In this document: one piece after another, positions 1 to 64,000 of the stretch
Layout: every line of letters begins with the position of its first letter
Position numbering within the stretch: position 1 is the first letter of the stretch
NCBI RefSeq assembly: GCF_988242995.1
Contig: NZ_OZ547043.1
Length of the DNA: 64,000 nt
Reading direction: 5' to 3' (one strand)
Made by a program: the position numbers and the translations under genes
Notes under the pieces: generated by a model
Seen by the model: the letters and a program-made list of their open reading frames with translations, nothing else
Database searches by the model: none
Told to the model about the DNA's origin: nothing

Positions 1-32
1 TAAATGTGGTGATCATGGTTAGTCGTGCTCAA
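1..32 (-). CDS. gntK: gluconokinase, N-terminal fragment (gene continues off the window edge)
   Basis: Reverse complement of 1-32 reads TTG AGC ACG ACT AAC CAT GAT CAC CAC ATT = (M)STTNHDHHI, matching the remembered GntK N-terminus; lies downstream of gntR as in the gntR-gntK-gntU arrangement. Confidence 0.55.
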   Translation of the reverse strand, partial: MSTTNHDHHI

Positions 33-62
33 AGTGGTGCCCCCACAATACAAGAAATAAAA

Positions 63-92
63 ATGTTACGGGTAACTGTTATCGGTAACATT
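63..92 (-). promoter_or_regulatory. GntR operator-like palindromes in the gntK promoter region
   Basis: Two half-palindromes atgttacgggtaac / gttatcggtaacat seen directly between gntR stop and gntK start; resembles the ATGTTACCCGTAACAT-type GntR operator. Confidence 0.5.
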
Positions 93-170
93 GTCCGGCC
101 GGACAATATCAGAAGCAATATCCATCCGTGCCTTAAGTGTATAAGTGTGAGCTACTTCAAATTTGTGGGC

Positions 171-1166
171 TTAAATAGATCCGCCCGGTGACAAGGTGAA
201 ACCTAAATCTAACATTTTCGGTGTCACAGATTCGCCACGAATACGCGCCAGCAGGCGTTCAGCGCCAATACTGCCCATCCGCTCACGCGGCGTCAGTACG
301 CTCGCCAACCGTGGTTCCATCACCTGACCAATGTCATGACCATGGAAACCGGCAATCGCCATATCGTCAGGAACTTTCAACCCCAGACGCTGGCATTCAA
401 ACGCCGCGCCGACCGCCAGGTCATCATTAGTACAGAACACGCCATCCAGCTGCGGATATTCCCGCCTCGCCTGGCGAATCAGTTCAATACCGGAAGAGTA
501 AGAAGAAGATTGCTCAACCATCACGCTATACGGCACCAGGCCTGCATCCAGCATCGCCTGTTCGTATCCCTTCTGTTTGATGATAGTACGTTCGTCGAGA
601 CGTGCGCCGAGATAGGCAATGTGGCGATGCCCGCGAGCAATAATGGCGGTGGTCATCTGGCGTGCCGCTTCAAAGTTATCAAAACCGACGGCAATATCGA
701 GGCACGGCGACTTGCTGTCCATCAACTCCACCACCGGAATCCCCGCCACTTCAATCATCTTTAAGGTGCGTGGCGTGTGGGTACGTTCGGTGAGGATCAG
801 TCCATCGATATTCCATGAGAGCATTGATTCGAGGCGTTCTTGCTCCATTTCCGGTTTATAACCGTAGTGCGCCAGCATAGTTTGATAACCGTGCGCGTCG
901 GTGACGCTTTCGATTCCGCGTAATACTTCCGCGAAAACCTGGTTGGTGAGAGAAGGTAACAGGACGCCAATCGCCCGGCTGGTGGCATTAGAGAGGATAT
1001 CGGGCGCGCGATTGGGAATATAACCCAGTTCATCAAGAGCGGCGGCAATCTTGCCGCGTAGAGCGACGGAAACCTGCTCCGGGTTGCGTAAAAAACGGCT
1101 GACCGTCATTTTGGTCACGCCTACACGGTCAGCCACATCCTGAAGTACGGGTCTTTTCTTTTTCAT
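171..1166 (-). CDS. gntR: gluconate-responsive LacI-family transcriptional repressor
   Basis: 331 aa ORF; N-terminal LacI-type HTH (VTKMTVSRFL) and full-length match to remembered E. coli GntR; synteny with gntK. Confidence 0.93.
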   Translation of the reverse strand: MKKKRPVLQDVADRVGVTKMTVSRFLRNPEQVSVALRGKIAAALDELGYIPNRAPDILSNATSRAIGVLLPSLTNQVFAEVLRGIESVTDAHGYQTMLAHYGYKPEMEQERLESMLSWNIDGLILTERTHTPRTLKMIEVAGIPVVELMDSKSPCLDIAVGFDNFEAARQMTTAIIARGHRHIAYLGARLDERTIIKQKGYEQAMLDAGLVPYSVMVEQSSSYSSGIELIRQARREYPQLDGVFCTNDDLAVGAAFECQRLGLKVPDDMAIAGFHGHDIGQVMEPRLASVLTPRERMGSIGAERLLARIRGESVTPKMLDLGFTLSPGGSI

Positions 1167-1389
1167 CGTCCTGAAGGTACAAAAGAGATAGATTCTCTTA
1201 GTTTAACACGGACGCATCAGAACCTTCCCGGGGAAAACAGTGCTTGTTTACAATTATTAGATATACACTAAATCAATTGCATCGCATTGTGCTAACGACG
1301 CGGCAAAACCCCGGAAGCGTACATCAGCACGCGACCGGAGCGAGTGAGGAAGCCTGCAAAAAGGCAGGCTTCAAAGATGCCGTTGAGTT

Positions 1390-2085
1390 TTAAACCGGCG
1401 GCAGATCGAACAGTAACACTTCGCTGTCGCTATCCGCATGAATGGAGATTGCCTGCTCATCCCAGATTGCCAGACCATCGCTGGTCGAGGCTTTCACGCC
1501 GTTAATGGTGACATTGCCTTTCACCACCTGAATCCAGACGCGGCGTTCAGCGGCAATCTGATGCACCGACTGCTCATCTTTTACCAGCGCCCAGCGGTAC
1601 AGTTCCATATCCTGATACACTTTCAGCGAACCATCACGCGCATCCGGCGAGAGCACCAGCTGTTTGCCCTGTACGGCATCGAAGCGACGCTGTTCATAAC
1701 GCGGCGTAATACCGTTTTCTTCAGGCATGATCCAGATTTGATACAGATGCAGACGCTCGGTGCTGCTTGGGTTGTACTCTGAGTGACGAATACCCGTACC
1801 CGCACTCATAATCTGGAACTCACCCGCCGGAACCTGCTCTTTATTGCCCATGCTGTCCTGATGCTCAACAGTACCTTCCAGCACGTAGGTCAAAATTTCC
1901 ATATCTTTATGCGGGTGAGTGCCGAAGCCCTGCCCTGCTTCAATCACGTCGTCGTTAATCACGCGCAGCGCGGAGAAGCCCATAAAGTTCGGATCGTAAT
2001 AGTTGGCAAAAGAGAAAGTATGCCAGGAGTCCAGCCAGCCATGATTTGCATGACCACGTTCATTTGCTTTGCGTAAGTAGATCAT
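1390..2085 (-). CDS. yhhW: pirin-like quercetin 2,3-dioxygenase
   Basis: 231 aa ORF with cupin/pirin His motifs (GFGTHPHKDMEI); matches remembered YhhW. Confidence 0.9.
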   Translation of the reverse strand: MIYLRKANERGHANHGWLDSWHTFSFANYYDPNFMGFSALRVINDDVIEAGQGFGTHPHKDMEILTYVLEGTVEHQDSMGNKEQVPAGEFQIMSAGTGIRHSEYNPSSTERLHLYQIWIMPEENGITPRYEQRRFDAVQGKQLVLSPDARDGSLKVYQDMELYRWALVKDEQSVHQIAAERRVWIQVVKGNVTINGVKASTSDGLAIWDEQAISIHADSDSEVLLFDLPPV

Positions 2086-2207
2086 TTTTATTCGCCCCCT
2101 GAATGATTTCGATGGGCTTAGTGTGGACCCGATCCGCCTGGGATGATAGAGGGTGAAAATTGACCCCTCTGTTCAAAAAAATTGAACTATTCGAGGGGCC
2201 ATAAAAC

Positions 2208-3245
2208 TTACTTCGCGAGAGTCACTGTGGAGGGAGAGGCTTGCTCAAATCCTCGTTCAAGGATTTCCAGATTGGTAAGAACTTCAGATTCCTTGACGTA
2301 ATTTGGCGCACCGTTGGTGATGGTTTGATACAACGCATCATAAACGCGCCCGTAATCGCCCATCTCCGGCTTCATCTCTTCTCTGACCGTCACACCCTCG
2401 TCATTGACATACTCCAGCACACCGACCGAATCATCCGCTGCGAATCCCGGTTCGCCCGGCATAATATTAGCCTTGAGGCTGGTTTCCTGCTGGTCGATAC
2501 CGTATTTAATAAACGAACCTTTCTTACCGTGAACGATAAATTTCGGATAATCGATTTTCACCAGATGGCTGGTTTTGACGATGGCTTTCAGGTCGCCATA
2601 AAACAGCTGCGCTTCAAAGGTGTCGTCAGGATTGGCTTTATTACGCAGGCTGCGGATGTCATAAGCGACGTGATCCGGGCGACCGAACAGAGAAATAATC
2701 TGGTCCATCGTATGCACACCAAGACCATAGAACGCGCCATCCTGCGGCAGCCCAGGTTTGGTTTCTGCCACCGGGCGGTAATAGTCAAAATGGCTTTCCA
2801 CTTCGACAATCTCTCCCAACTTGCCACTTTCAATCGCTTTTTTCGCTGTCAGGAAGCAGGAATCAAAACGACGATTCTGATACGGCGTGACGGTCAGTCC
2901 TTTGCTTTTCGCCAGCGCAAACAGCTCCTTCGCCTGGGCAAGCGTCGGGGTGAACGGTTTTTCGACCAGCACATTTTTCCCGGCTTCCAGCGCGCGCTTC
3001 GCGTACTCGAAGTGGCTGTCTGCATGGGTGCAGACCACAACCAGCTTAACATCGGGATCGTTTAGTACTTCGTCGAGATCGCTGGTGAAATGGATATGAG
3101 AGTAAATGGGGGCCTGTTCTTCCGGCTTCGCATGGCGGCGAAAAATATGCGCGACATGCCAGCTATCCTTGCGGTTAAGTACATACGGCAGATGGTAACG
3201 GGTGGTGCTTTTGCCGAAGCCAATAAAGGCGCAGTTGATGACCAT
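2208..3245 (-). CDS. yhhX: Gfo/Idh/MocA-family NAD(P)-dependent oxidoreductase
   Basis: 345 aa ORF, N-terminal Rossmann motif (IGFGKS), matches remembered YhhX. Confidence 0.9.
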   Translation of the reverse strand: MVINCAFIGFGKSTTRYHLPYVLNRKDSWHVAHIFRRHAKPEEQAPIYSHIHFTSDLDEVLNDPDVKLVVVCTHADSHFEYAKRALEAGKNVLVEKPFTPTLAQAKELFALAKSKGLTVTPYQNRRFDSCFLTAKKAIESGKLGEIVEVESHFDYYRPVAETKPGLPQDGAFYGLGVHTMDQIISLFGRPDHVAYDIRSLRNKANPDDTFEAQLFYGDLKAIVKTSHLVKIDYPKFIVHGKKGSFIKYGIDQQETSLKANIMPGEPGFAADDSVGVLEYVNDEGVTVREEMKPEMGDYGRVYDALYQTITNGAPNYVKESEVLTNLEILERGFEQASPSTVTLAK

Positions 3246-3367
3246 GATTTCGTCCTTTTTAAGGTGATTATTTACACCTTAGCGCAAAGCGGACGTGGTT
3301 CCTACTGGAGTGCGCATAACGAACACAAGCACTTCCCGTGGATAAATTGAAAACGAAAGATCAAAAA

Positions 3368-3457
3368 AAAAGCCAGCACCCGGCTGGCTAAGTAATACTG
3401 GAAGCAATGTGAGCAATGTCGTGCTTTCAGGTTCTCCGCGAGGGTCTTCCTGATCGC
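3368..3457 (-). ncRNA. ryhB: RyhB iron-sparing small RNA
   Basis: Plus strand carries the reverse complement of the RyhB sequence (gcgagggtcttcctgatcgc ... aaaaagccagcacccggctggc) ending in a Rho-independent terminator hairpin plus U-run; located between yhhX and yhhY as in K-12; ends approximate. Confidence 0.85.
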
Positions 3458-3495
3458 AAGACAATAATAATCATTCTCATTCGCACTTGTCCAAC
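3458..3495 (-). promoter_or_regulatory. ryhB promoter with Fur box
   Basis: Minus-strand sequence GAGAATGATTATTATTGTC immediately upstream of the RyhB 5' end resembles the 19-bp Fur consensus GATAATGATAATCATTATC. Confidence 0.6.
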
Positions 3496-3579
3496 ACTTT
3501 TTGCAAAAAAAATGCATTTGACTCGCATTTGAAAGTCAATGATGTTGAAAGGGACATTTACCCCAAAGAGGACAAAGGA

Positions 3580-4068
3580 ATGAGTGAGATAGTGATACGC
3601 CATGCTGAAACGCGCGATTACGAGGCCATCAGGCAGATTCACGCCCAGCCGGAGGTGTATTGCAACACGCTACAGGTGCCTCATCCTTCCGATCATATGT
3701 GGCAGGAGCGACTCGCCGATCGTCCCGGCATCAAGCAACTCGTCGCCTGTATTGATGGAGACGTCGTGGGCCATCTCACCATTGACGTGCAACAGCGCCC
3801 ACGCCGCAGTCATGTTGCAGATTTTGGTATTTGTGTCGACTCCCGTTGGAAGAATCGCGGCGTCGCCAGCGCCCTGATGCGAGAGATGATTGAAATGTGC
3901 GACAACTGGTTGCGGGTAGATCGTATTGAGCTAACGGTGTTCATCGATAACGCGCCAGCAATTAAGGTCTATAAAAAATTTGGATTTGAGATTGAAGGGA
4001 CTGGCAAGAAGTACGCATTACGTAATGGTGAATATGTCGATGCGTATTATATGGCGCGGGTGAAGTAA
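3580..4068 (+). CDS. yhhY: GNAT-family N-acetyltransferase
   Basis: Internal ATG of ORF 3487-4068 gives 162 aa starting MSEIVIRHAETRDY; GNAT motifs (RWKNRGVASALM); matches remembered YhhY. Confidence 0.88.
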   Translation: MSEIVIRHAETRDYEAIRQIHAQPEVYCNTLQVPHPSDHMWQERLADRPGIKQLVACIDGDVVGHLTIDVQQRPRRSHVADFGICVDSRWKNRGVASALMREMIEMCDNWLRVDRIELTVFIDNAPAIKVYKKFGFEIEGTGKKYALRNGEYVDAYYMARVK

Positions 4069-4303
4069 GATAGTGCCCTTTTTCTGAGATGGAAAAAGGG
4101 TGTCATTCAAAATCGGCATACCTTCCTTTAATGTATTTATTTTCCCAATAAATATATAAGATTTACCTCATAATTACGTCCTAAAGTGTAATATTTTATT
4201 TTTTAATATATACGCCTACAATTTCCTGGAGTAAATAAATAACAATTAACAAGCATAATAGTGCCATTGATAAAATAGCATGCCATAAAAGGACTTTTCA
4301 TGG

Positions 4304-5482
4304 ATGAGTAATATTGTTTACCTGACAGTAACGGGAGAACAACAAGGAAGCATCTCCGCAGGTTGTGGGACTTCTGAGTCTACAGGTAATCGCTGGCAGA
4401 GCGGGCATGAGGATGAAATATTTACATTCTCATTCTTAAATAGTATTACTAATACGGGGCTTGGTTCACAGTTCCATGGTATAACATTTTGTAAATTAAT
4501 TGATAAAAGCACTCCATTATTTATTAATTCCATTAACAATAATGAACAATTATTTATGGAATTTGACTTCTATCGAATAAATAGATTTGGTAGATGGGAA
4601 AAGTATTATTATATACAACTAAGAGGCGCTTTTTTATCGGCTATTCATCATCAGATCATTGAAAATCAACTGGATACAGAAACATTAACTGTTAGTTATG
4701 AATTTATCCTCTGTCAACATCTTATCGCAAATACCGAGTTCAGCTATTTGGCACTCCCTGAAAATTATAACTGTTTGTTTTTACCAAATTCAAAAAACCA
4801 AACAAATAATCGTTTCAAAACGTTAAACAGCAAAGCTATTGGCAGGCTACTTGCTGCTGGTGGCGTATACAATGGGAACATTGAAGGATTCAGAGATACT
4901 GCGGAAAAACTGGGTGGAGATGCAATAAAAGGCTATGATCAAATACTAAATGAAAAAACAGCGGGCATAGCGATAGCAACAGCATCTATTCTTTTAACAA
5001 AGCGTTCTAATGTTGATACATATACAGAAATAAATAGTTACTTAGGCAAACTTAGAGGTCAACAAAAACTTCTTGATGGTATAGACATAATAGAAACAAT
5101 ATACATTAAGAGACCTTCAAAAGACTTAGCTAACTTACGAAAGGAGTTTAATAAAACTGTAAGAAAAAATTTTCTTATCAAACTTGCAAAAACCTCCGAA
5201 GCATCTGAAAGATTCAACGCCGAAGACCTTTTAAGAATGAGAAAGGGCAATGTTCCTCTAAATTATAATGTTCACCATAAACTATCTCTAGATGATGGTG
5301 GTACTAATGATTTCGAAAATTTAGTATTAATCGAAAACGAACCATATCATAAAGTTTTTACTAACATGCAATCACGAATAGCTAAGGGAGTATTAGTAGG
5401 TGAAAGCAAAATCACTCCCTGGGCCATTCCATCTGGCTCAATTTATCCTCCCATGAAAAATATTATGGAACCCACAAAATGA
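4304..5482 (+). CDS. yhhZ: Hcp-like protein fused to a C-terminal HNH/colicin-DNase-type nuclease domain (polymorphic toxin)
   Basis: 392 aa; N-terminal Hcp-like segments (FTF, IDKSTP, FYR); C-terminal HNH motif VHHKLSLDDGGTNDFENLVLIENEPYHKVF resembling colicin E9 DNase; AT-rich. Confidence 0.85.
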   Translation: MSNIVYLTVTGEQQGSISAGCGTSESTGNRWQSGHEDEIFTFSFLNSITNTGLGSQFHGITFCKLIDKSTPLFINSINNNEQLFMEFDFYRINRFGRWEKYYYIQLRGAFLSAIHHQIIENQLDTETLTVSYEFILCQHLIANTEFSYLALPENYNCLFLPNSKNQTNNRFKTLNSKAIGRLLAAGGVYNGNIEGFRDTAEKLGGDAIKGYDQILNEKTAGIAIATASILLTKRSNVDTYTEINSYLGKLRGQQKLLDGIDIIETIYIKRPSKDLANLRKEFNKTVRKNFLIKLAKTSEASERFNAEDLLRMRKGNVPLNYNVHHKLSLDDGGTNDFENLVLIENEPYHKVFTNMQSRIAKGVLVGESKITPWAIPSGSIYPPMKNIMEPTK

Positions 5483-5973
5483 TGACTAAAACCCAAATAA
5501 ATAAATTAAAAAAAATGATGAATGATTTAGACTATCCATTTGAAGCACCGCTCAAGGAATCATTTATTGAAAGTATAATCCAAATAGAATTTAATTCTAA
5601 TTCAACTAATTGCCTGGAGAAATTATGTAATGAAGTTAGTATTCTTTTTAATAATCAACCTGATTATCTTAATTTTTTAAGAGCAATGGATGGATTCGAA
5701 GTTAATGGATTACGATTATTTAGCCTCTCGATTCCAGAACCTTCAGTTAAAAACCTTTTTACCGTAAATGAATTTTATAGAAATAATGATGATTTCATAA
5801 ACCCTGATCTACAAGAACGGTTAGTGATCGGGGATGATAGCATTTCAATATTTACTTATGACATTAAAAGTAACTTTTTTGAAATTAGAGATAATATTGG
5901 CACCGAAAATATATTCAGTTCGTTTAGTGATTTCTCTTCATTCTTAAACGAAATCATGGACAGTTGTTCATAA
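5479..5973 (+). CDS. yrhA: putative cognate immunity protein of the YhhZ nuclease toxin
   Basis: 164 aa ORF whose ATG overlaps the yhhZ stop (ATGA); AT-rich; position matches K-12 yrhA, but here uninterrupted. Confidence 0.7.
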   Translation: MMTKTQINKLKKMMNDLDYPFEAPLKESFIESIIQIEFNSNSTNCLEKLCNEVSILFNNQPDYLNFLRAMDGFEVNGLRLFSLSIPEPSVKNLFTVNEFYRNNDDFINPDLQERLVIGDDSISIFTYDIKSNFFEIRDNIGTENIFSSFSDFSSFLNEIMDSCS

Positions 5974-6422
5974 TAATCAAAAGGTAACAAAAATCATTGT
6001 AAACCATGCCATCTTTTTAGAGATTACCAGCAGAAAATTCCTTGTTCGAAACTTAGCAATGCAAGCTATGGAAAAACTTACAACGGAACTACACTCCTTA
6101 AGTGAGATGGACCGAAGACATGTAATCTCTATTTTAGCCGAAATAGCTAATGGCTATGATGATTTTAGTGACATGTTGATTTAGTTAGAATTTCACCCGA
6201 ATCATAAGATTCTGATATCTTAAATAAGAAAATCCCGTTCGACGTTCTGAAAAAGAAATCACAAAATATTAGCAGATACTTATTTCGTGACTGTATATTA
6301 TCCGATGAACTTTTTTCAAAACCAGCATTTAATAATATCTTTGACGAAGATGAACGCGTCTTTTCTCAAAGTATAACGCAAGAATAATAATATAACGATC
6401 AACAATAATATTTATTATAATT

Positions 6423-6707
6423 ATGATTACTTATCACGACGCATTCGCGAAAGCGAACCATTACCTTGATGATGCAGATCTCCCTGCCGTCATCACTCTG
6501 CATGGACGTTTTAGCCAGGGCTGGTATTTCTGTTTCGAATCACAAGAATTTCTTGAATCTGGAGATGAGGCCGCGCGTTTAGCCGGTAACGCACCTTTTA
6601 TTATTGATAAAGACAGTGGTGAAATTCATTCCCTTGGAACGGCAAAGCCGCTGGAAGAATATCTACAGGTTTATGAAATAAAAAAGGCTACCTTCGGCTT
6701 GCCCTGA
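6423..6707 (+). CDS. yrhB: small heat-stable chaperone-like protein
   Basis: 94 aa ORF at the position of K-12 yrhB upstream of ggt. Confidence 0.75.
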   Translation: MITYHDAFAKANHYLDDADLPAVITLHGRFSQGWYFCFESQEFLESGDEAARLAGNAPFIIDKDSGEIHSLGTAKPLEEYLQVYEIKKATFGLP

Positions 6708-6744
6708 CAATACGGCCCTCTTCCCACGAAGAGGGCCGCTAACC

Positions 6745-8490
6745 TTAATAACCCGCCGTTAAATCATCCACCGAGCGCGGATCGGATGCGCCGTACAACT
6801 CGCCGTCCGGCCCAACCATAATGCTTTGTGTACTACCCATCGCCTCTTTCAGCGCCACTTTCTGACCTTTTGCTTCCAGCAGCTTGAGCGTATCCGGGCT
6901 AAACCCTTTTTCGACACGCAGCTCGTCCGGCAACCACTGATGGTGGAAACGCGGTGCATTGGTCGCTTCGGCGACATTCATACCATAATCGATGCTGTTC
7001 ACCACCATTTGCAGCACGGTAGTGATGATCCGGCTACCGCCTGGGCTACCAGTCACTAACCAGGTTTTACCGTCTTTCACCACAATGGTTGGGGACATCG
7101 ACGACAGCGGGCGTTTATTCGGCCCGACCGCGTTGGCGTCACCACCCACCAGCCCGTAAACGTTCGGTACGCCAGGTTTGGCGGAGAAATCATCCATCTG
7201 GTTATTAAGCAGAATACCGCTCTCGCCCGCGACAATGCCCGTCCCGAAGGTGGTGTTCAGCGTATAGGTCACCGCTACCGCGTTGCCGTCTTTATCCACC
7301 ACTGAGTAATGGGTAGTTTGATTACTCTCATAAGGCGCAAGCTTGCCGGGGCGAATTTCGCTGGATGGCTTCGCTTTATTGATATCGATTTGATCGGCAA
7401 TAGATTTGGCATAGGCTTTATTGGTCAGCGCCTGCCACGGAACTTTGACAAAATCCGGGTCGCCAAGATATTCCGAGCGGTCGGCGTAGGCATATTTCTC
7501 AGCTTCTGCCATGATTTGCATCGCGTCGGCGCTGCCAAAGCCGTATTTCTTCATATCGAAGTTTTCCAGAATATTGAGGATTTGTACGATATGGATCCCG
7601 CCGGAAGATGGCGGTGGCATGGAGTAAACCTGATACCCGCGATAATCGCCGCTAATCGGTGTACGTTCGACCGCTTTATACGCCGCTAAATCTTCTTTAG
7701 TGATCAAGCCACCGTTTTTCTGCATCTCCTGAGCGATCTGCTCCGCTATTGTGCCTTTGTAGAATTCGTCCGGGCCGTTTTCGGCAATCATCTCCAGGCT
7801 CTTTGCCAGGTTCGCCTGCACCAGCTTGTCGCCCTTTTTCAGCGGCGCGCCCTCTTTCCAGAAGATAGCCTTGCTGTTTTCGTGATTCGGCAACACTTCG
7901 CTACCGTAGGTTTTGAGATCGTCAGCCAGCGCGTCATTAACGATAAAACCATCGCGTGCCAGTTTAAACGCCGGCTGCACCACTTTATTTAACGGCATGG
8001 TGCCGTACTTCTCCAGCGCCAGCGAGAAACCTGCGACCGTACCTGGCGTACCGGAGGCCAGATGCGAAGTGAGTGATTTTTTGCTGTCCGGGTTGCCCTG
8101 GTCATCGAGGAACATATCGCGGGTCGCTTTGGCGGGTGCCATTTCGCGGAAATCGATAGCGGTGGTATTGCCATTTTTCGAGCGGATCAGCATAAAACCA
8201 CCACCGCCCAGATTCCCTGCCTGCGGATGCGTTACCGCCAGCGCGTAGCCCACCGCCACGGCGGCATCAACGGCATTCCCGCCCTCCTTTAGAATATCTA
8301 CCCCCACCTGAGTGGCAGTAGCATCTACAGACGCCACCATCCCCTGTTTCGCGCGTACCGGATGAAAGACATCTTCCTCCACGCCGTAAGAAACAGGAGA
8401 CGGCGCAGGTGGCGCGGCTACCGTACTAAAACAACTTCCTGTGAACAGAGCAGCAATGGCCACCCGGCGTAAAAACGTCGGTTTTATCAT
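6745..8490 (-). CDS. ggt: gamma-glutamyltranspeptidase
   Basis: Start refined to MIKPTFLRR (signal peptide) within ORF 6745-8517; 581 aa; conserved catalytic Thr region (NQTTHYSVVD) and GGG motifs. Confidence 0.95.
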   Translation of the reverse strand: MIKPTFLRRVAIAALFTGSCFSTVAAPPAPSPVSYGVEEDVFHPVRAKQGMVASVDATATQVGVDILKEGGNAVDAAVAVGYALAVTHPQAGNLGGGGFMLIRSKNGNTTAIDFREMAPAKATRDMFLDDQGNPDSKKSLTSHLASGTPGTVAGFSLALEKYGTMPLNKVVQPAFKLARDGFIVNDALADDLKTYGSEVLPNHENSKAIFWKEGAPLKKGDKLVQANLAKSLEMIAENGPDEFYKGTIAEQIAQEMQKNGGLITKEDLAAYKAVERTPISGDYRGYQVYSMPPPSSGGIHIVQILNILENFDMKKYGFGSADAMQIMAEAEKYAYADRSEYLGDPDFVKVPWQALTNKAYAKSIADQIDINKAKPSSEIRPGKLAPYESNQTTHYSVVDKDGNAVAVTYTLNTTFGTGIVAGESGILLNNQMDDFSAKPGVPNVYGLVGGDANAVGPNKRPLSSMSPTIVVKDGKTWLVTGSPGGSRIITTVLQMVVNSIDYGMNVAEATNAPRFHHQWLPDELRVEKGFSPDTLKLLEAKGQKVALKEAMGSTQSIMVGPDGELYGASDPRSVDDLTAGY

Positions 8491-8609
8491 CGTTATTCTC
8501 CAGAGATTAAGGGGCAACCCCAGCTAAGCCTGGTATATAACTCTGAATTAATCATCGTTTTGCCGGGAAGCGAGTAAACTTAAAGGATATCTTCAGAGGA
8601 GGATACGCG

Positions 8610-9050
8610 ATGAAACGACTTCTGATTCTTACGGCACTCCTGCCGTTTGTCGGCTTTGCACAGCCCATTAATACTCTGAACAACCCCAACCAGCCGGGAT
8701 ATCAGATCCCCAGTCAGCAGCGGATGCAAACCCAAATGCAAACGCAGCAAATCCAGCAAAAAGGGATGCTGAATCAGCAACTGAAAACGCAAACTCAGTT
8801 GCAACAGCAGCATTTAGAAAACCAGATCAACAATAATTCTCAGCGGGTGTTGCAGTCACAGCCGGGGGAGCGAAATCCCGCCCGGCAGCAAATGCTGCCC
8901 AACACCAACGGCGGGATGTTAAACAGCAACCGTAATCCGGATAGTTCGTTGAATCAGCAGCATATGCTGCCGGAGAGGAGAAACGGCGACATGCTGAATC
9001 AGCCCAGCACGCCGCAGCCTGACATTCCGTTGAAAACTATTGGGCCGTAA
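8610..9050 (+). CDS. yhhA: secreted Gln-rich low-complexity protein
   Basis: 146 aa; N-terminal signal peptide ([17 protein letters not shown]) followed by Q-rich repeats ([12 protein letters not shown]); good SD (GGAGGA) upstream. Confidence 0.8.
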
Positions 9051-9780
9051 AGTTCGGACCAATCACGTCAATCGCATCGGTGCAGATGCAATCCACGCCC
9101 CAGCGCAGCAACTCTGCCGCGCGCTGGGGTTTATTGACGGTATAAACCAGAATCCGTAATCCGGCGTCTTTCAACTGCATCACTCGCGCTTTATCAAGCA
9201 ACTTATGATTGAGATGAATAGAGACGCAGCCCAGCCGCGCGGTCAGTTCTCGCCAGTCGTCGCGCCACTCATCAAGCAATAAACCGCGCGGCAGTTCTGG
9301 TACTGCTTGTTGCGCGGCTTCTAAAGCATCAATCTCAAACGATGACAGCAGCGGCGGCGTCATTCCGGCCCACAGTTCGCGTGCCGCCAGCGCCACCATT
9401 TTGCCCGTTAATGGCCCGGTGCCAGTGGTGGGTTTGATTTCGATATTCGCCATCATCCCGTGTTCGCGACAGCGTTCCGCCACCTGCGAAAGCAACGGTA
9501 GCGGCTCACCTTTAAACGCTTTGCTGTACCAACTGCCTGCATCCACGCGCAGTAAATCCTGCCAGTTCAGATCGCCCGCGACGCCCCAGCCGTTGCTGGT
9601 GCGTTCAAGATTGTCGTCATGGAGCAGGAAGATCTCGCCATCTTTCGATAACTTCGCGTCAAATTCGATCATCTTATGACCGTATTTTGCCCCGACGTCG
9701 ATTGCTGCCAGGGTGTTCTCCGGGGCCAGCTTACCGCCGCCACGATGAGCGACGATGCGGGGATAAGGCCAGTTACTCAT
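9037..9780 (-). CDS. ugpQ: glycerophosphodiester phosphodiesterase (cytoplasmic)
   Basis: 247 aa, GDPD-family motifs ([17 protein letters not shown]); last gene of ugp operon. Confidence 0.95.
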
Positions 9781-10847
9781 ACTCGTTGTCCTGTTTCACC
9801 ATCAAAAAGATGCAGCTGATTTTCCGGCAGATGCAGCCACAGCGTGCTGCCTGCCGTCGGGCGCTCCTGATGCGCCAGTCGCACCACCAGCTTCTGTTCG
9901 CCCCAGCGTCCGTGCGCCAGGTTATCTGCGCCGAGGATCTCCAGCGTGTCCATCACCAGCGGTACGCCGCCTTCTGCCTGCGAGCTTAGCGCTATATGTT
10001 CCGGGCGAATGCCGAGAGTCATTTTACGCCCGGCATACTGACGGTAGCCACCGTTTAGCGGTAGCACGATACCGCCGTCCAGTTCAAAATGCGTGCCTTC
10101 ATTATTCACGCGGCCTGTCAGCAGATTCATCGCCGGACTGCCAATAAAACTCGCCACAAACAGGCTGGCGGGCTTTTCGTAGACTTCAACTGGCGTGCCA
10201 ATCTGTTCGGCAACGCCGCCGTTCATCACCATTACTCGCTGGGCGAGCGTCATCGCCTCAACCTGATCGTGAGTAACGTAGAGTGAAGTCGTTTTCAGGC
10301 GACGGTGCAGCTGTTGCAGTTCAAGACGCATCTGTACGCGCAACTTGGCATCGAGGTTAGAGAGCGGCTCATCAAACAGGAACACTGCCGGCTCACGCAC
10401 AATCGCACGCCCCATCGCCACACGCTGACGCTGACCGCCAGATAGCTCACGCGGGCGGCGCTTAAGCAGGCCGTCCAGCTCCAGAATGCGCGCCGCTTCT
10501 TTAACACGTTCGGCAATTTGTTGCTTGCCCATGCCGCGAATTTTCAGCCCCCACGCCATGTTCTCCTCTACGCTCATATGCGGATAGAGCGCGTAGTTCT
10601 GGAACACCATCGCAATCCCGCGATCTTTCGGCTCCATTTCGGTGACACGCTTGCGGTCGATCCAGATATCGCCCGTCGTTACCCGCTCCAGTCCGGCCAC
10701 CATTCGCAATAACGTCGATTTCCCGCAGCCAGACGGCCCGACCATCACGATAAATTCGCCATCCGCCACATCAAGGGTCAGCGGTTTAATGACCTGGGTT
10801 TTGCCATCCCAGCTTTTGGTTACTGCCTGTAATTTCAGTCCTGCCAT
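9777..10847 (-). CDS. ugpC: sn-glycerol-3-phosphate ABC transporter ATP-binding protein
   Basis: Start refined to MAGLKLQAV; Walker [13 protein letters not shown] signature LSGGQRQR; 356 aa. Confidence 0.95.
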
Positions 10848-10848
10848 C

Positions 10849-11694
10849 TTATTTCTCACTATCGACCAGGCCGCGCACAAAGGCACGCTGCATCACTAAA
10901 ACAATCACTACTGGTGGGATCAGGGTTAACAACATCGCCGCCATCACCGAGTTCCATTCCGTGGTGCCTTCGCCTGTGGCGATCATCCCTTTAATCCCTG
11001 CCACGGTGGTGCCGAGATCCACGTCGGTAATAATCAACAACGGCCACAAATACTGGTTCCAGCCGTAAATAAAGGTGATCACAAACAGCGCCGCCAGATT
11101 AGTTTTGGAGAGCGGAAAAACGATGTCGCAAAAGAAGCGCATTGGTGACGCACCGTCGATCCGCGCCGCTTCCACCAGCTCATCCGGCAGCGTCATAAAG
11201 AACTGGCGGAAAAGAAACGTGGCGGTCGCCGAGGCCATCAGCGGCAGCGTTAAACCGGCGTAGCTGTCGAGCATTTTCAGATTGGCGATCACTTCCACCG
11301 TCGGGAAAATACGCACTTCAACCGGCAACATCAGAGTGATAAAAATCATCCAGAAGAAGAGGTTACGTAGCGGAAAACGAAACCAGACAATGGCAAATGC
11401 CGAAAGCATCGAGACGGTAATTTTGCCGAGCGTAATGCTGAACGCCATCACAAAGCTGTTAAGCAACATCCGCCAGAAAGGCGCACTATTCGTGCCTACC
11501 CCGTTCACCCAGATGTTGTGGATGTTTTCCAGCAGATGTGTGCCGGGGATGAGCGTCATCGGCGCGGCGTAGACGGCCTGTTTATCCAGCGTCGCCGCGA
11601 CAAACGCCACGTACAGCGGGAAGAGGATCACCGCGATCCCGAGGATCAGCATGGTATGGCTGAATATCGTCAGCCACGGACGGTTCTCAATCAT
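10849..11694 (-). CDS. ugpE: sn-glycerol-3-phosphate ABC transporter permease
   Basis: 281 aa polytopic membrane protein, MalG-like; synteny in ugpBAECQ. Confidence 0.95.
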
Positions 11695-12578
11695 TGGTAA
11701 CGCACCTTGCTTTCAACATAGCGGAACTGCACCACCGTCAGCACGATGACGAGGAACATCAACACCACCGACTGCGCGGCAGACGAAGCCAGATCCAGTC
11801 CGGTAAAGCCTTCGCGGTAGATCTTATAAATCAGCGTCGTGGTAGCCTGAACCGGCCCGCCGGACGTAGCGGCGTCGATCACCGGGAAGGTGTCGAAGAA
11901 GGCGTACACCAGGTTCACCACCAGCAGGAAGAAACTCACCGGAGCGATAAGCGGCAGAGCAATCTTAAAGAAGCGGCGAATCGGGCCTGCACCGTCGATG
12001 GCTGCGGCTTCGATCAACGAACGGGGAATGGATTGCAGCGCGGCATAGAAGAACAGAAAGTTGTAGCTAATTTGCTTCCACACCGAGGCAAACACCACCA
12101 GAAACATCGCCTGACCGCTGTTTTGCGCGTGGTTCCAGTCGTAGCCGAACTCAGCGAGAAAATGGGTGATCAGCCCGCGACCAGGGTTAAACAGGAAGAT
12201 CCACAATACGGCGGCAACGGCGGGTGCCACGGCGTAAGGCAGCAGCATTAAGGTTTGATAGAAACGGCTGCCGCGCACGATGTACTCCACCAGCGCCGCG
12301 AAGAACAGCGATACCAGCAAACCGCTGACGGTGACAAAGGTGCTGAATTTTATCGTCGTCCAGAAGGAGTCGAGATAATAGCTGTCATGAAACAGCGTGA
12401 CGAAGTTATCCAGGCCGACAAACTGGCTGGAGAAACCAAATGGATCGACGCTTTGCAGCGAGTACCACAACGCTTCGCCCGCAGGCCAGATAAAAAAGAT
12501 AACGGTGATGATGAGCTGCGGCGCGACCAGCAAATAGGGCAGCCAGCGCGAGCGGAACACCGGACGGGATGATGACAT
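11691..12578 (-). CDS. ugpA: sn-glycerol-3-phosphate ABC transporter permease
   Basis: 295 aa polytopic membrane protein; 4-bp overlap with ugpE. Confidence 0.95.
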
Positions 12579-12589
12579 AGTTAAACTCT

Positions 12590-12740
12590 TCGTGTTGTGT
12601 TCCCCTCACCCCGGCCCTCTCCCCAGAGGGGCGAGGGAGAAAGGCGGTGCATACTTTCCCACCGAGCGAAGTTGCAAACCGACACGGCACCTGGATACCA
12701 CGCCGATCGGTCCCCTCTCCCTTTGGGAGAGGGTTAGGGT
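12590..12740. repeat. GC-rich palindromic intergenic repeat (boxC-like), two inverted copies
   Basis: cccctcaccccggccctctcccc...ggggcgaggg and its inverted partner gggagagggttagggtgaggg seen directly; a related copy occurs at about 30420-30490. Confidence 0.65.
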
Positions 12741-12753
12741 GAGGGTAAGAGAA

Positions 12754-14070
12754 TTAAGACTTCGTAGACTGCTCAAAGCGGCGCAGTAACTGATTCCCAC
12801 GCTCAACGGCGGTATCCAGCGCCTGCTGTGGCGTCTTCTTACCGGTCCACACGCTCTCCAGCTCTTCATCCACAATCACGCGGATCTGCGGCATGTTGCC
12901 CAGACGCAGCCCTTTGGTGAACGGCAACGGCGGCTTATTCAGCATCTGACGCGTCGCGGTATCCGCCCCTGGGTTTTTCTCATAAAAACCCTGCTCACGG
13001 GTCAGGTCATACGCCGCTTTGGTGATTGGCAGATAACCAGTTTTCTGATGCCACTCGGCAGCGTTTTCTGGCTTCGCGAGGAAGTCGAGGAACTTCGCCA
13101 CACCCGTATAAGTTTCTTTATCTTTACCCTGCATTACCCACAAGCTGGCTCCGCCGATAATGGCGTTTTGTGGCGCATCTTTCGCATCGGCGTCGTAAGG
13201 CATCATGCCTACGCCGTAGTTAAATTTGGCGTACTCGCGAATGTTGGCGAGAGAACCGGAAGAGGCGGTGGTCATCGCGCAATCACCGTTATAGAACTTC
13301 TCAGTGGATTCATCCTTACGCCCGACGTAGCTGAAATCGCCCTTCTTGTTCATCTCTTCGAGCATAGCGATGTGTTTCACCTGCTCCGGCTTGTTGAACT
13401 CCAGCACCGCGTCTGTGCCGTCAAAGCCGTTGTTTTTGCTGGCAAACGGCAGACCGTTCCAGGCGCTAAAGTTTTCCAGTTGGATCCAGCCCTGCCAGCC
13501 GCTGGCGTAGCCGCACTTCATGCCGGAGGCTTTCAGTTTTGCGGCATAGTCCGCCAGATCCTGCCAGGTTTTCGGCGGCTGTTCCGGGTCTAAACCGGCT
13601 TTCTTGAAGGCGTCTTTGTTGTAATAGAGAACGGGAGTCGAGCTGTTGAACGGCTGGGAGAGTAAGTGGCCGGTTTTGCTGTCGGAGTAGTAGCCTGAAA
13701 CCGTCGGCACAAACTGCGACTCATCGAACTGAATCCCCGCCTCTTTAAACACGTCATATACCGGTTTAATGGCTTTCGACGCCATCATGGTGGCGGTGCC
13801 AACTTCATAAACCTGCAAAATAGCAGGCGCGTTGCCGGTACGAAATGCGGCAATCCCCGCGCTTAAATTCTGTTCGTAGTTGCCTTTATAGGTCGGTACA
13901 ATTTTGTAATCCGGGTTTTCGGCGTTAAAACGTTGGGCCAGAGAATCCACCTCTTTACCCAGTTCCCCTTCCATAGAATGCCAGAACGGAATGGTCGTCA
14001 CTGCCTGTGCATTCCCCATTAACGCCAGTCCGAGCGCCAGTGCTGAAGCTGTATAATGTAACGGTTTCAT
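12754..14070 (-). CDS. ugpB: sn-glycerol-3-phosphate ABC transporter periplasmic binding protein
   Basis: 438 aa with signal peptide ([23 protein letters not shown]); first gene of ugp operon. Confidence 0.95.
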
Positions 14071-14250
14071 CGTTTATCTCTCTTGTTGTACCGAATGCGC
14101 GAATTCACGCGTTTTATGCTCGCGGGGTAACATGACATGCTCGAATTACAGAAAAATAACTTTTTTGTTACATTTGAAAGATAGTAAGGTGTCAGAAAGA
14201 TGACAAGGCGGTGACGGTACGTGTGAGGGAAAATGGGAGATGGGGCACGG
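14071..14250 (-). promoter_or_regulatory. ugpB promoter region (Pho-regulated in E. coli)
   Basis: AT-rich region upstream of ugpB containing CTGTAAT/TGTCAT-like pho-box half sites; assignment from established ugp regulation, individual sites not resolved. Confidence 0.4.
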
Positions 14251-14304
14251 ATAAGCGGGAAAAATAGAAGGTCTGAATCAAACTCTACAGATTGCTCATC
14301 GTTT

Positions 14305-14410
<106 letters not shown>

Positions 14411-14467
14411 TTACATTTGTCACCTGTCTCAAAGGAGTCTTTTGACTCCTTATCAATCAACGTGTTA

Positions 14468-15181
14468 TTACCCGCCTAAATACGCACTTCTCACCGCTTC
14501 ATTCGCCAGCAGCGTATCGCCGGTATCGGAGAGCACAACATGGCCGTTTTCCAGCACGTAGCCGCGATCCGCCAGCTTTAGCGCCTGGTTGGCGTTCTGC
14601 TCGACGAGGAAGATGGTCATCCCCTGCTCGCGCAGCTGCTCGATGGTGTCGAAAATCTGCTGGATGATAATCGGCGCAAGACCGAGCGATGGCTCATCAA
14701 GCAACAATAAACGCGGGTTGCTCATCAGCGCGCGACCAATCGCCAGCATCTGCTGCTCACCGCCGGACATGGTGCCCGCCCGCTGAACACGGCGTTCATG
14801 GAGACGCGGAAACAGTTCATACACCCACTTTATGCGTTCCTGGAACTGGTCACGTTCAGCAAAAAAACCGCCCATCGCCAGGTTCTCTTCCACCGTCATC
14901 CGCGAGAAAACACGACGCCCTTCCGGGACAATCGCCACCGCTTCGCGCATGATTTTCGCCGTCTGCCAGTCGGTAATGTCTTTATCATCAAACACAATTC
15001 GCCCGCTGGTGGCGCGTGGGTCGCCGCATAACGTGCCGAGCAAGGTGGTTTTCCCCGCGCCGTTCGCGCCAATGAGGGTGACAATCTCGCCCTGATTGAT
15101 ATGCAGGCTCACCTCATGCAGCGCCTGGATTTTGCCGTAGTGGGCGCAGACTTTGTCAAAGGACAACATGACTTTTTCCAT
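14468..15181 (-). CDS. livF: branched-chain amino acid ABC transporter ATP-binding protein
   Basis: Start refined to MEKVMLSFDKV; Walker A GANGAGKTT; 237 aa. Confidence 0.95.
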   Translation of the reverse strand: MEKVMLSFDKVCAHYGKIQALHEVSLHINQGEIVTLIGANGAGKTTLLGTLCGDPRATSGRIVFDDKDITDWQTAKIMREAVAIVPEGRRVFSRMTVEENLAMGGFFAERDQFQERIKWVYELFPRLHERRVQRAGTMSGGEQQMLAIGRALMSNPRLLLLDEPSLGLAPIIIQQIFDTIEQLREQGMTIFLVEQNANQALKLADRGYVLENGHVVLSDTGDTLLANEAVRSAYLGG

Positions 15182-15182
15182 C

Positions 15183-15950
15183 TTATGCCTCACCTAAATA
15201 GGCACGGATCACGTCCGGGTTATTACGGATCTGCTCCGGCGTACCGTTTGCCAGCGGCGTCCCCTGGTTGACCACGTAAATTCTGTCTGAAATCCCCATC
15301 ACCAGCTTCATATCGTGTTCAATCAACAAGATAGTGGTGTTGTGATGGTTACGCAGTTCGGCAATCAGCTCATCCAGCTCTTTCGTCTCTTTCGGGTTAA
15401 GACCTGCTGCCGGTTCGTCGAGCATTAAAATCTCCGGCTGCGTCACCATGCAGCGGGCAATCTCCAGACGACGCTGGTCACCATAGGCCAGGTTACTCGC
15501 CTGACGGTTGGCATGTTCCAGCAAACCAATGCGCTCAAGCCAGGTAGCGGCGCGGTCGAGCGCTTCGCTCTGGGCGCGACGGAAAGAAGGCGTTTTCAAC
15601 AGGCCGGAGAACAGCCCGGTTTTCAGTTGCTGATGCTGTGCCACCAGCAGGTTTTCAATTACCGTCATTTCACGGAACAGACGCACATGCTGGAAGGTAC
15701 GCACCACGCCCATGCGGGCAATTTGCTGCCCCGGTAAACCTTCCAGATGCTGATCGCGCAGTAAAATAGTGCCGCCGGTGGGTTTATAGAATCCAGTCAG
15801 GCAGTTGAAGACCGTGGTTTTTCCGGCACCGTTAGGTCCGATTAACGAGACGATCTCCTGCGGGTACAGTTCAAGATTGACGTTGTTCACCGCCAGCAGG
15901 CCGCCGAAGCGCATCATCAGGCCGTTAACGGATAATAATGGCTGACTCAT
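15183..15950 (-). CDS. livG: branched-chain amino acid ABC transporter ATP-binding protein
   Basis: 255 aa; Walker [10 protein letters not shown]. Confidence 0.95.
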
Positions 15951-17224
15951 GCCTGCTCTCCTTTCGCTGCGCCGTTTTTCAGCTTCAGTTGCGGGCGCGT
16001 CATGGGCAGCAAGCCCTGCGGACGCCAGATCATCATCAGCACCATCAAACCACCGAGCATTAACATGCTGTATTCGTTAAAGTCGCGCATCAATTCGCGC
16101 GACACCACCAGCAGAACTGCCGCCAGAATCACTGCAAATTGCGAACCCATACCGCCGAGCACCACTATTGCCAGCACAAAGGCTGATTCGGCAAAGGTGA
16201 AGGATTCCGGGCTGACAAAGCCCTGACGCGCAGCAAACAGCGTTCCGGCAAAACCGGCAAACGCGGCGCTGATGGTAAAGGCGGTCAGCTTGATACGACG
16301 CGGGCTTAAGCCCAGCGAACGGCAGGCAATTTCGTCTTCACGCAACGCTTCCCACGCACGACCCAACGGCATCCGCAGCAGGCGGTTAATGACAAACAGG
16401 CTTAACACCACCAGCAGCAACGCCACCAGGTAGAGGAAAATGACGCGATCGGAGGGATCGTATTTCAGGCCAAAGAAATTACTGAACGTGTCCCAGCCGC
16501 CTTCACGGGCGGTACGGCTGAACTCGAGTCCGAAGAGCGTCGGTTTCGGGATCTGACTGATTCCGTTCGGGCCGCCGGTGATTTCAGTGTTATTGAGCAG
16601 CAATATGCGCACAATTTCGCCGAAACCGAGGGTAACGATCGCCAGATAGTCGCCACGTAAACGCAACACCGGGAAGCCGAGCAGGAAGCCCGCCGCCGCT
16701 GCCATTAACCCGGCAATGGGCAGACAGGTCCAGAACCCCAGACCGTAATAGTGATTGAGCAGCGCAAAGGTGTAAGCGCCGATGGCGTAAAAGCCGCCGT
16801 ATCCCAGCACCAGCAGACCAGAAAGCCCTACCACCACGTTCAGCCCGAGACCAAGAATAATGTAGATCATGGTCAGAGTGGCGATATCCACCGTCCCGCG
16901 TGAGACCATAAACGGCCACGCCACCGCAAGCACCAGCAGCGCCACGAGAAACAGCTTTTGCTTCACCGTGGAGCCATCAATGGCGGGCAGAATAAACTTC
17001 GGTCCGGAAATGCTTTTCAACCCTTTCTGGAAAGCCGGTCGCAAAAGCTGGAAGAAAAAGACCACCGCCGTGCCGATAAACACCCACTGCCAACGGACAT
17101 CCGAAGCGCTATCGACCACCAGTTTGGTGCCATCCAGCTCCAGTTGCACGCCCATAAAGACGCCAGCGAGGACAAAGAACATCGCGGCAGAAAGCAGCGC
17201 CATTGCAATATGCATCGGTTTCAT
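15947..17224 (-). CDS. livM: branched-chain amino acid ABC transporter permease
   Basis: 425 aa polytopic membrane protein; 4-bp overlaps with livG and livH. Confidence 0.95.
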
Positions 17225-18147
17225 ACTTTCTCTACCTCCGGGCGACCCAGAATACCGGTCGGCATCACCAGCAACACCAGAATCAGCAGGGCGAATGAGA
17301 CCACATCTTTATATTCCGTACTCAGATAGGCAGAAGAGAGCGCCTCCGCAATCCCCAGAATCAGGCCGCCAATCATCGCTCCCGGAATGCTGCCAATCCC
17401 ACCGAGCACCGCAGCGGTAAAGGCTTTCATCCCGGCCATAAAGCCGATGTAGGGGTTAATGACGCCGTAGAACTGACCGAGCAGCACACCCGCCACCGCC
17501 GCCATCGCCGCGCCAATCACAAAGGTCAGCGCAATCACCCGGTCGGTGTTAATGCCAAGCAGACTCGCCATTTTCAGATCTTCCGCGCAGGCACGGCAGG
17601 CGCGCCCCATGCGGGAATAGCGAATGAAAATCGTCAGCGCCAGCATGGCAAGGAAGGTGACAATCCAGATCACCGCCTGCATGGTAGTAATAGAGGCAGA
17701 GAAGTTTTCGCTATGGCCCACCACCCACTGACCGTTAAACAGGCTCGGCAGCGCCACGTCGCGCGAACCTTCAGTCAGGCTAACGTAGTTTTGCAGGAAG
17801 ATGGACATACCGATTGCCGAGATGAGCGCAATCAGGCGCTTAGAGTTACGCACCGGGCGATAGGCTACCCGTTCGATACTCCAGCCGTAGGCGCTGGCAA
17901 TGACGATTGCGCCGACGAATCCCGCCGCCACCAGCAGCCAGCCGGTATCAATGCCCATCATCATCAGTGCGGCGATGATCATAAAGGAGACATAGCTACC
18001 AATCATATAAACCTCGCCGTGGGCGAAGTTGATCATGCCGATAATGCCGTAAACCATGGTGTAGCCGATGGCTATCAGCGCGTAGGTACTGCCCAGCGTG
18101 ACGCCGTTAAACATCTGCTGCAAGAAATACAAAAACTGCTCAGACAT
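17221..18147 (-). CDS. livH: branched-chain amino acid ABC transporter permease
   Basis: 308 aa polytopic membrane protein. Confidence 0.95.
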
Positions 18148-18194
18148 AAGGTAACCTTTCTAAACCCGCCCGCATTTTACGGGCGGTGGGATGA

Positions 18195-19304
18195 TCACTT
18201 GGCTGCCGTGGATGAACCGTCGGCGTGCCACTGGAAGACACCAAAATCAAATCCCTTAAGATCGCCTTTTTCATCCCAGTTCAGCGGCCCAATCACGGTG
18301 TTTGCACCGTTAGCTTTTAAATCTTTCACCAGCGCCAGCGGCTCATCGCTGCCGGTACGCTCAAGGGCAGTCGCCAGAGATTGCACCGCCGCGTAGGTGA
18401 TCCAGACATAAGGCCCGGACGGATCTTTCTTGTCTGCTTTCAGCGCATCAACGATGCCTTTGTTTGCCGGATCCTGGTCATAGCGTTTTGGCATGGTGAC
18501 CAACATGCCTTCGGCAGCATCGCCAGCAATATTCGACAGCGACGCATTACCCACACCTTCCGGCCCCATAAATTGGGTTTTCAGGCCGACAGAACGGGCC
18601 TGGCGCAGCATCTGCCCCATTTCCGGGTAGTAACCGCCGTAGTAAACGAAGTCGATATTTTCTTTTTTCAGGCGGGCGATCAGCGCGGAGAAATCTTTCT
18701 CGCCAGCGGTGATGCCGTCGAAGAAGACGACGTTGGCGTTAGCCGCTTTCAGCCCGTCCTGCACCGAACGTGCCAGCCCTTCGCCATACTGTTGTTTGTC
18801 ATGAATGATGGCGATGCGCTGGGGCTTCACCGTCTCAAGAATGTATTTTGCCGCCGTTGGCCCCTGGGAAGAGTCCAGCCCGGCAGTACGCATGATGTAT
18901 TGATAACCGCGTTGGGTCAGCTCCGGGTTGGTCGCTCCCGGCGAGATCATCAGAATACCTTCGTCTTCGTAGATATCTGATGCAGGTTGGGTAGAGGAGG
19001 AACACAAGTGCCCAATAACGTATTTAATGCCGTCGTTAACGATTTTGTTGGCGACCGCAACGGCTTGTTTCGGGTCGCAGGCGTCGTCATATTCCACGCC
19101 AACCAGCTTATCGCCTTTAATTCCCCCTTTGGCATTAATGTCTTTAATCGCCTGACGCGCGCCGTTAAATTCCATATCGCCCCACTGGGCAATCGGGCCG
19201 GACATCGCGCCGACAACGGCGACTTTAATATCGTCAGCCATAGCGGTGTGTGAAATTGCCAGTGCAATCATCCCTGCGATGATAGGTTTCGCATTCCGTT
19301 TCAT
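18195..19304 (-). CDS. livK: leucine-specific periplasmic binding protein
   Basis: Start refined to [23 protein letters not shown] (signal peptide); 369 aa; close paralog of livJ at 20311-21414. Confidence 0.93.
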
Positions 19305-19727
19305 AGTCAAAAATCCCCATTCGTGATGTTGTGTTGCTTTGTTTTTATGTGTTAACAAATCAGACTGTTCTTTTTTTATACTGCACTGTTTTTGCCTGTC
19401 TGATTAAGGGTTTAGCGCAGTATTTTGTGATAATAGCGATTAAAATCCCTATTTTTCAGTCGATTAAGAACAGATAATATTCTGCATTTATTGATAGATA
19501 AACAGAAAAAAGTGCCGTTGTCAGCATAAAATAACGGCACAAAGGACGGAATAATTCACTACCATTCAGGGGATTATGCTGGGTATTTTTCATTCTCTAA
19601 TGTTTTAACTTTGTAATTATTGCTGTTAAAAAATTAATCACCTGCCAAAAGAAATAAAAAAGAGAAAGCCTCCGATTAAATTATTTCGCTACACTGGTTC
19701 CACTTTTGTGATTTACACGGGTTCCCC

Positions 19728-20111
19728 ATGAAGCTGACCATCATTCGATTAGAAAACTTTAGCGACCAGGACCGGATTGACCTGCAAAAGATCTGGCCGG
19801 AGTATTCCCCTTCCTCGTTACAGGTTGACGATAACCACCGTATCTACGCCGCGCGTTTTAACGAGCGCCTGCTCGCGGCCGTGCGGGTAACCTTAAGCGG
19901 CACGGAGGGCGCACTGGATTCCCTGCGCGTGCGGGAAGTCACCCGCCGTCGCGGTGTGGGGCAATATCTGCTGGAAGAGGTTTTGCGTAACAATCCTGGC
20001 GTTTCATGCTGGTGGATGGCGGATGCTGGCGTGGAAGATCGCGGCGTGATGGCGACGTTTATGCAGGCATTGGGGTTTACGGCACAAAAGGGCGGCTGGG
20101 AGAAGCGTTAA
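19728..20111 (+). CDS. panZ: PanD maturation factor (GNAT-like)
   Basis: 127 aa ORF between livK and livJ, matches remembered YhhK/PanZ (MKLTIIRLENFSDQDRIDL). Confidence 0.88.
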   Translation: MKLTIIRLENFSDQDRIDLQKIWPEYSPSSLQVDDNHRIYAARFNERLLAAVRVTLSGTEGALDSLRVREVTRRRGVGQYLLEEVLRNNPGVSCWWMADAGVEDRGVMATFMQALGFTAQKGGWEKR

Positions 20112-20152
20112 TCGTAAAGTTTGATTTCAAAAGTGATGACCAACGAGAAATT

Positions 20153-20252
<100 letters not shown>

Positions 20253-20310
20253 TGAAGCAACGTACTCGATATTAGCAATTTGGCGGCAACCCAAAGTTGC
20301 CGATTAATGA

Positions 20311-21414
20311 TTACTTCGCATCGGTCGCCGTGCCGTTGGCGTGCCAGTCAAATACGCCGAACTCAAAGCCTTTCAGATCGCCTTTCTCATCCCAGGTCAG
20401 CGGTCCCATCACGGTATCCACGGAGTTCGCTTTCAGGTATTTGGCGATTTCTGCCGGATCGTCAGACTGATTCAGGCCCGCCTGCAAAGATTGCAGCGCG
20501 GCGTAGGTGGTCCAAACGAATGCGCCGCTTGGGTCCTGTTTTTTCGCTTTGATCGCATCAACAATGGGTTTGTTCGCCGGAACCTGATCGTAGTTCTTCG
20601 GCTTGGTCACCAGCAGTCCTTCCGCTGATTCACCCGCAATGTTAGACAGCGAGACGTTAGCCACGCCTTCCGGCCCCATAAACTGAGTTTTCAGCCCTGC
20701 CGCGCGTGCCTGACGCAGGATTTGCCCCATTTCCGGGTGATAACCGCCGTAGTAAACGAAGTCGATATTCTCTTTTTTCAGACGCGCCACCAGCGTTGAG
20801 AAATCTTTTTCCCCAGCGGTGATACCATCAAAGAACACCACGTTAGCATTGCCTTTCTTCAGGCCGTCCTGCACCGCACGCGCCAGACCTTCGCCGTACT
20901 GCTGTTTGTCGTGGACGATAGCAATACGCTGCGGTTTCACTTTCTCAAGAATATATTTCGCCGCCGTCGGCCCCTGGTCGGAGTCCAGGCCGGTAGTGCG
21001 CAGGATCAGCTGATAGCCACGAGCGGTCAGCTCTGGCGCGGTTGCCGCTGGGGTGATCATTAAAATGCCTTCATCTTCATAGATGTCTGACGCTGGCTGC
21101 GTTGATGAAGAACAGAGGTGACCAATCACATATTTAATGCCGTCGTTAACGACTTTGTTCGCCACCGCAACCGCCTGTTTCGGGTCACAGGCATCGTCAT
21201 ATTTCACGATTTGCAGTTTGTTGCCTTTGATACCACCTTTAGCATTGATATCCGCAACCGCCTGCTCAGCACCAGTAAACTCCTGGTCACCGTACTGGGC
21301 CACCGGACCGGACATTGCGCCCACGACTGCAACTTTAATATCTTCTGCCAGAGCCATATTGCTGAATGCCAGCGCGATACATCCTGCCAGTAACGCTTTA
21401 CCCTTCATGTTCAT
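20311..21414 (-). CDS. livJ: Leu/Ile/Val periplasmic binding protein
   Basis: Start refined to [16 protein letters not shown] (signal peptide); 367 aa. Confidence 0.93.
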
Positions 21415-21685
21415 CCTGAGGTTCCCCATTCTTCTGGTTATTACGTGTGTTGTGATGTTGTTGTTCAGCACTTTATTTCGTTTTATGCATGACTACCCGT
21501 GCTTTAGCAGCATACTCTGCTAAAACATACCCGATTTTTATGATATTGGAATAGCTATTTTGACAGTTTATTAACAATCTGCGTGGGGATTGGCGTTTTG
21601 CCGGAGGGGGAAACTGATTATTGCAGAGGCCCAAAAAACAAAAACCCCGGATTCTCATCCAGGGTTCTCTGCTGAGTAGCGGAAA

Positions 21686-22540
21686 TTACGCTTCAATGGC
21701 AGCGCGAAGTTTTTTCATCGCGTTCTTTTCCAGCTGGCGCACACGCTCAGCGGAAACACCGTAACGGTCAGCCAGTTCCTGCAACGTGGACTTGTTGTCT
21801 TCATCCAGCCAGCGCGCGCGGATGATATCCTGGCTACGCTCGTCCAGACCTTGCATCGCGTCGGTCAGACGGTTTGCCGCCTGCTCTTCCCAGTTATCAT
21901 CTTCGATGCCGTCAGCAAAGTTAGATGATTTATCCTGCAGATAGAGCACCGGAGCCATCGGCTGGCTGTCGGAATCGTCGTCGGAAGACAGGTCAAAGGT
22001 CATGTCCTGTGCCGCCATACGCGACTCCATCTCACGTACGTCTTTGCTGGTTACGCCCAGTTCACGGGCCACCATTTCAACTTCATCCTGATTAAACCAG
22101 CCCAGACGCTGCTTGGTTTTACGCAGGTTGAAGAACAGTTTGCGCTGCGCTTTGGTGGTCGCAACTTTGACGATACGCCAGTTACGCAGAACGTATTCGT
22201 GGATCTCTGCTTTGATCCAGTGGACGGCGAAGGAGACCAGGCGCACACCCACTTCCGGGTTAAAACGGCGCACTGCTTTCATCAGGCCGATGTTACCTTC
22301 CTGAATCAAATCCGCCTGTGGCAGGCCATAGCCCGCATAATTACGAGCAATATGAACAACAAACCGCAGGTGAGACAGGATCAGCGTTTTAGCTGCTTCC
22401 AGATCGCCATGGTAATGCAGCTTTTCAGCCAGCGCCCGCTCCTCGTCAGCCGACAACATCGGCCACGCGTTAGCTGCCCGGATGTAAGAATCCAGGTTGC
22501 CAACTGGGGCTAAAGCTAAACTTTGCATTTTGTCAGTCAT
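21686..22540 (-). CDS. rpoH: RNA polymerase heat-shock sigma factor sigma-32
   Basis: 284 aa; sigma-70 family regions; full-length match to remembered RpoH ([24 protein letters not shown]). Confidence 0.97.
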
Positions 22541-22632
22541 TCAAATCCTCTCAATCGATATCTTCTGGCGCTTCAGTGGTAGCAACAACTGTGCCAGAGC
22601 TTAAGAGCAACGAGGTTATCATTCACTGTTTT

Positions 22633-22660
22633 ATCAGACCGTGATTTTATCCACAAGTTC
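22633..22660 (-). promoter_or_regulatory. candidate sigma-E-dependent rpoH promoter (P3)
   Basis: On the minus strand: GAACTT - 16 nt - TCTGAT, matching the sigma-E consensus, in the rpoH upstream region. Confidence 0.5.
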
Positions 22661-22784
22661 AATGCAAGCTTGTGAATAAATTACGCACAAAATATGACAT
22701 AGAGATGAAATACCGGGAAGAGACAACGGGGTCTCTTTCCCTGCTACGGAACCCATTGCAGGGAAAGAGTATAACACGCTTTTA

Positions 22785-23843
22785 TTATTCAGGCGTAAAG
22801 TGGCGTAAATGTTGTACCGTGGCAAGCCACGCTGCCACCCAGCCAATCATCGAGCATACCAGCAGCAACAGCAGGCATTCATCGAACGATAAGCCATTGA
22901 TATCAAACTTCGTTCCGAAAACCTGTGCCACTTCTGCAACCGCCGATGACAAACGCAGTACCAGAATTTCTGACAAAATTAATGACAGCAATGCGCCAGA
23001 AAATCCCAGCAATGCGCCTCCGTACAGGAACGGGCGCAGGATGAAACCATCCGTCGCACCAATCAGTTTTTGTACGTTAATGGAGTCACGGCGAGCAAAG
23101 ATGCTCAGACGCACACTGTTGCCGATGACGAGGAACACTGCTGCCACCATCAACACGCCGATCATCGCGGAAACGCGCCCGACCAGCCCGGTCAACGCCG
23201 CCAGACGGGCAAACCAGCTGTCATCCATCCGCACTTCGTCAATGCCGTTGATCTGGGTGATACGATCACGCAGCGTATTCAGTGATTCCGTCCCCTGAAA
23301 ATCGAGTTTCGGGATCACCACCGCCACTGCCGGAAGCGGGTTTTCTTCCAGCATATCCAGCGCGCCGCCAAAACCAGACCAGTTACGGAACTCGCCCAGC
23401 GCGTCTTCACGAGAAAGATAGTTCACTTTCTCTACGCCCTGCTCGGCCTGTAGCTGTGCCACCACGCCCGCAGCGGCGTCATCGTCCAGCGTTTTTTGCA
23501 GATAAACAGTGATTTGCGGTGACGGATAATACTGCGTCGCCGCCTGGTTAACGTTTTTGTACACCATATAACAGACGCTGGGCAGCGTCAGGGAGATGGC
23601 GATAACCATCACCGTTAAAAACGTGGCGAACGGTTTGCTTTTCAGATCCTGCAATGCGCCGTGGAAGGCATAGCGCACCTGTTCGTTGAAAACGTTGGTT
23701 TTGCGATTTACCGGTTTTGGCGAGGATTTCGCGCGTTTCGGTGCGTTACGACCGCCGTCGCCTGAGCCGCCGACCGATTTACGGAAGCGATCCAGACGCC
23801 CGCCAAACTGCCGAATATGATTGATTGCATCGCGCTTATTCAT
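22785..23843 (-). CDS. ftsX: cell division ABC-transporter-like permease
   Basis: Start refined to [15 protein letters not shown]; 352 aa; overlaps ftsE end. Confidence 0.93.
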
Positions 23844-24504
23844 GGCCCACGCCTCCATGCAAGTGACCATCGCTCAGGGTGAGCATGCGATAGGAACGCC
23901 GCGAAATCAGGTTGATGTCGTGCGTTGCCATCAATACGGTTACCCCAACGCGGTTAAACTCTTCAAACAGACGTAAAATGCCTTCCGACAACGCGTCGTC
24001 CAGGTTACCAGTCGGTTCGTCCGCCAGCAGTACCGCGGGCTTGTTCACCACCGCGCGGGCAATGCCAACACGCTGTTGTTCACCGCCGGAAAGCTGAATA
24101 GGGAAGTTCTTCGCTTTGTCCAGTAGCCCGACTTTATCCAGCGCCGCCGACACCCGGCGACGAATATCGTCACCGCTGGCACCGGCGATAATCAGCGGGA
24201 TCGCCACGTTATCGTAGACAGTACGGTCCATCAGTAGATGGTGATCCTGGAAAATCATGCCAATCTGGCGGCGCAGAAACGGAACTTCACGGTTTTTCAG
24301 ACGCGTGATGTCATGGCCGCTAAACCAGATTTTCCCGGCGCTGGGCCGCTCAATCCCACAGATCAGCTTCAGGAGGGTACTTTTCCCTGCGCCGGAATGA
24401 CCGGTCAGAAACGCCATCTCACCCGGCTGCATATGGAACGTAACGCCCTGCAGCGCCTGTCTCCCACCGAGATAAGCCTTGCTGACATGTTCAAAGCGAA
24501 TCAT
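23836..24504 (-). CDS. ftsE: cell division ATP-binding protein
   Basis: 222 aa; Walker [10 protein letters not shown], signature LSGGEQQR. Confidence 0.96.
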
Positions 24505-24506
24505 TG

Positions 24507-26003
24507 TTAATCCTCTCGGGCAAAAAGTGCCTCTATAAAGTCGTCCGCCTTAAACGGACGCAAATCCTCAATACGTTCGCCGACACCAATGTAGCGGATA
24601 GGGATACCAAACTGGTCAGCCACCGAGAAAATTACCCCGCCTTTCGCCGTGCCGTCCAGTTTCGTTAGCGTGATGCCGGTTAAGCCAACGGCTTCATGGA
24701 ACAGTTTGGCCTGGCTTACCGCGTTCTGCCCGGTGCTGGCATCGATAGTCAGCATAACTTCATGCGGCGCTTCAACGTCGAGTTTCTTCATCACGCGGAC
24801 GATTTTCTTCAACTCTTCCATCAGGTGCGATTTGTTCTGCAGGCGTCCGGCGGTATCGGCAATCAGGACGTCGATATTACGCGCTTTAGCGGCCTGAATG
24901 GCGTCGAAGATAACAGAGGCGGAATCCGCACCGGTATGCTGGGCAATCACCGGAATATTGTTGCGCTGACCCCAGACCTGAAGCTGTTCAACCGCTGCCG
25001 CACGGAAAGTATCGCCCGCCGCCAGCATCACCGATTTACCCTGCTGCTCAAACTGACGTGCCAGCTTACCAATCGTCGTGGTTTTACCCACACCGTTGAC
25101 GCCCACCATCAGGATCACGAACGGCGTTTTACCTTCAACATTCAGCGGCTCATCGACTTTCGCCAGAATCTCGCCCATCTCTTCTTTCAGCAGGCCATAG
25201 AGCGCTTCGGCATCACGAAGCTGCTTGCGGGATGCGCCTTCCGTCAGATTGGTGATAATTTTACGTGTGGTTTCCACGCCCACATCGGCGATCAACAGCT
25301 GTTCTTCCAGCTCTTCAAATAGATCATCGTCGATTTTTTTACCGCGGAACAGGCTGATAAATCCGGAACCGAGATTTTCTTTGGTTTTTAACAGGCTGCG
25401 TTTCAGGCGCGCGAAGAAACCTTCTTTGGTCGGTTTTTCCTGCTCCTGAGCGATTTCTTCCACCGGCTGCTCTTCTTCTGCCGGAGGAACCACCATCACC
25501 GCCTCTTCTGCCGCTTCGGCAGCCAGCGCCTGTGCTTCCAGCTCTTCGTCGGTGATTTCTTCTTTAGCCGCTTCTTCTTCCGCCGCTTCGACAATCTCTA
25601 CGGTTTCCGCTTCGGCCTGCCACTCTTCTGGCGAAACCTCTTCGGCGTTGACGTCCTCCGGCAACGGCAGCTCTTCACGCTCGATAGCCACTGGCTCCGG
25701 CGTTTCTTCTACGACCGGTTCCGGCTGTGCAACGACTTCCGCTTCAGGCTGCGCTTTTTCACTTTCAGCAACCTGTTCAGAGACTTCCACAACGTCGGCA
25801 GCAAAAGTTTCCGCTTCGGCCTCAGTATGCGCCTGCGGCTGCTCTTCAACGGCTTGTTCCGAAGCCTTCGCAGGCTCTTGCGCCTGAACGATTTCTTCTA
25901 CAACCGGTTGTTCATTCTGAACTTCTGTCTCTTTTTCCGGGGTCTGCTCTTTTTGACCAAAGCCCAGCCAGGAAAAAAAGCCACGTTTTTTTTCTTTCGC
26001 CAT
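24507..26003 (-). CDS. ftsY: signal recognition particle receptor
   Basis: 498 aa; acidic low-complexity N-terminal domain plus C-terminal SRP GTPase domain (GVNGVGKTTTIGKLA). Confidence 0.96.
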   Translation of the reverse strand: MAKEKKRGFFSWLGFGQKEQTPEKETEVQNEQPVVEEIVQAQEPAKASEQAVEEQPQAHTEAEAETFAADVVEVSEQVAESEKAQPEAEVVAQPEPVVEETPEPVAIEREELPLPEDVNAEEVSPEEWQAEAETVEIVEAAEEEAAKEEITDEELEAQALAAEAAEEAVMVVPPAEEEQPVEEIAQEQEKPTKEGFFARLKRSLLKTKENLGSGFISLFRGKKIDDDLFEELEEQLLIADVGVETTRKIITNLTEGASRKQLRDAEALYGLLKEEMGEILAKVDEPLNVEGKTPFVILMVGVNGVGKTTTIGKLARQFEQQGKSVMLAAGDTFRAAAVEQLQVWGQRNNIPVIAQHTGADSASVIFDAIQAAKARNIDVLIADTAGRLQNKSHLMEELKKIVRVMKKLDVEAPHEVMLTIDASTGQNAVSQAKLFHEAVGLTGITLTKLDGTAKGGVIFSVADQFGIPIRYIGVGERIEDLRPFKADDFIEALFARED

Positions 26004-26152
26004 TTGCGACTACACTCCTCGCTGTTGCTTCATGGCACAGCGTTAACGCTATGTACATAGCAGCTAAAAAAATGATGAAATAGTCTATCACTTAACTTAA
26101 TTCACATCACCGCCTGCAAGTATGTGTTATCTGGCGGATTGAGCAATTTATC

Positions 26153-26749
26153 ATGAAAAAACCGAATCATTCCGGCAGCGGCCAAATCCGCATTATTGGC
26201 GGGCAGTGGCGAGGCCGTAAACTCCCGGTTCCTGATAGCCCAGGTCTGCGCCCCACCACCGACCGCGTACGCGAAACGTTGTTTAACTGGCTGGCTCCGG
26301 TCATTGTTGACGCCCAATGTCTGGATTGCTTCGCCGGGAGCGGCGCGCTGGGGTTGGAAGCGTTATCGCGCTACGCTGCGGGGGCCACGTTGATTGAGAT
26401 GGATCGTGCAGTTTCTCAGCAGTTAATTAAGAATCTGGCGACACTAAAAGCAGGCAATGCACGCGTGGTGAACAGCAACGCGATGTCATTCCTGGCGCAA
26501 AAAGGCACACCGCATAATATCGTGTTTGTCGATCCACCGTTCCGCCGTGGCTTGTTAGAAGAGACGATAAATTTACTGGAAGATAACGGCTGGCTGGCTG
26601 ACGAAGCCCTGATTTATGTCGAAAGCGAAGTCGAAAACGGTCTGCCCACCGTTCCGGCGAACTGGTCATTACATCGGGAAAAAGTGGCGGGTCAGGTGGC
26701 TTATCGGCTGTATCAACGCGAAGCACAAGGAGAAAGTGATGCTGATTAA
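26153..26749 (+). CDS. rsmD: 16S rRNA m2G966 methyltransferase
   Basis: 198 aa; SAM-binding motif (LDCFAGSGALGLEA) and DPPF motif (VFVDPPF). Confidence 0.93.
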   Translation: MKKPNHSGSGQIRIIGGQWRGRKLPVPDSPGLRPTTDRVRETLFNWLAPVIVDAQCLDCFAGSGALGLEALSRYAAGATLIEMDRAVSQQLIKNLATLKAGNARVVNSNAMSFLAQKGTPHNIVFVDPPFRRGLLEETINLLEDNGWLADEALIYVESEVENGLPTVPANWSLHREKVAGQVAYRLYQREAQGESDAD

Positions 26750-27008
26750 TATTGGTCGTTTGTTAATGCTCTGTGTTTGGGGATTTTTAATCCTCAACCT
26801 GGTGCATCCCTTCCCGCGTCCGCTGAATATTTTCGTTAACGTGGCGCTGATTTTTACCGTGCTGATGCATGGTATGCAACTGGCGCTATTGAAATCCACT
26901 TTACCGAAAGATGGCCCGCAGATGACCACCGCCGAAAAGGTGCGGATTTTCCTTTTCGGCGTGTTTGAACTGCTGGTCTGGCAGAAGAAATTTAAAGTTA
27001 AAAAATAA
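26739..27008 (+). CDS. yhhL: small inner membrane protein (DUF1145)
   Basis: 89 aa from internal ATG (MLINIGRLLMLCVWGF) of ORF 26616-27008; overlaps rsmD 3' end by 11 nt. Confidence 0.8.
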   Translation: MLINIGRLLMLCVWGFLILNLVHPFPRPLNIFVNVALIFTVLMHGMQLALLKSTLPKDGPQMTTAEKVRIFLFGVFELLVWQKKFKVKK

Positions 27009-27010
27009 CC

Positions 27011-27370
27011 TTATTGTTCGCCAACAAAGCTAACAAAGCGCGTTCCTTTATAGCTCAGCGTACCTTTATCGCCCACTGTCAGGGCGTGGTACTGCTGGGC
27101 GTCGAGGCGAAACGTCTGCTCCATTCCTCCGCTTTGCGGTTTGAAGCTTGCCTCATAGCGCATACTGGTGCCTGCCGGAGTTACTTCCTGCTGGCGCGAA
27201 CGGCGATCGTTAATCGGTTTTTCCCGCTTGTTGCTCACCACCACCAGCTTTTGCTGGAGCGGTGCCATATCATTATCAGCTTTTTCCCGTCGTTGTTGCA
27301 TAAAACGAAACGATGCGGCGACGATGATTAAGCCAATGATAACAATAAAGAAAAGAGGTGGTTTGCTCAT
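27011..27370 (-). CDS. yhhM: uncharacterised membrane-anchored protein
   Basis: 119 aa with N-terminal TM helix (MSKPPLFFIVIIGLIIVAASF); K-12 synteny. Confidence 0.85.
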   Translation of the reverse strand: MSKPPLFFIVIIGLIIVAASFRFMQQRREKADNDMAPLQQKLVVVSNKREKPINDRRSRQQEVTPAGTSMRYEASFKPQSGGMEQTFRLDAQQYHALTVGDKGTLSYKGTRFVSFVGEQ

Positions 27371-27510
27371 CTTTATCCCTCATCGGAAAATGCGGAATTA
27401 AGCATACCCTGCCAGTTATGGTGTTGTCATCCGTCCACCCTCGCCACTAAACTGGAAGCAAGACCGTAGGCATTCCGCTTACGAAAAAATAACGAATTCA
27501 AGGAACTAAG

Positions 27511-28137
27511 ATGCTTTGGTCGTTTATCGCTGTCTGTCTTTCCGCATGGCTATCTGTGGATGCATCGTATCGTGGGCCAACCTGGCAACGCTGGGTGTTT
27601 AAACCGTTAACCCTTCTTCTCCTGCTGTTACTGGCCTGGCAAGCGCCGATGTTCGACGCCATTAGCTATCTGGTGCTGGCGGGGCTGTGCGCCTCACTGC
27701 TGGGCGATGCGCTAACCCTGTTGCCACGTCAACGTCTGATGTACGCCATCGGCGCGTTTTTCCTCTCGCACCTGCTGTACACCATCTATTTCGCCAGTCA
27801 GATGACGCTCTCTTTCTTCTGGCCTCTGCCACTGGTGTTGCTGGTTCTGGGCGCGCTGTTACTGGCGATTATCTGGACGCGGCTGGAAGAGTATCGTTGG
27901 CCTATCTGCACGTTTATCGGCATGACGCTGGTGATGGTGTGGCTGGCAGGTGAACTGTGCTTCTTCCGTCCGACCGCTCCGGCGCTCTCTGCGTTTGTTG
28001 GCGCTTCGTTGCTGTTTATCAGTAACTTTGTCTGGCTGGGGAGCCACTATCGCCGACGCTTCCGTGCGGATAACGCGATTGCTGCGGCCTGCTACTTTGC
28101 CGGTCACTTCCTGATCGTCCGCTCGCTGTATCTCTGA
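27511..28137 (+). CDS. yhhN: YhhN-family integral membrane protein
   Basis: 208 aa polytopic membrane protein; K-12 synteny. Confidence 0.88.
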
Positions 28138-28142
28138 TAAAA

Positions 28143-28177
28143 CTTGACTCTGGAGTCGACTCCAGAGTGTATCCTTC
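28143..28177 (+). promoter_or_regulatory. zntA promoter with ZntR (MerR-type) operator
   Basis: TTGACT -35, 20-bp spacer containing perfect palindrome actctggagtcgactccagagt, then TATCCT -10; classic MerR-family long-spacer promoter. Confidence 0.8.
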
Positions 28178-28210
28178 GGTTAATGAGAAAAAACTTAACC
28201 GGAGGATGCC

Positions 28211-30409
28211 ATGTCGACTCCTGACAATCACGGCAAGAAAGCCCCTCAATTTGCTGCGTTCAAACCGCTAACCACGGTACAGAACGCCAACGACTGTTGC
28301 TGCGACGGCGCATGTTCCAGCACGCCAACGCTCTCTGAAAACGTCTCCGGCACCCGCTATAGCTGGAAAGTCAGCGGCATGGACTGCGCCGCCTGTGCGC
28401 GCAAGGTAGAAAATGCCGTGCGCCAGCTTGCAGGCGTGAATCAGGTGCAGGTGTTGTTCGCCACCGAAAAACTGGTGGTCGATGCCGACAATGACATCCG
28501 TGCCCAGGTTGAATCTGCGGTGCAAAAAGCGGGCTATTCCCTGCGCGATGAACAGGCCGCCGACGAACCGCAAACATCACGCCTGAAAGAGAATTTGCCG
28601 CTGATTACGCTAATCGTGATGATGGCAATCAGCTGGGGTCTGGAGCAGTTTAATCATCCGTTCGGGCAACTGGCGTTTATCGCGACCACGCTGGTTGGGC
28701 TGTACCCGATTGCTCGTCAGGCATTACGGCTGATCAAATCCGGCAGCTACTTCGCCATTGAAACGTTAATGAGCGTAGCCGCTATTGGTGCGCTGTTTAT
28801 TGGCGCAACGGCTGAAGCTGCGATGGTGTTGCTACTGTTTTTGATTGGTGAACGACTGGAAGGCTGGGCCGCCAGCCGCGCGCGTCAGGGCGTTAGCGCG
28901 TTAATGGCGCTGAAACCAGAAACCGCCACGCGCCTGCGTAACGGTGAGCGGGAAGAGGTGGCGATTAACAGCCTGCGCCCTGGCGATGTGATTGAAGTCG
29001 CCGCAGGTGGACGTTTGCCTGCCGACGGTAAACTGCTCTCACCGTTTGCCAGTTTTGATGAAAGCGCCCTGACCGGCGAATCCATTCCGGTGGAGCGCGC
29101 AACGGGCGATAAAGTCCCTGCTGGTGCCACCAGCGTAGACCGTCTGGTAACGCTGGAAGTGCTGTCAGAACCGGGTGCCAGCGCCATTGACCGGATTCTG
29201 AAACTGATCGAAGAAGCCGAAGAGCGTCGCGCACCCATTGAGCGGTTTATCGACCGTTTCAGCCGTATCTATACGCCCGCGATTATGGCCGTCGCTCTGC
29301 TGGTGACGCTGGTGCCACCGCTGCTGTTTGCCGCCAGCTGGCAGGAGTGGATTTATAAAGGCCTGACGCTGCTGCTGATTGGCTGCCCGTGCGCGTTAGT
29401 TATCTCCACGCCCGCGGCGATTACCTCCGGGCTGGCAGCAGCAGCGCGTCGTGGGGCGTTAATTAAAGGCGGAGCGGCGCTGGAACAACTGGGTCGTGTT
29501 ACCCAGGTGGCGTTTGATAAAACCGGTACGCTGACCGTCGGTAAACCGCGCGTTACCGCGATTCATCCGGCAACGGGTATTAGTGAATCTGAACTGCTGA
29601 CACTGGCAGCGGCGGTCGAGCAAGGCGCGACGCATCCACTGGCGCAAGCCATCGTACGCGAAGCACAGGTTGCTGAACTCGCTATTCCCACCGCCGAATC
29701 ACAGCGGGCGCTGGTCGGGTCTGGCATTGAAGCGCAGGTTAACGGTGAGCGCGTATTGATTTGCGCTGCAGGGAAACATCCCGCTGATGCATTTGCTGGT
29801 TTGATTAATGAACTGGAAAGCGCCGGGCAAACAGTAGTGCTGGTAGTACGTAACGATGACGTGCTGGGTATCATTGCATTGCAGGATACTCTGCGTGCCG
29901 ATGCTGCAACTGCCATCAGTGAACTGAACGCGCTGGGAGTTAAAGGAGTGATCCTCACCGGCGATAATCCACGCGCAGCGGCGGCAATCGCCGGGGAACT
30001 GGGGCTGGAGTTTAAAGCGGGCCTGTTGCCGGAAGATAAAGTCAAAGCAGTGACCGAGCTGAATCAACATGCGCCGCTGGCGATGGTCGGTGACGGTATT
30101 AACGACGCGCCAGCGATGAAAGCCGCCGCCATCGGGATTGCAATGGGCAGTGGCACAGACGTGGCGCTGGAAACCGCCGATGCAGCATTAACCCATAACC
30201 ACCTGCGCGGCCTGGTGCAAATGATTGAACTGGCACGCGCCACTCACGCCAATATCCGCCAGAACATCACTATTGCGCTGGGGCTGAAGGGCGTTTTCCT
30301 CGTCACGACGCTGTTAGGGATGACCGGACTGTGGCTGGCAGTGCTGGCAGATACCGGTGCGACGGTGCTGGTGACGGCGAATGCGTTAAGGCTGTTGCGC
30401 AGGAAATAA
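28211..30409 (+). CDS. zntA: Zn/Cd/Pb-exporting P1B-type ATPase
   Basis: 732 aa; N-terminal metal-binding GMDCAACARK, CPC motif (IGCPCALVIS), phosphorylation motif DKTGTLT, hinge GDGINDAPA. Confidence 0.97.
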   Translation: MSTPDNHGKKAPQFAAFKPLTTVQNANDCCCDGACSSTPTLSENVSGTRYSWKVSGMDCAACARKVENAVRQLAGVNQVQVLFATEKLVVDADNDIRAQVESAVQKAGYSLRDEQAADEPQTSRLKENLPLITLIVMMAISWGLEQFNHPFGQLAFIATTLVGLYPIARQALRLIKSGSYFAIETLMSVAAIGALFIGATAEAAMVLLLFLIGERLEGWAASRARQGVSALMALKPETATRLRNGEREEVAINSLRPGDVIEVAAGGRLPADGKLLSPFASFDESALTGESIPVERATGDKVPAGATSVDRLVTLEVLSEPGASAIDRILKLIEEAEERRAPIERFIDRFSRIYTPAIMAVALLVTLVPPLLFAASWQEWIYKGLTLLLIGCPCALVISTPAAITSGLAAAARRGALIKGGAALEQLGRVTQVAFDKTGTLTVGKPRVTAIHPATGISESELLTLAAAVEQGATHPLAQAIVREAQVAELAIPTAESQRALVGSGIEAQVNGERVLICAAGKHPADAFAGLINELESAGQTVVLVVRNDDVLGIIALQDTLRADAATAISELNALGVKGVILTGDNPRAAAAIAGELGLEFKAGLLPEDKVKAVTELNQHAPLAMVGDGINDAPAMKAAAIGIAMGSGTDVALETADAALTHNHLRGLVQMIELARATHANIRQNITIALGLKGVFLVTTLLGMTGLWLAVLADTGATVLVTANALRLLRRK

Positions 30410-30419
30410 GGCAAACCGA

Positions 30420-30490
30420 TCGCAACATTGAGCGCGATCGGTCCCCTCGCTCCTCTGGGGAGAGGGTTAGGGTGAGGGGAAAAGGCGGCA
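30420..30490. repeat. GC-rich palindromic intergenic repeat (boxC-like)
   Basis: cgatcggtcccctcgctcctctggggagagggttagggtgagggg closely resembles 12690-12740. Confidence 0.65.
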
Positions 30491-30510
30491 TCGAAGCCAA
30501 TCAGCCCCCA

Positions 30511-30756
30511 TCAACCGCCTTTGCGAATCAAATAACGATAAGGCAGTCCATCCGTCTCTTTAGCAACCAGTTCGTGTTCCATAAAGGTACAAAACCCAGG
30601 AATATCGCGGGTAGTGGCCGGATCGTCGGCGATAATCAGCAACGTTTCGCCAGGCTGCATATTGCGCACGGTTTTGCGCACCATCATCACCGGTTCCGGG
30701 CAGCGCAGGCCAAGCGCGTCGAGTGTGTGGTCAGGGCTGGAAAAGAGATCGGTCAT
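30511..30756 (-). CDS. tusA: sulfurtransferase for tRNA 2-thiouridine synthesis
   Basis: 81 aa; CPxP motif ([17 protein letters not shown]); matches remembered TusA. Confidence 0.95.
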
Positions 30757-30976
30757 TTTCTTCTCATCACTTAAAAAAACGGCGCTAGTTTACGCCCTGT
30801 GAGTCCGTAAGCAAACCAGGTTAACGATTGCGTAAAAATTAACCATTGCATTGTCAACGTAAAGCAGTATCATGCGGCGGCTCGAAAAAAGGGTAAGCAC
30901 GTTATTATGTTAAGGTAACAGACGTGTCGTACGTATTGGGTTCCCTCACCCCAATGGCTAATCAAAAAGGTACAAT

Positions 30977-31642
30977 ATGAACGTTGTCTCGCAAACTCAA
31001 CGCTATAAGGCGTTGTTCTGGTTATCGTTATTTCATCTGCTGGTGATCACCTCCAGTAACTATCTGGTTCAGCTTCCGGTCTCCATTTTTGGTTTCCATA
31101 CCACCTGGGGCGCATTTAGCTTTCCGTTTATTTTCCTTGCTACCGACCTGACCGTGCGTATTTTTGGCGCACCGCTGGCCCGTCGTATCATCTTTGCGGT
31201 GATGATCCCGGCGTTGCTGATCTCCTACGTCATCTCGTCGCTGTTCTATATGGGTTCCTGGCAGGGATTCGGCGCGCTCGCCCACTTCAATCTGTTTGTC
31301 GCCCGTATCGCCACCGCCAGTTTCATGGCCTACGCGCTGGGCCAGATCCTCGACGTGCACGTTTTTAACCGCCTGCGTCAGAGTCGCCGCTGGTGGCTGG
31401 CACCAACAGCTTCCACCCTGTTTGGGAACGTCAGCGACACGCTGGCCTTCTTCTTCATTGCCTTCTGGCACAGCCCCGATGCCTTTATGGCTGAACACTG
31501 GATGGAAATCGCGCTGGTCGATTACTGTTTCAAAGTGTTAATCAGTATCGTTTTCTTCCTGCCAATGTATGGCGTATTACTCAATATGCTGTTGAAAAGA
31601 CTGGCAGATAAATCTGAAATCAACGCTTTGCAGGCGAGTTAA
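30977..31642 (+). CDS. yhhQ: queuosine precursor transporter
   Basis: 221 aa polytopic membrane protein; matches remembered YhhQ. Confidence 0.9.
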   Translation: MNVVSQTQRYKALFWLSLFHLLVITSSNYLVQLPVSIFGFHTTWGAFSFPFIFLATDLTVRIFGAPLARRIIFAVMIPALLISYVISSLFYMGSWQGFGALAHFNLFVARIATASFMAYALGQILDVHVFNRLRQSRRWWLAPTASTLFGNVSDTLAFFFIAFWHSPDAFMAEHWMEIALVDYCFKVLISIVFFLPMYGVLLNMLLKRLADKSEINALQAS

Positions 31643-31714
31643 AGGTTCGTTATCAGAGTTGTGATAAGATGGATGAATGAGCCGTTATGGCCGTTTATCG
31701 AAAGGAAGAAGTCA

Positions 31715-32272
31715 ATGCGCAATCTGGTTAAATATGTCGGAATTGGCCTGCTGGTTATGGGGCTTGCGGCCTGTGATGATAAAGACACTAACGCTACGGC
31801 GCAGGGTTCGGTCGCGGAAAGTAACGCTACCGGGAATCCCGTCAACCTGCTTGATGGCAAGTTAAGTTTCTCGCTGCCAGCGGATATGACCGACCAGAGC
31901 GGTAAGCTGGGAACGCAGGCCAATAACATGCATGTCTGGTCCGATGCCACCGGGCAGAAAGCAGTCATCGTCATCATGGGCGATGACCCGAAAGAAGATC
32001 TGGCGGTGCTAGCGAAGCGTCTGGAAGATCAGCAACGTAGCCGCGATCCGCAGCTGCAAGTGGTAACCAATAAAGCCATTGAGCTGAAAGGTCACAAAAT
32101 GCAGCAGTTAGACAGCATTATCTCCGCGAAAGGCCAGACGGCGTACTCTTCCGTTATTCTGGGTAACGTGGGTAATCAACTGCTGACCATGCAAATTACG
32201 CTGCCAGCTGACGATCAGCAAAAAGCACAGACCACCGCAGAAAACATCATTAATACGCTGGTTATTCAGTAA
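31715..32272 (+). CDS. dcrB: periplasmic lipoprotein DcrB
   Basis: Start refined to [20 protein letters not shown] (lipobox LAAC); 185 aa. Confidence 0.9.
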
Positions 32273-32275
32273 GTT

Positions 32276-33493
32276 TTAAGATGATGAGATGGCCTCAGGT
32301 GCTTCCACCGGAGGCCGTTTTTTTAATCGCCACGTCAGTAATAACGCGATTGCGACCAGTCCCGCCGCCGCCAGATAAATCACCGGTACGCCCGCCCAGC
32401 TCATCACCAGCCCAGCCAGTGGTCCGGTCACGCCAAGCGATAAATCCATAAATACGGTGTAAGTTGCCAGCGCCGCCCCCTGATTTTGCTGCGGAACCGC
32501 TTTTACCGCCACTACACCCAATGCAGGGAACACCAGCGAAAACCCTGCCCCCGCCAGTAAGACGCCGATTTTCGCCATCCACGGCATAGTCGCCACGCCA
32601 ACCAGTAGCAGGCCGATTATCTCAACGCTAAAGCAAATCATCGCCACGTTTAAGCCGCCGATACGGTTAATACCATTAGGGAATAACAAACGCGTACCGA
32701 CAAACGCACAGCTAAACAGCGTCAACGCGAAAGCCGCACCGTCCCAACCTTTAGCGTCATAAAACAGCGTGATAAAGGTGGCGATGACGCCAAATCCGGC
32801 GGAAGCCAGTGCCAGCGCCATACCGTACAGCCAGACGCGCCCAAGCACCGCGCGAAACGGCAGCGGTTTGCCTTTACTGGCTTTTACCGTCGGACGCGGG
32901 ATCGCCAACAAAATGGCCACCAGCGCCACGCCCATAATGATTAACGATAACGCCTGCAAGCCGCCCCAGTGATAAAACACGACACCTAACGGCGCACCCA
33001 TCGCCATCGCCCCGTAAGTGACAATGCCGTTCCACGAAATCACCCGCCCGATATGCAGCGAGCCAACCACGCCAACGCCCCACAGGGTCGATCCCGTTCC
33101 GGCAAAACTTTGCCCAATCCCAAGGATGACGCGTCCCAGGCAAAGTAATAACAGGCTGATGACGGGCAGACTGGCGGTTAATCCTGCCGTCAGATATCCC
33201 AGACCGCTCAAAAAGCAGCCGCATAAACCGAAGACGACAATCTTTTTGGGTCCCAGCAAATCGGCGTAACGTCCGGCATGAGGGCGGCTCAGCAAGGTGG
33301 CGAAATATTGCAGGCTGATAACCAATCCTGCCCAGAAAGCGCTAAAGCCCATCACATCATGGACATAGCCCGGTAATACAGCGAGCGGCAACCCGATGGT
33401 GAGGTAGCTGGCGAAGTTAAACATGACAATGGAGACAATGCGCAAATTCAGGCGCAATCCGTTTAGCGCAGGTTCGGCTACGGGTTCGGGCAT
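32276..33493 (-). CDS. yhhS: MFS transporter
   Basis: Start refined to MPEPVAEPALNGLRL; 405 aa, 12-TM MFS-like. Confidence 0.9.
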   Translation of the reverse strand: MPEPVAEPALNGLRLNLRIVSIVMFNFASYLTIGLPLAVLPGYVHDVMGFSAFWAGLVISLQYFATLLSRPHAGRYADLLGPKKIVVFGLCGCFLSGLGYLTAGLTASLPVISLLLLCLGRVILGIGQSFAGTGSTLWGVGVVGSLHIGRVISWNGIVTYGAMAMGAPLGVVFYHWGGLQALSLIIMGVALVAILLAIPRPTVKASKGKPLPFRAVLGRVWLYGMALALASAGFGVIATFITLFYDAKGWDGAAFALTLFSCAFVGTRLLFPNGINRIGGLNVAMICFSVEIIGLLLVGVATMPWMAKIGVLLAGAGFSLVFPALGVVAVKAVPQQNQGAALATYTVFMDLSLGVTGPLAGLVMSWAGVPVIYLAAAGLVAIALLLTWRLKKRPPVEAPEAISSS

Positions 33494-33624
33494 GAGGATC
33501 ACCACATTTTTACAACAGTGTTTCATTTTTACCACGTGCTGACGTGAAAATCAGCATTAAGAATCAGAATATTGCTGGCGTGACTCCCGCTACACTTAAT
33601 ACAAAAAGTCACAAGGAAGCCCCA

Positions 33625-34674
33625 ATGGAAACCCCTCAACCCGATAAAACGGGCATGCACATTCTGCTCAAGCTGGCCTCGCTGGTAGTGATCCTCGCGG
33701 GCATTCACGCAGCGGCAGATATCATTGTGCAGCTGTTACTGGCGCTGTTTTTTGCCATCGTCCTCAACCCGCTCGTCACCTGGTTTATTCGTCGGGGAGT
33801 ACAACGCCCCGTTGCCATTACGATTGTGGTGGTGGTGATGCTGATCGCACTCACCGCGCTGGTCGGCGTACTGGCGGCATCGTTTAACGAATTTATCTCT
33901 ATGCTGCCGAAGTTTAATAAGGAGCTGACGCGCAAACTTTTTAAATTGCAGGAGATGTTGCCTTTTCTTAATTTACATATGTCGCCGGAGCGAATGCTGC
34001 AGCGGATGGACTCGGAAAAAGTGGTTACCTTCACCACGGCGCTAATGACCGGGCTTTCCGGGGCAATGGTGAGCGTGCTTTTGCTGGTGATGACCGTAGT
34101 TTTCATGCTGTTTGAAGTGCGCCACGTCCCTTACAAAATGCGTTTTGCGTTGAATAATCCACAGATTCACATCGCCGGACTACACCGCGCCTTAAAAGGT
34201 GTTTCGCATTATCTGGCGTTAAAGACGCTACTCAGTTTATGGACGGGTGTCATCGTCTGGCTGGGGCTGGCGCTAATGGGCGTACAGTTTGCGCTGATGT
34301 GGGCAGTACTGGCGTTTTTGCTCAACTACGTGCCCAATATCGGCGCGGTAATTTCCGCCGTACCGCCAATGGTTCAGGTGCTGCTTTTTAATGGCGTTTA
34401 CGAATGTATTCTGGTCGGCGCATTGTTTTTAGTGGTCCATATGGTCATCGGCAATATTTTAGAACCACGGATGATGGGCCATCGCCTGGGGATGTCCACC
34501 ATGGTGGTATTTCTTTCATTGTTAATTTGGGGATGGCTGCTCGGCCCGGTAGGGATGCTACTTTCGGTGCCATTAACCAGCGTGTGTAAAATCTGGATGG
34601 AAACCACCAAAGGCGGTAGCAAACTGGCGATTTTACTGGGACCAGGCAGACCGAAAAGTCGGTTACCGGGATGA
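33625..34674 (+). CDS. yhhT: AI-2E/PerM-family membrane transporter
   Basis: Start refined to METPQPDKTGMHILL; 349 aa. Confidence 0.9.
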   Translation: METPQPDKTGMHILLKLASLVVILAGIHAAADIIVQLLLALFFAIVLNPLVTWFIRRGVQRPVAITIVVVVMLIALTALVGVLAASFNEFISMLPKFNKELTRKLFKLQEMLPFLNLHMSPERMLQRMDSEKVVTFTTALMTGLSGAMVSVLLLVMTVVFMLFEVRHVPYKMRFALNNPQIHIAGLHRALKGVSHYLALKTLLSLWTGVIVWLGLALMGVQFALMWAVLAFLLNYVPNIGAVISAVPPMVQVLLFNGVYECILVGALFLVVHMVIGNILEPRMMGHRLGMSTMVVFLSLLIWGWLLGPVGMLLSVPLTSVCKIWMETTKGGSKLAILLGPGRPKSRLPG

Positions 34675-34728
34675 GGCGACAAGTGATACGATACGCACTT
34701 TCATTTTCCATTATACGTTGGCCCTGAT

Positions 34729-35316
34729 ATGTATCGGATAGTTCTGGGGAAAGTTTCGACCTTAAGCGCAGCTCCTCTGCCACCGGGTTTACGCGAGCAA
34801 GCACCGCAAGGTCCACGACGTGAACGCTGGCTGGCGGGGCGTGCATTGCTTTCGCACACGCTTTCCCCGCTACCGGAGATCATCTATGGCGAACAAGGCA
34901 AACCGGCATTCGCGCCGGAAACGCCGCTATGGTTCAACTTAAGCCATAGCGGTGACGATATCGCCCTGCTGTTGAGCGATGAAGGCGAAGTCGGCTGCGA
35001 TATCGAAGTGATTCGCCCGCGCGCCAACTGGCGCTGGCTGGCGAACGCCGTGTTCAGCCTCGGGGAACACGCTGAGATGGACGCCGTGCATCCTGATCAG
35101 CAACTGGAAATGTTCTGGCGCATCTGGACGCGCAAAGAAGCCATCGTTAAACAGCGTGGCGGCAGCGCCTGGCAAATCGTCAGCGTAGACAGCACCTATA
35201 ACTCCTCGCTGTCAGTCAGCCATTGTCAGCTGGAAAATTTAAGCCTGGCGATCTGCACCCCTACCCCCTTTACGCTCACCGCCGACAGTGTGCAATGGAT
35301 CGATTCAGTTAACTGA
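34729..35316 (+). CDS. acpT: 4'-phosphopantetheinyl transferase
   Basis: 195 aa; PPTase motifs (FNLSHSGD, WTRKEA). Confidence 0.92.
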   Translation: MYRIVLGKVSTLSAAPLPPGLREQAPQGPRRERWLAGRALLSHTLSPLPEIIYGEQGKPAFAPETPLWFNLSHSGDDIALLLSDEGEVGCDIEVIRPRANWRWLANAVFSLGEHAEMDAVHPDQQLEMFWRIWTRKEAIVKQRGGSAWQIVSVDSTYNSSLSVSHCQLENLSLAICTPTPFTLTADSVQWIDSVN

Positions 35317-35361
35317 TCCGCCCACCCGACTGCCCATCTATTGATCCAGAACAGGTAATCA

Positions 35362-35389
35362 GTATGACGAATACTTAAAATCGTCATAC
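35362..35389 (+). promoter_or_regulatory. NikR operator in the nikA promoter
   Basis: GTATGA-16 nt-TCATAC perfect dyad (gtatgacgaatacttaaaatcgtcatac) seen directly, about 40 nt upstream of nikA. Confidence 0.85.
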
Positions 35390-35426
35390 TTATTTCCGCC
35401 ATCTATTTTAATCCATTGGGGTTACC

Positions 35427-37001
35427 ATGTTCTCTACACTCCGCCGCACTCTATTTGCGCTGCTGGCTTGTGCGTCTTTTATCGTCCATGCCGCTGCACC
35501 AGATGAAATCACCACCGCCTGGCCGGTGAATGTCGGGCCACTAAACCCGCACCTTTACACGCCTAACCAGATGTTCGCCCAGAGCATGGTTTATGAACCA
35601 TTGGTGAAATATCAGGCAGACGGTTCGGTGATCCCGTGGCTGGCAAAAAGCTGGACTCATTCAGAAGATGGTAAAACCTGGACCTTCACCCTGCGTGATG
35701 ACGTGAAATTCTCCAACGGCGAACCGTTTGATGCAGAGGCGGCGGCAGAAAACTTCCGCGCAGTGCTCGATAACCGTCAACGTCACGCCTGGCTGGAGCT
35801 GGCAAACCAGATTGTTGATGTCAAAGCACTCAGTAAAACAGAGCTGCAAATCACCCTGAAAAGCGCCTACTATCCTTTCCTGCAAGAACTGGCCCTGCCG
35901 CGCCCTTTCCGTTTTATCGCCCCCTCGCAGTTTAAAAACCATGAAACCATGAACGGGATTAAAGCGCCAATTGGCACCGGGCCGTGGATTTTGCAGGAAT
36001 CGAAACTGAATCAGTACGATGTCTTCGTCCGTAACGAAAACTACTGGGGCGAAAAGCCGGCGATTAAAAAGATCACCTTTAACGTGATCCCGGACCCGAC
36101 TACCCGCGCGGTGGCGTTTGAAACTGGCGATATCGACCTGCTGTACGGAAACGAAGGGTTATTACCGCTCGATACCTTCGCCCGCTTTAGCCAGAACCCG
36201 GCTTACCACACCCAACTGTCACAGCCGATCGAAACCGTGATGCTGGCGCTCAATACCGCCAAAGCCCCCACCAACGAGCTGGCCGTACGTGAAGCTCTTA
36301 ATTACGCGGTAAACAAAAAATCGCTGATTGATAACGCGTTGTATGGCACCCAGCAGGTCGCCGACACCCTGTTTGCTCCTTCTGTGCCCTACGCCAACCT
36401 CGGCCTGAAACCGCGCCAGTACGATCCGCAGAAAGCGAAAGCGTTGCTGGAAAAAGCCGGTTGGACGCTTCCTGCGGGCAAAGACATCCGCGAGAAAAAT
36501 GGTCAGCCGCTGCGCATTGAACTGTCGTTCATCGGCACCGATGCGTTAAGCAAATCGATGGCGGAAATCATTCAGGCTGATATGCGCCAGATTGGCGCAG
36601 ATGTCTCACTGGTTGGCGAAGAAGAGAGCAGTATCTATGCTCGTCAGCGCGACGGTCGTTTTGGCATGATTTTCCATCGCACCTGGGGCGCGCCATACGA
36701 TCCACACGCCTTCCTGAGTTCAATGCGCGTACCGTCGCACGCTGATTTCCAGGCACAGCAAGGATTAGCCGACAAGCCGCTGATTGATAAAGAGATCGGC
36801 GAAGTGCTGGCAACCCATGACGAAACGCAACGTCAGGCGCTGTATCGCGACATTCTGACCCGTCTGCATGACGAGGCGGTTTATCTGCCTATCAGTTACA
36901 TCTCGATGATGGTGGTATCAAAACCGGAGCTGGGTAACATCCCCTACGCGCCGATCGCCACCGAAATTCCGTTCGAACAGATTAAACCGGTGAAACCTTA
37001 A
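35427..37001 (+). CDS. nikA: nickel ABC transporter periplasmic binding protein
   Basis: 524 aa with signal peptide; matches remembered NikA. Confidence 0.96.
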
Positions 37002-37941
37002 TGTTGCGTTACGTATTACGCCGCTTTCTGCTGCTGATCCCGATGGTGCTCGCCGCCTCGGTGATCATTTTTCTGATGCTGCGCCTCGGCACCGGCGACC
37101 CGGCGCTCGATTATCTGCGTCTGTCTAACCTGCCGCCGACGCCGGAGATGCTGGCCTCTACACGCACCATGCTGGGGCTGGATCAGCCGCTGTATGTCCA
37201 GTACGGCACCTGGTTGTGGAAGGCGCTGCATCTTGACTTTGGTATCTCATTCGCCAGCCAACGCCCGGTGCTGGACGATATGCTGAACTTCCTGCCCGCC
37301 ACGCTGGAACTTGCAGGTGCCGCGCTGGTATTAATTCTGCTCACTTCCGTACCGCTCGGTATCTGGGCGGCGCGCCATCGCGATCGTCTGCCGGATTTCG
37401 CCGTACGTTTCATCGCGTTTCTCGGCGTGTCGATGCCCAACTTCTGGCTGGCGTTTTTGCTGGTGATGGCGTTTTCGGTATATCTGCAATGGCTACCCGC
37501 GATGGGCTACGGCGGCTGGCAGCACATCATTTTGCCTGCGGTTTCCATTGCCTTTATGTCGCTGGCGATTAATGCACGGCTACTGCGCGCCAGCATGCTG
37601 GACGTCGCCGGTCAGCGTCACGTCACCTGGGCGCGGCTACGCGGCCTGAATGACAAACAGACCGAGCGTCGTCATATTCTGCGCAATGCCTCGCTGCCGA
37701 TGATCACCGCCGTGGGGATGCACATTGGCGAACTGATTGGCGGGACGATGATTATCGAAAACATCTTTGCCTGGCCGGGCGTCGGGCGCTATGCGGTGTC
37801 GGCGATTTTTAACCGTGACTATCCGGTGATCCAGTGCTTTACGCTGATGATGGTGGTGGTTTTTGTGGTCTGTAATTTGATTGTTGATTTGCTCAACGCC
37901 GCGCTGGACCCGCGCATTCGTCGTCATGAAGGAGCCCACGC

Positions 37942-37945
<4 letters not shown>
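37001..37945 (+). CDS. nikB: nickel ABC transporter permease
   Basis: 314 aa; DppB-like permease. Confidence 0.96.
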
Positions 37946-40749
<2,804 letters not shown>

Positions 40750-40947
40750 CACCTACCAACGCGCCGTTATTTCCTGACGGCGCAGTAAATTCCTGCCAAA
40801 TATCGACTCACGTCACATTTTTTTGATCACGATTTGGTCCCTCAAAATGTGAGACGCTTCGATCCTCTTTTTCTCCCGTTCACCTACTATACGCTTGAAG
40901 TTGTCCATGATTGTCCATAGACAACTGTAAATGTTCAGGTGCGCGCC

Positions 40948-41694
40948 ATGAAATCATTAAGTAAGTCGTCACAAATACCGCTCTATCAACAAGTGGTGGA
41001 GTGGATAAGAGAAAGTATTTATACCGGGGATTTGGTGGAAGACGATCGCATTCCTTCGGAATACCAGATTATGGATATGCTGGAAGTGAGTCGGGGAACC
41101 GTTAAAAAAGCAGTCGCCCAACTGGTAAAAGAAGGCGTGTTGATTCAGGTCCAGGGGAAGGGAACATTTGTCAAAAAAGAGAACGTGGCATATCCGTTAG
41201 GTGAAGGATTATTGTCATTCGCGGAATCGCTGGAAAGCCAGAAAATACACTTTACCACTGAAGTTATTACGTCACGGATTGAACCGGCTAATCGTTATGT
41301 GGCAGAGAAATTAAGAATAACGCCCGGTCAGGATATTCTTTACCTTGAGCGTTTACGTTCAATTGGTGATGAAAAAGCGATGCTGATAGAGAACCGTATC
41401 AATATTGAGCTATGCCCCGGCATCGTGGAAATCGATTTTAATCAACACAATTTATTTCCAACAATAGAAAGTTTGTCGCAAAGAAAAATTCGTTACTCGG
41501 AAAGTCGCTATGCCGCGCGATTAATTGGTAATGAACGCGGTCATTTTTTAGATATCAGTGAAGATGCACCCGTTTTGCATCTGGAGCAGTTAGTCTTTTT
41601 CTCCCGAGAGTTACCCGTTGAGTTTGGCAACGTCTGGTTAAAAGGAAATAAATATTATCTGGGTACCGTGCTGCAACGGCGGGAATTGAGTTAA
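40948..41694 (+). CDS. GntR/HutC-family transcriptional regulator (HTH + UTRA effector domain)
   Basis: ATG at 40948 with upstream AGGTG (track start 40939 is GTG); N-terminal GntR HTH (IPSEYQIMDMLEVSRGTVKKAVAQLVKEGVL...GKGTFV); not part of K-12 at this position. Confidence 0.8.
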   Translation: MKSLSKSSQIPLYQQVVEWIRESIYTGDLVEDDRIPSEYQIMDMLEVSRGTVKKAVAQLVKEGVLIQVQGKGTFVKKENVAYPLGEGLLSFAESLESQKIHFTTEVITSRIEPANRYVAEKLRITPGQDILYLERLRSIGDEKAMLIENRINIELCPGIVEIDFNQHNLFPTIESLSQRKIRYSESRYAARLIGNERGHFLDISEDAPVLHLEQLVFFSRELPVEFGNVWLKGNKYYLGTVLQRRELS

Positions 41695-41718
41695 ATACAC
41701 TTTTTTATGAGGAATAAA

Positions 41719-42192
41719 ATGCAAGGCATACAGTTTCAGGAAAATTATATTCAACGACTTCCGGCAGGGTTAAGCGTTGAACAGATCATCCGTCAGTTAG
41801 CGCAACCGTTGGTTGCTGCTGAGCTGGTGGTCCCTGATTTTGCCGATCACGTACTGAAACGTGAGGCGACGTACCCAACAGGGCTGCCTACCGAACCGCC
41901 GTGCGTCGCTATTCCGCACACGGACCATAAACATGTCAGGCACAATGCAATTGCCGTCGGCATCCTGCCGGAACCGGTAGAGTTTGCCGATATGGGCGGC
42001 GATCCTGACCCCGTACCTGTCAGGGTGATTTTTTTGCTCGCCTTAAGCGAAAGTAATAAACAATTAAATGCCCTGGGCTGGATTATGGAGATGATTCAGG
42101 ATACGCCCTTTATGCGCGCCCTGCTTACGATGGAAACAACAGAAATACACACAGTAATCTTAAACAAAATGAAAGAACGAGGTGAAATATGA
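41719..42192 (+). CDS. PTS EIIA component, galactitol (GAT) family
   Basis: GatA-like motifs (YPTGLPTEP ... VAIPHTDH); start taken at ATG after GAGGA (track start 41707). Confidence 0.75.
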   Translation: MQGIQFQENYIQRLPAGLSVEQIIRQLAQPLVAAELVVPDFADHVLKREATYPTGLPTEPPCVAIPHTDHKHVRHNAIAVGILPEPVEFADMGGDPDPVPVRVIFLLALSESNKQLNALGWIMEMIQDTPFMRALLTMETTEIHTVILNKMKERGEI

Positions 42193-42470
42193 GTCAAACC
42201 ATTTTATTTGTCTGCGCCACGGGTATTGCCACATCCACGGCGGTAACAGAAAAAGTCATGGAATATTGTAAAGAGCACGGTCTTAACGTCAATTATTCCC
42301 AAACCAACGTTGCCTCTTTACCTGGAAATACTGACGGCGTAGCACTGGTAGTCTCAACGACTAAAGTGCCTTATGAACTCGACGTCCCGGTGGTTAACGG
42401 CTTGCCGATTATTACCGGTATTGGCGAAGAGAAAGTACTGGCGCAAATTGTTTCGATCCTTAAAAAGTAA
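42189..42470 (+). CDS. PTS EIIB component, galactitol (GAT) family
   Basis: 93 aa; phosphocysteine motif near the N-terminus (ILFVCATGIATST) like GatB; 4-bp overlap with EIIA. Confidence 0.78.
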   Translation: MSQTILFVCATGIATSTAVTEKVMEYCKEHGLNVNYSQTNVASLPGNTDGVALVVSTTKVPYELDVPVVNGLPIITGIGEEKVLAQIVSILKK

Positions 42471-42546
42471 TTAATAATAATTAATTTCAACCCACTCCAT
42501 CAGGCGCTAACGCGAGGTGCGCTCTCGCCTGAAAAAGAGGTTTATT

Positions 42547-43905
42547 ATGAACGATATCGCGCATACCCTCTATAATATTGTGCAATATATATTGGGATTT
42601 GGTCCCACGGTAATGTTGCCGTTGGTGTTATTTATTCTTGCTCTCTTTTTTAAAGTAAAACCCGCTAAAGCCTTACGTTCGTCATTAACGGTCGGTATTG
42701 GTTTTGTCGGTATTTATGCCATTTTCGATATTCTTACCAGCAATGTCGGGCCAGCGGCCCAGGCGATGGTTGAACGCACCGGAATTAATTTACCGGTGGT
42801 GGATTTAGGCTGGCCGCCGCTTTCCGCTATTACATGGGGTTCGCCAATTGCCCCGTTTGTTATTCCCCTGACTATTCTGATTAACGTGGCGATGCTGGCG
42901 TTAAATAAAACCCGCACCGTTGACGTAGATATGTGGAACTACTGGCATTTTGCCCTTGCCGGTACGCTGGTTTATTACAGCACCGGCAGCCTGTTCTTTG
43001 GTTTGCTGGCAGCGGCGATTGCTGCGGTGGTAGTACTTAAACTCGCCGACTGGTCTGCGCCACTGGTACAAAAATACTTTGGCCTGGAAGGGATCTCTTT
43101 GCCGACGCTCTCTTCGGTGGTGTTCTTTCCGGTCGGTCTGTTGGTCGACAAAATCATCGACCATATCCCCGGCCTCAATCGTATTCATATCGATCCGGAA
43201 ACCGTACAGAAAAAGTTTGGCATATTCGGCGAACCGATGATGGTTGGTACTATTCTGGGCATTCTGCTCGGCGTAATTGCCGGATACGATTTCAAAAAAG
43301 TCTTGCTGCTTGGCATCAGCATTGGCGGTGTGATGTTCATCCTGCCACGCATGGTTCGCATTCTGATGGAAGGTTTATTACCGCTGTCTGAAGCCATTAA
43401 AAAGTATCTCAATGCCAAATACCCTGACCGTGACGATCTCTATATCGGCCTGGATATCGCCGTTGCCGTAGGTAACCCAGCGATTATCTCCACCGCCCTG
43501 CTGCTGACGCCAATCTCGGTCTTTATCGCGTTTGTCCTTCCGGGTAATGAAGTCCTGCCGCTTGGCGACCTTGCCAACCTGGCGGTAATGGCGTCGATGA
43601 TTGCTTTAGCCAGCCGTGGCAACATTTTCCGCACCGTTCTGGCGGCGATTCCGGTGATTATTGCCGATCTGTGGATTGCGACTAAAATCGCGCCGTTTAT
43701 TACCGGAATGGCGAAAGACGTTAATTTCAAATTTGCCGAAGGCTCCAGCGGCCAGGTCTCCAGTTTCCTTGATGGCGGTAACCCGTTCCGCTTCTGGCTG
43801 CTGGAAATCTTCAACGGCAATCTCATCGCCATTGGTCTGGTGCCGGTTATTGCCCTGGTACTGTATGGTATTTTCCGAATGACGCGGAGCACGGTTTATG
43901 CCTGA
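42547..43905 (+). CDS. PTS EIIC permease, galactitol (GAT) family
   Basis: About 452 aa polytopic membrane protein; ATG at 42547 preceded by AAGAGG (track start 42517 is GTG). Confidence 0.75.
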   Translation: MNDIAHTLYNIVQYILGFGPTVMLPLVLFILALFFKVKPAKALRSSLTVGIGFVGIYAIFDILTSNVGPAAQAMVERTGINLPVVDLGWPPLSAITWGSPIAPFVIPLTILINVAMLALNKTRTVDVDMWNYWHFALAGTLVYYSTGSLFFGLLAAAIAAVVVLKLADWSAPLVQKYFGLEGISLPTLSSVVFFPVGLLVDKIIDHIPGLNRIHIDPETVQKKFGIFGEPMMVGTILGILLGVIAGYDFKKVLLLGISIGGVMFILPRMVRILMEGLLPLSEAIKKYLNAKYPDRDDLYIGLDIAVAVGNPAIISTALLLTPISVFIAFVLPGNEVLPLGDLANLAVMASMIALASRGNIFRTVLAAIPVIIADLWIATKIAPFITGMAKDVNFKFAEGSSGQVSSFLDGGNPFRFWLLEIFNGNLIAIGLVPVIALVLYGIFRMTRSTVYA

Positions 43906-45406
43906 TAACAGCGCAGCTATCGTTATCGATATTGGCACCACCAATTGCAAAGTCACCTGCTTTTCCTGCCTGGACGCAACGACGTTGGGCGCGCATAAAT
44001 TCGTGACGGCAAAACAGATCTCCCCACAGGGCAATGTCGATTTCGATATCGACGCCCTCTGGCAGGAGGTCCGCCAGGCGATAGCGCAACTGAACGCCGC
44101 TTCGCCGCTGCCAGTCAGGCGGATAAGCATTGCCAGTTTTGGCGAGTCAGGCGTGTTCCTTGACGAGCATGGCGAGATCCTGACGCCAATGCTGGCATGG
44201 TATGACCGTCGCGGTGAAGAGTATCTGGCTACACTTAGCGAGGCAGACAGTGCGGCACTTTATGACATTTGCGGGTTACCGCTGCACAGCAATTACTCTG
44301 CCTTCAAAATGCGTTGGTTGCTGGAACATTACCCACTGCGTAATCGCCGCGGCCTGCGTTGGCTACATGCGCCGGAAGTACTGCTCTGGCGGCTGACCGG
44401 CGAACAGCGCACGGATATCACCTTAGCCAGCCGCACGCTGTGTCTGGACGTGCGCAAAGGCGCATGGTCAGTGAAAGCGGCGGCGTTGTTACACGTTCCC
44501 TGTTCAGCATTTGCGCCATTGGTGCAGCCAGGCGAACACGCCGGATGGGTCAGCGAGTCGCTCTGCAAAACGCTTGGGTTCTCGCAACCGGTCAGCGTGA
44601 CGCTGGCCGGACATGACCATATGGTGGGTGCGCGAGCGTTGCAGATGATGCCGGGCGATATCCTTAACTCGACGGGGACCACAGAAGGTATTCTGCAACT
44701 GGATACACAACCGACGCTGGATGAACAGGCCAAACGTGACAAGCTGGCAAACGGCTGTTATTCGCTTGCAAACCAGTTCACCCTGTTTGCGTCGCTGCCC
44801 GTGGGCGGTTTCGCTCTGGAGTGGCTGCGTAACACGTTCCGGCTAACCGATGAGGAGATCGCCGCATCACTTACTCGCGGACATGCGGATTACCTGGCGG
44901 GGAACTGGTCGCTCGATGACATTCCCCTCTTTATTCCACATCTTCGCGGTTCGGGTTCGCCCTATAAAAATCGCCATACTCGTGGATTATTTTATGGGCT
45001 TGGCGATACGTTAAATATCGACATGTTAATTGCCAGCGTCTCACTGGGATTAACCATGGAATTTGCCAACTGCTTCGCCTGTTTTAATGTGCCTGGCACC
45101 AGCGCGTTAAAAGTGATAGGTCCGGCAACCCAAAATCCCCTTTGGCTGCAATTAAAAGCGGATATTTTACAGCGTCCGGTTGAAGCAATTGCATTTAACG
45201 AGGCGGTTTCTGTCGGAGCATTATTAACTGCCGCACCGGATATTCCACCGCCGCAAGTTACCATAGCCCAACGTTTGTTACCGAATCGGGCGAGATACCA
45301 TCAATTACAGCGTTATCAGCACAAATGGAAAAGCTGGTATCAGTTGAAATTACAGCAAGAAGGCGTGATGCCATTACACCATCGGGAGGAGCACTATGTT
45401 GAGTAA
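43898..45406 (+). CDS. FGGY-family carbohydrate kinase
   Basis: 502 aa; N-terminal actin-fold phosphate-1 motif (AIVIDIGTTNCKV) and FGGY-type glycine-rich segments; 8-bp overlap with EIIC gene. Confidence 0.7.
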   Translation: MPDNSAAIVIDIGTTNCKVTCFSCLDATTLGAHKFVTAKQISPQGNVDFDIDALWQEVRQAIAQLNAASPLPVRRISIASFGESGVFLDEHGEILTPMLAWYDRRGEEYLATLSEADSAALYDICGLPLHSNYSAFKMRWLLEHYPLRNRRGLRWLHAPEVLLWRLTGEQRTDITLASRTLCLDVRKGAWSVKAAALLHVPCSAFAPLVQPGEHAGWVSESLCKTLGFSQPVSVTLAGHDHMVGARALQMMPGDILNSTGTTEGILQLDTQPTLDEQAKRDKLANGCYSLANQFTLFASLPVGGFALEWLRNTFRLTDEEIAASLTRGHADYLAGNWSLDDIPLFIPHLRGSGSPYKNRHTRGLFYGLGDTLNIDMLIASVSLGLTMEFANCFACFNVPGTSALKVIGPATQNPLWLQLKADILQRPVEAIAFNEAVSVGALLTAAPDIPPPQVTIAQRLLPNRARYHQLQRYQHKWKSWYQLKLQQEGVMPLHHREEHYVE

Positions 45407-45665
45407 AACCGTGGAGGTCAGAAACAGTACTGGCCTGCATGCACGTCCGGCGGCGTGTCTGGTGAAAGCCGCCAAAAAGTTTAGCTGTAAAGTGACGCTG
45501 CATTATGAGGGTAATGATATTAATGCCACCAGCATGATGAATATTATGCGCGCCGGAATAAAAGGCGGCAAAACGGTGGAAATACGCTGCGAAGGCGATG
45601 ATGAAAATGAGGCAATACAAACTCTCACTGCCTTATTTCGTGACCGCTTCGGTGAAGCTGAATAA
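45396..45665 (+). CDS. HPr-family phosphocarrier protein (operon-specific paralog)
   Basis: 89 aa; active-site His context GLHARPAA identical in pattern to HPr His15; strong SD GGGAGGAG. Confidence 0.8.
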   Translation: MLSKTVEVRNSTGLHARPAACLVKAAKKFSCKVTLHYEGNDINATSMMNIMRAGIKGGKTVEIRCEGDDENEAIQTLTALFRDRFGEAE

Positions 45666-45695
45666 TTAACTGATATTAAAAGATGAGGTTTTCAA

Positions 45696-46547
45696 ATGCC
45701 ATTAGTTAATGGACGGATACTGCTCGACCGCATTCAGGAAAAACGGGTATTAGCGGGCGCGTTTAATACCACCAATCTGGAGACGACGATTTCAATTTTA
45801 AACGCCATTGAGCGTTCAGGATTACCCAACTTCATTCAGATTGCGCCCACCAATGCACAACTCTCGGGATACGATTACATTTATGAAATCGTGAAACGTC
45901 ACGCCGATAAAATGGATGTTCCGGTCAGTCTTCATCTGGATCACGGGAAAACTCAGGAGGATGTTAAACAGGCGGTGCGCGCGGGCTTTACCTCGGTCAT
46001 GATTGACGGTGCCGCATTATCTTTTGAAGAGAATATCGCTTTCACCCAGGAAGCTGTCGATTTCTGTAAATCCTATGGCGTACCGGTTGAAGCGGAGCTG
46101 GGGGCGATTCTCGGCAAAGAAGATGATCACGTCAGCGAAGCCGATTGCAAAACGGAACCGGAAAAGGTGAAGACCTTTGTCGAGCGCACCGGTTGCGACA
46201 TGCTGGCAGTTTCTATTGGCAACGTTCATGGCCTGGACGATATACCGCGTATCGATATCCCCCTGCTGAAGCGCATTGCCGAAGTCTGCCCGGTGCCGCT
46301 GGTTATTCACGGCGGCTCCGGTATCGCCCCGGAAATATTACGCAGCTTTGTTAATTATCGCGTCGCTAAAGTAAATATCGCCAGCGATCTGCGCAAAGCG
46401 TTTATCACCGCCGTCGGCAAAGCGTATGTGAATAATCACAACGAGGCGAATCTGGCACGAGTGATGGCATCAGCAAAAAACGCCGTCGAGGAAGATGTGT
46501 ATAGCAAAATCCTGATGATGAATGAGGGGCATCGGTTGGTTAAGTAA
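45696..46547 (+). CDS. class II ketose-bisphosphate aldolase (GatY/KbaY/FbaA family)
   Basis: 283 aa; metal-binding His motifs (HLDHG, VIHGGSG) typical of class II tagatose/fructose-bisphosphate aldolases. Confidence 0.8.
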   Translation: MPLVNGRILLDRIQEKRVLAGAFNTTNLETTISILNAIERSGLPNFIQIAPTNAQLSGYDYIYEIVKRHADKMDVPVSLHLDHGKTQEDVKQAVRAGFTSVMIDGAALSFEENIAFTQEAVDFCKSYGVPVEAELGAILGKEDDHVSEADCKTEPEKVKTFVERTGCDMLAVSIGNVHGLDDIPRIDIPLLKRIAEVCPVPLVIHGGSGIAPEILRSFVNYRVAKVNIASDLRKAFITAVGKAYVNNHNEANLARVMASAKNAVEEDVYSKILMMNEGHRLVK

Positions 46548-46640
46548 ATCTTCGCCGGATGCGGCGTAAAACAACTACAATTCAATAAATTGTACCGATG
46601 CGTAGACCCTATAAGCTTACGCATCGGGCAACTGTATTTA
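46548..46640. repeat. REP-like palindromic elements at island/core junction
   Basis: gccggatgcggcgtaaa and cgatgcgtagaccctataagcttacgcatcgg palindromes between the aldolase gene and yhhJ. Confidence 0.7.
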
Positions 46641-47765
46641 CGCCATTGTCCCAATCGTCTTCCTGAATCGCAGCAGTGCGATGGTGAAAAACGCGCCGCC
46701 AATTGCCATCAGCGTCAGGAACTGCGGCCAGACGATTTCGAATCCGGCACCACGGTAGAGAATGGCTTGCGCGAGGCTGACAAAGTGTGTCGTCGGCATG
46801 GTCAGCATAATGTCCTGCACCGTCTGCGGCATACTTTCGCGCGGCGTGGATCCACCGGAAAGCATTTGCAGCGGCAGCAGCACCAGAATCACCAGCAGCC
46901 CCAGTTGCGGCATTGAACGCGCTATCGTCCCCATAAAAATGCCAATTGACGTGGTGGCAAACAGACTGAGCGCCACGCCCAGCATAAATAGCGGGATCGA
47001 GCCTTCAATCGGTACGCCCAGCACGCCTTTCACCATCAGTACCAGCGATAATCCCGACACCACCAGCACCACCAACCCCATCGACCAGACCTTCGCCATC
47101 ATGATCTCAAACGGCGTTATCGGCATCACCAGTAAGTGTTCCACCGTGCCGTGTTCGCGCTCGCGGATCAGCGCCGATCCGGTCAGCACAATCGCCAGCA
47201 TGGTAATGTTGTTGATGATCGCCATCACCCCGCCAAACCACGCGGGATCGAGGTTCGGGTTAAAGCGCATCCGGGTTTCCAGCGATACCAACGGTTCGCT
47301 ATTATCACGGTAGCGCGCGACAAAGCTGTTCACTTCACCGTTGATAATATTCTGGATATAACCGTTGCCAGTGAATGCCTGGCTCATGCGCGTGGCATCG
47401 ACGTTCACCTGAATATCCGGCTGGCGTCCGGCGAGGACATCACGCTGAAAATTAGGCGGAATATTTATCGCGAAGGTATAGCGTCCGGCGTCCAGTCCGG
47501 CATCCATCTCATCGGCGGTGATCATCTCCGGTGGCAAAAACCACGGGCGATAGAAGCTGTTAACGATCCGGTTCGACAACTGCGATTGATCCATATCGGC
47601 TATGGCGATCGGCGCGAGGTTCAACGATCCTGGCGTGACGGTCGCTGACGAATACACCGATACCGTAAACGAGAAAACAATCAACGTCAGCATCGCTTTA
47701 TCACCGAGCAGACTGCGCAACTCTTTGATACCCAGATTAAAAATATTGCGTAAATGGCGCATCAT
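46638..47765 (-). CDS. yhhJ: ABC-2 type transporter permease
   Basis: Start refined to [12 protein letters not shown] (4-bp overlap with rbbA); about 375 aa membrane protein. Confidence 0.9.
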
Positions 47766-50497
47766 CCCTCCTGTTTTTTCAGCAGCAGGATGCTTAAGCC
47801 CATCACCAGCGGGATGGCTATCAGCAGCGGGATAAAAAGTTGCCACAAATCAGTCAGATCCAGCGCTTTCGAGAACGTCCCGCGGGCGATAGTCAGAAAA
47901 TGACTGGTCGGGTAAACCTCGCCGATCCAGCGTCCTGGACCTTCCAGCGAAGCTACCGGATCGATCATCCCGGAAAACTGTGTCGCCGGGATCAACGTGA
48001 TAATCGCCGTACCGAAAATGGCGGCAATCTGGCTTTTCATAAAGGTGGAGATCAGCAGCCCCATTCCGGTGGCAATGATGATATACAGCAGCGCCGCCAG
48101 GGTGAGCGTCAGGAAACTACCTTTATGCGGTACGCCAAACACAAACACCGACAGGCCGCAGAGCAGGAAAAAGTTCAGCATCCCCAGCGCGATGTACGGC
48201 AGCTGTTTGCCAAGCAAAAATTCGCTACGGGTGGTGGGTGTCACGTAAAGGTTGATAATCGACCCTAGCTCTTTTTCCCGCACCACGCTAAGAGCGCTTA
48301 GCATTGACGGGATCATCATCAGCAGAAGCGGGATCACCGCCGGAACAATCGCTGGCAGGCTTTTTACATCCGGGTTATAGCGATAGCGCGTCTCAATATT
48401 CATCAGCCCGTTTTGGCTGGCGGGCGTGGATTGTCGGCTCGCTACATCCTGTAACCAGCTCTGGTGCATAGCCTGCACGTAGCCTTTTACCGTTTCGGCG
48501 CGGCTCGGCATCGCACCATCGATCCAGACACCGAGTTCCACGGGTGTACCACGCGCGATATCGCGCCCGAAATTGGGAGGGATCTCAATCGCCACCGTGA
48601 TATCGCCCGCACGCATTCGACGATCAAGCTCGTCATAACTGGTGAGCGGCGGCTGTTCGATAAAGTAACGGGAACCGGAGAGATTGAGCGTCCACGCCTG
48701 GCTACTGACGGTCTGGTCGCGGTCAAGCACCGCAAAGCGCAGGTTTTCCACATCCATATTGATGCCGTAACCCATTATCAGCATCAGGATCACCGTTCCC
48801 ATCAGCGCCAGCGTCGAACGTACCGGATCGCGTCGCAGTTCCAGCGCTTCGCGGCGGCTGTAGCTAAACAGACGGCGCAGGCTAAATCCCTGACGCGGCG
48901 CGTGGGTGGTGTCGTGTATCACGGGCGGCGCTTCGGCTTCGTTGCTCTGCCCTGCCGCTTCCTGCAAATAGGCGATAAATGCCTCTTCCAGACTTGCGGC
49001 TCCGCGTTTCTCAACCAGTTCCTGCGGTGTACCGCTGGCAAGCACTTTTCCGGCGTGCATCAGGGAGATGCGGTCGCAACGTTCCGCTTCGTTCATAAAG
49101 TGGGTGGAGATGAAGATAGTCACTTTGTCCTGACGCGAGAGATCGACCATCAACTGCCAGAACATATCCCTCGCCACCGGATCGACACCAGAAGTAGGCT
49201 CATCGAGGATTAACATCTCCGGGCGATGAATCACCGCCACCGCCAGCGAAAGCCGCTGGCGAATGCCGAGCGGTAATGACTCAGGCAATACATCTTCAAC
49301 GTCGTTGAGCTTAAAACGCTCGCTCATTTCAGCCACTCGCGCGGGAATTTCCGCTTCCGGGATATGAAACAAACGGGCATGTAACTCCAGGTTTTGCCGC
49401 ACGGTGAGTTCGTTATAGAGCGAAAACGCCTGCGACATATAGCCCACCCGACGGCGGGTATCGATATCTTTTGGATCAACCGGTTGCCCGAACAGCCACG
49501 CCTCACCTTCGCTGGCAGGCAGCAGTCCGGTAAGCATTTTCATGGTGGTGGATTTACCGCAGCCGTTCGAACCGAGGAATCCAAAAATCTCCCCGCGTGG
49601 AATGCGGAAATTGACGTGATCAACGGCAATGAAGGAACCAAAACGCATGGTCAGATCGCGCGCTTCGATGGCAATCTCTGCGTTTTCCGGTTGATATGGT
49701 GGGATCACTACCGCCTGATGCGCCTGGCGTTGCGCTTGCGGTAACAGATTTATAAACGCCTCTTCCAGCGTCGCACTTTGCGTTTGCTGCCGCAGCTCTT
49801 CGGCGCTGCCGGTTGCCAGCACTTCTCCGGCATTCATCGCTACCAGCCAGTCGAAGCGTTCGGCCTCTTCCATATAGGCGGTGGCGACCAGCACGCTCAT
49901 ATTGCTCTGCCGCTGGCGAATACTGTCGATCAGATCCCAGAACTGGGCACGGGAGAGCGGGTCAACCCCCGTTGTTGGCTCATCAAGAATCAACAGTTCC
50001 GGGTCGTGGATTAACGCACAGCACAGCCCAAGTTTTTGCTTCATCCCGCCGGAGAGTTTACCTGCCGGACGATCGCGAAACGGTGCTAACCCGGTGCTGG
50101 TCAGCAGCTCATTAATTCGCACTTCCCGCTCCGCTTTGTCGTGACCGAACAGGCGGGCGAAAAAATCGACGTTTTCATACACCGACAAGGTGTGGTAGAG
50201 GTTTTTGCCCAGCCCTTGCGGCATCCAGGCGATGCGCGGGCAAACGTCACGGCGATGCTTCGGGTCGCGCATATCGCCGCCCAGCACGATCACATTGCCC
50301 TGCTCAATGACACGAGCACCGGAAATCAATGACAATAAACTCGACTTCCCGACGCCATCCGGACCAATCAGCCCAACCATGCAGCGGGCCGGAATATCGA
50401 GAGTGATATTGTTCAGCGCAACGGTTTTTCCATAATGCTGGCTCACGCCCGCCAGTTGCGCGACAGGCGGGACGGGAACCAGTTCCAGATGCGTCAT
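47762..50497 (-). CDS. rbbA: ribosome-associated ATPase, fused tandem ABC ATPase plus permease domain
   Basis: 911 aa; two Walker A motifs ([18 protein letters not shown]), two LSGG signatures, C-terminal ABC-2 membrane domain. Confidence 0.95.
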
Positions 50498-51561
50498 TGC
50501 GGCAACCTCACCACCAGGTCGTCAGGCCACGGAAGTTCTTCATTCACCCGCACCCACGCTACGCCCGGCAAACCGGTTTTGACATATTCCAGATGCTGCT
50601 GGAGTAATTCCGGTGGGATACGCGCTTTGACGCGGAACATCAGTTTCAGCCGCTCATCGCTGGTTTCGACGGTTTTTGGCGTGAACTGGGCGACGCTGGC
50701 GACAAAACTGATGGTTGCAGGAATACGCAGATCTGGCGCGGCATCGAGGATCAGCCGGGCTTCACCGCCCAGTTTCAGCGTGCCCGCCTGTTCGGTTGGC
50801 AGGAAGAAGGTCATATAGACGTCGCTCAGATCGACCATATTCAGCACCCGACCGCCTGCCGCCAGCACTTCCCCTGGCTCGGCAACCCGATACTGCACGC
50901 GTCCGTCACGCGGGGCTTTCAGTTCGCTGTCATCGATATCTGCGGCAATGCGCCGTTCAGTGGCTTGTGCGGCTTCGACGCGTGTTTGCGCCTGAATGAT
51001 ATTGGTGCGTGCCGCTTCTATAGCGGCTTTAGAAGCCGAAACCTGGGCTTTTGCTGATTCCAGCGCAGCTCGGGCGCTCTCAGCGGCGGCGCGATCGTCA
51101 TCCAGCTGTTGCGCAGAAATAGCCCCTCGTTGGGCGAGCGAGCGGGAACGCGTATGACGTTTGGCAACGGAGTCCAGTTCGGCCTGGCGTTGATTGACCA
51201 GCGACTGTGCGGCACGAGTTTCGCTTTGGCGTTGCTCCAGCAAAGCCTGCGCGGCGGCAACGGCGCTTTGTGCTTCTTTGATTTGCGCGATGGCTTCCAG
51301 TCGCTGTTCCTGCAACACGCGAGTATCCATCTTCGCCAGCACTTCACCTTCGCGAACAAACTGGCCTTCTTTCACCAGAATGGTGTCGATACGCCCGGCA
51401 ATTTTGCTGGCGATATCCACTTCCGTCGCTTCAATGCGCCCATTGCTGACGGCAAAGCCTTCCGGCACACCCGCTGGGCGCAACAGCCACCACGCCACGA
51501 TAGCGGCCACCGCCAGTAACCCGACAACCCACCACGCCAGATGGCGCTTACTCTTATCCAT
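50494..51561 (-). CDS. yhiI: HlyD-family membrane fusion protein
   Basis: 355 aa; N-terminal TM anchor then long coiled-coil; 4-bp overlap with rbbA. Confidence 0.92.
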
Positions 51562-52029
51562 AATCGACCCGCCATAATCCCTGTAAGCAAACGACGCGTG
51601 TTACAACTGCCGCCGAACGACGTTCAGCGGATTCTTCCATCCGGGATAAGAAGGAAACGGCAAATACGACCAGCGCGCAGAGCATTGAGCGCCAACGTGG
51701 AAGGCTTAGTGAAAACGGGTAGTAATGTTGTCATCATCAGCATTCCTGGCCGTAAATGAAACACGCATACTCATAAGTGTGATCTATAAAACTGGCTGAC
51801 AAAACGGTATCCATCCTGTTGGATAGCGTTTCACGCCTGTTCAGTTGCAGGAACAGAGCATTCCTTATTACGTTTTATCAACAGTCTCAACCAGATAGTA
51901 ACATTAATATTCATGTTGTCTATGGTTCAGAGCTGTAACATTGTGCGCCTTCTAATCAAAGGCATAAGTCCATTTTTGTTTTTTTCATGCTGGTAAGACT
52001 TCCAGGGAGTGGTTATCTCAGGCCCTGCA

Positions 52030-52745
52030 CCAGGGTTAATTTGGCAATAAATATCCTCCGGCATAGCCGGAGGTTTTTCAAATGCGCCTATAAGGCTCTC
52101 TTACCAGCCGCGCCCTAACAGGCGCACACGATCTGACATTTGCATCCAACTTCGTTACTTACGGCCCGTAAACGGGCTGCCCGGATAGGGAATCGATAAC
52201 TGCTCTCCCATTTTATCCTCTTCAAGCTGGTGCTTTATGTAATCCTGTATCTTCGCCGTGTTCTTACCCACTGTATCGACGTAGTACCCTCTGCACCAGA
52301 ACTCCCTGTTCCTGTATTTGAATTTCAAATCACCAAACTGCTCGTAAAGCATCAGACTGCTTTTCCCTTTCAGATATCCCATAAAGCCGGATACGCTCAT
52401 TTTGGGCGGGATCTCCACAAGCATATGGATATAATCTGCACAGCATTCAGCTTCCAGAATCCGTACGCTTTTCCACTCACACAGCTTTCTCAAAATACTG
52501 CCTATTGCTCTACGCTTCTCTCTGTAGAACACCTGTCTTCGGTATTTTGGCGCAAAAACTATGTGATATTTACAGTTCCATCGGGTGTGCGCTAAGCTCT
52601 TTTCGTTCCCCATTGGGACCCCCTTTTGATTTCTTGTTTGACACTTGCAGTTGCCAGACCGCAAAGTGTTTTAACAAATCAAAAGGGGTTTTAATAACTG
52701 GCTCAAAGCTGAAAGCTTTCCGGAACCCCCAGCCTAGCTGGGGGT
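52030..52745 (-). mobile_element. IS200-like insertion sequence (IS200/IS605 family, tnpA only); boundaries approximate
   Basis: About 0.7 kb element containing a Y1/HUH transposase gene, with a perfect GC-rich hairpin (aacccccagc cta gctgggggtt) at the tnpA-upstream end as in IS200 left ends; absent from the K-12 arrangement. Confidence 0.7.
52155..52613 (-). CDS. tnpA: IS200/IS605-family Y1 (HUH) transposase TnpA
   Basis: 152 aa from MGNEKSLAHTRWNCKYHIVFAPKYRR; HUH-type motif (YIHMLV) and catalytic Tyr region; start refined from ORF 52155-52664. Confidence 0.85.
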   Translation of the reverse strand: MGNEKSLAHTRWNCKYHIVFAPKYRRQVFYREKRRAIGSILRKLCEWKSVRILEAECCADYIHMLVEIPPKMSVSGFMGYLKGKSSLMLYEQFGDLKFKYRNREFWCRGYYVDTVGKNTAKIQDYIKHQLEEDKMGEQLSIPYPGSPFTGRK

Positions 52746-54260
52746 TTTCTGTGCACAATTATGCATGCTGAACATTCTTCCAGCATGTTTACTGTCACGG
52801 GCGTTAAGACCTAAAACTGTCCCCGTTTCACCTATGCGTTCTCTTCCACCATTACCGTTATGTGCAACAACTTGATTTATACCTAACATTTGTGAGCATG
52901 CTAATAGTTCTTCAAGTTTCGGTCTGTAATCTGTCGAAACAGAAAAATAACGATTAAAGGATCGACAAGAGATAGCCCGGCTAGTTTTAAACTTTTTACC
53001 ATTAATGATGGCATGATGCTTCTTATTAATAATTGCCGCTAATTCGACCGGATCGAGAGCATTGGTCATTTCATCAATAGAGACTGTTATCGGTCCTATA
53101 ATGTAACGTTTTCGCTGATCATCAAAAGTTATCCCATGATGATTTGCCATTATTTTGTATTTGGGGTCATAGAAACATACAGGATAATCTTTTATCCCAG
53201 CGTAGGTATCCTCATCAAGTGGTTTCATACGCGTGAAGTTCTGCATATAGTTACCATTGCAATTCGTTTCATGATTACCAGCTAATACATGAACATTTTT
53301 ATTAATACTCATTATGCGTTTTAACAAATCGATGATAAATTGATCGCCACAGATATTACTAAATCGATCGCCGGTTTGGTCACCCAGAAACGTACATGGC
53401 GTCACTGCGCCCTGATTAATAACTAAATATGGCTGAAGACTTTCTAAAACCACATCTCTTCTGTTCAGAATACTGATTATTGTATTAACATTAATGTCTA
53501 GTTCCTCATTAATTTTTTCCCTTAATAAAACGTTGAGAACTTCATCTTCTATATTAAGCAACTGGCTAAGAAAATTTACTTCTTCAGCCATAATTCCCAA
53601 ATGTCCCGTTGCGAAAAGCGCGTACAAAACTGCACCGACTGAGCCATCGGTATCACCAAAATAGGTTGGTCTGGTACTTGTGGGATCAACGGGTGAACAA
53701 TTGGAGAAATAGATTCTGTCAGCGAACTGGGGTTTTATAATTGTTTCGAATTTAATATCAGATACATTGTATTGCGATATTTTCCAGTTCCAGATGGGTT
53801 TGTACGACTCAGTAACTGCAACATCATTAGCATTATCATTTACTGTCATATTATTAAGTAAATAAACAATGCTGCACCAATTAATATCGGTATCATCAAG
53901 AGGGCAACCGTAATTTTTACTATTAATTGTCACAATAAACTGATAACTATTATTCCTACGTAGAATATGGGCACGCATGCCCGATAGCATACTATATTTT
54001 TCTGAATGATTCGTTTCTATGGTAAATGAAATTTTGTCATCTTGAAAAGATTGTTGGAAACGTTCTATTTGCCAATCATCAATTTTTTCCACAACTTCAC
54101 CGAGCATTGTCCTGGCAATACTTGATATATCATCACCTATACCATTTGCAATATACCCAAACAGTTCTTTAGTGAAGTTAGTAACATGCTCTTGCACCAT
54201 ATCATTTGTTGCGATAGTCGTTATACTGTCGTTAGTACCTGCCACAGTTCCAATTTTCAT
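52734..54260 (-). CDS. yhiJ: DUF4049-type protein with C-terminal PPP-like metallophosphoesterase motifs; 3' end abuts or is altered by the IS200 end
   Basis: 508 aa; motifs GDTDG, GDQTGDRF, LAGNHE in PPP order; SD GAGGT upstream; paralog of the next gene; AT-rich. Confidence 0.8.
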   Translation of the reverse strand: MKIGTVAGTNDSITTIATNDMVQEHVTNFTKELFGYIANGIGDDISSIARTMLGEVVEKIDDWQIERFQQSFQDDKISFTIETNHSEKYSMLSGMRAHILRRNNSYQFIVTINSKNYGCPLDDTDINWCSIVYLLNNMTVNDNANDVAVTESYKPIWNWKISQYNVSDIKFETIIKPQFADRIYFSNCSPVDPTSTRPTYFGDTDGSVGAVLYALFATGHLGIMAEEVNFLSQLLNIEDEVLNVLLREKINEELDINVNTIISILNRRDVVLESLQPYLVINQGAVTPCTFLGDQTGDRFSNICGDQFIIDLLKRIMSINKNVHVLAGNHETNCNGNYMQNFTRMKPLDEDTYAGIKDYPVCFYDPKYKIMANHHGITFDDQRKRYIIGPITVSIDEMTNALDPVELAAIINKKHHAIINGKKFKTSRAISCRSFNRYFSVSTDYRPKLEELLACSQMLGINQVVAHNGNGGRERIGETGTVLGLNARDSKHAGRMFSMHNCAQKTPS

Positions 54261-54521
54261 CTTTTACCTCATATAATTCACCGCGAGGAATACATAGTTA
54301 TCATTTAATCTTATGACAAACACCTCATGTTCGATGGAAAAATAATTATATTTTGCACAAATCATTCAGCCTTAAAGCATAATATGAAATTTCTTATCTC
54401 ATAGTAGAGAAAGTCCCTAAAGATTGTAGAGGCGTCATCAGAACATGCCTCTACAATCGATTAAGAAAAACTATGAAATACTGGCAGGATTAAAAAGATA
54501 TACCACCGTATTCATGGAGTT

Positions 54522-56111
54522 TTAATGAGATTGAAAACAACTAAGCCCTGGGACACCTTTTTTATCACCACGTTCGTTAGGTGCTATCTTCCAGGAATTT
54601 AGCCCCATGGTATAATTATCAATTTCTTGATGCTGATCTACCCCTAATCCATAATGGCCATATTTCTGTTTACTTTTTTTGAGCGCCTGTCCACATTTGA
54701 AGATATCTTCAGGTTTTGGTCTGAAAGCAGTAGTGTTATTAAAATAATTGTCATATACAGGTGTGGATGCTATAGCATTGCTTCTAATTAGATGGATAAG
54801 ACGATCATCCATGTGTTGCTTATGTTTTTTATTAAATATATTTGCTAATTCCTCAGGATCAATTGGGTCTTTCATCTGATTAAATGGAACCTGCAAAGCA
54901 CCTAGACAATAACATTCATTTTCTTCATTTCTTATTATTCCGTGATGACTGGTTAAAACTTTCGTTTCTGAGTCATAATTACAAACATCGAGCGTTTTAA
55001 TTAAGTTATATCTATCACCGGAAGAGAGTTTATGATTTGCTAGTCGTGCACTATAGTTACCATTAAAATTGATTTCATGATTTCCAGCCAGAACGACGAC
55101 ATTTTTATTTATACGACTATCTTTATTACCCTCCATATTTCGCATAGAATTTAGCAAAGTAAGGATATATTTATCACCAAAAATAGTACTAAATCTATCG
55201 CCTGTATGATCCCCAAGGAAGATACAAGGGGTAATCGCATCGCCTTTTAAAAAAACATGTTGATGCAACTCATTCAAGATCATGTCTCTCGTATCTAATA
55301 AAGTGAAAAGTTTTTTCAATTTTTTATTTTCATATGCGAATGAAGCCATGTCTTCGTGTTTTAATAATTGACATAATAAACTCCACCCCTCTCCCCTGAT
55401 GCCTATATGCCCTGAAACGAGCAATGCATAAAGTACAGCGCCCACTCTTCCATCTGTATCGCCAAAATAAGCCGTGTTGGGATTTTTTGGGTTAATCACA
55501 CCACACTGTTTATAAAAGTCTATTTTTGAAAAAACAGATTCAACATAGCTATCAAACTTTTCCTTAGTAAACGTCTCTTTAGAGACAGCCCAACGCCAGT
55601 CAGCTTTAAAATTACCGCTAAGAAGAGTAAAAAAATTTTCAGGTATGATAGAAAACCCATCAACTTTATAAATTATGTCTGATTTATCCCCGGAGAAATT
55701 AATAAAATAATAACCGTCCTTACGCTCAATCGTAACGGTAATGGGAGACGATAATTTTATCACATGGTTATTGTCTGGTATAATTGTAAAGATAAACGTG
55801 TCAGTAGTATTATCGGCGAAACTATTATATTCTTTAATATCTATAGATGGCTCACTATTGTAAAACCACAGTTTTTCTATCTGAGGACTATGTTCAGTTA
55901 CGTTCCAGCAGCCATGTTGCAGGAAATAGATGATATGCAGGCCAAAATCGTTATCTATTTGCGAATGTTTATCCAGCTTATCAATTTCAACTATCTTTGA
56001 ACGATGTTTTTTATCAACATTGCCATGGTGTTGATGACTGTTAACTTTATCTGAATGCTTATCTTGATGGTTTGAAGAGAAGTGCTTAAATATATTGTGA
56101 AATACTTTCAT
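54522..56111 (-). CDS. yhiL: DUF4049-type paralog with PPP-like metallophosphoesterase motifs (intact here)
   Basis: Motifs GDTDG, GDHTGDRF, LAGNHE; His-rich N-terminal segment; start uncertain (56111 chosen, longest ORF reaches 56195). Confidence 0.7.
   Translation of the reverse strand: MKVFHNIFKHFSSNHQDKHSDKVNSHQHHGNVDKKHRSKIVEIDKLDKHSQIDNDFGLHIIYFLQHGCWNVTEHSPQIEKLWFYNSEPSIDIKEYNSFADNTTDTFIFTIIPDNNHVIKLSSPITVTIERKDGYYFINFSGDKSDIIYKVDGFSIIPENFFTLLSGNFKADWRWAVSKETFTKEKFDSYVESVFSKIDFYKQCGVINPKNPNTAYFGDTDGRVGAVLYALLVSGHIGIRGEGWSLLCQLLKHEDMASFAYENKKLKKLFTLLDTRDMILNELHQHVFLKGDAITPCIFLGDHTGDRFSTIFGDKYILTLLNSMRNMEGNKDSRINKNVVVLAGNHEINFNGNYSARLANHKLSSGDRYNLIKTLDVCNYDSETKVLTSHHGIIRNEENECYCLGALQVPFNQMKDPIDPEELANIFNKKHKQHMDDRLIHLIRSNAIASTPVYDNYFNNTTAFRPKPEDIFKCGQALKKSKQKYGHYGLGVDQHQEIDNYTMGLNSWKIAPNERGDKKGVPGLSCFQSH

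Positions 56112-64000: not shown

Follow-up and report, generated by a model that had tools for sequence, protein, structure and literature searches.

The 11-nucleotide overlap of rsmD and yhhL in Escherichia coli: an operon junction whose length is probably a by-product of the first codons of yhhL

Genes and features at the rsmD-yhhL junction

The window described here is a segment of an E. coli chromosome, 64,000 nucleotides long (GCF_988242995.1, NZ_OZ547043.1; one strand, 5' to 3'), in which the rRNA methyltransferase gene rsmD is followed on the + strand by yhhL, which encodes a small protein of the DUF1145 family. An earlier note on the same DNA had reported that the two genes overlap by 11 nt and had read translational coupling into that overlap. 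The features on which the present analysis draws are the following.

26101..26130, +: sigma-70 promoter of rsmD-yhhL (TTCACA at 26101-26106, 18-nt spacer, TGTTAT at 26125-26130), the published hexamers as located here
26153..26749, +: rsmD CDS, 16S rRNA m2G966 methyltransferase, 198 aa (ORF, PF03602, PDB 2FPO identity, PGAP)
26717..26746, +: RsmD C-terminal tail REAQGESDAD, outside the conserved fold and host to the yhhL Shine-Dalgarno (SD) sequence and start
26727..26732, +: yhhL SD AAGGAG, within rsmD codons CAA-GGA-GAA and 6 nt 5' of the ATG
26739..26741, +: yhhL start codon ATG (SD spacing, protein conservation, family N-termini, PF06611 match from residue 1)
26739..27008, +: yhhL CDS, DUF1145, 89 aa, predicted three-helix small membrane protein (PF06611, AlphaFold2, hydropathy)
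26743..26745, +: off-frame TGA in yhhL codons 2-3, the rsmD stop (7-nt overlap) in species with rsmD in the other frame
26747..26749, +: rsmD stop TAA, composed of the third base of the yhhL Ile3 codon (wobble T) and the AA of Asn4
27011..27370, -: yhhM (DUF2500), the convergent neighbour, with its stop 2 nt from the yhhL stop

The genes rsmD (26153-26749, +) and yhhL (26739-27008, +) have 11 nt in common, bases 26739-26749 (ATGCTGATTAA), and the sequence read at the junction is ...CAAGGAGAAAGTG ATG CTG ATT AAT.... In the rsmD frame (ATG 26153 + 3n) the tail is GAA AGT GAT GCT GAT TAA, with the stop at 26747-26749, and the frame opened by ATG 26739, which is +1 relative to rsmD, is an 89-codon ORF ending with TAA at 27006-27008. 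The coordinates of the overlap, and the observation that yhhL begins inside the 3' end of rsmD in a different frame, are borne out by the sequence, the ORF list and the RefSeq annotation, with RefSeq/PGAP giving the same two CDS ends on a 100%-identical stretch. Both ORFs are intact, matched by Pfam families and conserved as proteins, which places the pair among the short co-directional overlaps within operons. The 1.4 kb around the junction is 100% identical to E. coli strain NRZ14408 and is found in 5,425 of 5,426 complete E. coli genomes; the central 50 nt are identical in 4,491 of the 5,426, K-12 and O157:H7 among them.

The overlap itself is already known: it is annotated in RefSeq, was remarked on in 2012 and was tabulated as -11 in 2023. 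Sergiev et al. (2012) noted the partial overlap of yhhL with rsmD and proposed a test of the rsmD-yhhL association, and the entry in Table S2 of Huber et al. (2023; PMC10666635) gives the pair as -11 and 'CMPLX not' (no known complex). What is new here is the point that the length of the overlap is probably incidental.

The product of rsmD is identified as the 16S rRNA m2G966 methyltransferase by its match to PF03602 (Cons_hypoth95; E=8.9e-64, 214.9 bits, domain end at residue 188) and by the identity of residues 1-198 to the solved E. coli enzyme, PDB 2FPO ('methylase yhhF'). YhhL matches PF06611 (DUF1145) with E=1.6e-26 and 92.4 bits (gathering cut-off 21), its residues 1-58 covering profile positions 1-58 of 58, that is, the full model; the AlphaFold2 model (pLDDT 93.9) has helices at residues 2-22, 29-54 and 64-88, and a hydropathy profile was also run. 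The earlier naming of the two genes as an rRNA methyltransferase and a small membrane protein was accordingly right. The alignment of RsmD to the Pfam domain and to the homologous structures 2IFT and 3P9N ends at about residue 189. Beyond the motif YRLY the tail comprises 11 residues in E. coli (Gln188 counted), but only 3-5 residues in the majority of distant relatives and in the enterobacterial species whose rsmD ends within TAAGGAG. Among database proteins outside the window, P0146 (3,349 aa) contains eight weak DUF1145-like stretches together with partial DUF7738 and MerB matches.

Transcription of the pair has been described as a single rsmD-yhhL unit with the promoter hexamers TTCACA and TGTTAT (Shimada et al., 2014; PMC3946193), which lie at 26101-26130 in the window. 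It is quite improbable that yhhL is driven instead by a promoter of its own inside rsmD, which would make the overlap irrelevant to expression. A sigma-70 consensus scan detected no promoter-like + strand site within rsmD, the literature gives one unit, and the pair is strictly co-directional and tight in all 88 loci compared below; in favour of a separate promoter it can be said that this negative comes from the consensus scan only, and that the same scan missed the published promoter at 26101-26130. No terminator was predicted for the rsmD-yhhL unit, and none between yhhL and yhhM. A distance of 2 nt separates the convergent stops of the latter two (window 27006-27013), and no terminator-like hairpin lies in between, from which it follows that the two transcripts overlap; yhhL-yhhM is listed as a candidate excludon in the ExcludonFinder paper (PMC12288877). 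The same list holds the pair yhhA (+) and ugpQ (-), which is also convergent, with a 14-nt overlap of 3' ends at window 9037-9050.

The start codon and the junction among relatives

A check for another yhhL start codon leaves ATG 26739 standing on the grounds of its SD, codon conservation and family N-termini. Among the in-frame candidates an SD precedes only this ATG and the adjacent GTG 26736, with good spacing for the ATG alone, and none was found for ATG 26616 (-1.5 kcal/mol), TTG 26760 or ATG 26766. With -8.5 kcal/mol for its duplex with the 16S 3' end, the yhhL SD takes rank 12 among the 58 gene starts of the window, and 81 of 88 rsmD-DUF1145 loci have an SD that reaches -6 kcal/mol or better. 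Across 81 aligned loci from many genera, codons 2-9 are kept as protein despite synonymous changes: Leu2, Asn4, Gly6 and Arg7 are invariant and are encoded by four Leu, two Asn, four Gly and five Arg codons, and the codon aligned with residue 1 is ATG in 74. Codons -1 to -8 of the yhhL frame display no protein-level conservation in the same 81 loci, and an in-frame stop lies 0-6 codons upstream of the ATG in eight loci. The N-termini of 32 DUF1145 family members (down to 24% identity) agree within about 3 residues, and the first helix of the YhhL model begins at residue 2. In Kosakonia the start lies two codons earlier (MPLLIN), giving a 17-nt overlap.

A start at GTG 26736, ATG 26766 (Met10) or ATG 26616 would turn the overlap into one of 14 nt, none or one of 134 nt, respectively, and is very unlikely. 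The GTG is in frame and adjoins the ATG, and Salmonella has ATGATG at this place, for which reason its protein is annotated at 90 aa; the GTG, however, is spaced only 3 nt from the SD, and the -1 codon varies among genera (ACG, AAC, GTG, AGG, CCG and others). Met10 is invariant, but residues 2-9 are under protein-level selection, so that Met10 cannot be the sole start. Some database gene calls run to 124-153 aa, which also speaks for a different start, whereas ATG 26616 lacks an SD (as given above), and in other genera the frame upstream is interrupted by stops or shows no conservation. Judged from SD spacing and protein-level conservation, the start at ATG 26739 is well supported.

The state of the junction was determined in 88 loci from the first in-frame stop after the RsmD motif YRL[YF], which served as the anchor. 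Eighty of these loci come from an 11-sequence alignment and are all Enterobacteriaceae-like, and more distant taxa were reached through seven single-protein look-ups; because the 80 close loci belong to related species, the following counts do not represent independent events.

11-nt overlap: 58 of 88 loci, the majority state
17-nt overlap: 6 of 88 (Kosakonia)
7-nt overlap: 5 of 88 (rsmD stop is TGA)
4-nt overlap: 1 of 88 (Cedecea, ATGA)
1-nt overlap: 2 of 88
Abutting (0): 1 of 88
Gap of +1: 1 of 88
Gap of +3: 2 of 88
Gap of +9: 1 of 88
Gap of +10: 3 of 88 (Citrobacter spp., CAA to TAA giving TAAGGAG)
Gap of +11: 6 of 88 (Buttiauxella, Providencia)
Gap of +17: 1 of 88
Gap of +75: 1 of 88

Conservation of the overlap in relatives had been proposed as a check in the earlier note: the 11-nt form is found in the majority, and elsewhere there are other overlaps or gaps, with a TAAGGAG stop abolishing the overlap in species of Citrobacter and Buttiauxella. 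The pair is kept throughout. A DUF1145 gene lies directly 3' of an rsmD-family gene on the same strand in all 80 genome loci and in all seven distant look-ups, and the 88 loci span Enterobacterales, Vibrionales and Alteromonadales, the distant taxa identified being Providencia, Vibrio, Shewanella and Celerinatantimonas. The spacing is at most 17 nt on either side in 87 of 88 loci, with a 75-nt gap in the 88th. The gene downstream of DUF1145 varies (DUF2500, MarC or cytochrome), and the upstream neighbour differs in one locus (L086), where a penicillin-binding-protein gene replaces ftsY before rsmD. The divergent arrangement of ftsY and rsmD (window 24507-26749) is retained in the Vibrio, Shewanella and Celerinatantimonas loci (L087, L090, L091) as a trio of ftsY and rsmD-DUF1145, and ftsY, the gene of the SRP receptor, is often the third conserved neighbour of the pair. 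The comparison of these sequences shows that the conserved feature is the adjacency of rsmD and DUF1145, not the overlap. Since the RsmD tail lies outside the conserved domain and measures only 3-5 residues in the majority of distant relatives, the most natural reading of the overlap is a 3' extension of rsmD; it looks like a lineage-specific extension across the yhhL ribosome-binding site (RBS) in Enterobacteriaceae, reversed several times.

The length of 11 nt can be traced to the first codons of yhhL. ATG CTG ATT AAT, which encodes the conserved N-terminus Met-Leu-Ile-Asn and is thus required by the YhhL protein, holds an off-frame stop in each alternative frame (TGA, +5 to +7; TAA, +9 to +11), and rsmD must therefore end no more than 11 nt into yhhL, whichever of these frames it enters in. 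The equivalent of the TGA at 26743-26745 ends rsmD in five loci (Pseudescherichia, Buttiauxella). Ile3 of YhhL (26745-26747) is encoded by ATT in 75 of the 76 loci that bear Ile, and Ile at position 5 by ATT in 11, ATA in 10 and ATC in 2; without the TAA at 26747-26749, RsmD would grow by 30 codons, to TAA 26837-26839. This codon usage does show a one-nucleotide dual-coding constraint on the wobble T of Ile3. The 11-nt length is in all likelihood a by-product of the first four codons of YhhL, with only that wobble T additionally held. Where overlap length is fixed by downstream N-terminal codons in this way, a conserved length should not be read as selection for length or for coupling.

Translation of yhhL and its dependence on rsmD

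The overlap is, with a probability of about 0.8, an ordinary internal junction of a two-gene rsmD-yhhL operon. One promoter in the ftsY-rsmD spacer would give one rsmD-yhhL mRNA, on which yhhL would be translated from AUG 26739 by means of the strong AAGGAG within the last, apparently dispensable codons of rsmD. The rsmD frame would cross the SD and start of yhhL and end at the first stop it meets. Most YhhL synthesis probably begins de novo on its own accessible SD, and ribosomes finishing rsmD, which would terminate 8 nt downstream of the AUG, may add to it by short-range backward reinitiation. The spacing of -11 falls within the working range of reinitiation, on the unfavourable side of more overlap. 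The energy needed to open the yhhL RBS is ordinary (10.7 against a window median of 9.45 kcal/mol). The SD of rsmD (start region 26138-26155) is weak and badly spaced (-4.8 kcal/mol, rank 39 of the 58 starts in the window). Because the RBS of rsmD is weak and -11 is a sub-optimal distance for reinitiation, the contribution of reinitiation is probably minor; we infer that de novo initiation is the main source of YhhL and that ribosomes terminating on rsmD add little to it. As an observation apart, with a weak SD for rsmD and a strong one for yhhL, translation rates may differ considerably within the operon. One point against the proposal of mainly de novo initiation is that SD strength predicts the translation efficiency of E. 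coli genes poorly (PMC7043885).

The claim that the overlap implies coupling is upheld only as far as geometry goes: the arrangement allows termination-reinitiation, but the implication is not established, given the strong SD of yhhL itself, the absence of a masking structure and the gaps in relatives. Under tight coupling, the main source of YhhL would be ribosomes that terminate on the rsmD TAA and at once move back 8 nt to reinitiate, and YhhL output would be tied to that of RsmD. This is possible, if rather doubtful. The short stop-start distance in 87 of 88 loci from three orders, maintained while flanking genes change, speaks for it, as do the SD kept in 81 of 88 loci (an SD helps to hold the post-termination ribosome), the lack of a predicted internal promoter and the reinitiation demonstrated for short-overlap pairs of E. 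coli. Conserved spacing and a kept SD are also what selection for coupling is expected to produce, and reinitiation could for this reason matter more than proposed above. On the other side, the strong and accessible SD of yhhL permits de novo initiation, the weak SD makes rsmD a poor supplier of ribosomes, and the pair persists in species with gaps of +10/+11 and +75 nt. Published work points the same way: reinitiation is reported to have its optimum at -4 to +3 nt and to drop with longer overlap, Tian and Salis are reported to have found coupling to fall progressively as overlap grows from -4 towards -25 nt, and the Table S2 entry of Huber et al. (2023) carries the 'CMPLX not' mark.

Direct literature data on coupling of the rsmD-yhhL pair were not found. 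There was no mention of yhhL in the TRAINSPOTTER supplements, Burkhardt 2017 or TetRP 2016, INRI-seq offered nothing usable on yhhL beyond a PNA off-target table, and the deep proteome of Zhao 2019 contained one peptide of RsmD and no YhhL.

Two further mechanisms were weighed against mainly independent initiation. A hairpin might hide the yhhL SD and AUG until the ribosomes that translate the last part of rsmD unfold it, and the minimum-free-energy fold of 26680-26800 does pair part of the AAGGAG region; that fold, however, is no stabler than those of shuffled sequences (z = -0.22; 77 of 200 shuffles fold as well), the consensus of 20 genera reaches only -1.39 kcal/mol with essentially no covariation and nothing over the SD or AUG, and the opening energy of the RBS is ordinary for the window. 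By these three measures no stable, conserved structure sequestering the yhhL SD or start was found, and unfolding of this kind is highly improbable. A programmed +1 frameshift in the overlap, yielding an RsmD-YhhL fusion protein, deserves next to no credence. It would fit the +1 frame of yhhL and the database protein P0140 (254 aa), which has both domains, but there is no slippery or hungry-codon context, the shift would have to occur before the ATG region, the conserved SD-ATG spacing marks an initiation site, and the frame of the junction differs among genera (overlaps of 7, 11 and 17 nt, and gaps). In P0140 the match to the RsmD profile (182 positions) is limited to positions 16-139, as is typical of an assembly frameshift, which is the most likely origin of this predicted RsmD-DUF1145 fusion. 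A frameshift site was accordingly rejected as a candidate, in view of the changing frame relation and of the yhhL-frame stops just upstream of the ATG in eight loci.

Comparable overlaps and significance

To place the junction among its neighbours, the CDSs of E. coli strains NRZ14408 and GN06156 were mapped onto the window by blastn; neither strain alone is collinear with it, NRZ14408 being so only over 14468-40749. Every mapped CDS is intact in the window except yhiJ, on the yhhJ side, which is truncated by an IS200-type element. Sixteen co-directional overlaps were obtained.

-4 (nine): ugpC/Q, ugpA/E, livM/G, livH/M, nikB/C, nikD/E, PTS-IIA/IIB, yhiI/rbbA, tssD/yrhA
-1 (three): nikA/B, nikC/D, rbbA/yhhJ
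-8 (two): ftsE/X, PTS-IIC/FGGY
-11 (two): rsmD/yhhL; FGGY kinase/HPr-like at 45396-45406

The mapping confirms the earlier remark that short overlaps recur in the ugp, liv, nik and yhiI-rbbA-yhhJ operons, and extends it to ftsE/X (-8), PTS-IIA/IIB (-4), PTS-IIC/FGGY (-8), FGGY/HPr (-11) and tssD/yrhA (-4). In E. coli operons -4 is more frequent than -1 and -1 more than -8, longer overlaps are rarer, and short co-directional overlaps are the norm; the recurrence is a fact of annotation geometry and not a statistical anomaly.

Like the -4 (ATGA) and -1 (TAATG/TGATG) overlaps of nikA/B/C/D/E, livH/M/G, ugpA/E and yhiI/rbbA/yhhJ, rsmD/yhhL is co-directional within one operon, has the downstream SD inside the upstream CDS and has its stop and start no farther apart than a ribosome footprint. 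It differs in that the codons for start and stop share bases in those pairs, whereas the rsmD stop is found 8 nt beyond the A of the yhhL ATG. The junction is in the +1 phase of the -8 overlaps, a class less common than -4 and -1, for which weaker reinitiation is expected from published work. ftsE/ftsX (-8) and PTS-IIC/FGGY kinase (-8) resemble it in their +1 frame and in a stop made by the early codons of the downstream gene, but their overlaps are one codon shorter. The second 11-nt overlap of the window, at 45396-45406 between an FGGY kinase (43898-45406, +) and an HPr-like protein (45396-45665, +), has the same geometry as rsmD/yhhL, with the SD GGAGGAG followed by ATG TTG AGT AAA, in which codons 3-4 make the upstream TAA. 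Its genes, which have clear Pfam matches (FGGY_N/FGGY_C; PTS-HPr), are unrelated to rsmD and yhhL and lie in a strain-variable sugar-utilisation island.

Huber et al. (2023; PMC10666635) showed coupling for hyfH-hyfI, ydbH-ynbE and menD-menH and a decay of termination-reinitiation with distance in E. coli. rsmD-yhhL is likewise a native overlapping pair with the SD inside the upstream gene; those three are -1 overlaps coupled by experiment, whereas rsmD-yhhL is -11 and figures as a Table S2 entry only. The same authors counted 203 E. coli pairs in the junction class of +9 to +12 nt, and in their view the +10 class is probably initiated independently. rsmD-DUF1145 in Citrobacter spp., Buttiauxella and Providencia (TAAGGAG stop, gap +10/+11) has precisely the form of this class, from which E. 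coli differs in that the rsmD stop has moved downstream of the yhhL start.

The window also contains strain-variable features unconnected with the junction. About 700 nt at ~52048-52756 are absent from the two reference strains and include an ORF at 52155-52664 (-) for an IS200-type transposase (PF01797 Y1_Tnp, E=7e-37); this element sits at the 3' end of yhiJ, the ORF of which is cut to 508 aa (52734-54260). The island at 40948-46547, between nikR and yhhJ, carries genes for a GntR-family regulator, PTS IIA/IIB/IIC, the FGGY kinase, the HPr-like protein and a class II aldolase, and the corresponding site of NRZ14408 is occupied by an Rhs element with immunity genes; at least 80% of the query 39500-53500 (island included) is covered in 1,635 of 5,426 E. 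coli genomes. Between ugpB and livF (window 14253-14468) a tetratricopeptide-repeat gene of ~750 nt present in NRZ14408 is lacking, and yhhY (3580-4068) has only 83.6% identity to the NRZ14408 allele, with neighbours at 97-99%.

The rsmD/yhhL junction offers a worked example of a gene overlap the length of which would be set wholly by the N-terminal codons of the downstream protein. DUF1145 follows rsmD tightly in 87 of 88 loci while flanking genes change, and on this account RsmD and the DUF1145 membrane protein might be functional partners, an idea that the gene order makes conceivable but that we consider unlikely. The gene order could in that case reflect a physical or stoichiometric link between a methyltransferase acting late on the 30S subunit and an inner-membrane protein of three helices, which might, for instance, tether RsmD to the membrane or regulate it. 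The invariant adjacency of rsmD and DUF1145 across three gammaproteobacterial orders may serve as a testable lead to the function of DUF1145.

Follow-up and report, generated by a model that had tools for sequence, protein, structure and literature searches.

The zntA promoter of E. coli K-12, PzntA, and its regulator ZntR are a textbook case of activation by DNA distortion, and the promoter is a standard part of zinc, cadmium and lead biosensors. Its operator has been printed as a 22-bp palindrome "within a 20 bp promoter spacer" (PMC1526738). The -35 hexamer is TTGACT, and a spacer of 19 bp is given as the rule in the MerR family "except ZntR (20 bp)" (PMC3431237). A 20-bp spacer is found in PMC7911910 as well, whereas 19 bp is stated in PMC9189660. 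DNase I protection by ZntR is cited from Brocklehurst 1999 and Outten 1999 in PMC3431237. In run-off assays zntA was strongly activated by Zn-ZntR at femtomolar free zinc (PMC2611976), and in vivo ZntR has been described as a mild repressor which becomes an approximately 10-fold activator with rising zinc (PMC9189660). The distortion mechanism and the zinc-dependent activation are summarised in PMC9909328 and PMC2611976; according to the former, an excess of 2–3 bp in the spacer amounts to 6.8–10.2 Å and a misalignment of 72–108 degrees, and distortion activates the promoter.

Several other promoters of the MerR family are built in a related way. PmerT, which is controlled by MerR in Tn501 and Tn21, has the same -35 hexamer TTGACT (PMC3431237), a dyad which overlaps this hexamer and fills an over-long spacer, and a regulator which turns from a repressor into an activator by distorting the DNA (PMC7911910, PMC9909328). 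It is unlike PzntA in its 19-bp spacer, in the different sequence of its operator (7-4-7) and in the metal, Hg(II), and its regulator gene is adjacent and divergent while that of PzntA is distant. PcopA of E. coli with CueR and PpbrA of Cupriavidus metallidurans with PbrR also carry the dyad in the spacer (PMC3431237, PMC7911910), but with 19-bp spacers and other half-sites, and they respond to Cu(I)/Ag(I)/Au(I) and Pb(II), respectively. MerR promoters of the Firmicute type (PMC1526738) share the 20-bp spacer class with PzntA but drive a regulator gene together with mercury-type transport genes instead of zntA.

The window, i.e. the whole stretch of 64,000 nucleotides which was analysed, can be assigned from its sequence to the E. 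coli chromosome, and a 1.2-kb query around the site matches 5,425 of 5,426 complete E. coli genomes, where the site falls into the yhhN-zntA interval. The following features were located at and around the promoter.

27511–28137, plus strand: yhhN (Pfam YhhN, 158.7 bits), upstream of the promoter in the same orientation
28144–28149, plus strand: -35 hexamer TTGACT, five of six matches to TTGACA (direct reading and script)
28147–28168, no strand: ZntR operator, perfect 22-bp palindrome ACTCTGGAGTCGACTCCAGAGT (script and chance statistics)
28150–28169, plus strand: spacer CTGGAGTCGACTCCAGAGTG, 20 bp (counted by script)
28170–28175, plus strand: -10 hexamer TATCCT, four of six matches to TATAAT (direct reading and script)
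28182–28210, plus strand: putative 5' UTR, its start placed by the spacing to the -10 hexamer
28201–28206, plus strand: Shine-Dalgarno sequence GGAGGA (sequence reading) before the zntA ATG at 28211
28211–30409, plus strand: zntA, Zn(II)/Cd(II)/Pb(II)-exporting P-type ATPase of 732 amino acids (NCBIfam NF033775)

Six bases (28138–28143) lie between the stop codon of yhhN and the -35 hexamer, the last three bases of which (ACT) are also the first three of the dyad. The palindrome ACTCTGGAGTCGACTCCAGAGT has arms of 11 bp with the centre between 28157 and 28158, and its layout is ACTCTGGAGT-CG-ACTCCAGAGT. A single spacer base, G28169, separates its end from the -10 hexamer, which retains the A at position 2 and the T at position 6 of the consensus. 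The site shows the traits of MerR-family promoters: sigma-70-type hexamers 20 bp apart (19–20 bp in this class as compared to the usual 17 ± 1), a dyad operator which occupies the spacer and overlaps the -35 hexamer by 3 nt, and a metal efflux gene, zntA, downstream. The reading frame of the latter matches NF033775, named "Zn(II)/Cd(II)/Pb(II) translocating P-type ATPase ZntA", from end to end with 1452 bits at a cut-off of 1240. The first-pass annotation had described TTGACT and TATCCT as separated by 20 bp containing a perfect 22-bp dyad, and had given 28143–28177 as the span of the site. Direct reading and a recount by script agree with its hexamers, spacer length and dyad. The spacer does not enclose the dyad, which is longer than 20 bp and reaches into the -35 hexamer, and the span, though it points to the right site, is too long by one base at its left end and by two at its right end.

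A generic promoter scan did not call the zntA promoter site because only spacers of 16–18 bp are allowed in it, which makes this result uninformative, not contrary. An Rfam scan of the 64-kb window yielded no match at the promoter. Since about 7 nt usually separate the -10 hexamer from the start of transcription, the zntA start is predicted at about A28182 or A28183. Folding of the zntA 5' UTR gave no special structure (z = +0.19). In the diverged, Erwinia/Pantoea-like zntA loci L101, L055, L114, L100 and L088 the leader is longer and carries a GC-rich hairpin, e.g. CGGCGGGTACTGGTGCCCGCCG, between the -10 hexamer and the Shine-Dalgarno sequence, which has no counterpart in the E. coli leader of about 29 nt.

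Comparison with the published zntA promoter, which had been proposed as a check of the annotation, returned the same palindrome, the same -35 hexamer and the same 20-bp spacer, and the bases from 28080 to 28260, comprising promoter, 5' UTR and zntA start, equal those of K-12 MG1655 at 181 of 181 positions. The -10 hexamer is also that of K-12, the gene order yhhN-zntA-tusA is common to K-12 and the window, and the operator string is the consensus printed in PMC1526738. The site is thus the known ZntR-controlled zntA promoter of E. coli, and no novel reading survives there. The only difference from K-12 is the strain background: the surrounding 5 kb are diverged by 2.34%, and 2.96% of the bases differ within zntA as against 0 of 73 in the yhhN-zntA intergenic region. 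As to the length of the spacer, the direct count, the three papers which give 20 bp and the conservation of TTGACT and TAnnnT across species support 20 bp over 19 bp; the shorter spacer would need a shifted hexamer, and the conserved positions would then be lost.

A search of the 64-kb window with the ZntR protein by tblastn gave noise only. The zntR gene was found in 5,425 of 5,426 complete E. coli genomes, its distance to zntA in K-12 is about 167 kb, and the ZntR protein contains the MerR Pfam domains. As zntR lies outside the window, far from zntA in K-12, and is nearly universal in the species, the promoter appears to be regulated in trans.

With a probability of about 97% the site is PzntA, a sigma-70 promoter of zntA with a built-in ZntR operator, activated by metal-bound ZntR. 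The contribution of the present analysis to this reading consists of the anatomy of the site, its identity with K-12, its conservation, the downstream gene and the occurrence of zntR in the species, while ZntR binding, DNA distortion and metal dependence are taken from the literature. In the proposed mechanism the 20-bp spacing would place the hexamers at a distance and in a helical phase unsuited to RNA polymerase, the -10 hexamer being about 10 Å too distant and rotated by about 100 degrees relative to the -35 hexamer (PMC9909328), so that basal transcription would be weak. A ZntR dimer, encoded elsewhere on the chromosome, would bind the 10-2-10 dyad across the -35 overlap and the spacer, and would hold the promoter low as long as metal is absent. 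When loaded with Zn(II), Cd(II) or Pb(II), ZntR would kink and underwind the centre of the operator, and this distortion would realign the hexamers and raise transcription of the efflux ATPase gene. The annotation had named a MerR-type promoter upstream of zntA, which is borne out by the NF033775 match, the K-12 identity and the literature, and metal-responsive activation by DNA distortion, which has literature support (PMC9909328, PMC2611976). A promoter call made from the sequence only has thus proved accurate, which carries little weight as a discovery.

Of 5,415 E. coli genomes, 5,399 share the 41-bp core of the promoter (28140–28180) without any change and the other 16 have a single mismatch in it, while over the surrounding 1.2 kb most E. 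coli genomes differ from the window by 1–5%. One of these 16 is strain S42 (L128), in which a G to A exchange at dyad position 6 (28152 of the window) yields ACTCTAGAGT-CG-ACTCCAGAGT and breaks the perfect symmetry. The same dyad position is altered on both arms in locus L086 of the survey across species.

For this survey one genome per species was scanned with ACTCTNGAGTNNACTCNAGAGT, which gave at least 120 loci. Among the matches listed, 104 of 120 had a ZntA homologue just downstream and reading away from the dyad, with identities to ZntA of 39–97%. The statistics on register and conservation are based on 102 usable species-level zntA loci among the matches listed. Conservation of the half-sites follows by construction from the search and was not counted as evidence. 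The TTG before the dyad, which was not demanded by the search pattern, occurs in all 102 of these listed loci, the linker base is G in 99, and the -10 hexamer reads TAnnnT in 99 with a final T in all 102 and free middle positions. The spacing of the hexamers never shifts in the 102 loci among the matches listed. Expressed as information per column for the same listed matches, TTG reaches 2.0 bits and the -10 hexamer 1.25, as compared to 0.23–0.29 in the flanks. Positions 6 and 17 of the dyad are G and C in 101 of the loci among the matches listed and jointly A and T in L086. The central positions 11 and 12 vary (0.83 and 0.69 bits in the 102 loci among the matches listed), the dinucleotide being CG in 56 loci, CC in 9, TG in 9, TA in 8, GG in 6, TC in 6 and others in the remainder of these matches. 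With a centre which varies freely across species the operator behaves as 10-2-10, and this fits an operator centre which is distorted and not read base by base.

The alternative that the dyad and the hexamers coincide by chance, or that the palindrome resembles a restriction site without regulatory role, has in its favour GTCGAC at the centre of the dyad and nothing else, and it is the least credible of the explanations considered. The analytical estimate and a set of 200 dinucleotide-preserving shuffles both put the expected number of perfect palindromes with arms of 11 bp or longer at 0.015 per 64 kb, and the operator pattern, with up to 3 mismatches allowed, has a single match in the window and none in 100 shuffles. 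At 21 loose sites in the window promoter-like hexamers stand 19 or 20 bp apart; an 11-bp arm is found at the zntA site only, one of the other 20 has a 6-bp arm, and the rest have no arm of 4 bp or more. Conservation of the site is near-absolute in E. coli and extends across Enterobacterales, and the central GTCGAC is the least conserved part, with positions 11 and 12 varying. Chance is already refuted by these statistics and by the conservation. There is also very little room, slightly more than for chance, for a site bound mainly by another regulator, such as the MerR paralogues CueR or SoxR, or for a site which serves repression only. In PMC9189660 ZntR was reported to repress at low zinc by a factor of at most about 2, and to act purely as a repressor once the site had been moved downstream of a promoter, but the same paper describes the approximately 10-fold zinc-dependent activation at the native promoter, and the long spacer, which a pure repressor would not need, is kept in all 102 loci among the matches listed. 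CueR, MerR and PbrR have distinct operators and 19-bp spacers (PMC1526738, PMC3431237), whereas the window carries the very sequence on which ZntR footprints were obtained, as cited in PMC3431237.

The possibility that the palindrome acts as an RNA hairpin, as an intrinsic terminator of yhhN on the plus strand or of antisense transcripts on the minus strand, is somewhat less remote than these but still very improbable. Plus-strand RNA of the region folds into a 9-bp stem with -17.9 kcal/mol (z = -2.63), on the minus strand a consensus scan reports a terminator-like site with CAAGTTTTAT after the stem, and yhhN, for which there is no other obvious terminator, ends 6 bases before the -35 hexamer. 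On the plus strand, in contrast, the stem is followed by GTGTATCCTTCGG and not by a T-run. Five T in 8 bases occur on this strand in 0 of 103 related loci among the matches listed, and on the minus strand in just 2 of 103 of these matches. The dyad precedes zntA also in 6 loci among the matches listed which have no upstream yhhN homologue, it precedes merR-type operons in other phyla as well, and a hairpin would leave the fixed register of TTG and TAnnnT unexplained. A Rho-independent terminator was hence rejected, as the hairpin is present but a conserved T-run is absent on both strands. The only other perfect 22-bp palindrome of the window, AACGCCCGCATATGCGGGCGTT at 62050–62071, is followed by TTTGCTTTTT. 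Located immediately behind uspA, it is an intrinsic terminator of the usual kind which, unlike the dyad before zntA, does have a run after the stem, TTTTGCTTTTT. PzntA under control of ZntR therefore remains the preferred reading of the site at 28144–28175.

The strain which carries this promoter has a background of its own, and the zntA promoter is that of K-12 despite its diverged flanks. The genome NZ_OW967178.1 matches the window to 100% over 1.2 kb around the zntA promoter, but it is collinear at zero offset for 14468–40749 only, with 98.0% identity, and the flanking annotation was derived from genomes with better coverage. Among the 5,426 complete E. coli genomes the best match is 98.4% for 1–16000 and 98.8% for 39001–64000; as none is higher on these flanks, the source lineage is not closely represented among them. 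An insertion of 707 bp at 52049–52755, which is missing from the nearest genome, encodes a Y1 transposase of 152 amino acids (Pfam Y1_Tnp, 127 bits) and contains an Rfam STnc490 match at 52623–52746 on the minus strand. It is an IS200-type element which interrupts the 3' part of yhiJ (DUF4049). Between nikR and yhhJ (about 40948–46547) a GntR-family regulator, PTS components IIA, IIB and IIC, an FGGY kinase, an HPr-like protein and a class II aldolase are encoded; in NZ_OW967178.1 this position is occupied by an RHS element with orphan toxin and immunity fragments. A second metal-responsive system, nikABCDE-nikR for nickel import with the NikR repressor, is located at 35427–40748, about 7 kb downstream of zntA, in the ordinary E. 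coli gene order. The small RNA RyhB (Rfam RF00057, 83.1 bits) was detected at 3364–3428 on the minus strand between yhhX and yhhY, its usual position. At about 4304–5973 an Hcp-family protein of 392 amino acids, annotated as tssD or "Hcp1 family type VI secretion system effector", precedes yrhA; being far longer than the plain tube protein of this family, it has a C-terminal extension. A stretch of about 109 bp at 20148–20256 is an inverted copy, 88% identical, of the livF-ugpB intergenic stretch in the near-identical genome L126, which corresponds to about 14300–14410 of the window. The median number of matches of the left 16 kb of the window is 24 per E. coli genome, and a dispersed intergenic repeat (REP/BIME-like) is therefore probably present there.

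Outside the zntA loci, ZntR-type half-sites at 20-bp-class spacing were found before merR-led operons, among them operons in MAGs of Acidobacteria and Omnitrophota. The coordinates of the modules in the respective loci are as follows.

L003 101–122, L030 11437–11458 and L054 1134–1155: ZntR-type module in Acidobacteria/Bryobacterales MAGs
L048 2612–2633 and L061 1152–1173: ZntR-type module in Omnitrophota MAGs
L056 1002–1023: ZntR-type module in a gammaproteobacterium MAG
L089 6432–6453: ZntR-type module in a further MAG

In all seven a merR-family gene, which in L048 had been missed by the automatic ORF call, is immediately preceded by TTGACT, the half-sites known from zntA, a single linker base and TAnnnT. 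Six of the seven encoded regulators are 32–42% identical to ZntR by BLASTP, and all four which were scanned contain MerR Pfam domains. The merR genes are followed by genes for small proteins with a CPNH motif and membrane proteins with a CC motif, one of which matches Pfam MerC. These loci look like autoregulated mercury-type operons which use the ZntR operator class.

Three points of this analysis are mildly new: the 20-bp register is supported across species, the central dinucleotide is free, and the module also occurs before merR-led operons in distant phyla. It is conceivable, though we consider it rather doubtful, that the module of TTGACT, ACTCTGGAGT-NN-ACTCCAGAGT, a linker base and TAnnnT with its 20-bp spacer is an old operator class shared across phyla and not specific to zntA of Enterobacterales. 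If this were true, the specificity of DNA recognition would have been conserved across regulators which sense different metals, and cross-talk would be possible upon transfer of such operons.

Follow-up and report, generated by a model that had tools for sequence, protein, structure and literature searches.

Repeats of the kind considered here have entered the Escherichia coli literature under several names. BoxC is traced by later papers (PMC4666352, PMC2267715) to Bergler et al. 1992 and Bachellier et al. 1999, and the name PIT goes back to Hoyne et al. 2000. Holder et al. 2015 (PMC4666352) equated their TMECO elements with the earlier BoxC and the later PIT, citing for BoxC the study of Bergler et al. 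1992 on envM (fabI); TMECO no. 9 indeed adjoins fabI (envM), the gene of the paper cited. The names HPG1 and HPG2 come from Kaplan et al. 2016 (PMC5100583). BoxC was also recovered as a known E. coli family by Cozzuto et al. 2008 (PMC2267715), who found 22 copies and quoted 32 copies of 56 bp from the literature; the published length of HPG1 is 63 nt. The strict pattern with which Holder et al. searched for TMECO elements is CCCTCNCCC N3-6 GGGNGAGGG N3 GGGNGAGGG, and Supplementary Table S8 of their study is a catalogue of 62 conserved loci across 56 strains. Our literature search found no functional work on TMECO or PIT later than 2016. BoxC is not mentioned by Delihas 2011, and a paper on HusR/YnfL proved to be a false lead, the term 'boxC' being absent from its main text.

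Here we describe a copy of this repeat located between zntA and tusA in a stretch of 64,000 nt of E. coli DNA (the window). The repeat is the already catalogued BoxC, one element under the four names BoxC, PIT, TMECO and HPG1, and both the element and this exact locus are known from two published catalogues. In our view, it is very probably a resident, vertically inherited BoxC that is not itself an intrinsic terminator, but a structured repeat of a selfish or neutral kind. The assignment of the window to E. coli is illustrated by a 1.1-kb query around BoxC, which matched 5412 of 5426 complete genomes over at least 80% of its length, with a best identity of 98.5%; the annotated features beneath this match (megablast, annotated E. 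coli genomes) are zntA, tusA and yhhQ. The open reading frames and these gene names bear out the preliminary description in placing the element between convergent zntA (+) and tusA (-), which share a spacer of 101 bp. It should be noted that the zntA-tusA-yhhQ stretch (window 29900-31000) is at most 98.5% identical to any of the 5426 complete E. coli genomes, whereas the ugp spacer stretch (window 12480-12860) is 100% identical to strain 1190; as judged from the sequences, this contrast suggests a mosaic or locally divergent zntA allele.

The zntA-tusA element belongs to a true dispersed repeat family. The string originally quoted for it, ggtcccctcgctcctctggggagagggttagggtgagggg, lies at window 30440-30479 and had been regarded as a close relative of a copy at 12690-12740. 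This relationship holds, the two having in common an exact 21-mer, GGGAGAGGGTTAGGGTGAGGG, and a 13-mer of 5' flank, GATCGGTCCCCTC; in a pairwise alignment they are 83% identical over 40 ungapped nt, with a 2-nt indel in the C-block. The similarity between copies stops some 20 nt upstream and some 14 nt downstream of the core, which is the full extent of a short repeat rather than a chance GC-rich run. The preliminary description was also right that there is one dispersed family, but the window holds three copies and not two, and all three are intergenic. A genome-wide count with a 61-nt query gave a median of 18 and a maximum of 34 places per genome, in 5425 of the 5426 complete E. coli genomes, 92,116 places being on chromosomes versus 69 on plasmids. 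The idea that two GC-rich runs resemble each other by chance, without forming a family, is favoured only by their short length (about 40 nt). It is opposed by the exact 21-mer and the common flank, by the median of 18 places per genome and by the fact that the family is in print. Moreover, a search of the window for the 21-mer with up to three mismatches gave three occurrences where shuffles predict 0.01, and none of 100 shuffles reached three. The shuffle test and the genome-wide count rule this idea out, and we give it virtually no credence.

The identity of the element follows from its position in K-12. TMECO no. 16, CCCTCGCCCCTCTGGGGAGAGGGTTAGGGTGAGGGG, is listed at K-12 3,608,684-3,608,719 on the plus strand as type A with one mismatched triplet ('type A mm') (PMC4666352 Table 1), and on examining K-12 3,606,000-3,611,000 we found this sequence between zntA and tusA at exactly that position. 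The same site is HPG1 no. 40, a G-quadruplex motif whose midpoint, 3608708, is 48 nt away from zntA and, on the opposite side, 32 nt away from tusA (Kaplan et al. 2016, PMC5100583 Table 1). The core in the window is identical to K-12 3,608,684-3,608,719 at 35 of 36 positions and lies in the same zntA-tusA spacer, and is thus its orthologue. The K-12 RefSeq annotation has no repeat feature within this spacer. The K-12 orthologue fits the strict TMECO pattern, whereas the window copy fails it by one base (CCCTCGCTC), so that a strict TMECO regular expression finds only the two ugp copies in the window. In the terms of Holder et al. the zntA-tusA copy is hence a 'mutated TMECO', although the pattern serves for searching and does not define members by descent. 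The T at 30451 turns a C-G pair between the C-block and G-block 1 into T-G (U-G in RNA), and a 61-mer carrying it has matches of at least 99% identity in 2704 E. coli records.

The element consists of one C-block followed by two near-identical G-blocks (Table 1). Two tandem GGGNGAGGG G-blocks spaced by N3 match exactly at 30458-30478, and according to folding the C-block is able to pair with either G-block. To define the flanks we aligned 17 BoxC copies, from 14 K-12 loci and the three window copies, which yielded a consensus of roughly tCAAnAnnGnGCaCnnaCgGT (ending ...GnGCaCnnaCgGT), then the core, then AAcAGnCnnGCAC. Conservation in this alignment is weak and reaches about 20 nt upstream and 14 nt downstream of the core, and the zntA-tusA copy agrees with both the 5' and the 3' flank consensus. 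The resulting extent is near the 30420-30490 first proposed and occupies most of the spacer, which means that any transcript crossing the spacer contains BoxC. A reading of the element as a MITE was considered and rejected as unlikely: no consistent target-site duplication was present at the ends of the 17 aligned copies, and the core-less allele of strain THO-008 offers no clean empty site. To our knowledge, neither an enzyme that mobilises BoxC nor a protein that binds it has been described, whereas for REP both binding proteins and a RAYT transposase are known.

Table 1. Features of the zntA-tusA spacer and of related BoxC loci (window coordinates unless a locus is named)
Feature	Position	Strand	Remarks
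zntA	28211-30409	+	732-aa ORF; named by megablast to annotated E. coli genomes
zntA stop codon TAA	30407-30409	+	34 nt ahead of BoxC core
Hairpin H1	30415-30442	both	ACCGATCGC, 10-nt loop, GCGATCGGT
Whole repeat with weakly conserved flanks	~30422-30492	+	5' flank gcaacattgagcgcgatcggt, 3' flank aaaaggcggcatc
BoxC core, type A, TTA loop, 36 nt	30444-30479	+	CCCTCGCTCC-TCT-GGGGAGAGGG-TTA-GGGTGAGGGG
C-block CCCTCGCTCC	30444-30453	+	
C-to-T polymorphism in C-block	30451	+	CCCTCGCTCC here versus CCCTCGCCCC in K-12
Loop TCT	30454-30456	+	
G-block 1 GGGGAGAGGG	30457-30466	+	
Loop TTA	30467-30469	+	
G-block 2 GGGTGAGGGG	30470-30479	+	
Hairpin H3	30481-30522	both	AAAGGCGG, 26-nt spacer, CCGCCTTT
tusA	30511-30756	-	81-aa ORF; named by megablast to annotated E. 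coli genomes
tusA stop codon	30511-30513	-	BoxC core 31 nt away
Second BoxC copy, type A, perfect C-block CCCTCTCCC	12713-12745 (~12705-12745)	+	Adjoins ugpB stop codon; copy cited in the preliminary description
Third BoxC copy, type B, CCG loop instead of TTA	12603-12637	-	Inverted relative to 12713-12745; overlooked in the preliminary description
Cross-species tusA loci with BoxC, E. albertii included	L035:3250-3345, L010:3255-3300, L014:3245-3290, L007:3250-3345		

On either strand, the zntA-tusA spacer is predicted to fold as three hairpins, which are H1, BoxC and H3. The preliminary description held that the repeat is probably acting as a transcript-end structure, and a terminator role has been raised as speculation by Kaplan et al. 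(PMC5100583). The supposition that the BoxC hairpin terminates transcription of zntA, tusA or both has several points in its favour: a strong predicted RNA hairpin in both orientations (-22.8 kcal/mol on the zntA strand (+) and -15.0 kcal/mol on the tusA strand (-)), a location 34 nt past the zntA stop codon and 31 nt past that of tusA, and the convergent arrangement of 7 of the 19 BoxC-bearing K-12 spacers (counted from the table in PMC5100583). As a terminator, however, the element finds no support in its own sequence. What comes next 3' of the BoxC hairpin is AAGGCGGCAUCG (zntA strand) or ACCGAUCGCGCU (tusA strand). A U-tract is thus present on neither, and a terminator scan made no call on BoxC, the sole terminator-like call inside the spacer being H1 (30413-30444, minus strand). 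In addition, BoxC copies occur inside operons, between pstA and pstB in K-12 and between ugpB and ugpA in the window, where termination would deprive the cell of essential cistrons further downstream whose expression is needed, which argues against such a role. The TMECO family shows no strand bias (Holder et al. 2015, PMC4666352), and the functional study of PIT elements by Hoyne and Maher 2002 reported neither promoter nor terminator activity, as relayed by Holder et al. 2015 (PMC4666352). The Term-seq tables of Adams et al. 2021 contain no 3' end in the K-12 spacer (3,608,6xx-7xx) under three growth conditions, in which expression of zntA and tusA was possibly low, and neither gene is listed in the TERMITe supplements. 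We therefore consider it improbable that BoxC is a terminator, bearing in mind that the Term-seq negative may stem from low zntA and tusA expression, and that the PIT reporter result is taken from the summary given by Holder et al. (PMC4666352).

As judged from predicted folds, the other two hairpins would be better terminator candidates than BoxC, each of them borrowing one arm from a BoxC flank. The right arm of H1 is the BoxC 5' flank, and on the minus (tusA) strand it continues with GCCTTATTTC; the predicted RNA energies are -14.8 kcal/mol (plus) and -17.6 kcal/mol (minus). H3 has the BoxC 3' flank as its left arm and the last tusA codons (K-G-G) as its right arm, is followed on the tusA strand by UUUUCCCC, and has predicted RNA energies of -21.6 kcal/mol (minus) and -11.3 kcal/mol (plus). 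Among candidate intrinsic terminators of tusA H3 ranks first, and it is also a weak candidate for a bidirectional one; it is missing in E. albertii and Pseudocitrobacter. A search of the entire window with Rfam at the gathering threshold matched no family at the zntA-tusA or the ugp BoxC locus. Its only matches lay elsewhere, namely RyhB (window 3364-3428 (-), 83 bits) and the Hfq-binding sRNA STnc490 (window 52623-52746 (-), 145 bits).

Transcription of the tusA strand seems to extend beyond the spacer. Adams et al. 2021 reported a bicyclomycin-sensitive Rho termination region at K-12 3,607,955 (-), antisense to zntA, with a Rho score of 2.93 (p = 2.8e-5). This position corresponds to about window 29715 (-), and suggests tusA-strand transcription through the spacer, possibly as read-through from tusA, which is a further point against termination at BoxC. 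Minus-strand transcription would then continue into antisense zntA, where Rho would act. One might go further and suppose that BoxC itself is a Rho-utilisation site, in which the C-rich strand of the element, UUUUCCCCUCACCCUAACCCUCUCCCC, loads Rho when present in the tusA transcript and so ends tusA transcription inside antisense zntA. The tusA-sense RNA does have a C-rich, G-poor run, and the Rho termination region lies about 0.7 kb downstream of it. Yet the run is just about 27 nt long and is partly base-paired in the predicted fold, the antisense transcript could start within zntA instead, and copies of the family occur in both orientations (PMC4666352). We regard a Rho-loading role of this kind as very unlikely.

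A different possibility is that BoxC acts at the level of DNA. The HPG1 G-quadruplex motif (G3+ N1-7 x3, G3+; sequence GGGAGAGGGTTAGGGTGAGGG) is matched by regular expression at 30457-30479, and, on either strand of the 64 kb, canonical G-quadruplex motifs (four runs of 3 or more G, loops of 1-7 nt) occur in the three BoxC copies and nowhere else. In the best RNA fold of the zntA-sense strand the C-block is paired mainly with G-block 2. For the G-rich strand as single-stranded DNA, a G-quadruplex is predicted at -12.6 kcal/mol versus -9.5 kcal/mol for the hairpin (DNA parameters, G-quadruplex allowed), a slight preference that agrees with the switch between G-quadruplex and hairpin for which Kaplan et al. 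2016 (PMC5100583) presented CD support. Holder et al. (PMC4666352) found by CD and NMR that the G-rich strand of consensus TMECO oligonucleotides forms an intrastrand purine-motif triplex in vitro, and they observed a polymerase stop in primer extension and surroundings of TMECO loci that are more variable than controls. Single-stranded BoxC is predicted to fold as RNA into a strong hairpin in either orientation. The G-rich strand as DNA may take the form of a hairpin or a G-quadruplex, or of an intrastrand triplex of the purine-motif type. It is conceivable that the G-rich strand transiently becomes a triplex or G-quadruplex during replication or transcription, so that polymerases stall and the locus is unstable, any effect on convergent transcription being a by-product. 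Besides the published structural data and the restriction of G-quadruplex motifs to the BoxC copies, this view may be supported by at least four structural variants at the zntA-tusA locus that delete parts of the G-blocks. Against it, TMECO was not protected in DMS footprinting in vivo, and in vitro the presence of the complementary strand shifts the balance to the duplex (PMC4666352); furthermore, variability around repeats can also be produced by recombination between copies. On balance a DNA-level role is a possibility that we entertain tentatively, while considering it less likely than its absence. A link between Pb2+, G-quadruplexes and ZntA was also considered and given negligible weight, as the same repeat adjoins unrelated genes in about 19 K-12 spacers (counted from the table in PMC5100583).

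The two other copies of the window lie in the ugpA-ugpB spacer (12579-12753, 175 bp), where a type B (-) and a type A (+) element are arranged as an inverted pair; the inverted pairs of K-12 likewise combine type A with type B (PMC4666352). In ugp-sense RNA the two are predicted to pair with each other, which gives a single extended stem-loop with a folding energy of -84.4 kcal/mol (z = -4.1). The K-12 spacer is only 97 bp long and has a REP in place of the BoxC pair, with no TMECO listed there (PMC4666352 Table 1). The two spacers differ throughout, the ugpA ribosome-binding region included. Whereas the BoxC-pair allele is found in only 317 of the 5426 complete E. coli genomes (at least 80% coverage of the window version), most E. 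coli, K-12 among them, have a REP at the ugpB-ugpA junction. BoxC and REP are thus allelic alternatives between the genes of a binding protein (ugpB) and a permease (ugpA). The zntA-tusA copy itself has no REP consensus, and its identification as a REP was rejected; true REPs were seen in the K-12 ugp spacer, in UTI89 and at window 14303-14422. The last of these belongs to an inverted repeat of 120 nt (window 14303-14422 and 20137-20256, 86% complementary) which, on reading the sequence, represents ordinary REP/BIME clusters (GCCGGATGCGGCGTAAACGCCTTATCCGGCCTAC...); an ERIC identity was dropped after a search with ERIC primers gave no match. The window also contains two direct repeats of 136 nt and 300 nt (18191-18663 and 20307-20773, spacing 2110-2116 bp, identity 73-76%), which are probably paralogous coding sequences.

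Classically, REP is credited with stabilising the mRNA upstream of it where binding-protein and permease genes adjoin. Newbury and colleagues are said to have found in 1987 that REP does so at the malE-malF and hisJ-hisQ junctions. BoxC might, by analogy, be a REP-like mRNA stabiliser whose hairpin blocks 3'-to-5' exonucleases, and so would set the mature 3' end and the half-life of the zntA mRNA and, at the other locus, of the ugpB mRNA. The stable predicted stem-loop would suit such a barrier, as would the fold of the inverted pair at the very position where K-12 and most E. coli have a REP. On the other hand, the K-12 Term-seq lists (Adams et al. 2021) have no processed 3' end at BoxC, and the exchange at ugp takes in the whole spacer with the ugpA ribosome-binding region, so that it may be a matter of plain recombination with no functional equivalence. 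We hold a barrier function to be possible, though unlikely.

Variation at the zntA-tusA locus is among the points that favour a resident repeat. A 121-nt query of the spacer is covered to at least 80% in 5032 of the 5426 genomes. In UTI89 (L006:3473-3740) a REP is inserted between zntA and BoxC, giving a spacer of 268 bp; strain PBP5 (L005) has lost 8 bp of G-block 2; and in THO-008 (L097:704-1258) the core is absent and the ACCGATCGCGCTCAAT flank is kept, with REPs and an unannotated 102-aa ORF ahead of zntA. Sequence matching the small-ORF region of THO-008 is present in 1029 genomes, and a Pfam search with the small ORF that lies between tusA and zntA in some strains returned no match. The spacer is hence a small and highly polymorphic hotspot in which BoxC has been kept, eroded, joined by REP or lost, and this variation matches the instability around TMECO sites reported by Holder et al. 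(PMC4666352). We also observed that, in a divergent genome recorded as E. coli (L008:3244-4040), the 3' end of tusA and the spacer are replaced by about 0.8 kb with small hydrophobic ORFs.

The history of the tusA-side copy extends beyond E. coli. In a search for strict BoxC in 80 tusA loci of other species (485 kb), only three matches were obtained, each of them directly 3' of tusA and in the same orientation: one in a Pseudocitrobacter MAG (type A, with homologous flanks) and one each in Enterobacter sichuanensis and E. asburiae (type B). The tusA-side copy is present in E. albertii as well, where 14 nt have been lost from its interior. Sequence and position indicate that the tusA-side copy is orthologous in Pseudocitrobacter and Enterobacter. 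Between Pseudocitrobacter and K-12 the core is identical at 36 of 36 positions and the third-codon positions of tusA at 73%, a difference with P ~1e-5 under neutral divergence. The presence of the copy across genera, together with the identity of the core, implies that it is old. From these comparisons, the core would seem to have been kept either by selection or by gene conversion and concerted evolution among the copies.

BoxC with its flanks fills most of the spacer shared by the 3' ends of zntA and tusA, and we favour a scenario in which it is a selfish or neutral element that is tolerated between cistrons and in 3' UTRs. A stable stem-loop in the 3' UTR and local instability of the sequence would be its side effects. 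The data show what the element is, its orthology and copy number, how it is predicted to fold, that no U-tract follows it and that the locus is polymorphic; that BoxC lacks a dedicated function is what we infer from them. Two observations sit uneasily with a neutral or selfish repeat: the core is far better conserved than neutral sites, and the BoxC pair at ugpB-ugpA occupies the exact place of the K-12 REP, which hints at a useful role in common. That the tusA-side BoxC keeps its place in Escherichia, in Pseudocitrobacter and in two Enterobacter species, with a core identical between K-12 and Pseudocitrobacter in spite of 73% identity at silent sites of tusA, could be taken to mean that it is kept by selection. 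It might then manage the convergent transcription of zntA and tusA, either by switching between hairpin and G-quadruplex or by loading Rho. The exchange of BoxC for REP at ugp would then reflect a post-transcriptional role shared by the BoxC and REP families. We see a slim chance that this is so. With a resident, selfish or neutral BoxC as the preferred reading, the zntA-tusA element is best annotated as BoxC rather than as a terminator. Since the element and its locus are known, the modest added value of this work is comparative, and consists of the spacer hotspot, the BoxC and REP alleles at ugpB-ugpA, and conservation of the core across genera far above neutral. The zntA-tusA and ugp loci provide a concrete place for testing selection on BoxC versus homogenisation by gene conversion.

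The element can finally be compared with three known systems. Like an intrinsic terminator it is a GC-rich stem-loop that closely follows a stop codon and lies where two genes converge. It differs in that neither orientation has a U-tract, that the K-12 Term-seq tables give no 3' end here and that the published reporter tests, as summarised by Holder et al., showed no activity. With BoxC/PIT/TMECO/HPG1 it shares the architecture, the type A TTA loop, the intergenic habit and the range of copy numbers, the C-to-T change at 30451 being the difference of the window copy. The ugp pair obeys the published rule for inverted pairs, and is absent from K-12 and hence from both K-12 tables (PMC4666352 Table 1, PMC5100583 Table 1). 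Like BoxC, REP/BIME (PU) elements are intergenic repeats that are short, palindromic and rich in GC, and they occur both between cistrons and in 3' UTRs. Although their sequence (GCCGGATG...CATCCGGC) is unrelated to that of BoxC, the two families meet at both loci, REP being the allelic alternative to BoxC at ugpB-ugpA and its neighbour between zntA and tusA in UTI89.

Follow-up and report, generated by a model that had tools for sequence, protein, structure and literature searches.

The window analysed here, a stretch of 64,000 nucleotides, carries genes in the order acpT-nikABCDE-nikR, with an inverted repeat inside the 110-bp spacer between acpT and nikA. The upstream open reading frame, which ends at 35316, was assigned to AcpT (NF007676, 395 bits); the dyad starts 46 bp past its stop codon and lies 38 bp 5' of the nikA ATG. 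The nikA gene (35427-37001, plus strand), the first one under the operator, codes for the periplasmic nickel-binding protein, as judged from its match to TIGR02294 (839.7 bits against a cut-off of 393) and from the annotation of matching genomes. It is followed on the same strand by the permease/ATPase subunit group nikB (37001-37945), nikC (37942-38775), nikD (38775-39539) and nikE (39536-40342), whose reading frames overlap or abut throughout the block 37001-40342, and all five proteins, NikA to NikE, score above their curated cut-offs. After a gap of only 5 bp comes nikR (40348-40749, plus strand), encoding the nickel-responsive repressor, with a ribbon-helix-helix domain at the N-terminus and a nickel-binding domain at the C-terminus (NF002815, 235 bits; TIGR02793 also above cut-off). 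RefSeq annotates the same gene order in K-12 MG1655 and in the E. coli genomes that match the window. An earlier note, made from the letters of the window, had placed the dyad upstream of nikA with nikR downstream, and the TIGR02294 and NF002815 matches bear out both gene calls.

The window as a whole is E. coli-like and not close to any of the 5426 complete RefSeq genomes of that species. The best identities are 98.2% over positions 1-20300, 98.9% over 40700-64000 and 99.6%, to swine strains, over 35000-36000, and the best-matching strain changes by segment; this suggests a poorly sampled lineage or a mosaic produced by recombination. Between nikR and yhhJ (40939-46500) there is a sugar-utilisation cassette comprising a GntR regulator, PTS IIA, IIB and galactitol-type IIC components, an FGGY/L-fuculokinase-like kinase, HPr and a class II aldolase, at a place where K-12 has rhsB and EC556 an RHS/IS remnant. 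This spot is variable: a single place matching at least 80% of window positions 40700-64000 exists in only 716 of 5425 genomes. An insertion of about 700 bp relative to EC556 and GF60 (52049-52755), situated in the yhiY-yhiJ intergenic region, is IS200C, with an IS200/IS605-family tnpA at 52155-52664 on the minus strand; some E. coli genomes hold many copies of this element.

Sequence and symmetry of the dyad

Direct reading and a pattern search of the window both gave GTATGACGAATACTTAAAATCGTCATAC at positions 35362-35389. It consists of a left half-site GTATGA (35362-35367) and a right half-site TCATAC (35384-35389), both perfect over 6 nt, which flank a spacer of 16 nt to form a symmetric 28-bp site with no strand assigned; the centres of the half-sites are 22 bp apart, that is, about two helical turns. 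A perfect GTATGA-N16-TCATAC repeat at this position was the central claim of the earlier note, and a recount of half-sites and spacing found it exact to the base. Its description of the symmetry held for the 6-nt arms but fell short of the full extent, since an inverted-repeat search and reading revealed a larger perfect palindrome at 35361-35390 (again without strand), with 10-nt arms AGTATGACGA (35361-35370) and TCGTCATACT (35381-35390) and the 10-nt core ATACTTAAAA between them. An imperfect palindrome reaches even further, to 17-nt arms with 88% complementarity (35354-35370 and 35381-35397).

The pattern GTATGA-N16-TCATAC matches nowhere else in the 64-kb window. None of 100 dinucleotide-preserving shuffles contained it (mean 0.00); by calculation, about 64000/4^12, or 0.004, occurrences are expected per window. 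When up to three mismatches were allowed, the number of matches in the window rose to 21, against 19.2 expected by chance; the other 20 all carried three mismatches, and matches with one or two mismatches were absent. The same scan gave no second operator near nikR. Within this window, the dyad is a single, unique site.

Identity to the K-12 operator

In an alignment with the characterised nik operator, the check named by the earlier note, the acpT-nikA spacer is identical to that of K-12 MG1655 (NC_000913.3) at 110 of 110 positions. The repressor is equally unchanged, as NikR of the window matches K-12 NikR over all 133 residues and has the same sequence as the protein in PDB entries 1Q5V, 2HZA, 2HZV and 3OD2, of which 2HZV is the NikR-operator complex (Schreiter et al. 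2006, according to reviews). As summarized in a review citing Chivers & Sauer (2000, 2002) and Bloom & Zamble (2004), Ni(II)-NikR binds palindromic GTATGA-N16-TCATAC in the nikABCDE promoter with nanomolar affinity; the review credits Chivers & Sauer 2000 and Bloom & Zamble 2004 with Ni(II)-dependent binding of NikR to the K-12 sequence, which is identical to that of the window, and two more papers give the same NikR site and mechanism. The 28-bp site, the 110-bp spacer, NikR and the operon order are all the same in K-12 and in the window, and the two differ only in the surrounding coding DNA, the nik region being 96.9% identical (199 mismatches in 6488 bp). At the level of sequence, the element is not just NikR-operator-like but is the K-12 NikR operator itself. 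At the divergence rate of the nik region, the probability of finding no change in a 110-bp spacer is about 0.03, which makes the unchanged spacer mildly significant; it fits purifying selection that may act on regulatory DNA.

Conservation within E. coli

The acpT-nikA region is present, always on the chromosome, in 5425 of the 5426 complete E. coli genomes, and 5267 of these 5425 show no change over the 40 bp that have the dyad in their middle. In the remaining 158 genomes, the aligned part is 95-99% identical. Three of these 158, the most divergent among the matches listed, were aligned base by base, and in all three alleles the half-sites are untouched. The variants examined differ instead 5' of the FNR-like box described below, at the base just before this box, and in the stretch that separates the box from the dyad; in one strain the spacer base at 35371 is changed from A to G. 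A single genome of the 5426 is without any acpT-nikA match, and a few E. coli records carry two copies of the region, giving 5429-5430 places in 5425 records.

Conservation across genera

Loci from other genera were obtained by a tblastn search of NikR against a collection of plasmid records, among which are also mislabelled chromosomes and large secondary replicons. One example of the former is the Klebsiella pneumoniae 'plasmid unnamed2' (CP125156.1), which at 5.37 Mb is evidently a chromosome, as are two E. coli records of 4.9 Mb. In CP125156.1 there is no nikE row between nikD and nikR, either because the PLSDB gene table is incomplete there or because the gene is a pseudogene.

Klebsiella pneumoniae, whose NikR is ~80% identical, has GTATGA-TGAATCACTAAAATCG-TCATAC upstream of nikA, with a TTGATCCAG motif further upstream and the hexamer TAAAAT within the spacer. 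In the alphaproteobacterium Labrenzia (NikR 62% identical), GTATGA-TGTCTATAGAAAAACA-TCATAC is situated between nikR and a divergent nikA-like ABC transporter. Agrobacterium vitis has GTAAGA-N16-TCATAC, with one mismatch, between divergent nikA and nikR. The left half-site GTATGA is thus unchanged in Klebsiella and Labrenzia, and the right half-site TCATAC in all three. These sites share with the window, apart from the one mismatch in A. vitis, the half-sites, the 16-bp spacing and a position next to nickel-transporter genes and nikR; the alphaproteobacterial loci differ in that nikR is divergent from the transporter and the dyad occupies the shared intergenic region. The spacer sequences differ among the three organisms, and the spacing does not. 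Retention of half-sites and spacing around differing spacers is the signature of a protein-binding dyad. The enterobacterial NikR consensus has been given as GTATGAT-N13/14-ATCATAC (PMC545781). At the base inside each half-site, these other proteobacterial sites have T, and E. coli has C. On the protein side, residues R3, T5 and T7 of NikR are invariant in all five proteins compared; we take them to be the N-terminal beta-strand residues that contact the bases in the 2HZV structure.

The divergent intergenic region of A. vitis contains, besides the main dyad, a second, partial NikR-like element, GGATAA-N13-TCATAC within GATGATACATCATACATCAGCATC (6951-6976 of that locus), near the start of nikR, which may be a second site. 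A nikR/hoxN locus from Paraburkholderia had also been considered as support and was dropped, as it has a single TCATAC half-site only.

Promoter architecture

A motif search found one FNR-like box in the acpT-nikA intergenic region, TTGATCCAGAACAG at 35341-35354 (plus strand, centre 35347.5), with 8 of 10 matches to TTGAT-N4-ATCAA. In an FNR ChIP-seq study of K-12, nikABCDE is among the operons directly activated by FNR, with one motif at -40.5 from the start site; the summit of the peak is at 3,611,605 in the coordinates of that paper (PMC3688515). Combining the centre of the box with the published distance puts the putative nikA transcription start at about 35388 on the plus strand. The hexamer TAAAAT at 35376-35381 (plus strand), which has 5 of 6 matches to TATAAT, lies within the operator spacer and also occurs in that of Klebsiella; with a start at 35388 it would span -12 to -7, as expected of a -10 element, and the operator would extend from about -26 to +2. 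If the two genome versions are offset by 1,977 bp, as we assume, the ChIP-seq summit falls 85 bp upstream of the nikA ATG, and would correspond to a position near 35342 in the window. The location of the box near the expected -41.5, along with FNR occupancy and FNR-dependent expression in K-12, would class PnikA as a class II FNR-activated promoter. A sigma-70 consensus scan of 35200-35500 returned no promoter; class II FNR promoters are without a -35 element, so this blank was not counted against the assignment.

Over the whole window, TTGAT-N4-ATCAA with up to two mismatches occurs 54 times, against 32.8 expected, and none of 100 shuffles reached 54. This excess may reflect codon or oligonucleotide bias, and not FNR/CRP sites.

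Other readings of the palindrome

A possible additional role, beside NikR binding and not instead of it, comes from the heptamer TACTTAT at 35387-35393. It matches exactly the NarL heptamer, the consensus of which is, we presume, TACYYMT, and could be a candidate NarL site for nitrate repression of nikA. According to the literature, nikA is NarL-regulated, yet a NarL site is not detectable. The heptamer is one of 19 in 64 kb, with ~0.03-0.05 expected per 110-bp spacer, and it overlaps the right half-site and the putative start, a sensible position for a repressor. However, a 7-mer match is weak evidence for NarL, this one is partly forced by the NikR half-site, and Klebsiella lacks it, having TACTTTC instead. 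We therefore regard a NarL site here as unlikely, though worth naming: if the assignment is true, TACTTAT could be the NarL site that has escaped detection and through which nitrate represses nickel uptake. The broader idea that the operator carries more than NikR half-sites, with NikR and NarL sharing one stretch of DNA, draws on this heptamer and on the identity of the 110-bp spacer to that of K-12 despite a divergence of ~3% in the nik region; it is just as tentative.

A second reading takes the palindrome to be primarily an RNA hairpin that ends or stabilises the acpT transcript, and not a protein site. Its position is 46 bp past the stop codon of acpT, UUAUUUCC comes next, and the predicted RNA fold, a 10-bp stem with extra flanking pairs, is stable (-15.6 kcal/mol, z = -5.9). 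Yet such a fold is the automatic outcome of any DNA palindrome. As an intrinsic terminator the structure is poor, with 4 G-C pairs in 10, a 10-nt loop where 3-8 nt would be usual, and UUAUUUCC as a weak U-tract, and a terminator scan of 35200-35500 was blank. Moreover, in Labrenzia and A. vitis the dyad sits between divergent genes, where there is no transcript to terminate, and what is conserved is half-site sequence at a fixed spacing and not merely pairing. This makes a primary role as an RNA hairpin very improbable. The idea that the repeat arose by chance and has no function is backed only by how common short palindromes are in AT-rich intergenic DNA; it can practically be dismissed in view of the shuffles and the expected count given above, the identity to an experimentally characterised site and the conservation next to nik genes in E. 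coli and other genera.

Discussion

The dyad at 35362-35389 is almost certainly the operator of the nikABCDE(-nikR) operon for nickel uptake, and no result obtained here speaks against this assignment; NikR would repress there by occluding an FNR-activated promoter. With enough Ni(II) in the cytoplasm, the NikR tetramer would take up nickel in its central domain, and its two ribbon-helix-helix dimers would each contact one GTATGA half-site through a beta-sheet placed in the major groove; the half-sites face the same side of the helix at a distance of 22 bp, which would match a tetramer that presents two dimers in this way. The 28-bp site is predicted to cover both the -10 hexamer and the start point of the class II FNR promoter, such that NikR bound there would exclude RNA polymerase and shut off nickel import. 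Without nickel, NikR would leave the DNA, and FNR would drive expression under anaerobiosis. Anaerobic growth is when the [NiFe]-hydrogenases need nickel. In this scheme we infer from the arrangement of the promoter where transcription starts, which hexamer serves as the -10 element and that NikR represses by occlusion. Nickel-dependent binding and the crystal structure of the complex are established by the literature on this exact sequence, to which the present analysis adds its sequence and position in the window, its identity to the K-12 site and repressor, and its conservation.

The earlier note had also proposed nickel-dependent autoregulation of the nik operon by nikR. The operator part of this proposal agrees with the published site, but the word autoregulation is only partly apt. 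The nikR gene, 5 bp past nikE, can be read through from PnikA; a second source of nikR transcripts is reportedly a weak constitutive promoter within nikE, and a crude scan of 40150-40950 for such a nikR-specific promoter gave no consensus match. Taken together, read-through and a separate promoter would mean that the main regulated output of the operator is the transporter and not the repressor.

The site is already known: base for base it is the characterised K-12 operator, real but ordinary. It has been the model case of a NikR operator since 2000, and its complex with the repressor was solved in 2006. Its value in this work is that of a positive control, as a reader given the sequence only found an experimentally validated site to the exact base. 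The comparison of 5425 E. coli genomes, Klebsiella and two alphaproteobacteria provides a small added confirmation that selection preserves the half-sites and the 16-bp spacing, and not the sequence of the spacer.

NikR sites elsewhere show how far this arrangement extends. The deltaproteobacterial signal is GTGTTAC-N13/14-GTAACAC (PMC545781), and Helicobacter pylori NikR is pleiotropic, with no consensus operator identified according to a review. Deltaproteobacterial and H. pylori sites have the same architecture as the one in the window, an inverted repeat of 27-28 bp with two widely spaced half-sites for one tetramer, but their half-site sequence is unlike that found here. Among other proteins of this type, Arc, MetJ and CopG bind adjacent or tandem short boxes. 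In NikR, the two DNA-binding dimers are kept apart by the metal-binding tetramerisation domain, which accounts for the 16-bp gap between the half-sites. What Arc, MetJ and CopG share with NikR, as also described in a review, is the two-stranded antiparallel beta-sheet that enters the major groove.

Follow-up and report, generated by a model that had tools for sequence, protein, structure and literature searches.

An intact seven-gene PTS, kinase and aldolase cassette between nikR and yhhJ of Escherichia coli, with a proposed ketose-bisphosphate route

The interval between nikR and yhhJ differs among E. coli genomes, and in the 64-kb window analyzed here (the whole stretch of DNA under study) it holds a set of phosphotransferase system (PTS) and catabolic genes. 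Which sugar route could these genes encode, and did they enter this site or were they lost from it in other strains? An earlier note had read the set as a strain-variable, galactitol-family metabolic island occupying a hypervariable site. The cassette itself is not new, as it is already annotated in RefSeq.

Gene content of the nikR-yhhJ interval

The nikR-yhhJ gap extends from position 40750 to 46637 of the window, matching the interval that had been proposed, and is filled by seven genes, all on the plus strand.

40348..40749, plus strand, nikR, left flank outside the cassette (NikR equivalog, 235 bits; protein 100% identical to O157 NikR)
40948..41694, plus strand, regulator of the GntR family, HutC subfamily, winged helix plus UTRA (PF00392, 58.9 bits; PF07702, 93.4 bits)
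41719..42192, plus strand, PTS EIIA, PTS_EIIA_2 fold (PF00359, 115.8 bits)
42189..42470, plus strand, PTS EIIB, PTS_IIB (PF02302, 42.2 bits)
42547..43905, plus strand, PTS EIIC permease, galactitol (GAT) family (PF03611, 307 bits; TIGR00827, 475.6 bits; protein 96% identical to the Citrobacter orthologue)
43898..45406, plus strand, FGGY-family carbohydrate kinase, uncharacterised subfamily (FGGY_N, 151.1 bits; FGGY_C, 87.4 bits)
45396..45665, plus strand, dedicated HPr-type phosphocarrier (PF00381, 105 bits; TIGR01003, 105.9 bits, cut-off 47.9)
45696..46547, plus strand, class II (zinc) ketose-bisphosphate-type aldolase, NF005943/PRK07998 subfamily (PF01116, 274.8 bits)
46638..47762, minus strand, yhhJ, ABC-2 permease, right flank outside the cassette (99.2% identical to O157 YhhJ)

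Gene coordinates follow RefSeq-consistent starts, taken from a record that is 99.5% identical; the regulator start codon is that of WP_001329803. The Pfam domain matches of all seven genes far exceed their cut-offs and agree with the gene content given in the earlier note, whose title spoke of six genes while its own text listed the seven that we count. The tight packing described there, with overlaps of 4-11 bp, is borne out by overlaps of 4 bp (EIIA/EIIB), 8 bp (EIIC/kinase) and 11 bp (kinase/HPr), and the remaining intergenic gaps are of 24, 76 and 30 bp. An alcohol dehydrogenase domain of the gatD type and a GatZ domain are absent from all seven genes, and there is no other notable ORF in the interval. 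Internal stops were found in none of the seven ORFs (0/7), all of which are intact, and we found no inactivating lesion that might have been missed at first reading. They are as long as the RefSeq models; only the aldolase of O157 and Citrobacter departs from this, with 286 amino acids compared with 283 here owing to a different C-terminal junction. Between the window and O157, dN/dS ranges from 0.008 to 0.125 across the seven genes, and the cassette genes are under strong purifying selection.

The regulator combines an N-terminal GntR winged helix with a C-terminal UTRA effector domain, the arrangement of GntR/HutC proteins, and reaches no NCBIfam equivalog cut-off. Among the PTS components, EIIA carries a putative phosphorylated His in the motif VAIPHT and EIIB a putative phosphorylated Cys in the N-terminal motif FVCATGIATS, as read from the translations. 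EIIC covers 393 of the 394 positions of PF03611 (cut-off 24.2 bits), and its EIIC-GAT fold together with separate soluble EIIA and EIIB places the system in the PTS galactitol (GAT) family, TC 4.A.5. The galactitol-specific cut-offs, however, are missed by EIIC (475.6 vs 542.2 bits, TIGR00827), by EIIA (57 vs 139 bits, GatA equivalog) and by EIIB (60.2 vs 95 bits, GatB equivalog). The assignment to the GAT family thus stands at the family level (PF03611) but does not extend to galactitol itself, as gatD and gatZ are absent as well. The HPr has His15 in the motif GLHARPA, as expected of its family, as well as Ser46, and falls short of the general HPr (PtsH) equivalog cut-off (56.5 vs 153).

The aldolase has the PF01116 fold and three zinc-ligand histidines of the class II fructose/tagatose-bisphosphate aldolase superfamily, and its zinc-ligand motifs HLDH, VHG and IHGGS align with AgaY (1gvf) and the fructose-bisphosphate (FBP) aldolase of T. 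aquaticus. It passes the NF005943 equivalog cut-off (556.7 vs 364 bits) and misses those of the GatY subfamily (239.8 vs 383), KbaY (180 vs 542) and class II FBP aldolase TIGR01859 (237.8 vs 343). The Arg of its DLR motif is common to FBP aldolases, in which this residue binds the distal phosphate.

Could the cassette be a second galactitol (Gat) system? This is assumed in the RefSeq name "PTS galactitol transporter subunit IIC" and in a transcriptome paper that labels Z4875-77 of EDL933 "galactitol transporter" (PMC6199705), a label that is an annotation transfer and not an experiment. EIIC does lie within PF03611/TIGR00827, and GatY-type models give the aldolase about 240 bits. The cassette also shares with gatYZABCD a PTS of the GAT family in which EIIA, EIIB and EIIC are separate, a class II ketose-bisphosphate aldolase as end-point, and the same logic of PTS phosphate, second phosphate and aldol cleavage. 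In the gat pathway the second phosphorylation is supplied by PfkA and the regulator is the DeoR-type GatR, whereas the cassette encodes an FGGY kinase and an HPr of its own, along with a regulator of the GntR/HutC type. It lacks the GatD dehydrogenase and the GatZ subunit, so galactitol 1-phosphate could not be oxidized by the cassette alone, and its aldolase belongs to a separate NCBIfam equivalog. Given also the missed cut-offs of all three PTS subunits, we regard a second galactitol system as very unlikely.

The kinase is an FGGY protein in which the catalytic Asp, D240, is invariant in an alignment with XylB, GlpK, FucK and RhaB. None of the named FGGY equivalogs (XylB, GlpK, FucK, RhaB, GntK, LsrK and AraB) reaches its cut-off; XylB comes top with 145.4 bits against a cut-off of 380.25, and the best solved relative is glycerol kinase (88 bits). 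Its active site carries the motifs AGHDHMVGA and LNSTGTTEG, similar to those in FucK and RhaB. This apparent resemblance rests on two short motifs, as the kinase overall is not nearer to FucK than to XylB or GlpK (145 bits for XylB, 127 and 119 bits for the other two) and is just 19-23% identical to FucK and RhaB. The L-fucose and L-rhamnose pathways likewise use an FGGY kinase with HD and GT-x-E/W motifs followed by a metal-dependent aldolase that yields dihydroxyacetone phosphate (DHAP), but FucK and RhaB act on free deoxy-ketoses, FucA and RhaD belong to another fold family (PF00596), and uptake is by proton symport and not by a PTS. We know of no FGGY kinase with demonstrated activity on a sugar phosphate.

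Regulator and upstream control region

Four candidate elements can be read upstream of the regulator gene.

40761..40783, plus strand, short G+C hairpin GCGCCGT-N9-ACGGCGC directly after the nikR stop, a possible nikR terminator (also in the O157 allele)
40848..40863, plus strand, putative CRP-like site TGTGA-N6-TCGAT, with its centre about 41.5 nt before the predicted transcription start
40885..40890, plus strand, candidate -10 hexamer TACTAT (TATTAT in Citrobacter), supported by the upstream alignment
40900..40925, plus strand, candidate GntR/HutC operator GTTGTCCATGATTGTCCATAGACAAC, holding the palindrome TTGTC-N4-GACAA at 40911-40924

The promoter, CRP site and operator are predictions from sequence readings only. 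In the upstream alignment, the AAA-TGTGA block is invariant in E. coli, Citrobacter, Salmonella and Pantoea. The candidate -10 lacks a good -35, in keeping with an activator-dependent promoter, and a generic promoter scan called no promoter in the region of the CRP-like site, the -10 and the operator. The operator-like GTTGTCCATGATTGTCCATAGACAAC has a single exact match in the window. No other block of the upstream alignment is as well conserved, and its position is kept across four genera: in E. coli, O157, Citrobacter, Salmonella and Pantoea alike, the palindrome precedes the regulator start codon by about 23 nt.

The three overlaps, the short gaps and the one conserved operator-like site point to a single operon of seven genes. 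One promoter upstream of the regulator gene would drive all of them, probably in a CRP-dependent manner. The GntR/HutC regulator probably represses through the conserved TTGTCCAT-repeat/palindrome overlapping the predicted transcription start, and a phosphorylated pathway intermediate bound to the UTRA domain would relieve this repression.

Prior annotation and the Salmonella counterpart

The cassette corresponds to Z4874-Z4880 of EDL933, where bovine digestive contents, compared with M9-glucose, induce Z4875-77 and Z4879 by log2FC 2-4 (PMC6199705). It is orthologous to Salmonella STM3779-3785, which has been called a PTS of unknown specificity and an "island for unknown carbohydrate utilisation" and was still listed under "unknown sugars" in a 2024 paper. 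Literature searches aimed at a biochemical or genetic test of the cassette found none. The Salmonella cluster matches the cassette in its seven gene families and, apart from a swap of aldolase and HPr, in their order, with protein identities of 89% (EIIC), 89% (aldolase), 81% (regulator) and 63% (kinase), and has the same operator palindrome upstream of the regulator. It differs in its chromosomal site, beside uhp, and in its HPr, which is just 44% identical. The cluster has been described as a gain of subspecies I that is repressed by H-NS (PMC3604774; H-NS repression cited there).

Distribution and history at the site

The cassette is carried by 1635 of 5426 complete E. coli genomes (about 30%), including O157:H7 and ST131. 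It is thus strain-variable, as had been proposed, and not a universally conserved operon; nor did the literature yield a characterization of it. Five alleles (cassette, cassette plus hicAB, hicAB only, rhsB and empty) account for 99.7% of genomes. The site is polymorphic and has been listed as an Rhs locus (PMC2935791). A K-12-type genome carries rhsB-yhhH-(pseudogene)-yhhI between nikR and yhhJ, which confirms the comparison drawn in the earlier note and adds the pseudogene between yhhH and yhhI. Two elements mark the junction on the yhhJ side.

46554..46569, plus strand, truncated REP, 5' half only, GCCGGATGCGGCGTAA (exact 16-mer match to two complete REPs of the window)
46595..46627, no strand assigned, REP-like hairpin, stem of 11 bp, lying where the aldolase and yhhJ genes converge (MFE -28.7 kcal/mol, z = -3.93)

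The 16-mer GCCGGATGCGGCGTAA has three exact copies in the window, where chance would give about one match even with 3 mismatches allowed; the complete REPs with this half lie at 14308 and 20236. The hairpin folds better than any of 200 shuffled sequences (0/200), is degenerate relative to REP, and probably acts as a bidirectional terminator or mRNA stabilizer. A complete REP, as in a BIME, is an imperfect palindrome of about 35 nt, compared with the 16-nt 5' half and degenerate neighboring hairpin found here. The REP palindromes that the earlier note placed on this side are largely borne out, as one truncated REP half and one REP-like hairpin. The rhsB allele has the complementary 3' half of the REP at the same junction, and the hairpin is about 97% identical beside yhhJ in the K-12-type allele.

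Horizontal acquisition of a metabolic island, inserted at a recombination hot spot of the chromosome, would account for the patchy presence in 30% of genomes, for the lower and uneven G+C content of the cassette (49.1%, with 42% in the regulator gene, vs 51.1% in the window and 55-60% in the nik genes), for the location of the orthologous Salmonella cluster elsewhere, next to uhp, and for the readiness of the site to accept Rhs and hicAB elements. The Salmonella cluster has itself been called an AT-rich island gained by subspecies I (PMC3604774). However, Citrobacter amalonaticus, Escherichia whittamii and Escherichia sp. MOD1 hold the cassette at the same site with the same gene order, and it has diverged to much the same degree as its flanks: against Citrobacter, nucleotide identity is 78% in the cassette vs 82.5% in the flanks, and dS within E. 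coli is 0.06-0.20 vs 0.14-0.17. We found no integrase, transposase, tRNA or IS in or beside the interval, no direct repeats flanking the cassette, and no plasmid-borne copies among 20,395 records, and the cassette-side REP/hairpin remnant is still beside yhhJ in the rhsB allele. Recent acquisition as an island is therefore possible but unlikely. Because of the shared site, the flank-matched divergence, the remnant and the lack of mobility features, the cassette seems to be the earlier occupant, which about 70% of complete E. coli genomes have lost or replaced. The history implied by an island occupying a hypervariable site is probably to be reversed.

Relatives across 80 species

We compared loci from 80 species. 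In 77 of the 80 loci the kinase lies together with an aldolase of the NF005943 type; of the other three, one has no aldolase match and two are on very short contigs. The pairing is found in Enterobacterales, Orbales (Gilliamella), Firmicutes, Negativicutes and Actinobacteria. NF005943 is also the best model for the aldolases of a type B locus (512.6; see below) and of an actinobacterial locus (356.9, just below the cut-off). This conservation of the module across phyla bears on the view that the cluster is cryptic and decaying, without present function. The lack of a known substrate and the H-NS repression of the Salmonella orthologue would fit such a view, but seven intact ORFs under strong purifying selection and induction in EDL933 in gut contents speak against it as well, and we find it scarcely credible.

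In every PTS-linked locus there is one FGGY kinase within the module, whereas all 18 PTS-less actinobacterial loci have the order aldolase-K1-K2. K1 is the orthologue of the cassette kinase, and both have the HD motif of FucK and RhaB; K2 is XylB-like (TIGR01312, 309-331 bits) with a GDNAA motif. An ABC-type solute-binding protein was identified in 10 of these 18 loci, and 16 have a weak match to a GntR regulator nearby. When one Arthrobacter and one Catenuloplanes locus were annotated with Pfam, both proved to encode the binding protein, and the Catenuloplanes locus a GntR/UTRA regulator as well. With one kinase beside a PTS and two without it, the PTS therefore appears to substitute for a transporter plus a terminal-hydroxyl kinase. 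K2 may instead simply be a xylulokinase of a parallel pentitol branch. All 18 loci with the two-kinase pattern belong to one phylum and are thus not independent. The pattern is also compatible with a monophosphate aldolase substrate and a triose kinase.

Loci of Pantoea, Erwinia, Raoultella, Serratia, Bacillus and Gilliamella have one or two added zinc alcohol dehydrogenases, one of which is GatD-like (238 bits on galactitol-1-phosphate 5-dehydrogenase). In the type B clusters (Pantoea, Erwinia, Raoultella, Serratia and Bacillus), the aldolase is of the same subfamily as in the cassette (81-91% identical in Enterobacterales) and the regulator of the same family (66-72%); a dedicated HPr and the adjacency of GAT PTS and kinase are shared too. 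The clusters differ in these dehydrogenases and often a SurE-type phosphatase, and their EIIC and kinase are 55-59% and 35-39% identical to those of the cassette. Their substrate is presumably a polyol. PTS-linked dehydrogenases of this kind oxidize polyol phosphates to a ketose with a distal phosphate, and such a ketose needs a 1-kinase before cleavage by a DHAP-forming aldolase.

Proposed pathway

The steps that we infer for the cassette are as follows. Phosphoryl groups would pass from enzyme I to the dedicated HPr, EIIA and EIIB, and EIIC would import the sugar. As no dehydrogenase is encoded in the cassette, this sugar is most likely a ketose, for example a ketohexose. The PTS would phosphorylate the terminal hydroxyl distal to the keto group, and the FGGY kinase, with its motifs like those of the ketose 1-kinases FucK and RhaB, would phosphorylate C-1 to give a ketose 1,omega-bisphosphate. 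The class II zinc aldolase would split this bisphosphate into DHAP and an aldose phosphate, which would be glyceraldehyde 3-phosphate for a hexulose substrate. With these products, no further dedicated enzyme would be needed.

The same proteins could be arranged in a monophosphate route, analogous to liver fructose metabolism, in which the PTS makes a ketose 1-phosphate, the aldolase releases DHAP and a free aldose such as glyceraldehyde, and the FGGY kinase acts as a triose/aldose kinase on that aldose. This route also has exactly two phosphorylations and agrees equally well with the replacement of one kinase by the PTS. Glycerol kinases are the best solved relatives of the cassette kinase, and the class II aldolase YdjI, a relative of the cassette aldolase (147.7 bits), acts on a 1-monophosphate. 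However, the XylB-like K2 that the PTS replaces is of the terminal-hydroxyl kinase type and not of the 1-kinase type, and the cassette kinase has the HD and GT-x-E motifs of FucK and RhaB and not the GDQQ of GlpK. The GatD-like enzymes of the dehydrogenase variants would put the phosphate distal to the keto group, and the aldolase retains the Arg that binds the distal phosphate in FBP aldolases. We thus hold the monophosphate route to be rather improbable.

Taken jointly, the best explanation, to which we give a probability of about one half, is that these genes form an intact and self-contained seven-gene catabolic operon, an old resident of the nikR-yhhJ site, that would degrade its sugar by way of a ketose bisphosphate.

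A seven-gene cassette between nikR and yhhJ

The nickel operon nikD-nikE-nikR ends at 40749 and yhhJ-rbbA runs on the minus strand from 46638 (ORF listing, Pfam and NCBIfam), and the gap between them is a single plus-strand block of seven genes. Gene starts were taken from the RefSeq record of Ecol_316, which is 99.5% identical to the window.

Genes of the cassette (window coordinates, strand, product; ORF listing, Pfam and NCBIfam)
40948-41694, +, GntR/UTRA regulator
41719-42192, +, EIIA (PTS_EIIA_2)
42189-42470, +, EIIB (PTS_IIB)
42547-43905, +, EIIC-GAT
43898-45406, +, FGGY kinase
45396-45665, +, HPr
45696-46547, +, class II aldolase

These results confirm the cassette described in an earlier note made from the sequence alone, with one correction: its title counted six genes, whereas its own list named the seven that are found. 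The tight packing that it reported is borne out by the coordinates, with overlaps of 4, 8 and 11 bp; elsewhere neighbouring genes are 24, 76 and 30 bp apart. Each of the seven ORFs is full length and free of internal stops. The translations retain the signature His of EIIA (in VAIPHT), the signature Cys of EIIB (in FVCATG) and His15 of HPr (in GLHARPA), and in an alignment with AgaY the aldolase's three zinc-ligand histidines fall on their counterparts. In Ecol_316, the complete genome nearest to the window, an IS1397 element is inserted between panM and livJ (18442-19790 in its comparison sequence, L096).

Five alleles of the nikR-yhhJ site in E. coli

The site, which has been listed as an Rhs locus (PMC2935791), was surveyed by megablast against 5426 complete E. 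coli genomes, using junction-specific queries to separate the alleles. The cassette is present in 1635 of these genomes (30%), always on the chromosome, in agreement with the earlier description of the locus as strain-variable. The rhsB-yhhH-yhhI arrangement that had been ascribed to K-12 was likewise recovered as an allele (2118/5426). Together, five alleles account for 5411 of the 5426 genomes.

Alleles of the nikR-yhhJ site among 5426 complete E. coli genomes
Cassette abutting yhhJ via REP (window type; 100% match in EAEC 042), 1055 genomes
Cassette plus hicAB toxin-antitoxin pair (O157:H7 type), 582 genomes
hicAB only, about 1490 genomes (2072 total hicAB minus 582)
rhsB-yhhH-yhhI (K-12 type), 2118 genomes
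Empty site, nikR and yhhJ 8 bp apart, 166 genomes

The hicA/hicB pair sits in the gap either alone or downstream of the cassette, and was located at 7808-8439 in the O157:H7 comparison sequence (L002) and at 1370-2001 in a second one (L004). The O157-type hicAB alters the last residues of the aldolase, which has 286 aa instead of 283 aa.

The yhhJ-side boundary and the age of the cassette

The 90-bp spacer between the aldolase gene and yhhJ holds the 16-mer GCCGGATGCGGCGTAA at 46554-46569, one of three exact copies in the window. Since the two other copies belong to complete REPs, GCCGGATGCGGCGTAAACGCCTTATCCGGCCTAC, the boundary copy is a truncated REP. It is followed at 46595-46627 by a REP-like hairpin with an 11-bp stem (-28.7 kcal/mol, z = -3.9). 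The REP palindromes claimed for this side are therefore largely right, except that the REP is truncated and the hairpin is only REP-like. The complete REPs lie in the ugp/liv region (14308-14341 and 20217-20251), and a similar CAAGATC...ATTGCAA tail comes after each of them.

The K-12-type rhsB allele keeps about 85 bp beside yhhJ, hairpin included, whose alignment with the window starts at 46553.

yhhJ-side segment shared by the two alleles (alignment)
Window 46553-46637, about 85 bp, aligned with 19054-19140 of L005, a sequence with the K-12-type rhsB allele

At the breakpoint, the rhsB allele holds one half of a REP and the cassette allele the other half. That each allele keeps a different half of one REP suggests that the break leading to the replacement fell within a REP.

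Citrobacter amalonaticus, Escherichia whittamii and Escherichia sp. MOD1-EC7003 have the cassette at the corresponding position, with nikR on one side, yhhJ on the other and the gene order unchanged. Relative to C. amalonaticus, the cassette's protein identity is 75-96%, compared with 87-95% for the flanks, and its nucleotide identity is 78.3%, compared with 82.5% for the flanks. Between the window and O157, synonymous divergence is 0.06-0.20 in the cassette genes, 0.17 in nikR and 0.14 in yhhJ. No integrase, IS or tRNA was found at the cassette, and a search for direct and inverted repeats found no island-bounding repeats there. The shared site and order in relatives, the flank-like divergence, the remnant in the K-12 allele and the lack of mobility features all argue that the cassette is probably the older occupant, a long-term resident that other lineages lost by deletion or by replacement with Rhs or hicAB. 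Thus, of the strain-variable metabolic island proposed earlier, the variability and the metabolic nature hold, whereas the cassette was probably there ancestrally and not inserted. Horizontal movement from genus to genus has nonetheless taken place: the orthologous Salmonella cluster adjoins uhp, and per-gene G+C in the E. coli cassette is uneven (42-54%). In the published account, the Salmonella cluster is an AT-rich island that subspecies I acquired (PMC3604774).

Existing knowledge of the locus and selection on its genes

The cassette is known as an object, annotated and treated in the literature as an orphan PTS, but not as a function. RefSeq gives generic names to all seven genes. The EDL933 tags are Z4875 (IIA), Z4876 (IIB), Z4877 (IIC) and Z4879 (HPr) (PMC6199705); judging from tag order, Z4874, Z4878 and Z4880 would be the regulator, kinase and aldolase. 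Against M9-glucose, Z4875-77 and Z4879 are up by a log2FC of 2-4 in the contents of the bovine rumen, small intestine and rectum, and their label as a "galactitol transporter" is annotation only (PMC6199705). Z4874 is among the strongly RpoS-dependent genes (PMC2907692). In Salmonella, the orthologous STM3779-3785 was described as "a complete PTS with unknown specificity" (PMC3604774), and a 2024 paper still placed it under "unknown sugars" (PMC11000858). Full-text literature searches found no substrate assignment for the cassette or its orthologues. The cassette is thus a further member of the known "PTS + kinase + aldolase" operon class, one whose FGGY kinase is unusual and which brings its own HPr.

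Between the window and O157, dN/dS is 0.008-0.125 across all seven genes. These low ratios, together with the EDL933 expression data, argue against a decaying cluster. In comparison with Citrobacter, EIIA, the kinase and HPr form a fast set (dN 0.12-0.17), and EIIC, EIIB, the regulator and the aldolase a slow one (dN 0.02-0.04). Within one operon, EIIA (41719-42192), the kinase (43898-45406) and HPr (45396-45665) are therefore several-fold faster-evolving; HPr is only 44% identical to that of Salmonella.

A candidate operator and promoter

In an alignment of upstream regions from E. coli, O157, Citrobacter, Salmonella and Pantoea, the best-conserved block was GTTGT(C/A)CAT(GA/AG)TTGTC(C/T)ATAGACAAC, at 40900-40925 in the window. 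It contains the palindrome TTGTC-N4-GACAA, which occurs nowhere else in the 64-kb window and is of the GT-N-AC type typical of GntR-family operators. In each of the four genera, about 23 nt separate it from the regulator start codon downstream.

Candidate promoter elements (sequence reading)
40848-40863, conserved TGTGA-N6-TCGAT, CRP-like
40885-40890, -10-like TACTAT, upstream of the candidate operator

The CRP-like element has its centre about 41.5 nt upstream of the start near 40897 that TACTAT predicts, a spacing like that of class II CRP promoters. A generic promoter and terminator scan returned background-level counts and called nothing upstream of the regulator, and the promoter model is based on phylogenetic footprinting instead. 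From the single operator and the short intergenic gaps, we infer one autoregulated seven-gene transcript.

Related loci in other species

Using the kinase alignment as a query against one genome per species, we identified 80 loci, which were mapped with tblastn. The kinase is co-located with an aldolase of the NF005943 subfamily in 77 of the 80. Type A loci, without a dehydrogenase, are found in E. coli, Salmonella, other Enterobacterales, the Enterococcus avium group, Selenomonas, Pectinatus and others. Type B loci carry one or two additional zinc alcohol dehydrogenases, one of them GatD-like, and occur in Pantoea, Erwinia, Raoultella, Serratia, Gilliamella, Bacillus and Staphylococcus. Type C loci, from 18 actinobacterial species, have no PTS; they show the order aldolase-K1-K2, sometimes with a third FGGY gene, where K1 is the orthologue of the cassette kinase and K2 is XylB-like (309-331 bits on TIGR01312, cut-off 380). 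By tblastn, an ABC-type solute-binding protein matches nearby in 10 of the 18 type C loci and a GntR regulator matches weakly in 16. When one locus from Arthrobacter and one from Catenuloplanes were annotated with Pfam, both proved to contain the binding protein, and the Catenuloplanes locus also a GntR/UTRA regulator.

Several loci show further variation. In type B paralogous clusters of Pantoea, Erwinia, Raoultella, Serratia and Enterobacter (L045, L051, L057-L059, L061, L065, L074, L075, L078, L082 and L083), the aldolase is 81-91% identical to that of E. coli, far above its pathway partners (kinase 35-39%, EIIC 55-59%). In Enterococcus raffinosus, E. malodoratus and E. avium, a second aldolase, a PRD-type regulator and a zinc alcohol dehydrogenase lie directly downstream of the type A module (L038, L039 and L041, about 9930-17370), followed in E. 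raffinosus and E. malodoratus by a partial FGGY kinase match at the end of the stretch examined, an arrangement that resembles a tandem second cluster related to the first. The third, more divergent FGGY-like gene after aldolase-K1-K2 is found mostly in Microbacteriaceae, namely in Microbacterium, Herbiconiux, Okibacterium, Frigoribacterium and Schumannella, and outside them in one Demequina MAG (L053, L064, L067, L070, L085, L087, L089, L091 and L092).

A possible ketose 1,omega-bisphosphate route

Alignment with E. coli XylB, GlpK, FucK and RhaB separates the kinases into two motif classes.

Kinase motifs (catalytic-Asp motif; second motif)
Cassette kinase and K1: AGHDHMVGA; LNSTGTTEG
FucK: AGHDTQFAL; LSSGTWEI
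RhaB: ASHDTASAV; LSSGTWSL
K2: GSGDNAAAA; LSLGTSGV
XylB: GGGDNAAGA; LSLGTSGV

FucK and RhaB phosphorylate C-1 of 2-ketoses, and XylB a terminal hydroxyl. The likeness of the cassette kinase to FucK and RhaB is confined to short motifs, the enzyme as a whole being equally distant from all named FGGY enzymes, and a sequence search found no close relative of it among solved structures (at most 88 bits). From the FucK/RhaB-like motifs of the cassette kinase and K1 and the XylB-like K2, we propose a model in which the distal-end phosphate would be supplied by the PTS, or by an ABC transporter and K2; C-1 would then be phosphorylated by the cassette kinase (K1), and the bisphosphate split by the aldolase into DHAP and an aldose phosphate. 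Type B polyol-phosphate dehydrogenases would precede these steps, in a role like that of GatD in the gat pathway. The E. coli type A system, having no dehydrogenase, is expected to take a ketose directly. The aldolase is equidistant in sequence from FBA, AgaY, KbaY and YdjI, which have solved structures, so its specificity is not readable from sequence.

The two-kinase pattern comes from one phylum and is also compatible with a monophosphate-plus-triose-kinase route, which fits as well. The Agrobacterium D-altritol/galactitol pathway (tagatose kinase and tagatose-6-phosphate 4-epimerase), whose kinase is reportedly PfkB (PF00294) and whose epimerase is reportedly GatZ-like (PF08013), was rejected, both families being absent here by Pfam. 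We tentatively put at about 35% the probability that the FGGY kinase is the founding member of a subfamily phosphorylating C-1 of a ketose omega-phosphate. In that case the cassette and its relatives in Firmicutes and Actinobacteria would represent a "ketose 1,omega-bisphosphate" route that is widespread but has gone unrecognised, and that serves a natural sugar so far assigned to neither E. coli nor Salmonella, with a rare ketohexose or a heptulose as candidates. To our knowledge, this activity has not been described for the FGGY family.

The cassette is otherwise an ordinary accessory operon with its annotation already in place. The interchangeability of the PTS with an XylB-like kinase, the FucK/RhaB-like motifs and the dehydrogenase-containing sister clusters limit the biochemical search to a few ketose phosphates. 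The operon is among the accessory carbohydrate systems that set O157:H7, ST131, EAEC 042 and all tested Salmonella subspecies I apart from K-12, and identification of its substrate would correct the "galactitol" annotation in thousands of genomes and provide a niche-defining nutrient for models of gut colonisation.

Follow-up and report, generated by a model that had tools for sequence, protein, structure and literature searches.

A conserved PTS operon of Escherichia coli with an FGGY-family kinase and a class II aldolase: a possible ketose-phosphate kinase

In the D-tagatose PTS route of Klebsiella oxytoca, Salmonella and Bacillus licheniformis, uptake by TagTH yields tagatose-1-P, which is converted by TagK to tagatose-1,6-bisphosphate and then cleaved by GatYZ, and all of the characterised PTS-linked ketohexose routes (fru, tag, gat, lac and aga) run via a bisphosphate (PMC9720028). 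The galactitol operon gatYZABCD has GatD and GatZ, and its second phosphorylation is carried out by the host PfkA (PMC9720028). An FGGY-family kinase is used in the FucK/FucA and RhaB/RhaD pathways, where it phosphorylates C1 of a 2-ketose right before aldol cleavage to dihydroxyacetone phosphate (DHAP). The substrates of the fuc and rha pathways are free 6-deoxy-ketoses taken up via symporters, and their aldolases belong to PF00596. TagK is FruK-like and belongs to the PfkB family, as does YdjH, described as an octuluronate kinase, whose E. coli cluster with the aldolase YdjI is without a PTS.

The counterpart of the locus studied here in Salmonella enterica is STM3779–STM3785, an orthologous cassette with the same seven genes, a kinase 63% identical and the same palindrome upstream, but with the order of HPr and aldolase swapped and at another chromosomal site, adjoining uhpABCT. 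Its PTS has been published only with 'unknown specificity' or for 'unknown sugars' (PMC3604774; PMC11000858). STM3784 has been counted among the SPI-3 genes and is reported to be activated by ArcA (PMC3075218), the island has been listed as expressed in permissive contents of the chicken caecum (PMC11000858), and its gain has been reported for the ancestor of S. enterica subsp. I. Literature searches returned no paper describing the cassette, which has been on record in Salmonella as a PTS without an assigned sugar since at least 2013 (PMC3604774).

The window analysed is a stretch of 64,000 nucleotides from contig NZ_OZ547043.1 (assembly GCF_988242995.1). The operon within it consists of seven genes, all on the + strand, in the order GntR–EIIA–EIIB–EIIC–FGGY–HPr–class II aldolase, and the E. 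coli chromosomal site of this operon is between nikR and yhhJ. The first gene (40948..41694) was assigned by NCBIfam and the RefSeq gene model to a GntR-family regulator with a UTRA effector domain (HutC subfamily); Pfam GntR and UTRA matches were found on its orthologues, and its scores against the NCBIfam LSA1692, PhnF and HutC models were all under cutoff. An inverted repeat, AGTTGTCCATG-N6-CATAGACAACT, with a direct repeat of TTGTCCAT, lies at 40899..40926, 22 nt upstream of the regulator start codon, and its core TTGTCYATAGACAA directly precedes the regulator gene in 19 enterobacterial loci, Salmonella included. This palindrome probably serves as operator for the GntR/HutC-type regulator. 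Scans of 40300-47000 for promoters and terminators gave sites no commoner than in shuffled sequence.

The PTS genes encode an EIIA of the PTS_EIIA_2 type, mannitol/fructose/galactitol class (41719..42192, +; PF00359, 116 bits), which scores 57 bits against the GatA equivalog (cutoff 139), a GatB-like EIIB (42189..42470, +; NF007643, 60 bits, under the cutoff of 95), an EIIC of the galactitol (Gat) family (42547..43905, +; TIGR00827, EIIC-GAT, 476 bits, cutoff 542; RefSeq gene model) and a dedicated HPr-family phosphocarrier (45396..45665, +; TIGR01003, 106 bits, cutoff 47.9). EIIA, EIIB and EIIC missed every Gat-specific NCBIfam cutoff. The phosphorylatable His of EIIA, in an AIPH motif, is conserved with GatA, the active-site Cys9 of EIIB is conserved with GatB, and His15 of HPr is present in a HARPA motif. 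These conserved residues predict a catalytically competent PTS, from which the imported sugar should arrive phosphorylated.

The kinase gene (43898..45406, +) is an intact ORF of 502 aa with an ATG start and a Shine-Dalgarno GGAG 9 nt upstream. At its start it shares 8 nt with the end of the EIIC gene (ATGCCTGA), and at its stop 11 nt with the beginning of the HPr gene; from these overlaps, translational coupling to both neighbours is predicted. The gene is real and conserved. Identical gene models are annotated by RefSeq in other E. coli genomes, orthologous locus tags include ECOLIN_RS19920 (E. coli) and STM3781 (Salmonella), and the orthologues show 61-80% identity in other Enterobacterales and 32-40% in Firmicutes and Actinobacteria. 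Some homologues are labelled 'L-fuculokinase' or 'sugar (pentulose or hexulose) kinase' in databases.

The protein matched Pfam FGGY_N (PF00370, 151.1 bits, cutoff 28.8) and FGGY_C (PF02782, 87.4 bits, cutoff 27), its AlphaFold2 model had a mean pLDDT of 91.6, and the top Foldseek matches of the model were all FGGY kinases (TM 0.78-0.84). It is an FGGY family member with a predicted two-domain actin-like ATPase fold. D240 aligns with GlpK D245; D11, G13, T15, G260, T261, G408 and N413 are invariant, and 18 diverse homologues show no change at the catalytic Asp240 or in the nucleotide-binding motifs. The sequence-only reading had placed an FGGY kinase within a PTS operon as its only kinase. Both statements held up: the operon has a PTS of predicted competence and, as its last gene, that of a class II (ketose-bisphosphate-type) aldolase, and an NCBIfam scan of the operon found the FGGY protein as its sole kinase, with no PfkB-type kinase. 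The same reading had listed GatZ as a kinase type, which was mistaken, GatZ being an aldolase chaperone or subunit (RefSeq product; PMC9720028).

In a neighbour-joining tree the kinase formed a separate FGGY clade and did not cluster with a characterised free-sugar kinase. Its identity to GlpK, XylB, FucK, RhaB, AraB, LyxK, LsrK and YgcE was 17-23%, and it was under every NCBIfam equivalog cutoff, with XylB the best (145 bits, cutoff 380), followed by scores of 127 bits for GlpK (cutoff 590) and 119 bits for FucK (cutoff 471). By these cutoffs and the tree, it belongs to none of the characterised FGGY groups XylB, GlpK, FucK, RhaB, GntK, AraB and LsrK, and it represents an uncharacterised subfamily of its own. 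With the C1-phosphorylating ketose kinases FucK and RhaB it has in common the catalytic motif G-H-D and the motif S-x-G-T-x-E, although identity to these two is just 17-22%, TIGR02628 and TIGR02627 are far under cutoff, and their Trp/Phe positions are Thr, His and Asn in the kinase. A PDB sequence search and Foldseek gave no near solved relative pointing to the substrate; FGGY glycerol kinases were among the closest solved relatives. Arg179, in an ASRT motif, was considered as a phosphate ligand and dropped because GlpK has the same motif.

The last gene (45696..46547, +) encodes a zinc-dependent (class II) aldolase from the PF01116 family, of the NCBIfam PRK07998 type (NF005943, 557 bits, cutoff 364), which scores 221 bits against TIGR00167 (cutoff 215.6); its locus tags are ECOLIN_RS19930 in E. 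coli and STM3780 in Salmonella. It retains all three zinc-binding His as well as the catalytic Asp and the P1 phosphate-site motifs, and the LHLDH, GNVHG and HGGSG motifs are conserved across 77 family members. The protein is under the cutoffs of the equivalogs specific for fructose and tagatose bisphosphate (FBP/TBP) aldolases (TIGR01859, 238 bits, cutoff 343; TIGR01858, 219 bits, cutoff 444). In FBP/TBP aldolases, the Arg of the 'DPR' motif (AgaY R257, FbaA R331) binds the distal (C6) phosphate. Alignment showed that this Arg is absent from the present family, which has E-[AY]-N-L-[AIV]-[RKSNA]-V at that position, the residue aligned to the Arg being variable. One might speculate that family-specific conserved lysines ('DHGK', 'GKEDD') take its place. 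The Arg is likewise missing from YdjI, a PF01116 aldolase whose substrate is a ketose 1-phosphate and which is distant from the operon aldolase (E = 4e-42).

A scan of about 100,000 species genomes gave 80 kinase loci in three phyla; the gene content of high-GC actinobacterial loci was mapped by tblastn. The aldolase family was found within 6 kb of the kinase in 78 of the 80, the two exceptions being truncated contigs. A Gat PTS was present in 68 loci. All 11 PTS-less loci, every one of them actinobacterial, have instead a second, XylB-like FGGY (FGGY2) fused in tandem, in the order aldolase–FGGY1–FGGY2, plus an MFS transporter, and PTS and FGGY2 occurred together in none of the 80. The exact replacement of the PTS by FGGY2 where it is absent implies that two phosphorylations are needed. 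This complementarity was seen in a single actinobacterial lineage, and thus does not represent many independent events. The PTS and FGGY2 may be interchangeable modules for a first phosphorylation, with the kinase family adding the second.

The cassette is mobile, and its minimal form of PTS, FGGY and aldolase is conserved across phyla. Its hosts are E. coli, Salmonella, enterococci, oral and gut Firmicutes and Coriobacteriia, and soil Actinobacteria. Within E. coli, the operon was found in 1635 of 5426 complete genomes (~30%), including that of Nissle 1917 (EcN); plasmid carriage was rejected, as the two 'plasmid' matches were chromosome-sized records. The start/stop overlap of the kinase with EIIC recurs in many lineages, and the dedicated HPr is missing from the Firmicute and actinobacterial versions. 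The versions from E. coli, Salmonella, Enterococcus, Listeria and Pectinatus have no gene for an isomerase, a phosphatase or a dehydrogenase, and comparison of the loci showed neither a phosphatase nor an isomerase conserved in the cassette, which lends no support to the suggestion that the substrate is first dephosphorylated or isomerised. Some variants carry a GatD-like Zn-dehydrogenase, whose best NCBIfam match is galactitol-1-phosphate 5-dehydrogenase. In an Enterococcus variant a TIM gene sits between an FGGY and the same aldolase family. Between the actinobacterial FGGY2 and the XylB-like FGGY found in the Gut-PTS variant of Enterococcus, identity is just 22%.

Given these results, the kinase may well be a ketose-phosphate kinase that makes a bisphosphate for the aldolase, a reading to which we assign a probability of roughly one half. 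The dedicated HPr would hand phosphate to EIIA and then to EIIB, and the Gat-family EIIC would import the sugar and release its monophosphate. The phosphate added by a Gat PTS or a XylB-type kinase goes to the carbon distal to the (future) keto group, and PF01116 aldolases require a C1 phosphate. By this family precedent, EIIC would deliver the sugar phosphorylated at the terminal carbon away from the keto group, and the FGGY kinase would use ATP to phosphorylate the remaining primary hydroxyl of the ketose phosphate, most likely that at C1; by analogy, the two positions would fit, with a distal phosphate from the PTS or XylB-type kinase and a C1 phosphate for the aldolase. The bisphosphate would then be split into DHAP and a second phosphorylated aldehyde, which from a hexulose would be glyceraldehyde 3-phosphate. 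The GntR/UTRA regulator may repress through the upstream palindrome until a pathway intermediate builds up. The variants with a GatD-like dehydrogenase would give a ketose ω-phosphate and would therefore still need a C1 kinase before a class II aldolase, the same logic as in gatYZABCD. The operon appears to be a self-contained catabolic cassette for a ketose, and the dehydrogenase variants would take the corresponding polyol. Action of the FGGY enzyme on a sugar monophosphate, one of the options left by the sequence-only reading, is the best-supported of them, in view of its position outside the characterised groups and the PTS/FGGY2 exchange among the 80 loci, which argue for it short of proof. 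The precedent of free substrates in the FGGY family and the missing distal-phosphate Arg of the aldolase count against this reading.

That missing Arg, shared with the monophosphate-cleaving YdjI, is also what would be expected if the order of the steps were reversed, as in the liver: the aldolase would cleave a PTS-made ketose 1-phosphate to DHAP and an unphosphorylated aldehyde such as glyceraldehyde, and the FGGY enzyme would act as a triose kinase on the aldehyde or the polyol formed from it by reduction, bringing both halves into glycolysis. This route, which did not appear in the sequence-only reading, needs two phosphorylations too, and the PTS/FGGY2 complementarity is equally compatible with it; the glycerol kinases among the closest solved relatives and the TIM gene of the Enterococcus variant also favour it. 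However, of the GlpK substrate-signature residues (taken from PMC3245297), Arg83, Tyr135 and Phe270 are replaced in the kinase and only Glu84 and Asp245 are kept, and its catalytic motif is the FucK/RhaB-like G-H-D. Moreover, the Gat-type PTS and the XylB-like kinases would both have to hit C1, contrary to family precedent, and a prokaryotic PTS pathway of such design was not found in the accessible literature. We therefore consider the triose-kinase route unlikely.

Less likely again is an ordinary free-sugar kinase, which would take an unphosphorylated ketose or polyol, entering free, released in the cell or as a second related substrate, while the PTS product is left to host enzymes. We know of no FGGY member that accepts a phosphorylated substrate. 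The nine FGGY functions listed in PMC3245297 all use free sugars or polyols, and the database labels on some homologues agree with such a role. Against this, the mobility of the minimal cassette and its conservation across phyla argue for a self-sufficient linear pathway, the kinase–EIIC overlap recurs in many lineages, the PTS-less loci add a different, XylB-like FGGY and do not leave this kinase alone, and the kinase meets no equivalog cutoff. A mainly regulatory kinase, a PTS-linked sensor like GlpK–EIIA/HPr or LsrK–HPr, is very improbable, for although FGGY kinases are among the known regulatory targets of the PTS and the HPr gene of E. coli begins within the 3' end of the kinase gene, the 18 homologues all keep Asp240 and the nucleotide-binding motifs, the Firmicute and actinobacterial versions do without a dedicated HPr, and the pairing with the aldolase is obligate.

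Under the ketose-phosphate kinase reading, the operon would follow the logic of the tagatose route (PMC9720028), in which a ketose is taken up through a PTS, phosphorylated a second time at the expense of ATP and then cleaved by a class II aldolase. The sequence-only reading had wondered about a match to the Klebsiella tagatose-1-phosphate kinase arrangement, but tagKTH lies between gatY and gatZ and encodes TagK and a fructose-type PTS consisting of a IIBC and a IIA/HPr protein (PMC9720028; PMC10101011), whereas this operon has a Gat-family EIIC, an FGGY kinase, an aldolase of a separate family without a GatZ partner, and the nikR–yhhJ site. Identity with tagKTH was thus ruled out by EIIC family, kinase family and locus. 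Like gatYZABCD, it combines EIIA, EIIB and EIIC of the Gat family with a class II aldolase from PF01116; unlike gat, it is without a dehydrogenase and GatZ and brings its own FGGY kinase and HPr.

As to the sugar, D-psicose is a weak lead, because the products of FBA/TBA-type class II aldolases are 3S, whereas psicose is 3R. Among the carbon sources that EcN uses and K-12 does not, it is the one ketohexose without an assignment (PMC7924626). D-tagatose is an unlikely substrate and was rejected on indirect evidence, because EcN carries the intact operon and yet, when deprived of its ABC-type tag cluster (EcNΔ6), neither grows on nor consumes D-tagatose (PMC9720028).

If the kinase takes a ketose phosphate, the substrate range of the FGGY family would be widened: this would be the first sugar-phosphate specificity in a family whose more than nine known functions all act on unphosphorylated substrates, and a clear non-orthologous displacement of PfkB/PfkA-type sugar-phosphate kinases. 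We tentatively suggest, at a little under even odds, that the kinase founds an FGGY subfamily with a sugar phosphate as its physiological substrate and that kinase and aldolase together define a widespread, mobile and unnamed pathway of ketose/hexitol catabolism. The operon is an accessory nutrient-acquisition island in a probiotic E. coli and in many other E. coli strains, and naming its sugar would supply a missing part of metabolic models and may point to a determinant of the gut niche.

The FGGY kinase gene (43898-45406, + strand) is the fifth of seven genes in a compact operon, all on the same strand. It is preceded by genes for a GntR/UTRA regulator (40948-41694), a PTS EIIA (41719-42192), a PTS EIIB (42189-42470) and a Gat-family EIIC (42547-43905), and followed by those for an HPr paralogue (45396-45665) and a class II aldolase (45696-46547). 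The EIIC stop and the kinase start overlap by 8 nt, the kinase stop and the HPr start overlap by 11 nt, and a Shine-Dalgarno sequence is present at each of these two starts. The PTS proteins retain their phosphorylation sites, namely His15 in HPr, the AIPH-motif His in EIIA and Cys9 in EIIB, suggesting that the PTS is competent and should deliver a phosphorylated sugar. Together, the gene models, FGGY domains and kept phosphorylation sites bear out the sequence-only reading that an FGGY protein is the single kinase between a competent PTS and a ketose-bisphosphate-type aldolase.

At 40899-40926, 22 nt upstream of the GntR gene, an inverted repeat (AGTTGTCCATG-N6-CATAGACAACT) and a direct repeat of TTGTCCAT were found. 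The palindrome core TTGTCYATAGACAA is kept at the equivalent position in 19 enterobacterial loci, Salmonella among them, and the palindrome is probably the operator of the GntR/UTRA regulator. At the other end, the intergenic stretch 46548-46637, bounded by the stop codons of the aldolase gene and of convergently oriented yhhJ, holds a REP-like GCCGGATGCGGCGTAAA and a hairpin GATGCGTAGACCCTATAAGCTTACGCATC. Elsewhere in the window, two stretches are strongly AT-rich compared with the background GC of about 0.52: 4001-6000 (GC 0.32) and 52001-58000 (GC 0.34-0.42), which overlaps a yhiJ-like ORF of 508 aa (52734-54260).

The window is E. coli chromosomal DNA; its segment 40800-46700 is 99.8% identical to complete E. 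coli genomes, and the operon is flanked by nikR on one side and yhhJ/rbbA on the other. Comparison of window positions 40750-46640 with the K-12 nikR–yhhJ interval (L100, 3618989-3625679) showed rhsB-yhhH-yrhC-yhhI in place of the operon, indicating a site with alternative accessory contents. With coverage of at least 80% of a 5.9-kb query (operon plus short flanks) as the threshold, the operon was present in 1635 of 5426 complete E. coli genomes, chromosomal in every case; E. coli Nissle 1917 carries it intact (ECOLIN_RS19900-19930). P0080, a 313-aa E. coli protein from NCBI with the Pfam domains EIIC-GAT and FGGY_C, matches the C-terminal third of the kinase at 97% identity and probably represents a pseudogene of some strain that arose by internal deletion or fusion.

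The kinase ORF is intact (502 aa), with both FGGY domains far over the Pfam thresholds, and its AlphaFold2 model (pLDDT 91.6) superposes on FGGY kinases with a TM of about 0.8. It reached no cutoff of the NCBIfam equivalog models, the best scores being XylB 145 bits (cutoff 380), GlpK 127 (590) and FucK 119 (471); among solved structures, glycerol kinases and xylulokinases come nearest, with no more than 22% identity. The phylogenetic placement called for by the sequence-only reading was made with the kinase, its homologues and eight E. coli K-12 FGGY proteins (GlpK, XylB, LyxK, FucK, RhaB, AraB, LsrK and YgcE), and showed that the kinase and its homologues form a clade of their own, with 17-23% identity to the eight. 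The active-site motifs, G-H-D around the catalytic Asp240 and S-x-G-T-x-E, are like those of FucK and RhaB, which are ketose C1-kinases; XylB and GlpK have G-G-D or A-G-D. The positions of Trp or Phe in FucK/RhaB are occupied by Thr262, His130 and Asn132. Of five GlpK substrate-signature residues (PMC3245297), only the equivalents of Glu84 and Asp245 are retained. The nine FGGY functions reviewed in the same paper all act on unphosphorylated substrates.

Homologues of the kinase share 61-80% identity in other Enterobacterales (63% for Salmonella STM3781) and 32-40% in Enterococcus, Listeria, Selenomonadales, Lactobacillales, Bacillales, Coriobacteriia and Actinobacteria. The cassette of regulator, aldolase, EIIA, EIIB, EIIC-Gat and FGGY kinase recurs in Salmonella, Enterococcus, Listeria and Pectinatus, and inspection of these gene neighbourhoods revealed no isomerase, phosphatase or dehydrogenase. 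Among 80 loci recovered by scanning about 100,000 species genomes, an aldolase of the window family lay within 6 kb of the kinase in 78, the two exceptions being truncated contigs. A Gat-family PTS was present in 68; in 11, all from Actinobacteria, the PTS was absent and a second, XylB-like FGGY kinase (FGGY2; 305 bits on TIGR01312, XylB, cutoff 380) was present; the remaining locus, on a 1.3-kb contig, had neither. In these 11 loci and one separately examined metagenomic locus, FGGY2 directly follows the window-type kinase (FGGY1) in the order aldolase–FGGY1–FGGY2, in most cases near an MFS transporter and/or a Zn-dehydrogenase. No locus had both PTS and FGGY2, suggesting that PTS and 'MFS + FGGY2' are interchangeable modules, although the non-PTS loci all come from one phylum, so that the exchange may have happened just once in evolution. 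This pattern points to a pathway needing two phosphorylations, one of which would come from the PTS and the other from the window kinase family.

A third architecture, with one or two added Zn-dehydrogenases, one of them most similar to GatD, was found in Pantoea, Erwinia, Raoultella, Gilliamella, Bacillus and Staphylococcus. It appears to be a polyol-using form of the pathway that would oxidise a polyol phosphate to a ketose ω-phosphate. One such cassette, in Pantoea rwandensis, also has a SurE-type 5'/3'-nucleotidase/phosphatase paralogue (L007:11687-12475; 286 bits on NF001490). Five actinobacterial non-PTS loci (L055, L067, L071, L092 and L094) carry a third FGGY gene, about 27% identical to FGGY1, after aldolase–FGGY1–FGGY2, about 3 kb downstream of the kinase match. 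In the Enterococcus avium group (L044:10826-19400; also L040 and L041), a second operon directly downstream of the cassette encodes a PF01116 aldolase, a Mga/PRD/EIIA regulator, a mannose-family PTS (IIA, IIB, IIC, IID), a Zn-dehydrogenase and a distant FGGY kinase, and is another 'PTS + FGGY + class II aldolase' design with a different PTS family. In Enterococcus sp. AZ163 (L101:2463-8834), genes for a glucitol-family PTS (EIIA-gut, EII-GUT, EIIBC-GUT), GutM and a GntR/UTRA regulator accompany one for a XylB-like FGGY kinase, which scores 348 bits on TIGR01312 and shares 22% identity with the window kinase. The locus also encodes a triose-phosphate isomerase paralogue of archaeal type, and its aldolase is 62% identical to that of the window.

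Gat-type PTSs and XylB-type kinases phosphorylate the distal primary hydroxyl of their known substrates, and PF01116 aldolases need a C1 phosphate. The most coherent reading, with a probability of about 0.5, is that the kinase is a ketose-phosphate C1-kinase yielding a bisphosphate for the aldolase: the Gat-type PTS (or FGGY2) would phosphorylate the primary hydroxyl distal to the keto group, the FucK/RhaB-like FGGY kinase would place the C1 phosphate, and the aldolase would split the bisphosphate, giving two triose phosphates in the case of a hexulose. Action on a sugar monophosphate, favoured by the sequence-only reading, is plausible and has comparative support from the 80 loci, but that reading overlooked one rival. 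In this main rival, which we consider rather unlikely, the PTS would produce a ketose 1-phosphate, the aldolase would cleave the monophosphate directly, and the FGGY enzyme would phosphorylate the free aldehyde product. The complementarity of PTS and FGGY2 fits it equally well. The aldolase family also keeps it in play: zinc ligands, catalytic Asp and P1 site are all present, yet there is no counterpart of the 'DPR' arginine (AgaY R257), the distal-phosphate ligand of FBP and TBP aldolases; the monophosphate-cleaving YdjI lacks it as well. Conserved family-specific lysines ('DHGK', 'GKEDD') could stand in for this arginine. A plain free-sugar kinase fits the conservation pattern poorly and is improbable, and a purely regulatory role, a similarly poor fit, is very improbable.

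The C1-kinase route mirrors all of the characterised PTS-linked ketohexose routes (fru, tag, gat, lac and aga; PMC9720028), but has an FGGY enzyme where those have a PfkB or PfkA enzyme. The match to the Klebsiella tagatose-1-phosphate kinase arrangement, on which the sequence-only reading was uncertain, did not hold: Klebsiella/Salmonella tagKTH encodes a fructose-type PTS and TagK between gatY and gatZ, whereas the window operon has a Gat-family EIIC and an FGGY kinase between nikR and yhhJ, so that PTS type, kinase and location rule out identity. Nor is it a gat operon, because GatD and GatZ are absent and every equivalog cutoff was missed. D-tagatose is an unlikely substrate, since Nissle has the intact operon, yet shows neither growth on this sugar nor its consumption once the unrelated ABC-type tag cluster at accC–yhdT is deleted (Ha et al., 2022, PMC9720028). 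D-psicose is the sole ketohexose without an assigned locus among carbon sources used by Nissle and not by K-12 (PMC7924626); as a stereochemically awkward candidate, it offers a weak lead.

The Salmonella orthologue, STM3779-85, was described as an island acquired by the subspecies I ancestor that encodes 'a complete PTS with unknown specificity' (PMC3604774), and was still listed under 'unknown sugars' in 2024, when it was scored as expressed in the permissive caecal-content condition and not in the control or exclusive ones (PMC11000858). STM3784, within it, is ArcA-activated (PMC3075218). RefSeq and NCBIfam (June 2026 release) give the operon genes generic names only, and full-text literature searches found no description of the cassette. 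PTS–kinase–aldolase pathways are a known type; what sets this one apart is that its kinase is a non-orthologous FGGY enzyme and its aldolase belongs to a distinct family, in a cassette that is widespread in important gut bacteria.

Follow-up and report, generated by a model that had tools for sequence, protein, structure and literature searches.

An operon-private HPr paralogue in a GAT-family PTS island of Escherichia coli, a candidate dedicated phosphocarrier

Why does a seven-gene sugar phosphotransferase (PTS) island of Escherichia coli carry an HPr gene of its own? HPr is normally promiscuous towards EIIA proteins, and other GAT-family systems of E. coli make do with the general HPr, which counts against the need for a private carrier. 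In the 64-kb stretch of DNA that we analysed (the window), the gene in question is an open reading frame at 45396..45665 (+) that begins with ATG and encodes an HPr-family phosphocarrier of 89 aa starting MLSKTVEVRNSTGLHARPAAC... The signature GLHARPAA occupies residues 13-20, with the His15 codon (CAT) at 45438-45440 and with Arg17 present, and the codon of Ser46 (AGC) lies at 45531-45533. This is the sixth gene of the cassette. The TAA stop codon of the preceding FGGY kinase gene, at 45404-45406, gives an 11-nt overlap with the HPr start, and a Shine-Dalgarno sequence, GGGAGGAG, can be read from the sequence at 45384..45391 (+), inside the 3′ end of the kinase gene. That Shine-Dalgarno sequence is kept in the Escherichia and Citrobacter loci, the overlap and ribosome-binding site are conserved across an Escherichia/Citrobacter/Pantoea clade, and the HPr genes of the other clade (G2, below) share a conserved upstream AGGAG motif. 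RefSeq has an entry at identical coordinates, 'HPr family phosphocarrier protein' (WP_000949583.1); the reading frame is a genuine, intact gene that had been annotated before. A preliminary description of the locus had reported an operon-private, 89-aa HPr with GLHARPAA, placed between kinase and aldolase genes and overlapping the kinase stop by 11 nt, and our coordinates, motif and Pfam and TIGR matches agree with it throughout.

The island consists of seven co-directional, tightly packed genes, all on the plus strand, between nikR and the convergent yhhJ-rbbA-yhiI genes. It opens with a GntR/UTRA (HutC-type) regulator at 40948..41694 (+), identified by its Pfam GntR and UTRA domains and given here from the RefSeq start; the mechanical reading frame runs from a GTG at 40939. 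The EIIA gene at 41719..42192 (+) encodes a PTS_EIIA_2 protein of the fructose/mannitol/galactitol class (PF00359, E=2e-33), in which the histidine of the signature VAIPH is His71 when numbered from the reading-frame start at 41707. A galactitol-type EIIB with active-site Cys9 follows at 42189..42470 (+) (PF02302; GatB-like by NF007643), and then, at 42547..43905 (+) from the RefSeq start (reading frame from 42517), an EIIC of the GAT (galactitol) family (PF03611, E=3e-91). Because its score against TIGR00827, 475.6 bits, lies under the cut-off of 542.2, this EIIC is not a GatC equivalog. The FGGY-family carbohydrate kinase at 43898..45406 (+), with Pfam FGGY_N and FGGY_C domains, fell under the cut-off of every named NCBIfam kinase equivalog, and among solved structures it comes nearest to glycerol kinases, with scores of only about 85-88 bits. 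Behind the HPr gene, the cassette ends at 45696..46547 (+) with a class II ketose-bisphosphate aldolase of the F_bP_aldolase family (PF01116, E=1e-81), whose score of 556.7 bits exceeds the NF005943 equivalog cut-off of 364. The kinase, EIIA and EIIC all stayed below the cut-off of every named NCBIfam equivalog.

The locus is chromosomal, and a 5.9-kb stretch around the HPr gene is 99.8% identical to E. coli strain MEW. G+C content ranges from 41 to 58% in the cassette, from 54 to 62% in the upstream nik genes and from 52 to 60% in the genes downstream. A scan for promoters and terminators returned counts near those of shuffled sequence. The uropathogenic 'vpe' PTS operon was considered as an identity for the island and rejected, as vpe lies on a different island, beside deoK.

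Membership of the product in the HPr family was unequivocal. Pfam PF00381 (PTS-HPr) matched with E=2.2e-30 over positions 2-80 of the 81 in its profile, scoring 105 bits where the cut-off is 23, and TIGR01003 matched with 105.9 bits against a cut-off of 47.9. An AlphaFold2 model (pLDDT 96.8) predicts the canonical HPr topology, beta-alpha-beta-beta-alpha-beta-alpha, with strands at 2-7, 32-37, 40-43 and 60-66 and helices at 16-26, 47-52 and 70-82. The predicted fold superimposes on the Thermoanaerobacter HPr 3le3 with a TM score of 0.95 and an rmsd of 0.9 A.

The named HPr subfamilies, on the other hand, did not accommodate the protein. It scored 56.5 bits against the PtsH equivalog NF008104 (PRK10850; cut-off 153), with 32% identity to PtsH, and its gene lies between FGGY kinase and aldolase genes rather than in a ptsH-ptsI-crr context, where the K-12 ptsH adjoins ptsI. 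With the NPr (PtsO) equivalog NF008146 it reached 51.9 bits against a cut-off of 119 (31% identity), and the rpoN-hpf-ptsN-rapZ-npr context of NPr is likewise missing. The FPr/FruB model NF008319 gave 64.1 bits against a cut-off of 302, with 29% identity to the HPr domain of FruB. The protein also differs from a DhaM-type HPr in being a single domain, scoring 52.7 bits against a cut-off of 520, and a Pfam scan found no Dak1 or Dak2 genes in the E. coli cassette. A 594-aa protein (P0209) that had been considered as a kinase-HPr fusion proved to be a Sel1-repeat protein with two HPr domains and was rejected.

Comparisons of the sequence point away from the host's own HPrs. The clades of cassette HPrs share 26-32% identity with E. 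coli PtsH, NPr and the FruB HPr domain. Against solved chains, the cassette HPr scored 79.7 bits with the Thermoanaerobacter HPr and 57-63 bits with Bacillus-type HPr and Crh, compared with only 48.5 bits for E. coli HPr and 41.9 for NPr, and its helix 2, SMMNIMRAG, is nearer to the Gram-positive SIMGVMSLG than to the enteric SLFKLQTLG. By these comparisons, the gene did not arise through recent duplication of ptsH, npr or fruB, and is of foreign ancestry. When 1.84 billion cluster representatives were searched exhaustively with HMMER, no full-length relatives came up above 65% identity and none between 65% and 49%. The nearest relatives from outside these cassettes, P0211 and P0216, are private HPrs inside other GAT-family PTS cassettes, in which an Mga/PRD regulator and an Aldolase_II gene are joined in some cases by Dak1/Dak2; the P0211 gene lies directly 3′ of Dak1/Dak2 genes. 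One of these cassettes sits in a serA...zapA-pepP-ubiH context and looks Enterobacterales. Since P0211 and P0216 are themselves private HPrs, a private HPr appears to recur with GAT-family cassettes in Enterobacterales. A second GAT cassette with a private HPr is absent from E. coli.

We then asked how regularly an HPr accompanies the cassette, scanning one genome per species by kinase alignment and identifying the seven proteins at each locus. HPr was present in 28/28 Enterobacterales cassettes of this species-representative scan, in four gene orders, and four additional Enterobacterales loci from other sources also have it. With R for the GntR regulator, K for the FGGY kinase and Ald for the aldolase, order A (Escherichia, Citrobacter) reads R-IIA-IIB-IIC-K-HPr-Ald; order B (the Pantoea group), R-Ald-IIA-IIB-IIC-K-HPr; and order C (Salmonella, Klebsiella oxytoca, Cedecea, Rahnella, Trabulsiella and others), R-IIA-IIB-IIC-K-Ald-HPr. 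A divergent cassette, type 2, found in Erwinia, Raoultella and Pantoea rwandensis, reads IIA-IIB-IIC-K ... R-Ald-HPr. In Firmicutes and Coriobacteriia, whose cassette hosts include Enterococcus, Selenomonas, Pectinatus, Lacticaseibacillus and Collinsella, an HPr gene lay within 7 kb of only 3/28 PTS cassettes, the other 25 having the same transporter, kinase and aldolase without it; few independent lineages underlie this contrast of 28/28 with 3/28. All three exceptions are loci of Bacillus type, with two extra Zn-dependent dehydrogenases and a typical Bacillus HPr, and no EI gene was found near them. E. coli and Enterococcus cassettes are 77% identical in EIIC, 68% in EIIB and 69% in aldolase, and such high identity across phyla points to horizontal exchange of the cassette, presumably in the direction from Firmicutes to Enterobacterales.

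Within Enterobacterales the cassette HPrs fall into two clades. G1 (bootstrap 274/300) comprises orders A and B, in which the HPr gene directly follows the kinase gene and Ser46 is kept. The larger clade, G2 (296/300), comprises order C and type 2, in which the HPr gene follows the aldolase gene, and here residue 46 is Gly in 22/22 sequences. Identity between G1 and G2 HPrs is only 44%, and the two formed a joint monophyletic group in 12/300 bootstraps of an 89-aa alignment that is too short to resolve the point. The relay positions are invariant: His15 and Arg17 in 33/33 cassette HPrs (and again in alignment A2), and EIIA His71 and EIIB Cys9 in 60/60 cassettes. Thus the active-site histidine survives careful alignment, and the alignment for a Ser46 equivalent, which the preliminary description had suggested, places one in the E. 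coli cassette HPr. Against its Escherichia, Citrobacter and Pantoea orthologues the HPr gene has a dN/dS of 0.05-0.25, and by this measure it is under purifying selection.

Divergence of HPr does not mirror that of its predicted partner EIIA. The G2 HPrs of order C and of type 2 are 63% identical, while the EIIAs of the same cassettes share only about 30%, and HPr divergence correlates best with that of the neighbouring aldolase gene (r=0.78). That it does not track EIIA argues against tight HPr-EIIA co-adaptation. The E. coli aldolase resembles those of order C, and the E. coli kinase and HPr are Pantoea-like; this pattern of co-divergence would be most simply accounted for by modular recombination.

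In E. coli the island is an accessory element, with at least 80% of it present in 1635/5426 complete genomes (about 30%). Its counterpart in O157:H7 Sakai is ECs_4349-ECs_4355, where the HPr, ECs_4354, is 94% identical to the window protein. An HPr allele with a frameshift (A6 to A5 at about codon 28, leaving 32 + 57 aa) occurs in draft and short-read assemblies. The HPr gene is present in 1452 complete E. coli genomes; a match of at least 99% to the frameshift allele occurred in none of them, and an exact match to the intact allele in 535. The frameshift allele is rare or an assembly artefact, and it therefore provides no evidence that the HPr is dispensable.

Earlier records of the gene are scattered. 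Comas et al. 2008 list NP_312381 (Sakai), NP_290053 (EDL933) and NP_756145 (CFT073) as extra HPrs without a group (PMC2405797); NP_312381, the one of the three that was compared with the island, matched the Sakai cassette HPr. The same authors count six HPr-encoding paralogs in E. coli K-12 alone (PMC2405797), so that the statement of the preliminary description that dedicated HPrs are uncommon in enteric PTS operons holds for most sugar-specific operons, which lack an HPr of their own, but gives too sparse a picture of HPr paralogs at large. In EDL933, contents of the bovine small intestine, rectum and rumen raised expression of the HPr gene Z4879, listed as 'phosphocarrier protein', about 4- to 6-fold over M9-glucose, and Z4875-Z4877 (EIIA, EIIB and EIIC) were induced more than Z4879 in most of the same conditions (PMC6199705). 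The homologous Salmonella genes STM3779-3785 have been described as a complete PTS of unknown specificity that is A+T-rich and H-NS-repressed (PMC3604774). Literature searches by locus tag and keyword returned nothing functional beyond one transcriptome, and no phosphotransfer or genetic experiment for the cassette HPr or its Salmonella counterpart. The gene is thus known and catalogued; as far as we could find, a strict link between the private HPr and Enterobacterales has not been reported.

We consider it probable that the cassette HPr is a dedicated EI-to-EIIA phosphocarrier of the island's own PTS, working like FPr. We infer each phosphotransfer step, the requirement for a carrier of its own and the chemistry of the pathway. 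His15 of the cassette HPr would receive a phosphoryl group from Enzyme I (PtsI) of the host and hand it on to His71 of EIIA, from which it would travel to Cys9 of EIIB and then to a sugar imported by the GAT-family EIIC. The lack of a dehydrogenase in the cassette makes a ketose the probable substrate. The FGGY kinase would place a second phosphate, taken from ATP, and the class II aldolase would cleave the resulting bisphosphate to trioses. HPr would be translated together with the kinase by way of the 11-nt overlap, and its presence would make a horizontally acquired, Firmicute-like PTS module dependent on the host for EI only. It is also possible, if doubtful, that the private HPr is an adaptor for host compatibility, in which case a Firmicute-type GAT cassette would work in Enterobacterales only with its own Gram-positive-like HPr, enteric PtsH docking poorly on the foreign EIIA. 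Such an adaptor would explain both the contrast between the Enterobacterales and the Firmicute or Coriobacteriia cassettes and the private HPrs of the other Enterobacterales-like GAT cassettes.

The preliminary description had taken the private HPr as a sign of a regulatory phosphorelay rather than of transport. The protein would then serve mainly to signal the state of the PTS or of the substrate to some regulator or enzyme, in the way that NPr works with PtsN, and among the K-12 HPr paralogs only NPr is, to our knowledge, regarded as purely regulatory. That NPr, a standalone E. coli HPr paralog, is regulatory (PMC2405797) lends this idea some weight, as do the Ser46 of the E. coli cassette HPr and the solved complexes of HPrs with FruR, Rsd and glycogen phosphorylase among its fold matches in the PDB, which illustrate that HPrs bind regulators and enzymes. 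The island itself, however, offers no obvious recipient: by Pfam its regulator has GntR and UTRA domains only, with neither PRD nor EIIA, and the kinase has a lysine (Lys224) at the position relevant to control by phospho-HPr (below). The larger clade has Gly in place of Ser46, most gamma-proteobacteria lack HPrK (PMC2405797), and the score against the NPr family falls well short of its cut-off. The HPr gene, moreover, always stands beside a complete EIIA, EIIB and EIIC whose phosphorylation sites are invariant, so that the relay required for transport is entire. There is nothing positive in favour of a regulatory relay by the cassette HPr, and we regard it as unlikely.

It is quite improbable, too, that the HPr is a working but redundant passenger, kept by linkage only, with PtsH equally able to serve the cassette. 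The promiscuity of HPr towards EIIAs would allow this, and it would fit both the correlation of HPr divergence with the adjacent aldolase gene instead of EIIA and the standing of HPr as the fastest-diverging protein of the cassette (its E. coli and Salmonella copies are 44% identical, those of the other six proteins 61-90%). A mere passenger, however, would not be expected to show the low dN/dS of this gene, its retention in all the Enterobacterales cassettes through at least three rearrangements of gene order, or the want of any disrupted allele among the 1452 complete E. coli genomes that have it. The position of the gene raises one further reading, in which the partner is a neighbouring enzyme: phospho-HPr would activate the FGGY kinase, as with Firmicute GlpK, or donate its phosphoryl group in a DhaM-like manner, or HPr would modulate the aldolase. 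In the Escherichia/Pantoea clade the HPr gene does overlap that of the kinase, and in the other clade it comes straight after the aldolase gene; its divergence is best correlated with that of the aldolase, and the related P0211 gene comes directly after Dak1/Dak2. In Enterococcus, phospho-HPr phosphorylates GlpK at His232. An alignment to the structure of an H232R mutant puts Lys224 of the island's kinase at this position, in a loop that is variable across the family, and we rejected GlpK-type control of the kinase by phospho-HPr. Invariant in the family alignment, by comparison, are D11-G13-T15, G238-H239-D240 and G408 with N413, which we take to be nucleotide-binding motifs of the FGGY/ASKHA fold and which as such fit an ATP-dependent kinase. 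Firmicute cassettes, furthermore, run the same kinase and aldolase without a linked HPr, and we find a role as enzyme partner very hard to credit.

A dedicated carrier would have consequences beyond this locus. If it is shown to be required, the cassette HPr would be the second clear enteric sugar-specific HPr, after FPr, and would test whether carrier compatibility limits the horizontal transfer of PTS modules; if it acts as an adaptor, incompatibility between HPr and EIIA would be a real barrier to the spread of PTSs, repeatedly overcome by co-transfer of HPr. Should PtsH substitute fully, the gene would be an unremarkable, redundant passenger. Many E. coli strains have the island as an accessory trait, O157:H7 Sakai among them, and in Salmonella a homologous island is a marker of S. 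enterica subspecies I. We rate the link between private HPr and Enterobacterales as an only moderately interesting lead.

Among known systems, the STM3779 island of Salmonella, with orthologues in Klebsiella, Cedecea and Rahnella, is homologous to that of E. coli and likewise has a private HPr. Identities between the two are 82% for GntR, 61% for EIIA, 84% for EIIB, 89% for EIIC, 63% for the kinase and 90% for the aldolase. The Salmonella HPr, however, belongs to a separate, well-supported clade, with only 44% identity and with Gly46, and its gene follows the aldolase rather than the kinase. The HPrs of Firmicutes (Thermoanaerobacter tengcongensis 3le1, Bacillus) are the best solved-structure matches, at 45% identity, and share the Met-rich helix 2; these are general HPrs, regulated by HprK/P at Ser46, whereas no HprK is expected in the host of the cassette HPr. 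PtsH has in common with the cassette HPr the fold, the His15/Arg17 active site and Ser46; the cassette HPr differs in its Gram-positive-like helix 2 and in being encoded by an accessory gene, found in about 30% of complete genomes. NPr and the cassette HPr are both free-standing enteric HPr paralogs with a partner of the PTS_EIIA_2 class, but the cassette HPr is linked to a complete EIIB/EIIC transporter and catabolic enzymes and lies outside the rpoN operon. The closest parallel in function would be FPr (FruB), which is also a sugar-specific, HPr-type carrier encoded in the operon of a PTS with a PTS_EIIA_2-class protein. In FPr, encoded in fruBKA, the HPr domain is fused to EIIA-Fru and a central M domain in a protein of 376 aa, and the cassette HPr is a free-standing protein of 89 aa; the FPr operon and the cassette would nonetheless be alike in needing the host for EI only.

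The E. coli cassette looks mosaic in origin. Its kinase and HPr (45396-45665, plus strand) bear their best resemblance to the Pantoea-type cassette, at 70% and 62-63%, respectively (window 45396-46547 compared with L002/L016), whereas the aldolase (45696-46547) matches the Salmonella/Klebsiella type (L005/L017) at 90-91% and Pantoea at only 73%. These differing affinities suggest that the 30-nt spacer between the HPr and aldolase genes is the site of a recombination breakpoint. The 3′ flank also varies. In O157:H7 Sakai (L096:19577-20208) and at a second comparison locus (L094:4116-4747), the aldolase gene is separated from yhhJ by a hicAB toxin-antitoxin pair; in the window, the corresponding interval (46548-46637) lacks hicAB and the two convergent genes are only about 90 nt apart.

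The HPr gene itself has an apparent second allelic form. Loss of one nucleotide from an A6 run breaks the protein into fragments of 32 and 57 aa in several assemblies that are drafts or built from short reads (L094:2906-3174 and L095:2906-3174; equivalent window position about 45470-45480). The frameshifted allele was matched at ≥99% by 0 of 1452 complete E. coli genomes, 535 of which contain an exact match to the intact allele. The frameshift probably reflects either an error in assembling the homopolymer or an allele of low frequency.

Gene starts and names differ between sources. Mechanically called open reading frames begin further upstream than the RefSeq genes by 9 nt for the regulator (40939 versus 40948), 12 nt for EIIA (41707 versus 41719) and 30 nt for EIIC (42517 versus 42547). 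The Sakai annotation designates the kinase fucK and the aldolase gatY; both proteins score under the cut-offs of the equivalog models that match these names.

A divergent cassette, type 2, was found in Erwinia, Raoultella and Pantoea rwandensis (L040, L045, L046, L058, L060, L061, L073 and L080). Its genes are ordered IIA-IIB-IIC-kinase and, after a gap of ~1.2 kb, GntR-aldolase-HPr. The regulator, aldolase and HPr are similar to those of the Salmonella-type module (68%, 84% and 63% identity), but EIIA, EIIC and the kinase are far apart from their counterparts, with only 30%, 56% and 38% identity. Two different transporter-kinase modules are therefore joined to one regulator-aldolase-HPr module. 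The kinase-aldolase core is older and more widespread than its PTS-linked form, since Actinobacteria carry an aldolase-FGGY kinase pair without any PTS genes (L050, L051, L055, L056, L064-L070, L074 and L077), often alongside a GntR regulator and additional kinases of the FGGY family.

Possession of a private HPr extends to other GAT-family PTS cassettes (L089:110-7267; L091/L092:2014-7267), which are composed of IIA-IIB-IIC, an EIIA-domain-containing Mga/PRD regulator and Aldolase_II, with or without Dak1/Dak2, and in which HPr comes last. One such cassette, inserted with serA on one side and ygfA-zapA-pepP-ubiH on the other, belongs to an Enterobacterales-like genome and is absent from E. 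coli. A further variant, in Bacillus and Peribacillus (L049, L057 and L059; for example, L057:2416-11642), carries its EIIB genes in duplicate and encodes two Zn-dependent dehydrogenases behind the kinase and, at its end, a typical Bacillus HPr that keeps Ser46; there is no EI gene near these cassettes. Taken together, this gene content suggests that the Bacillus-type variant, equipped with an HPr of its own, is a polyol-utilising form of the pathway.
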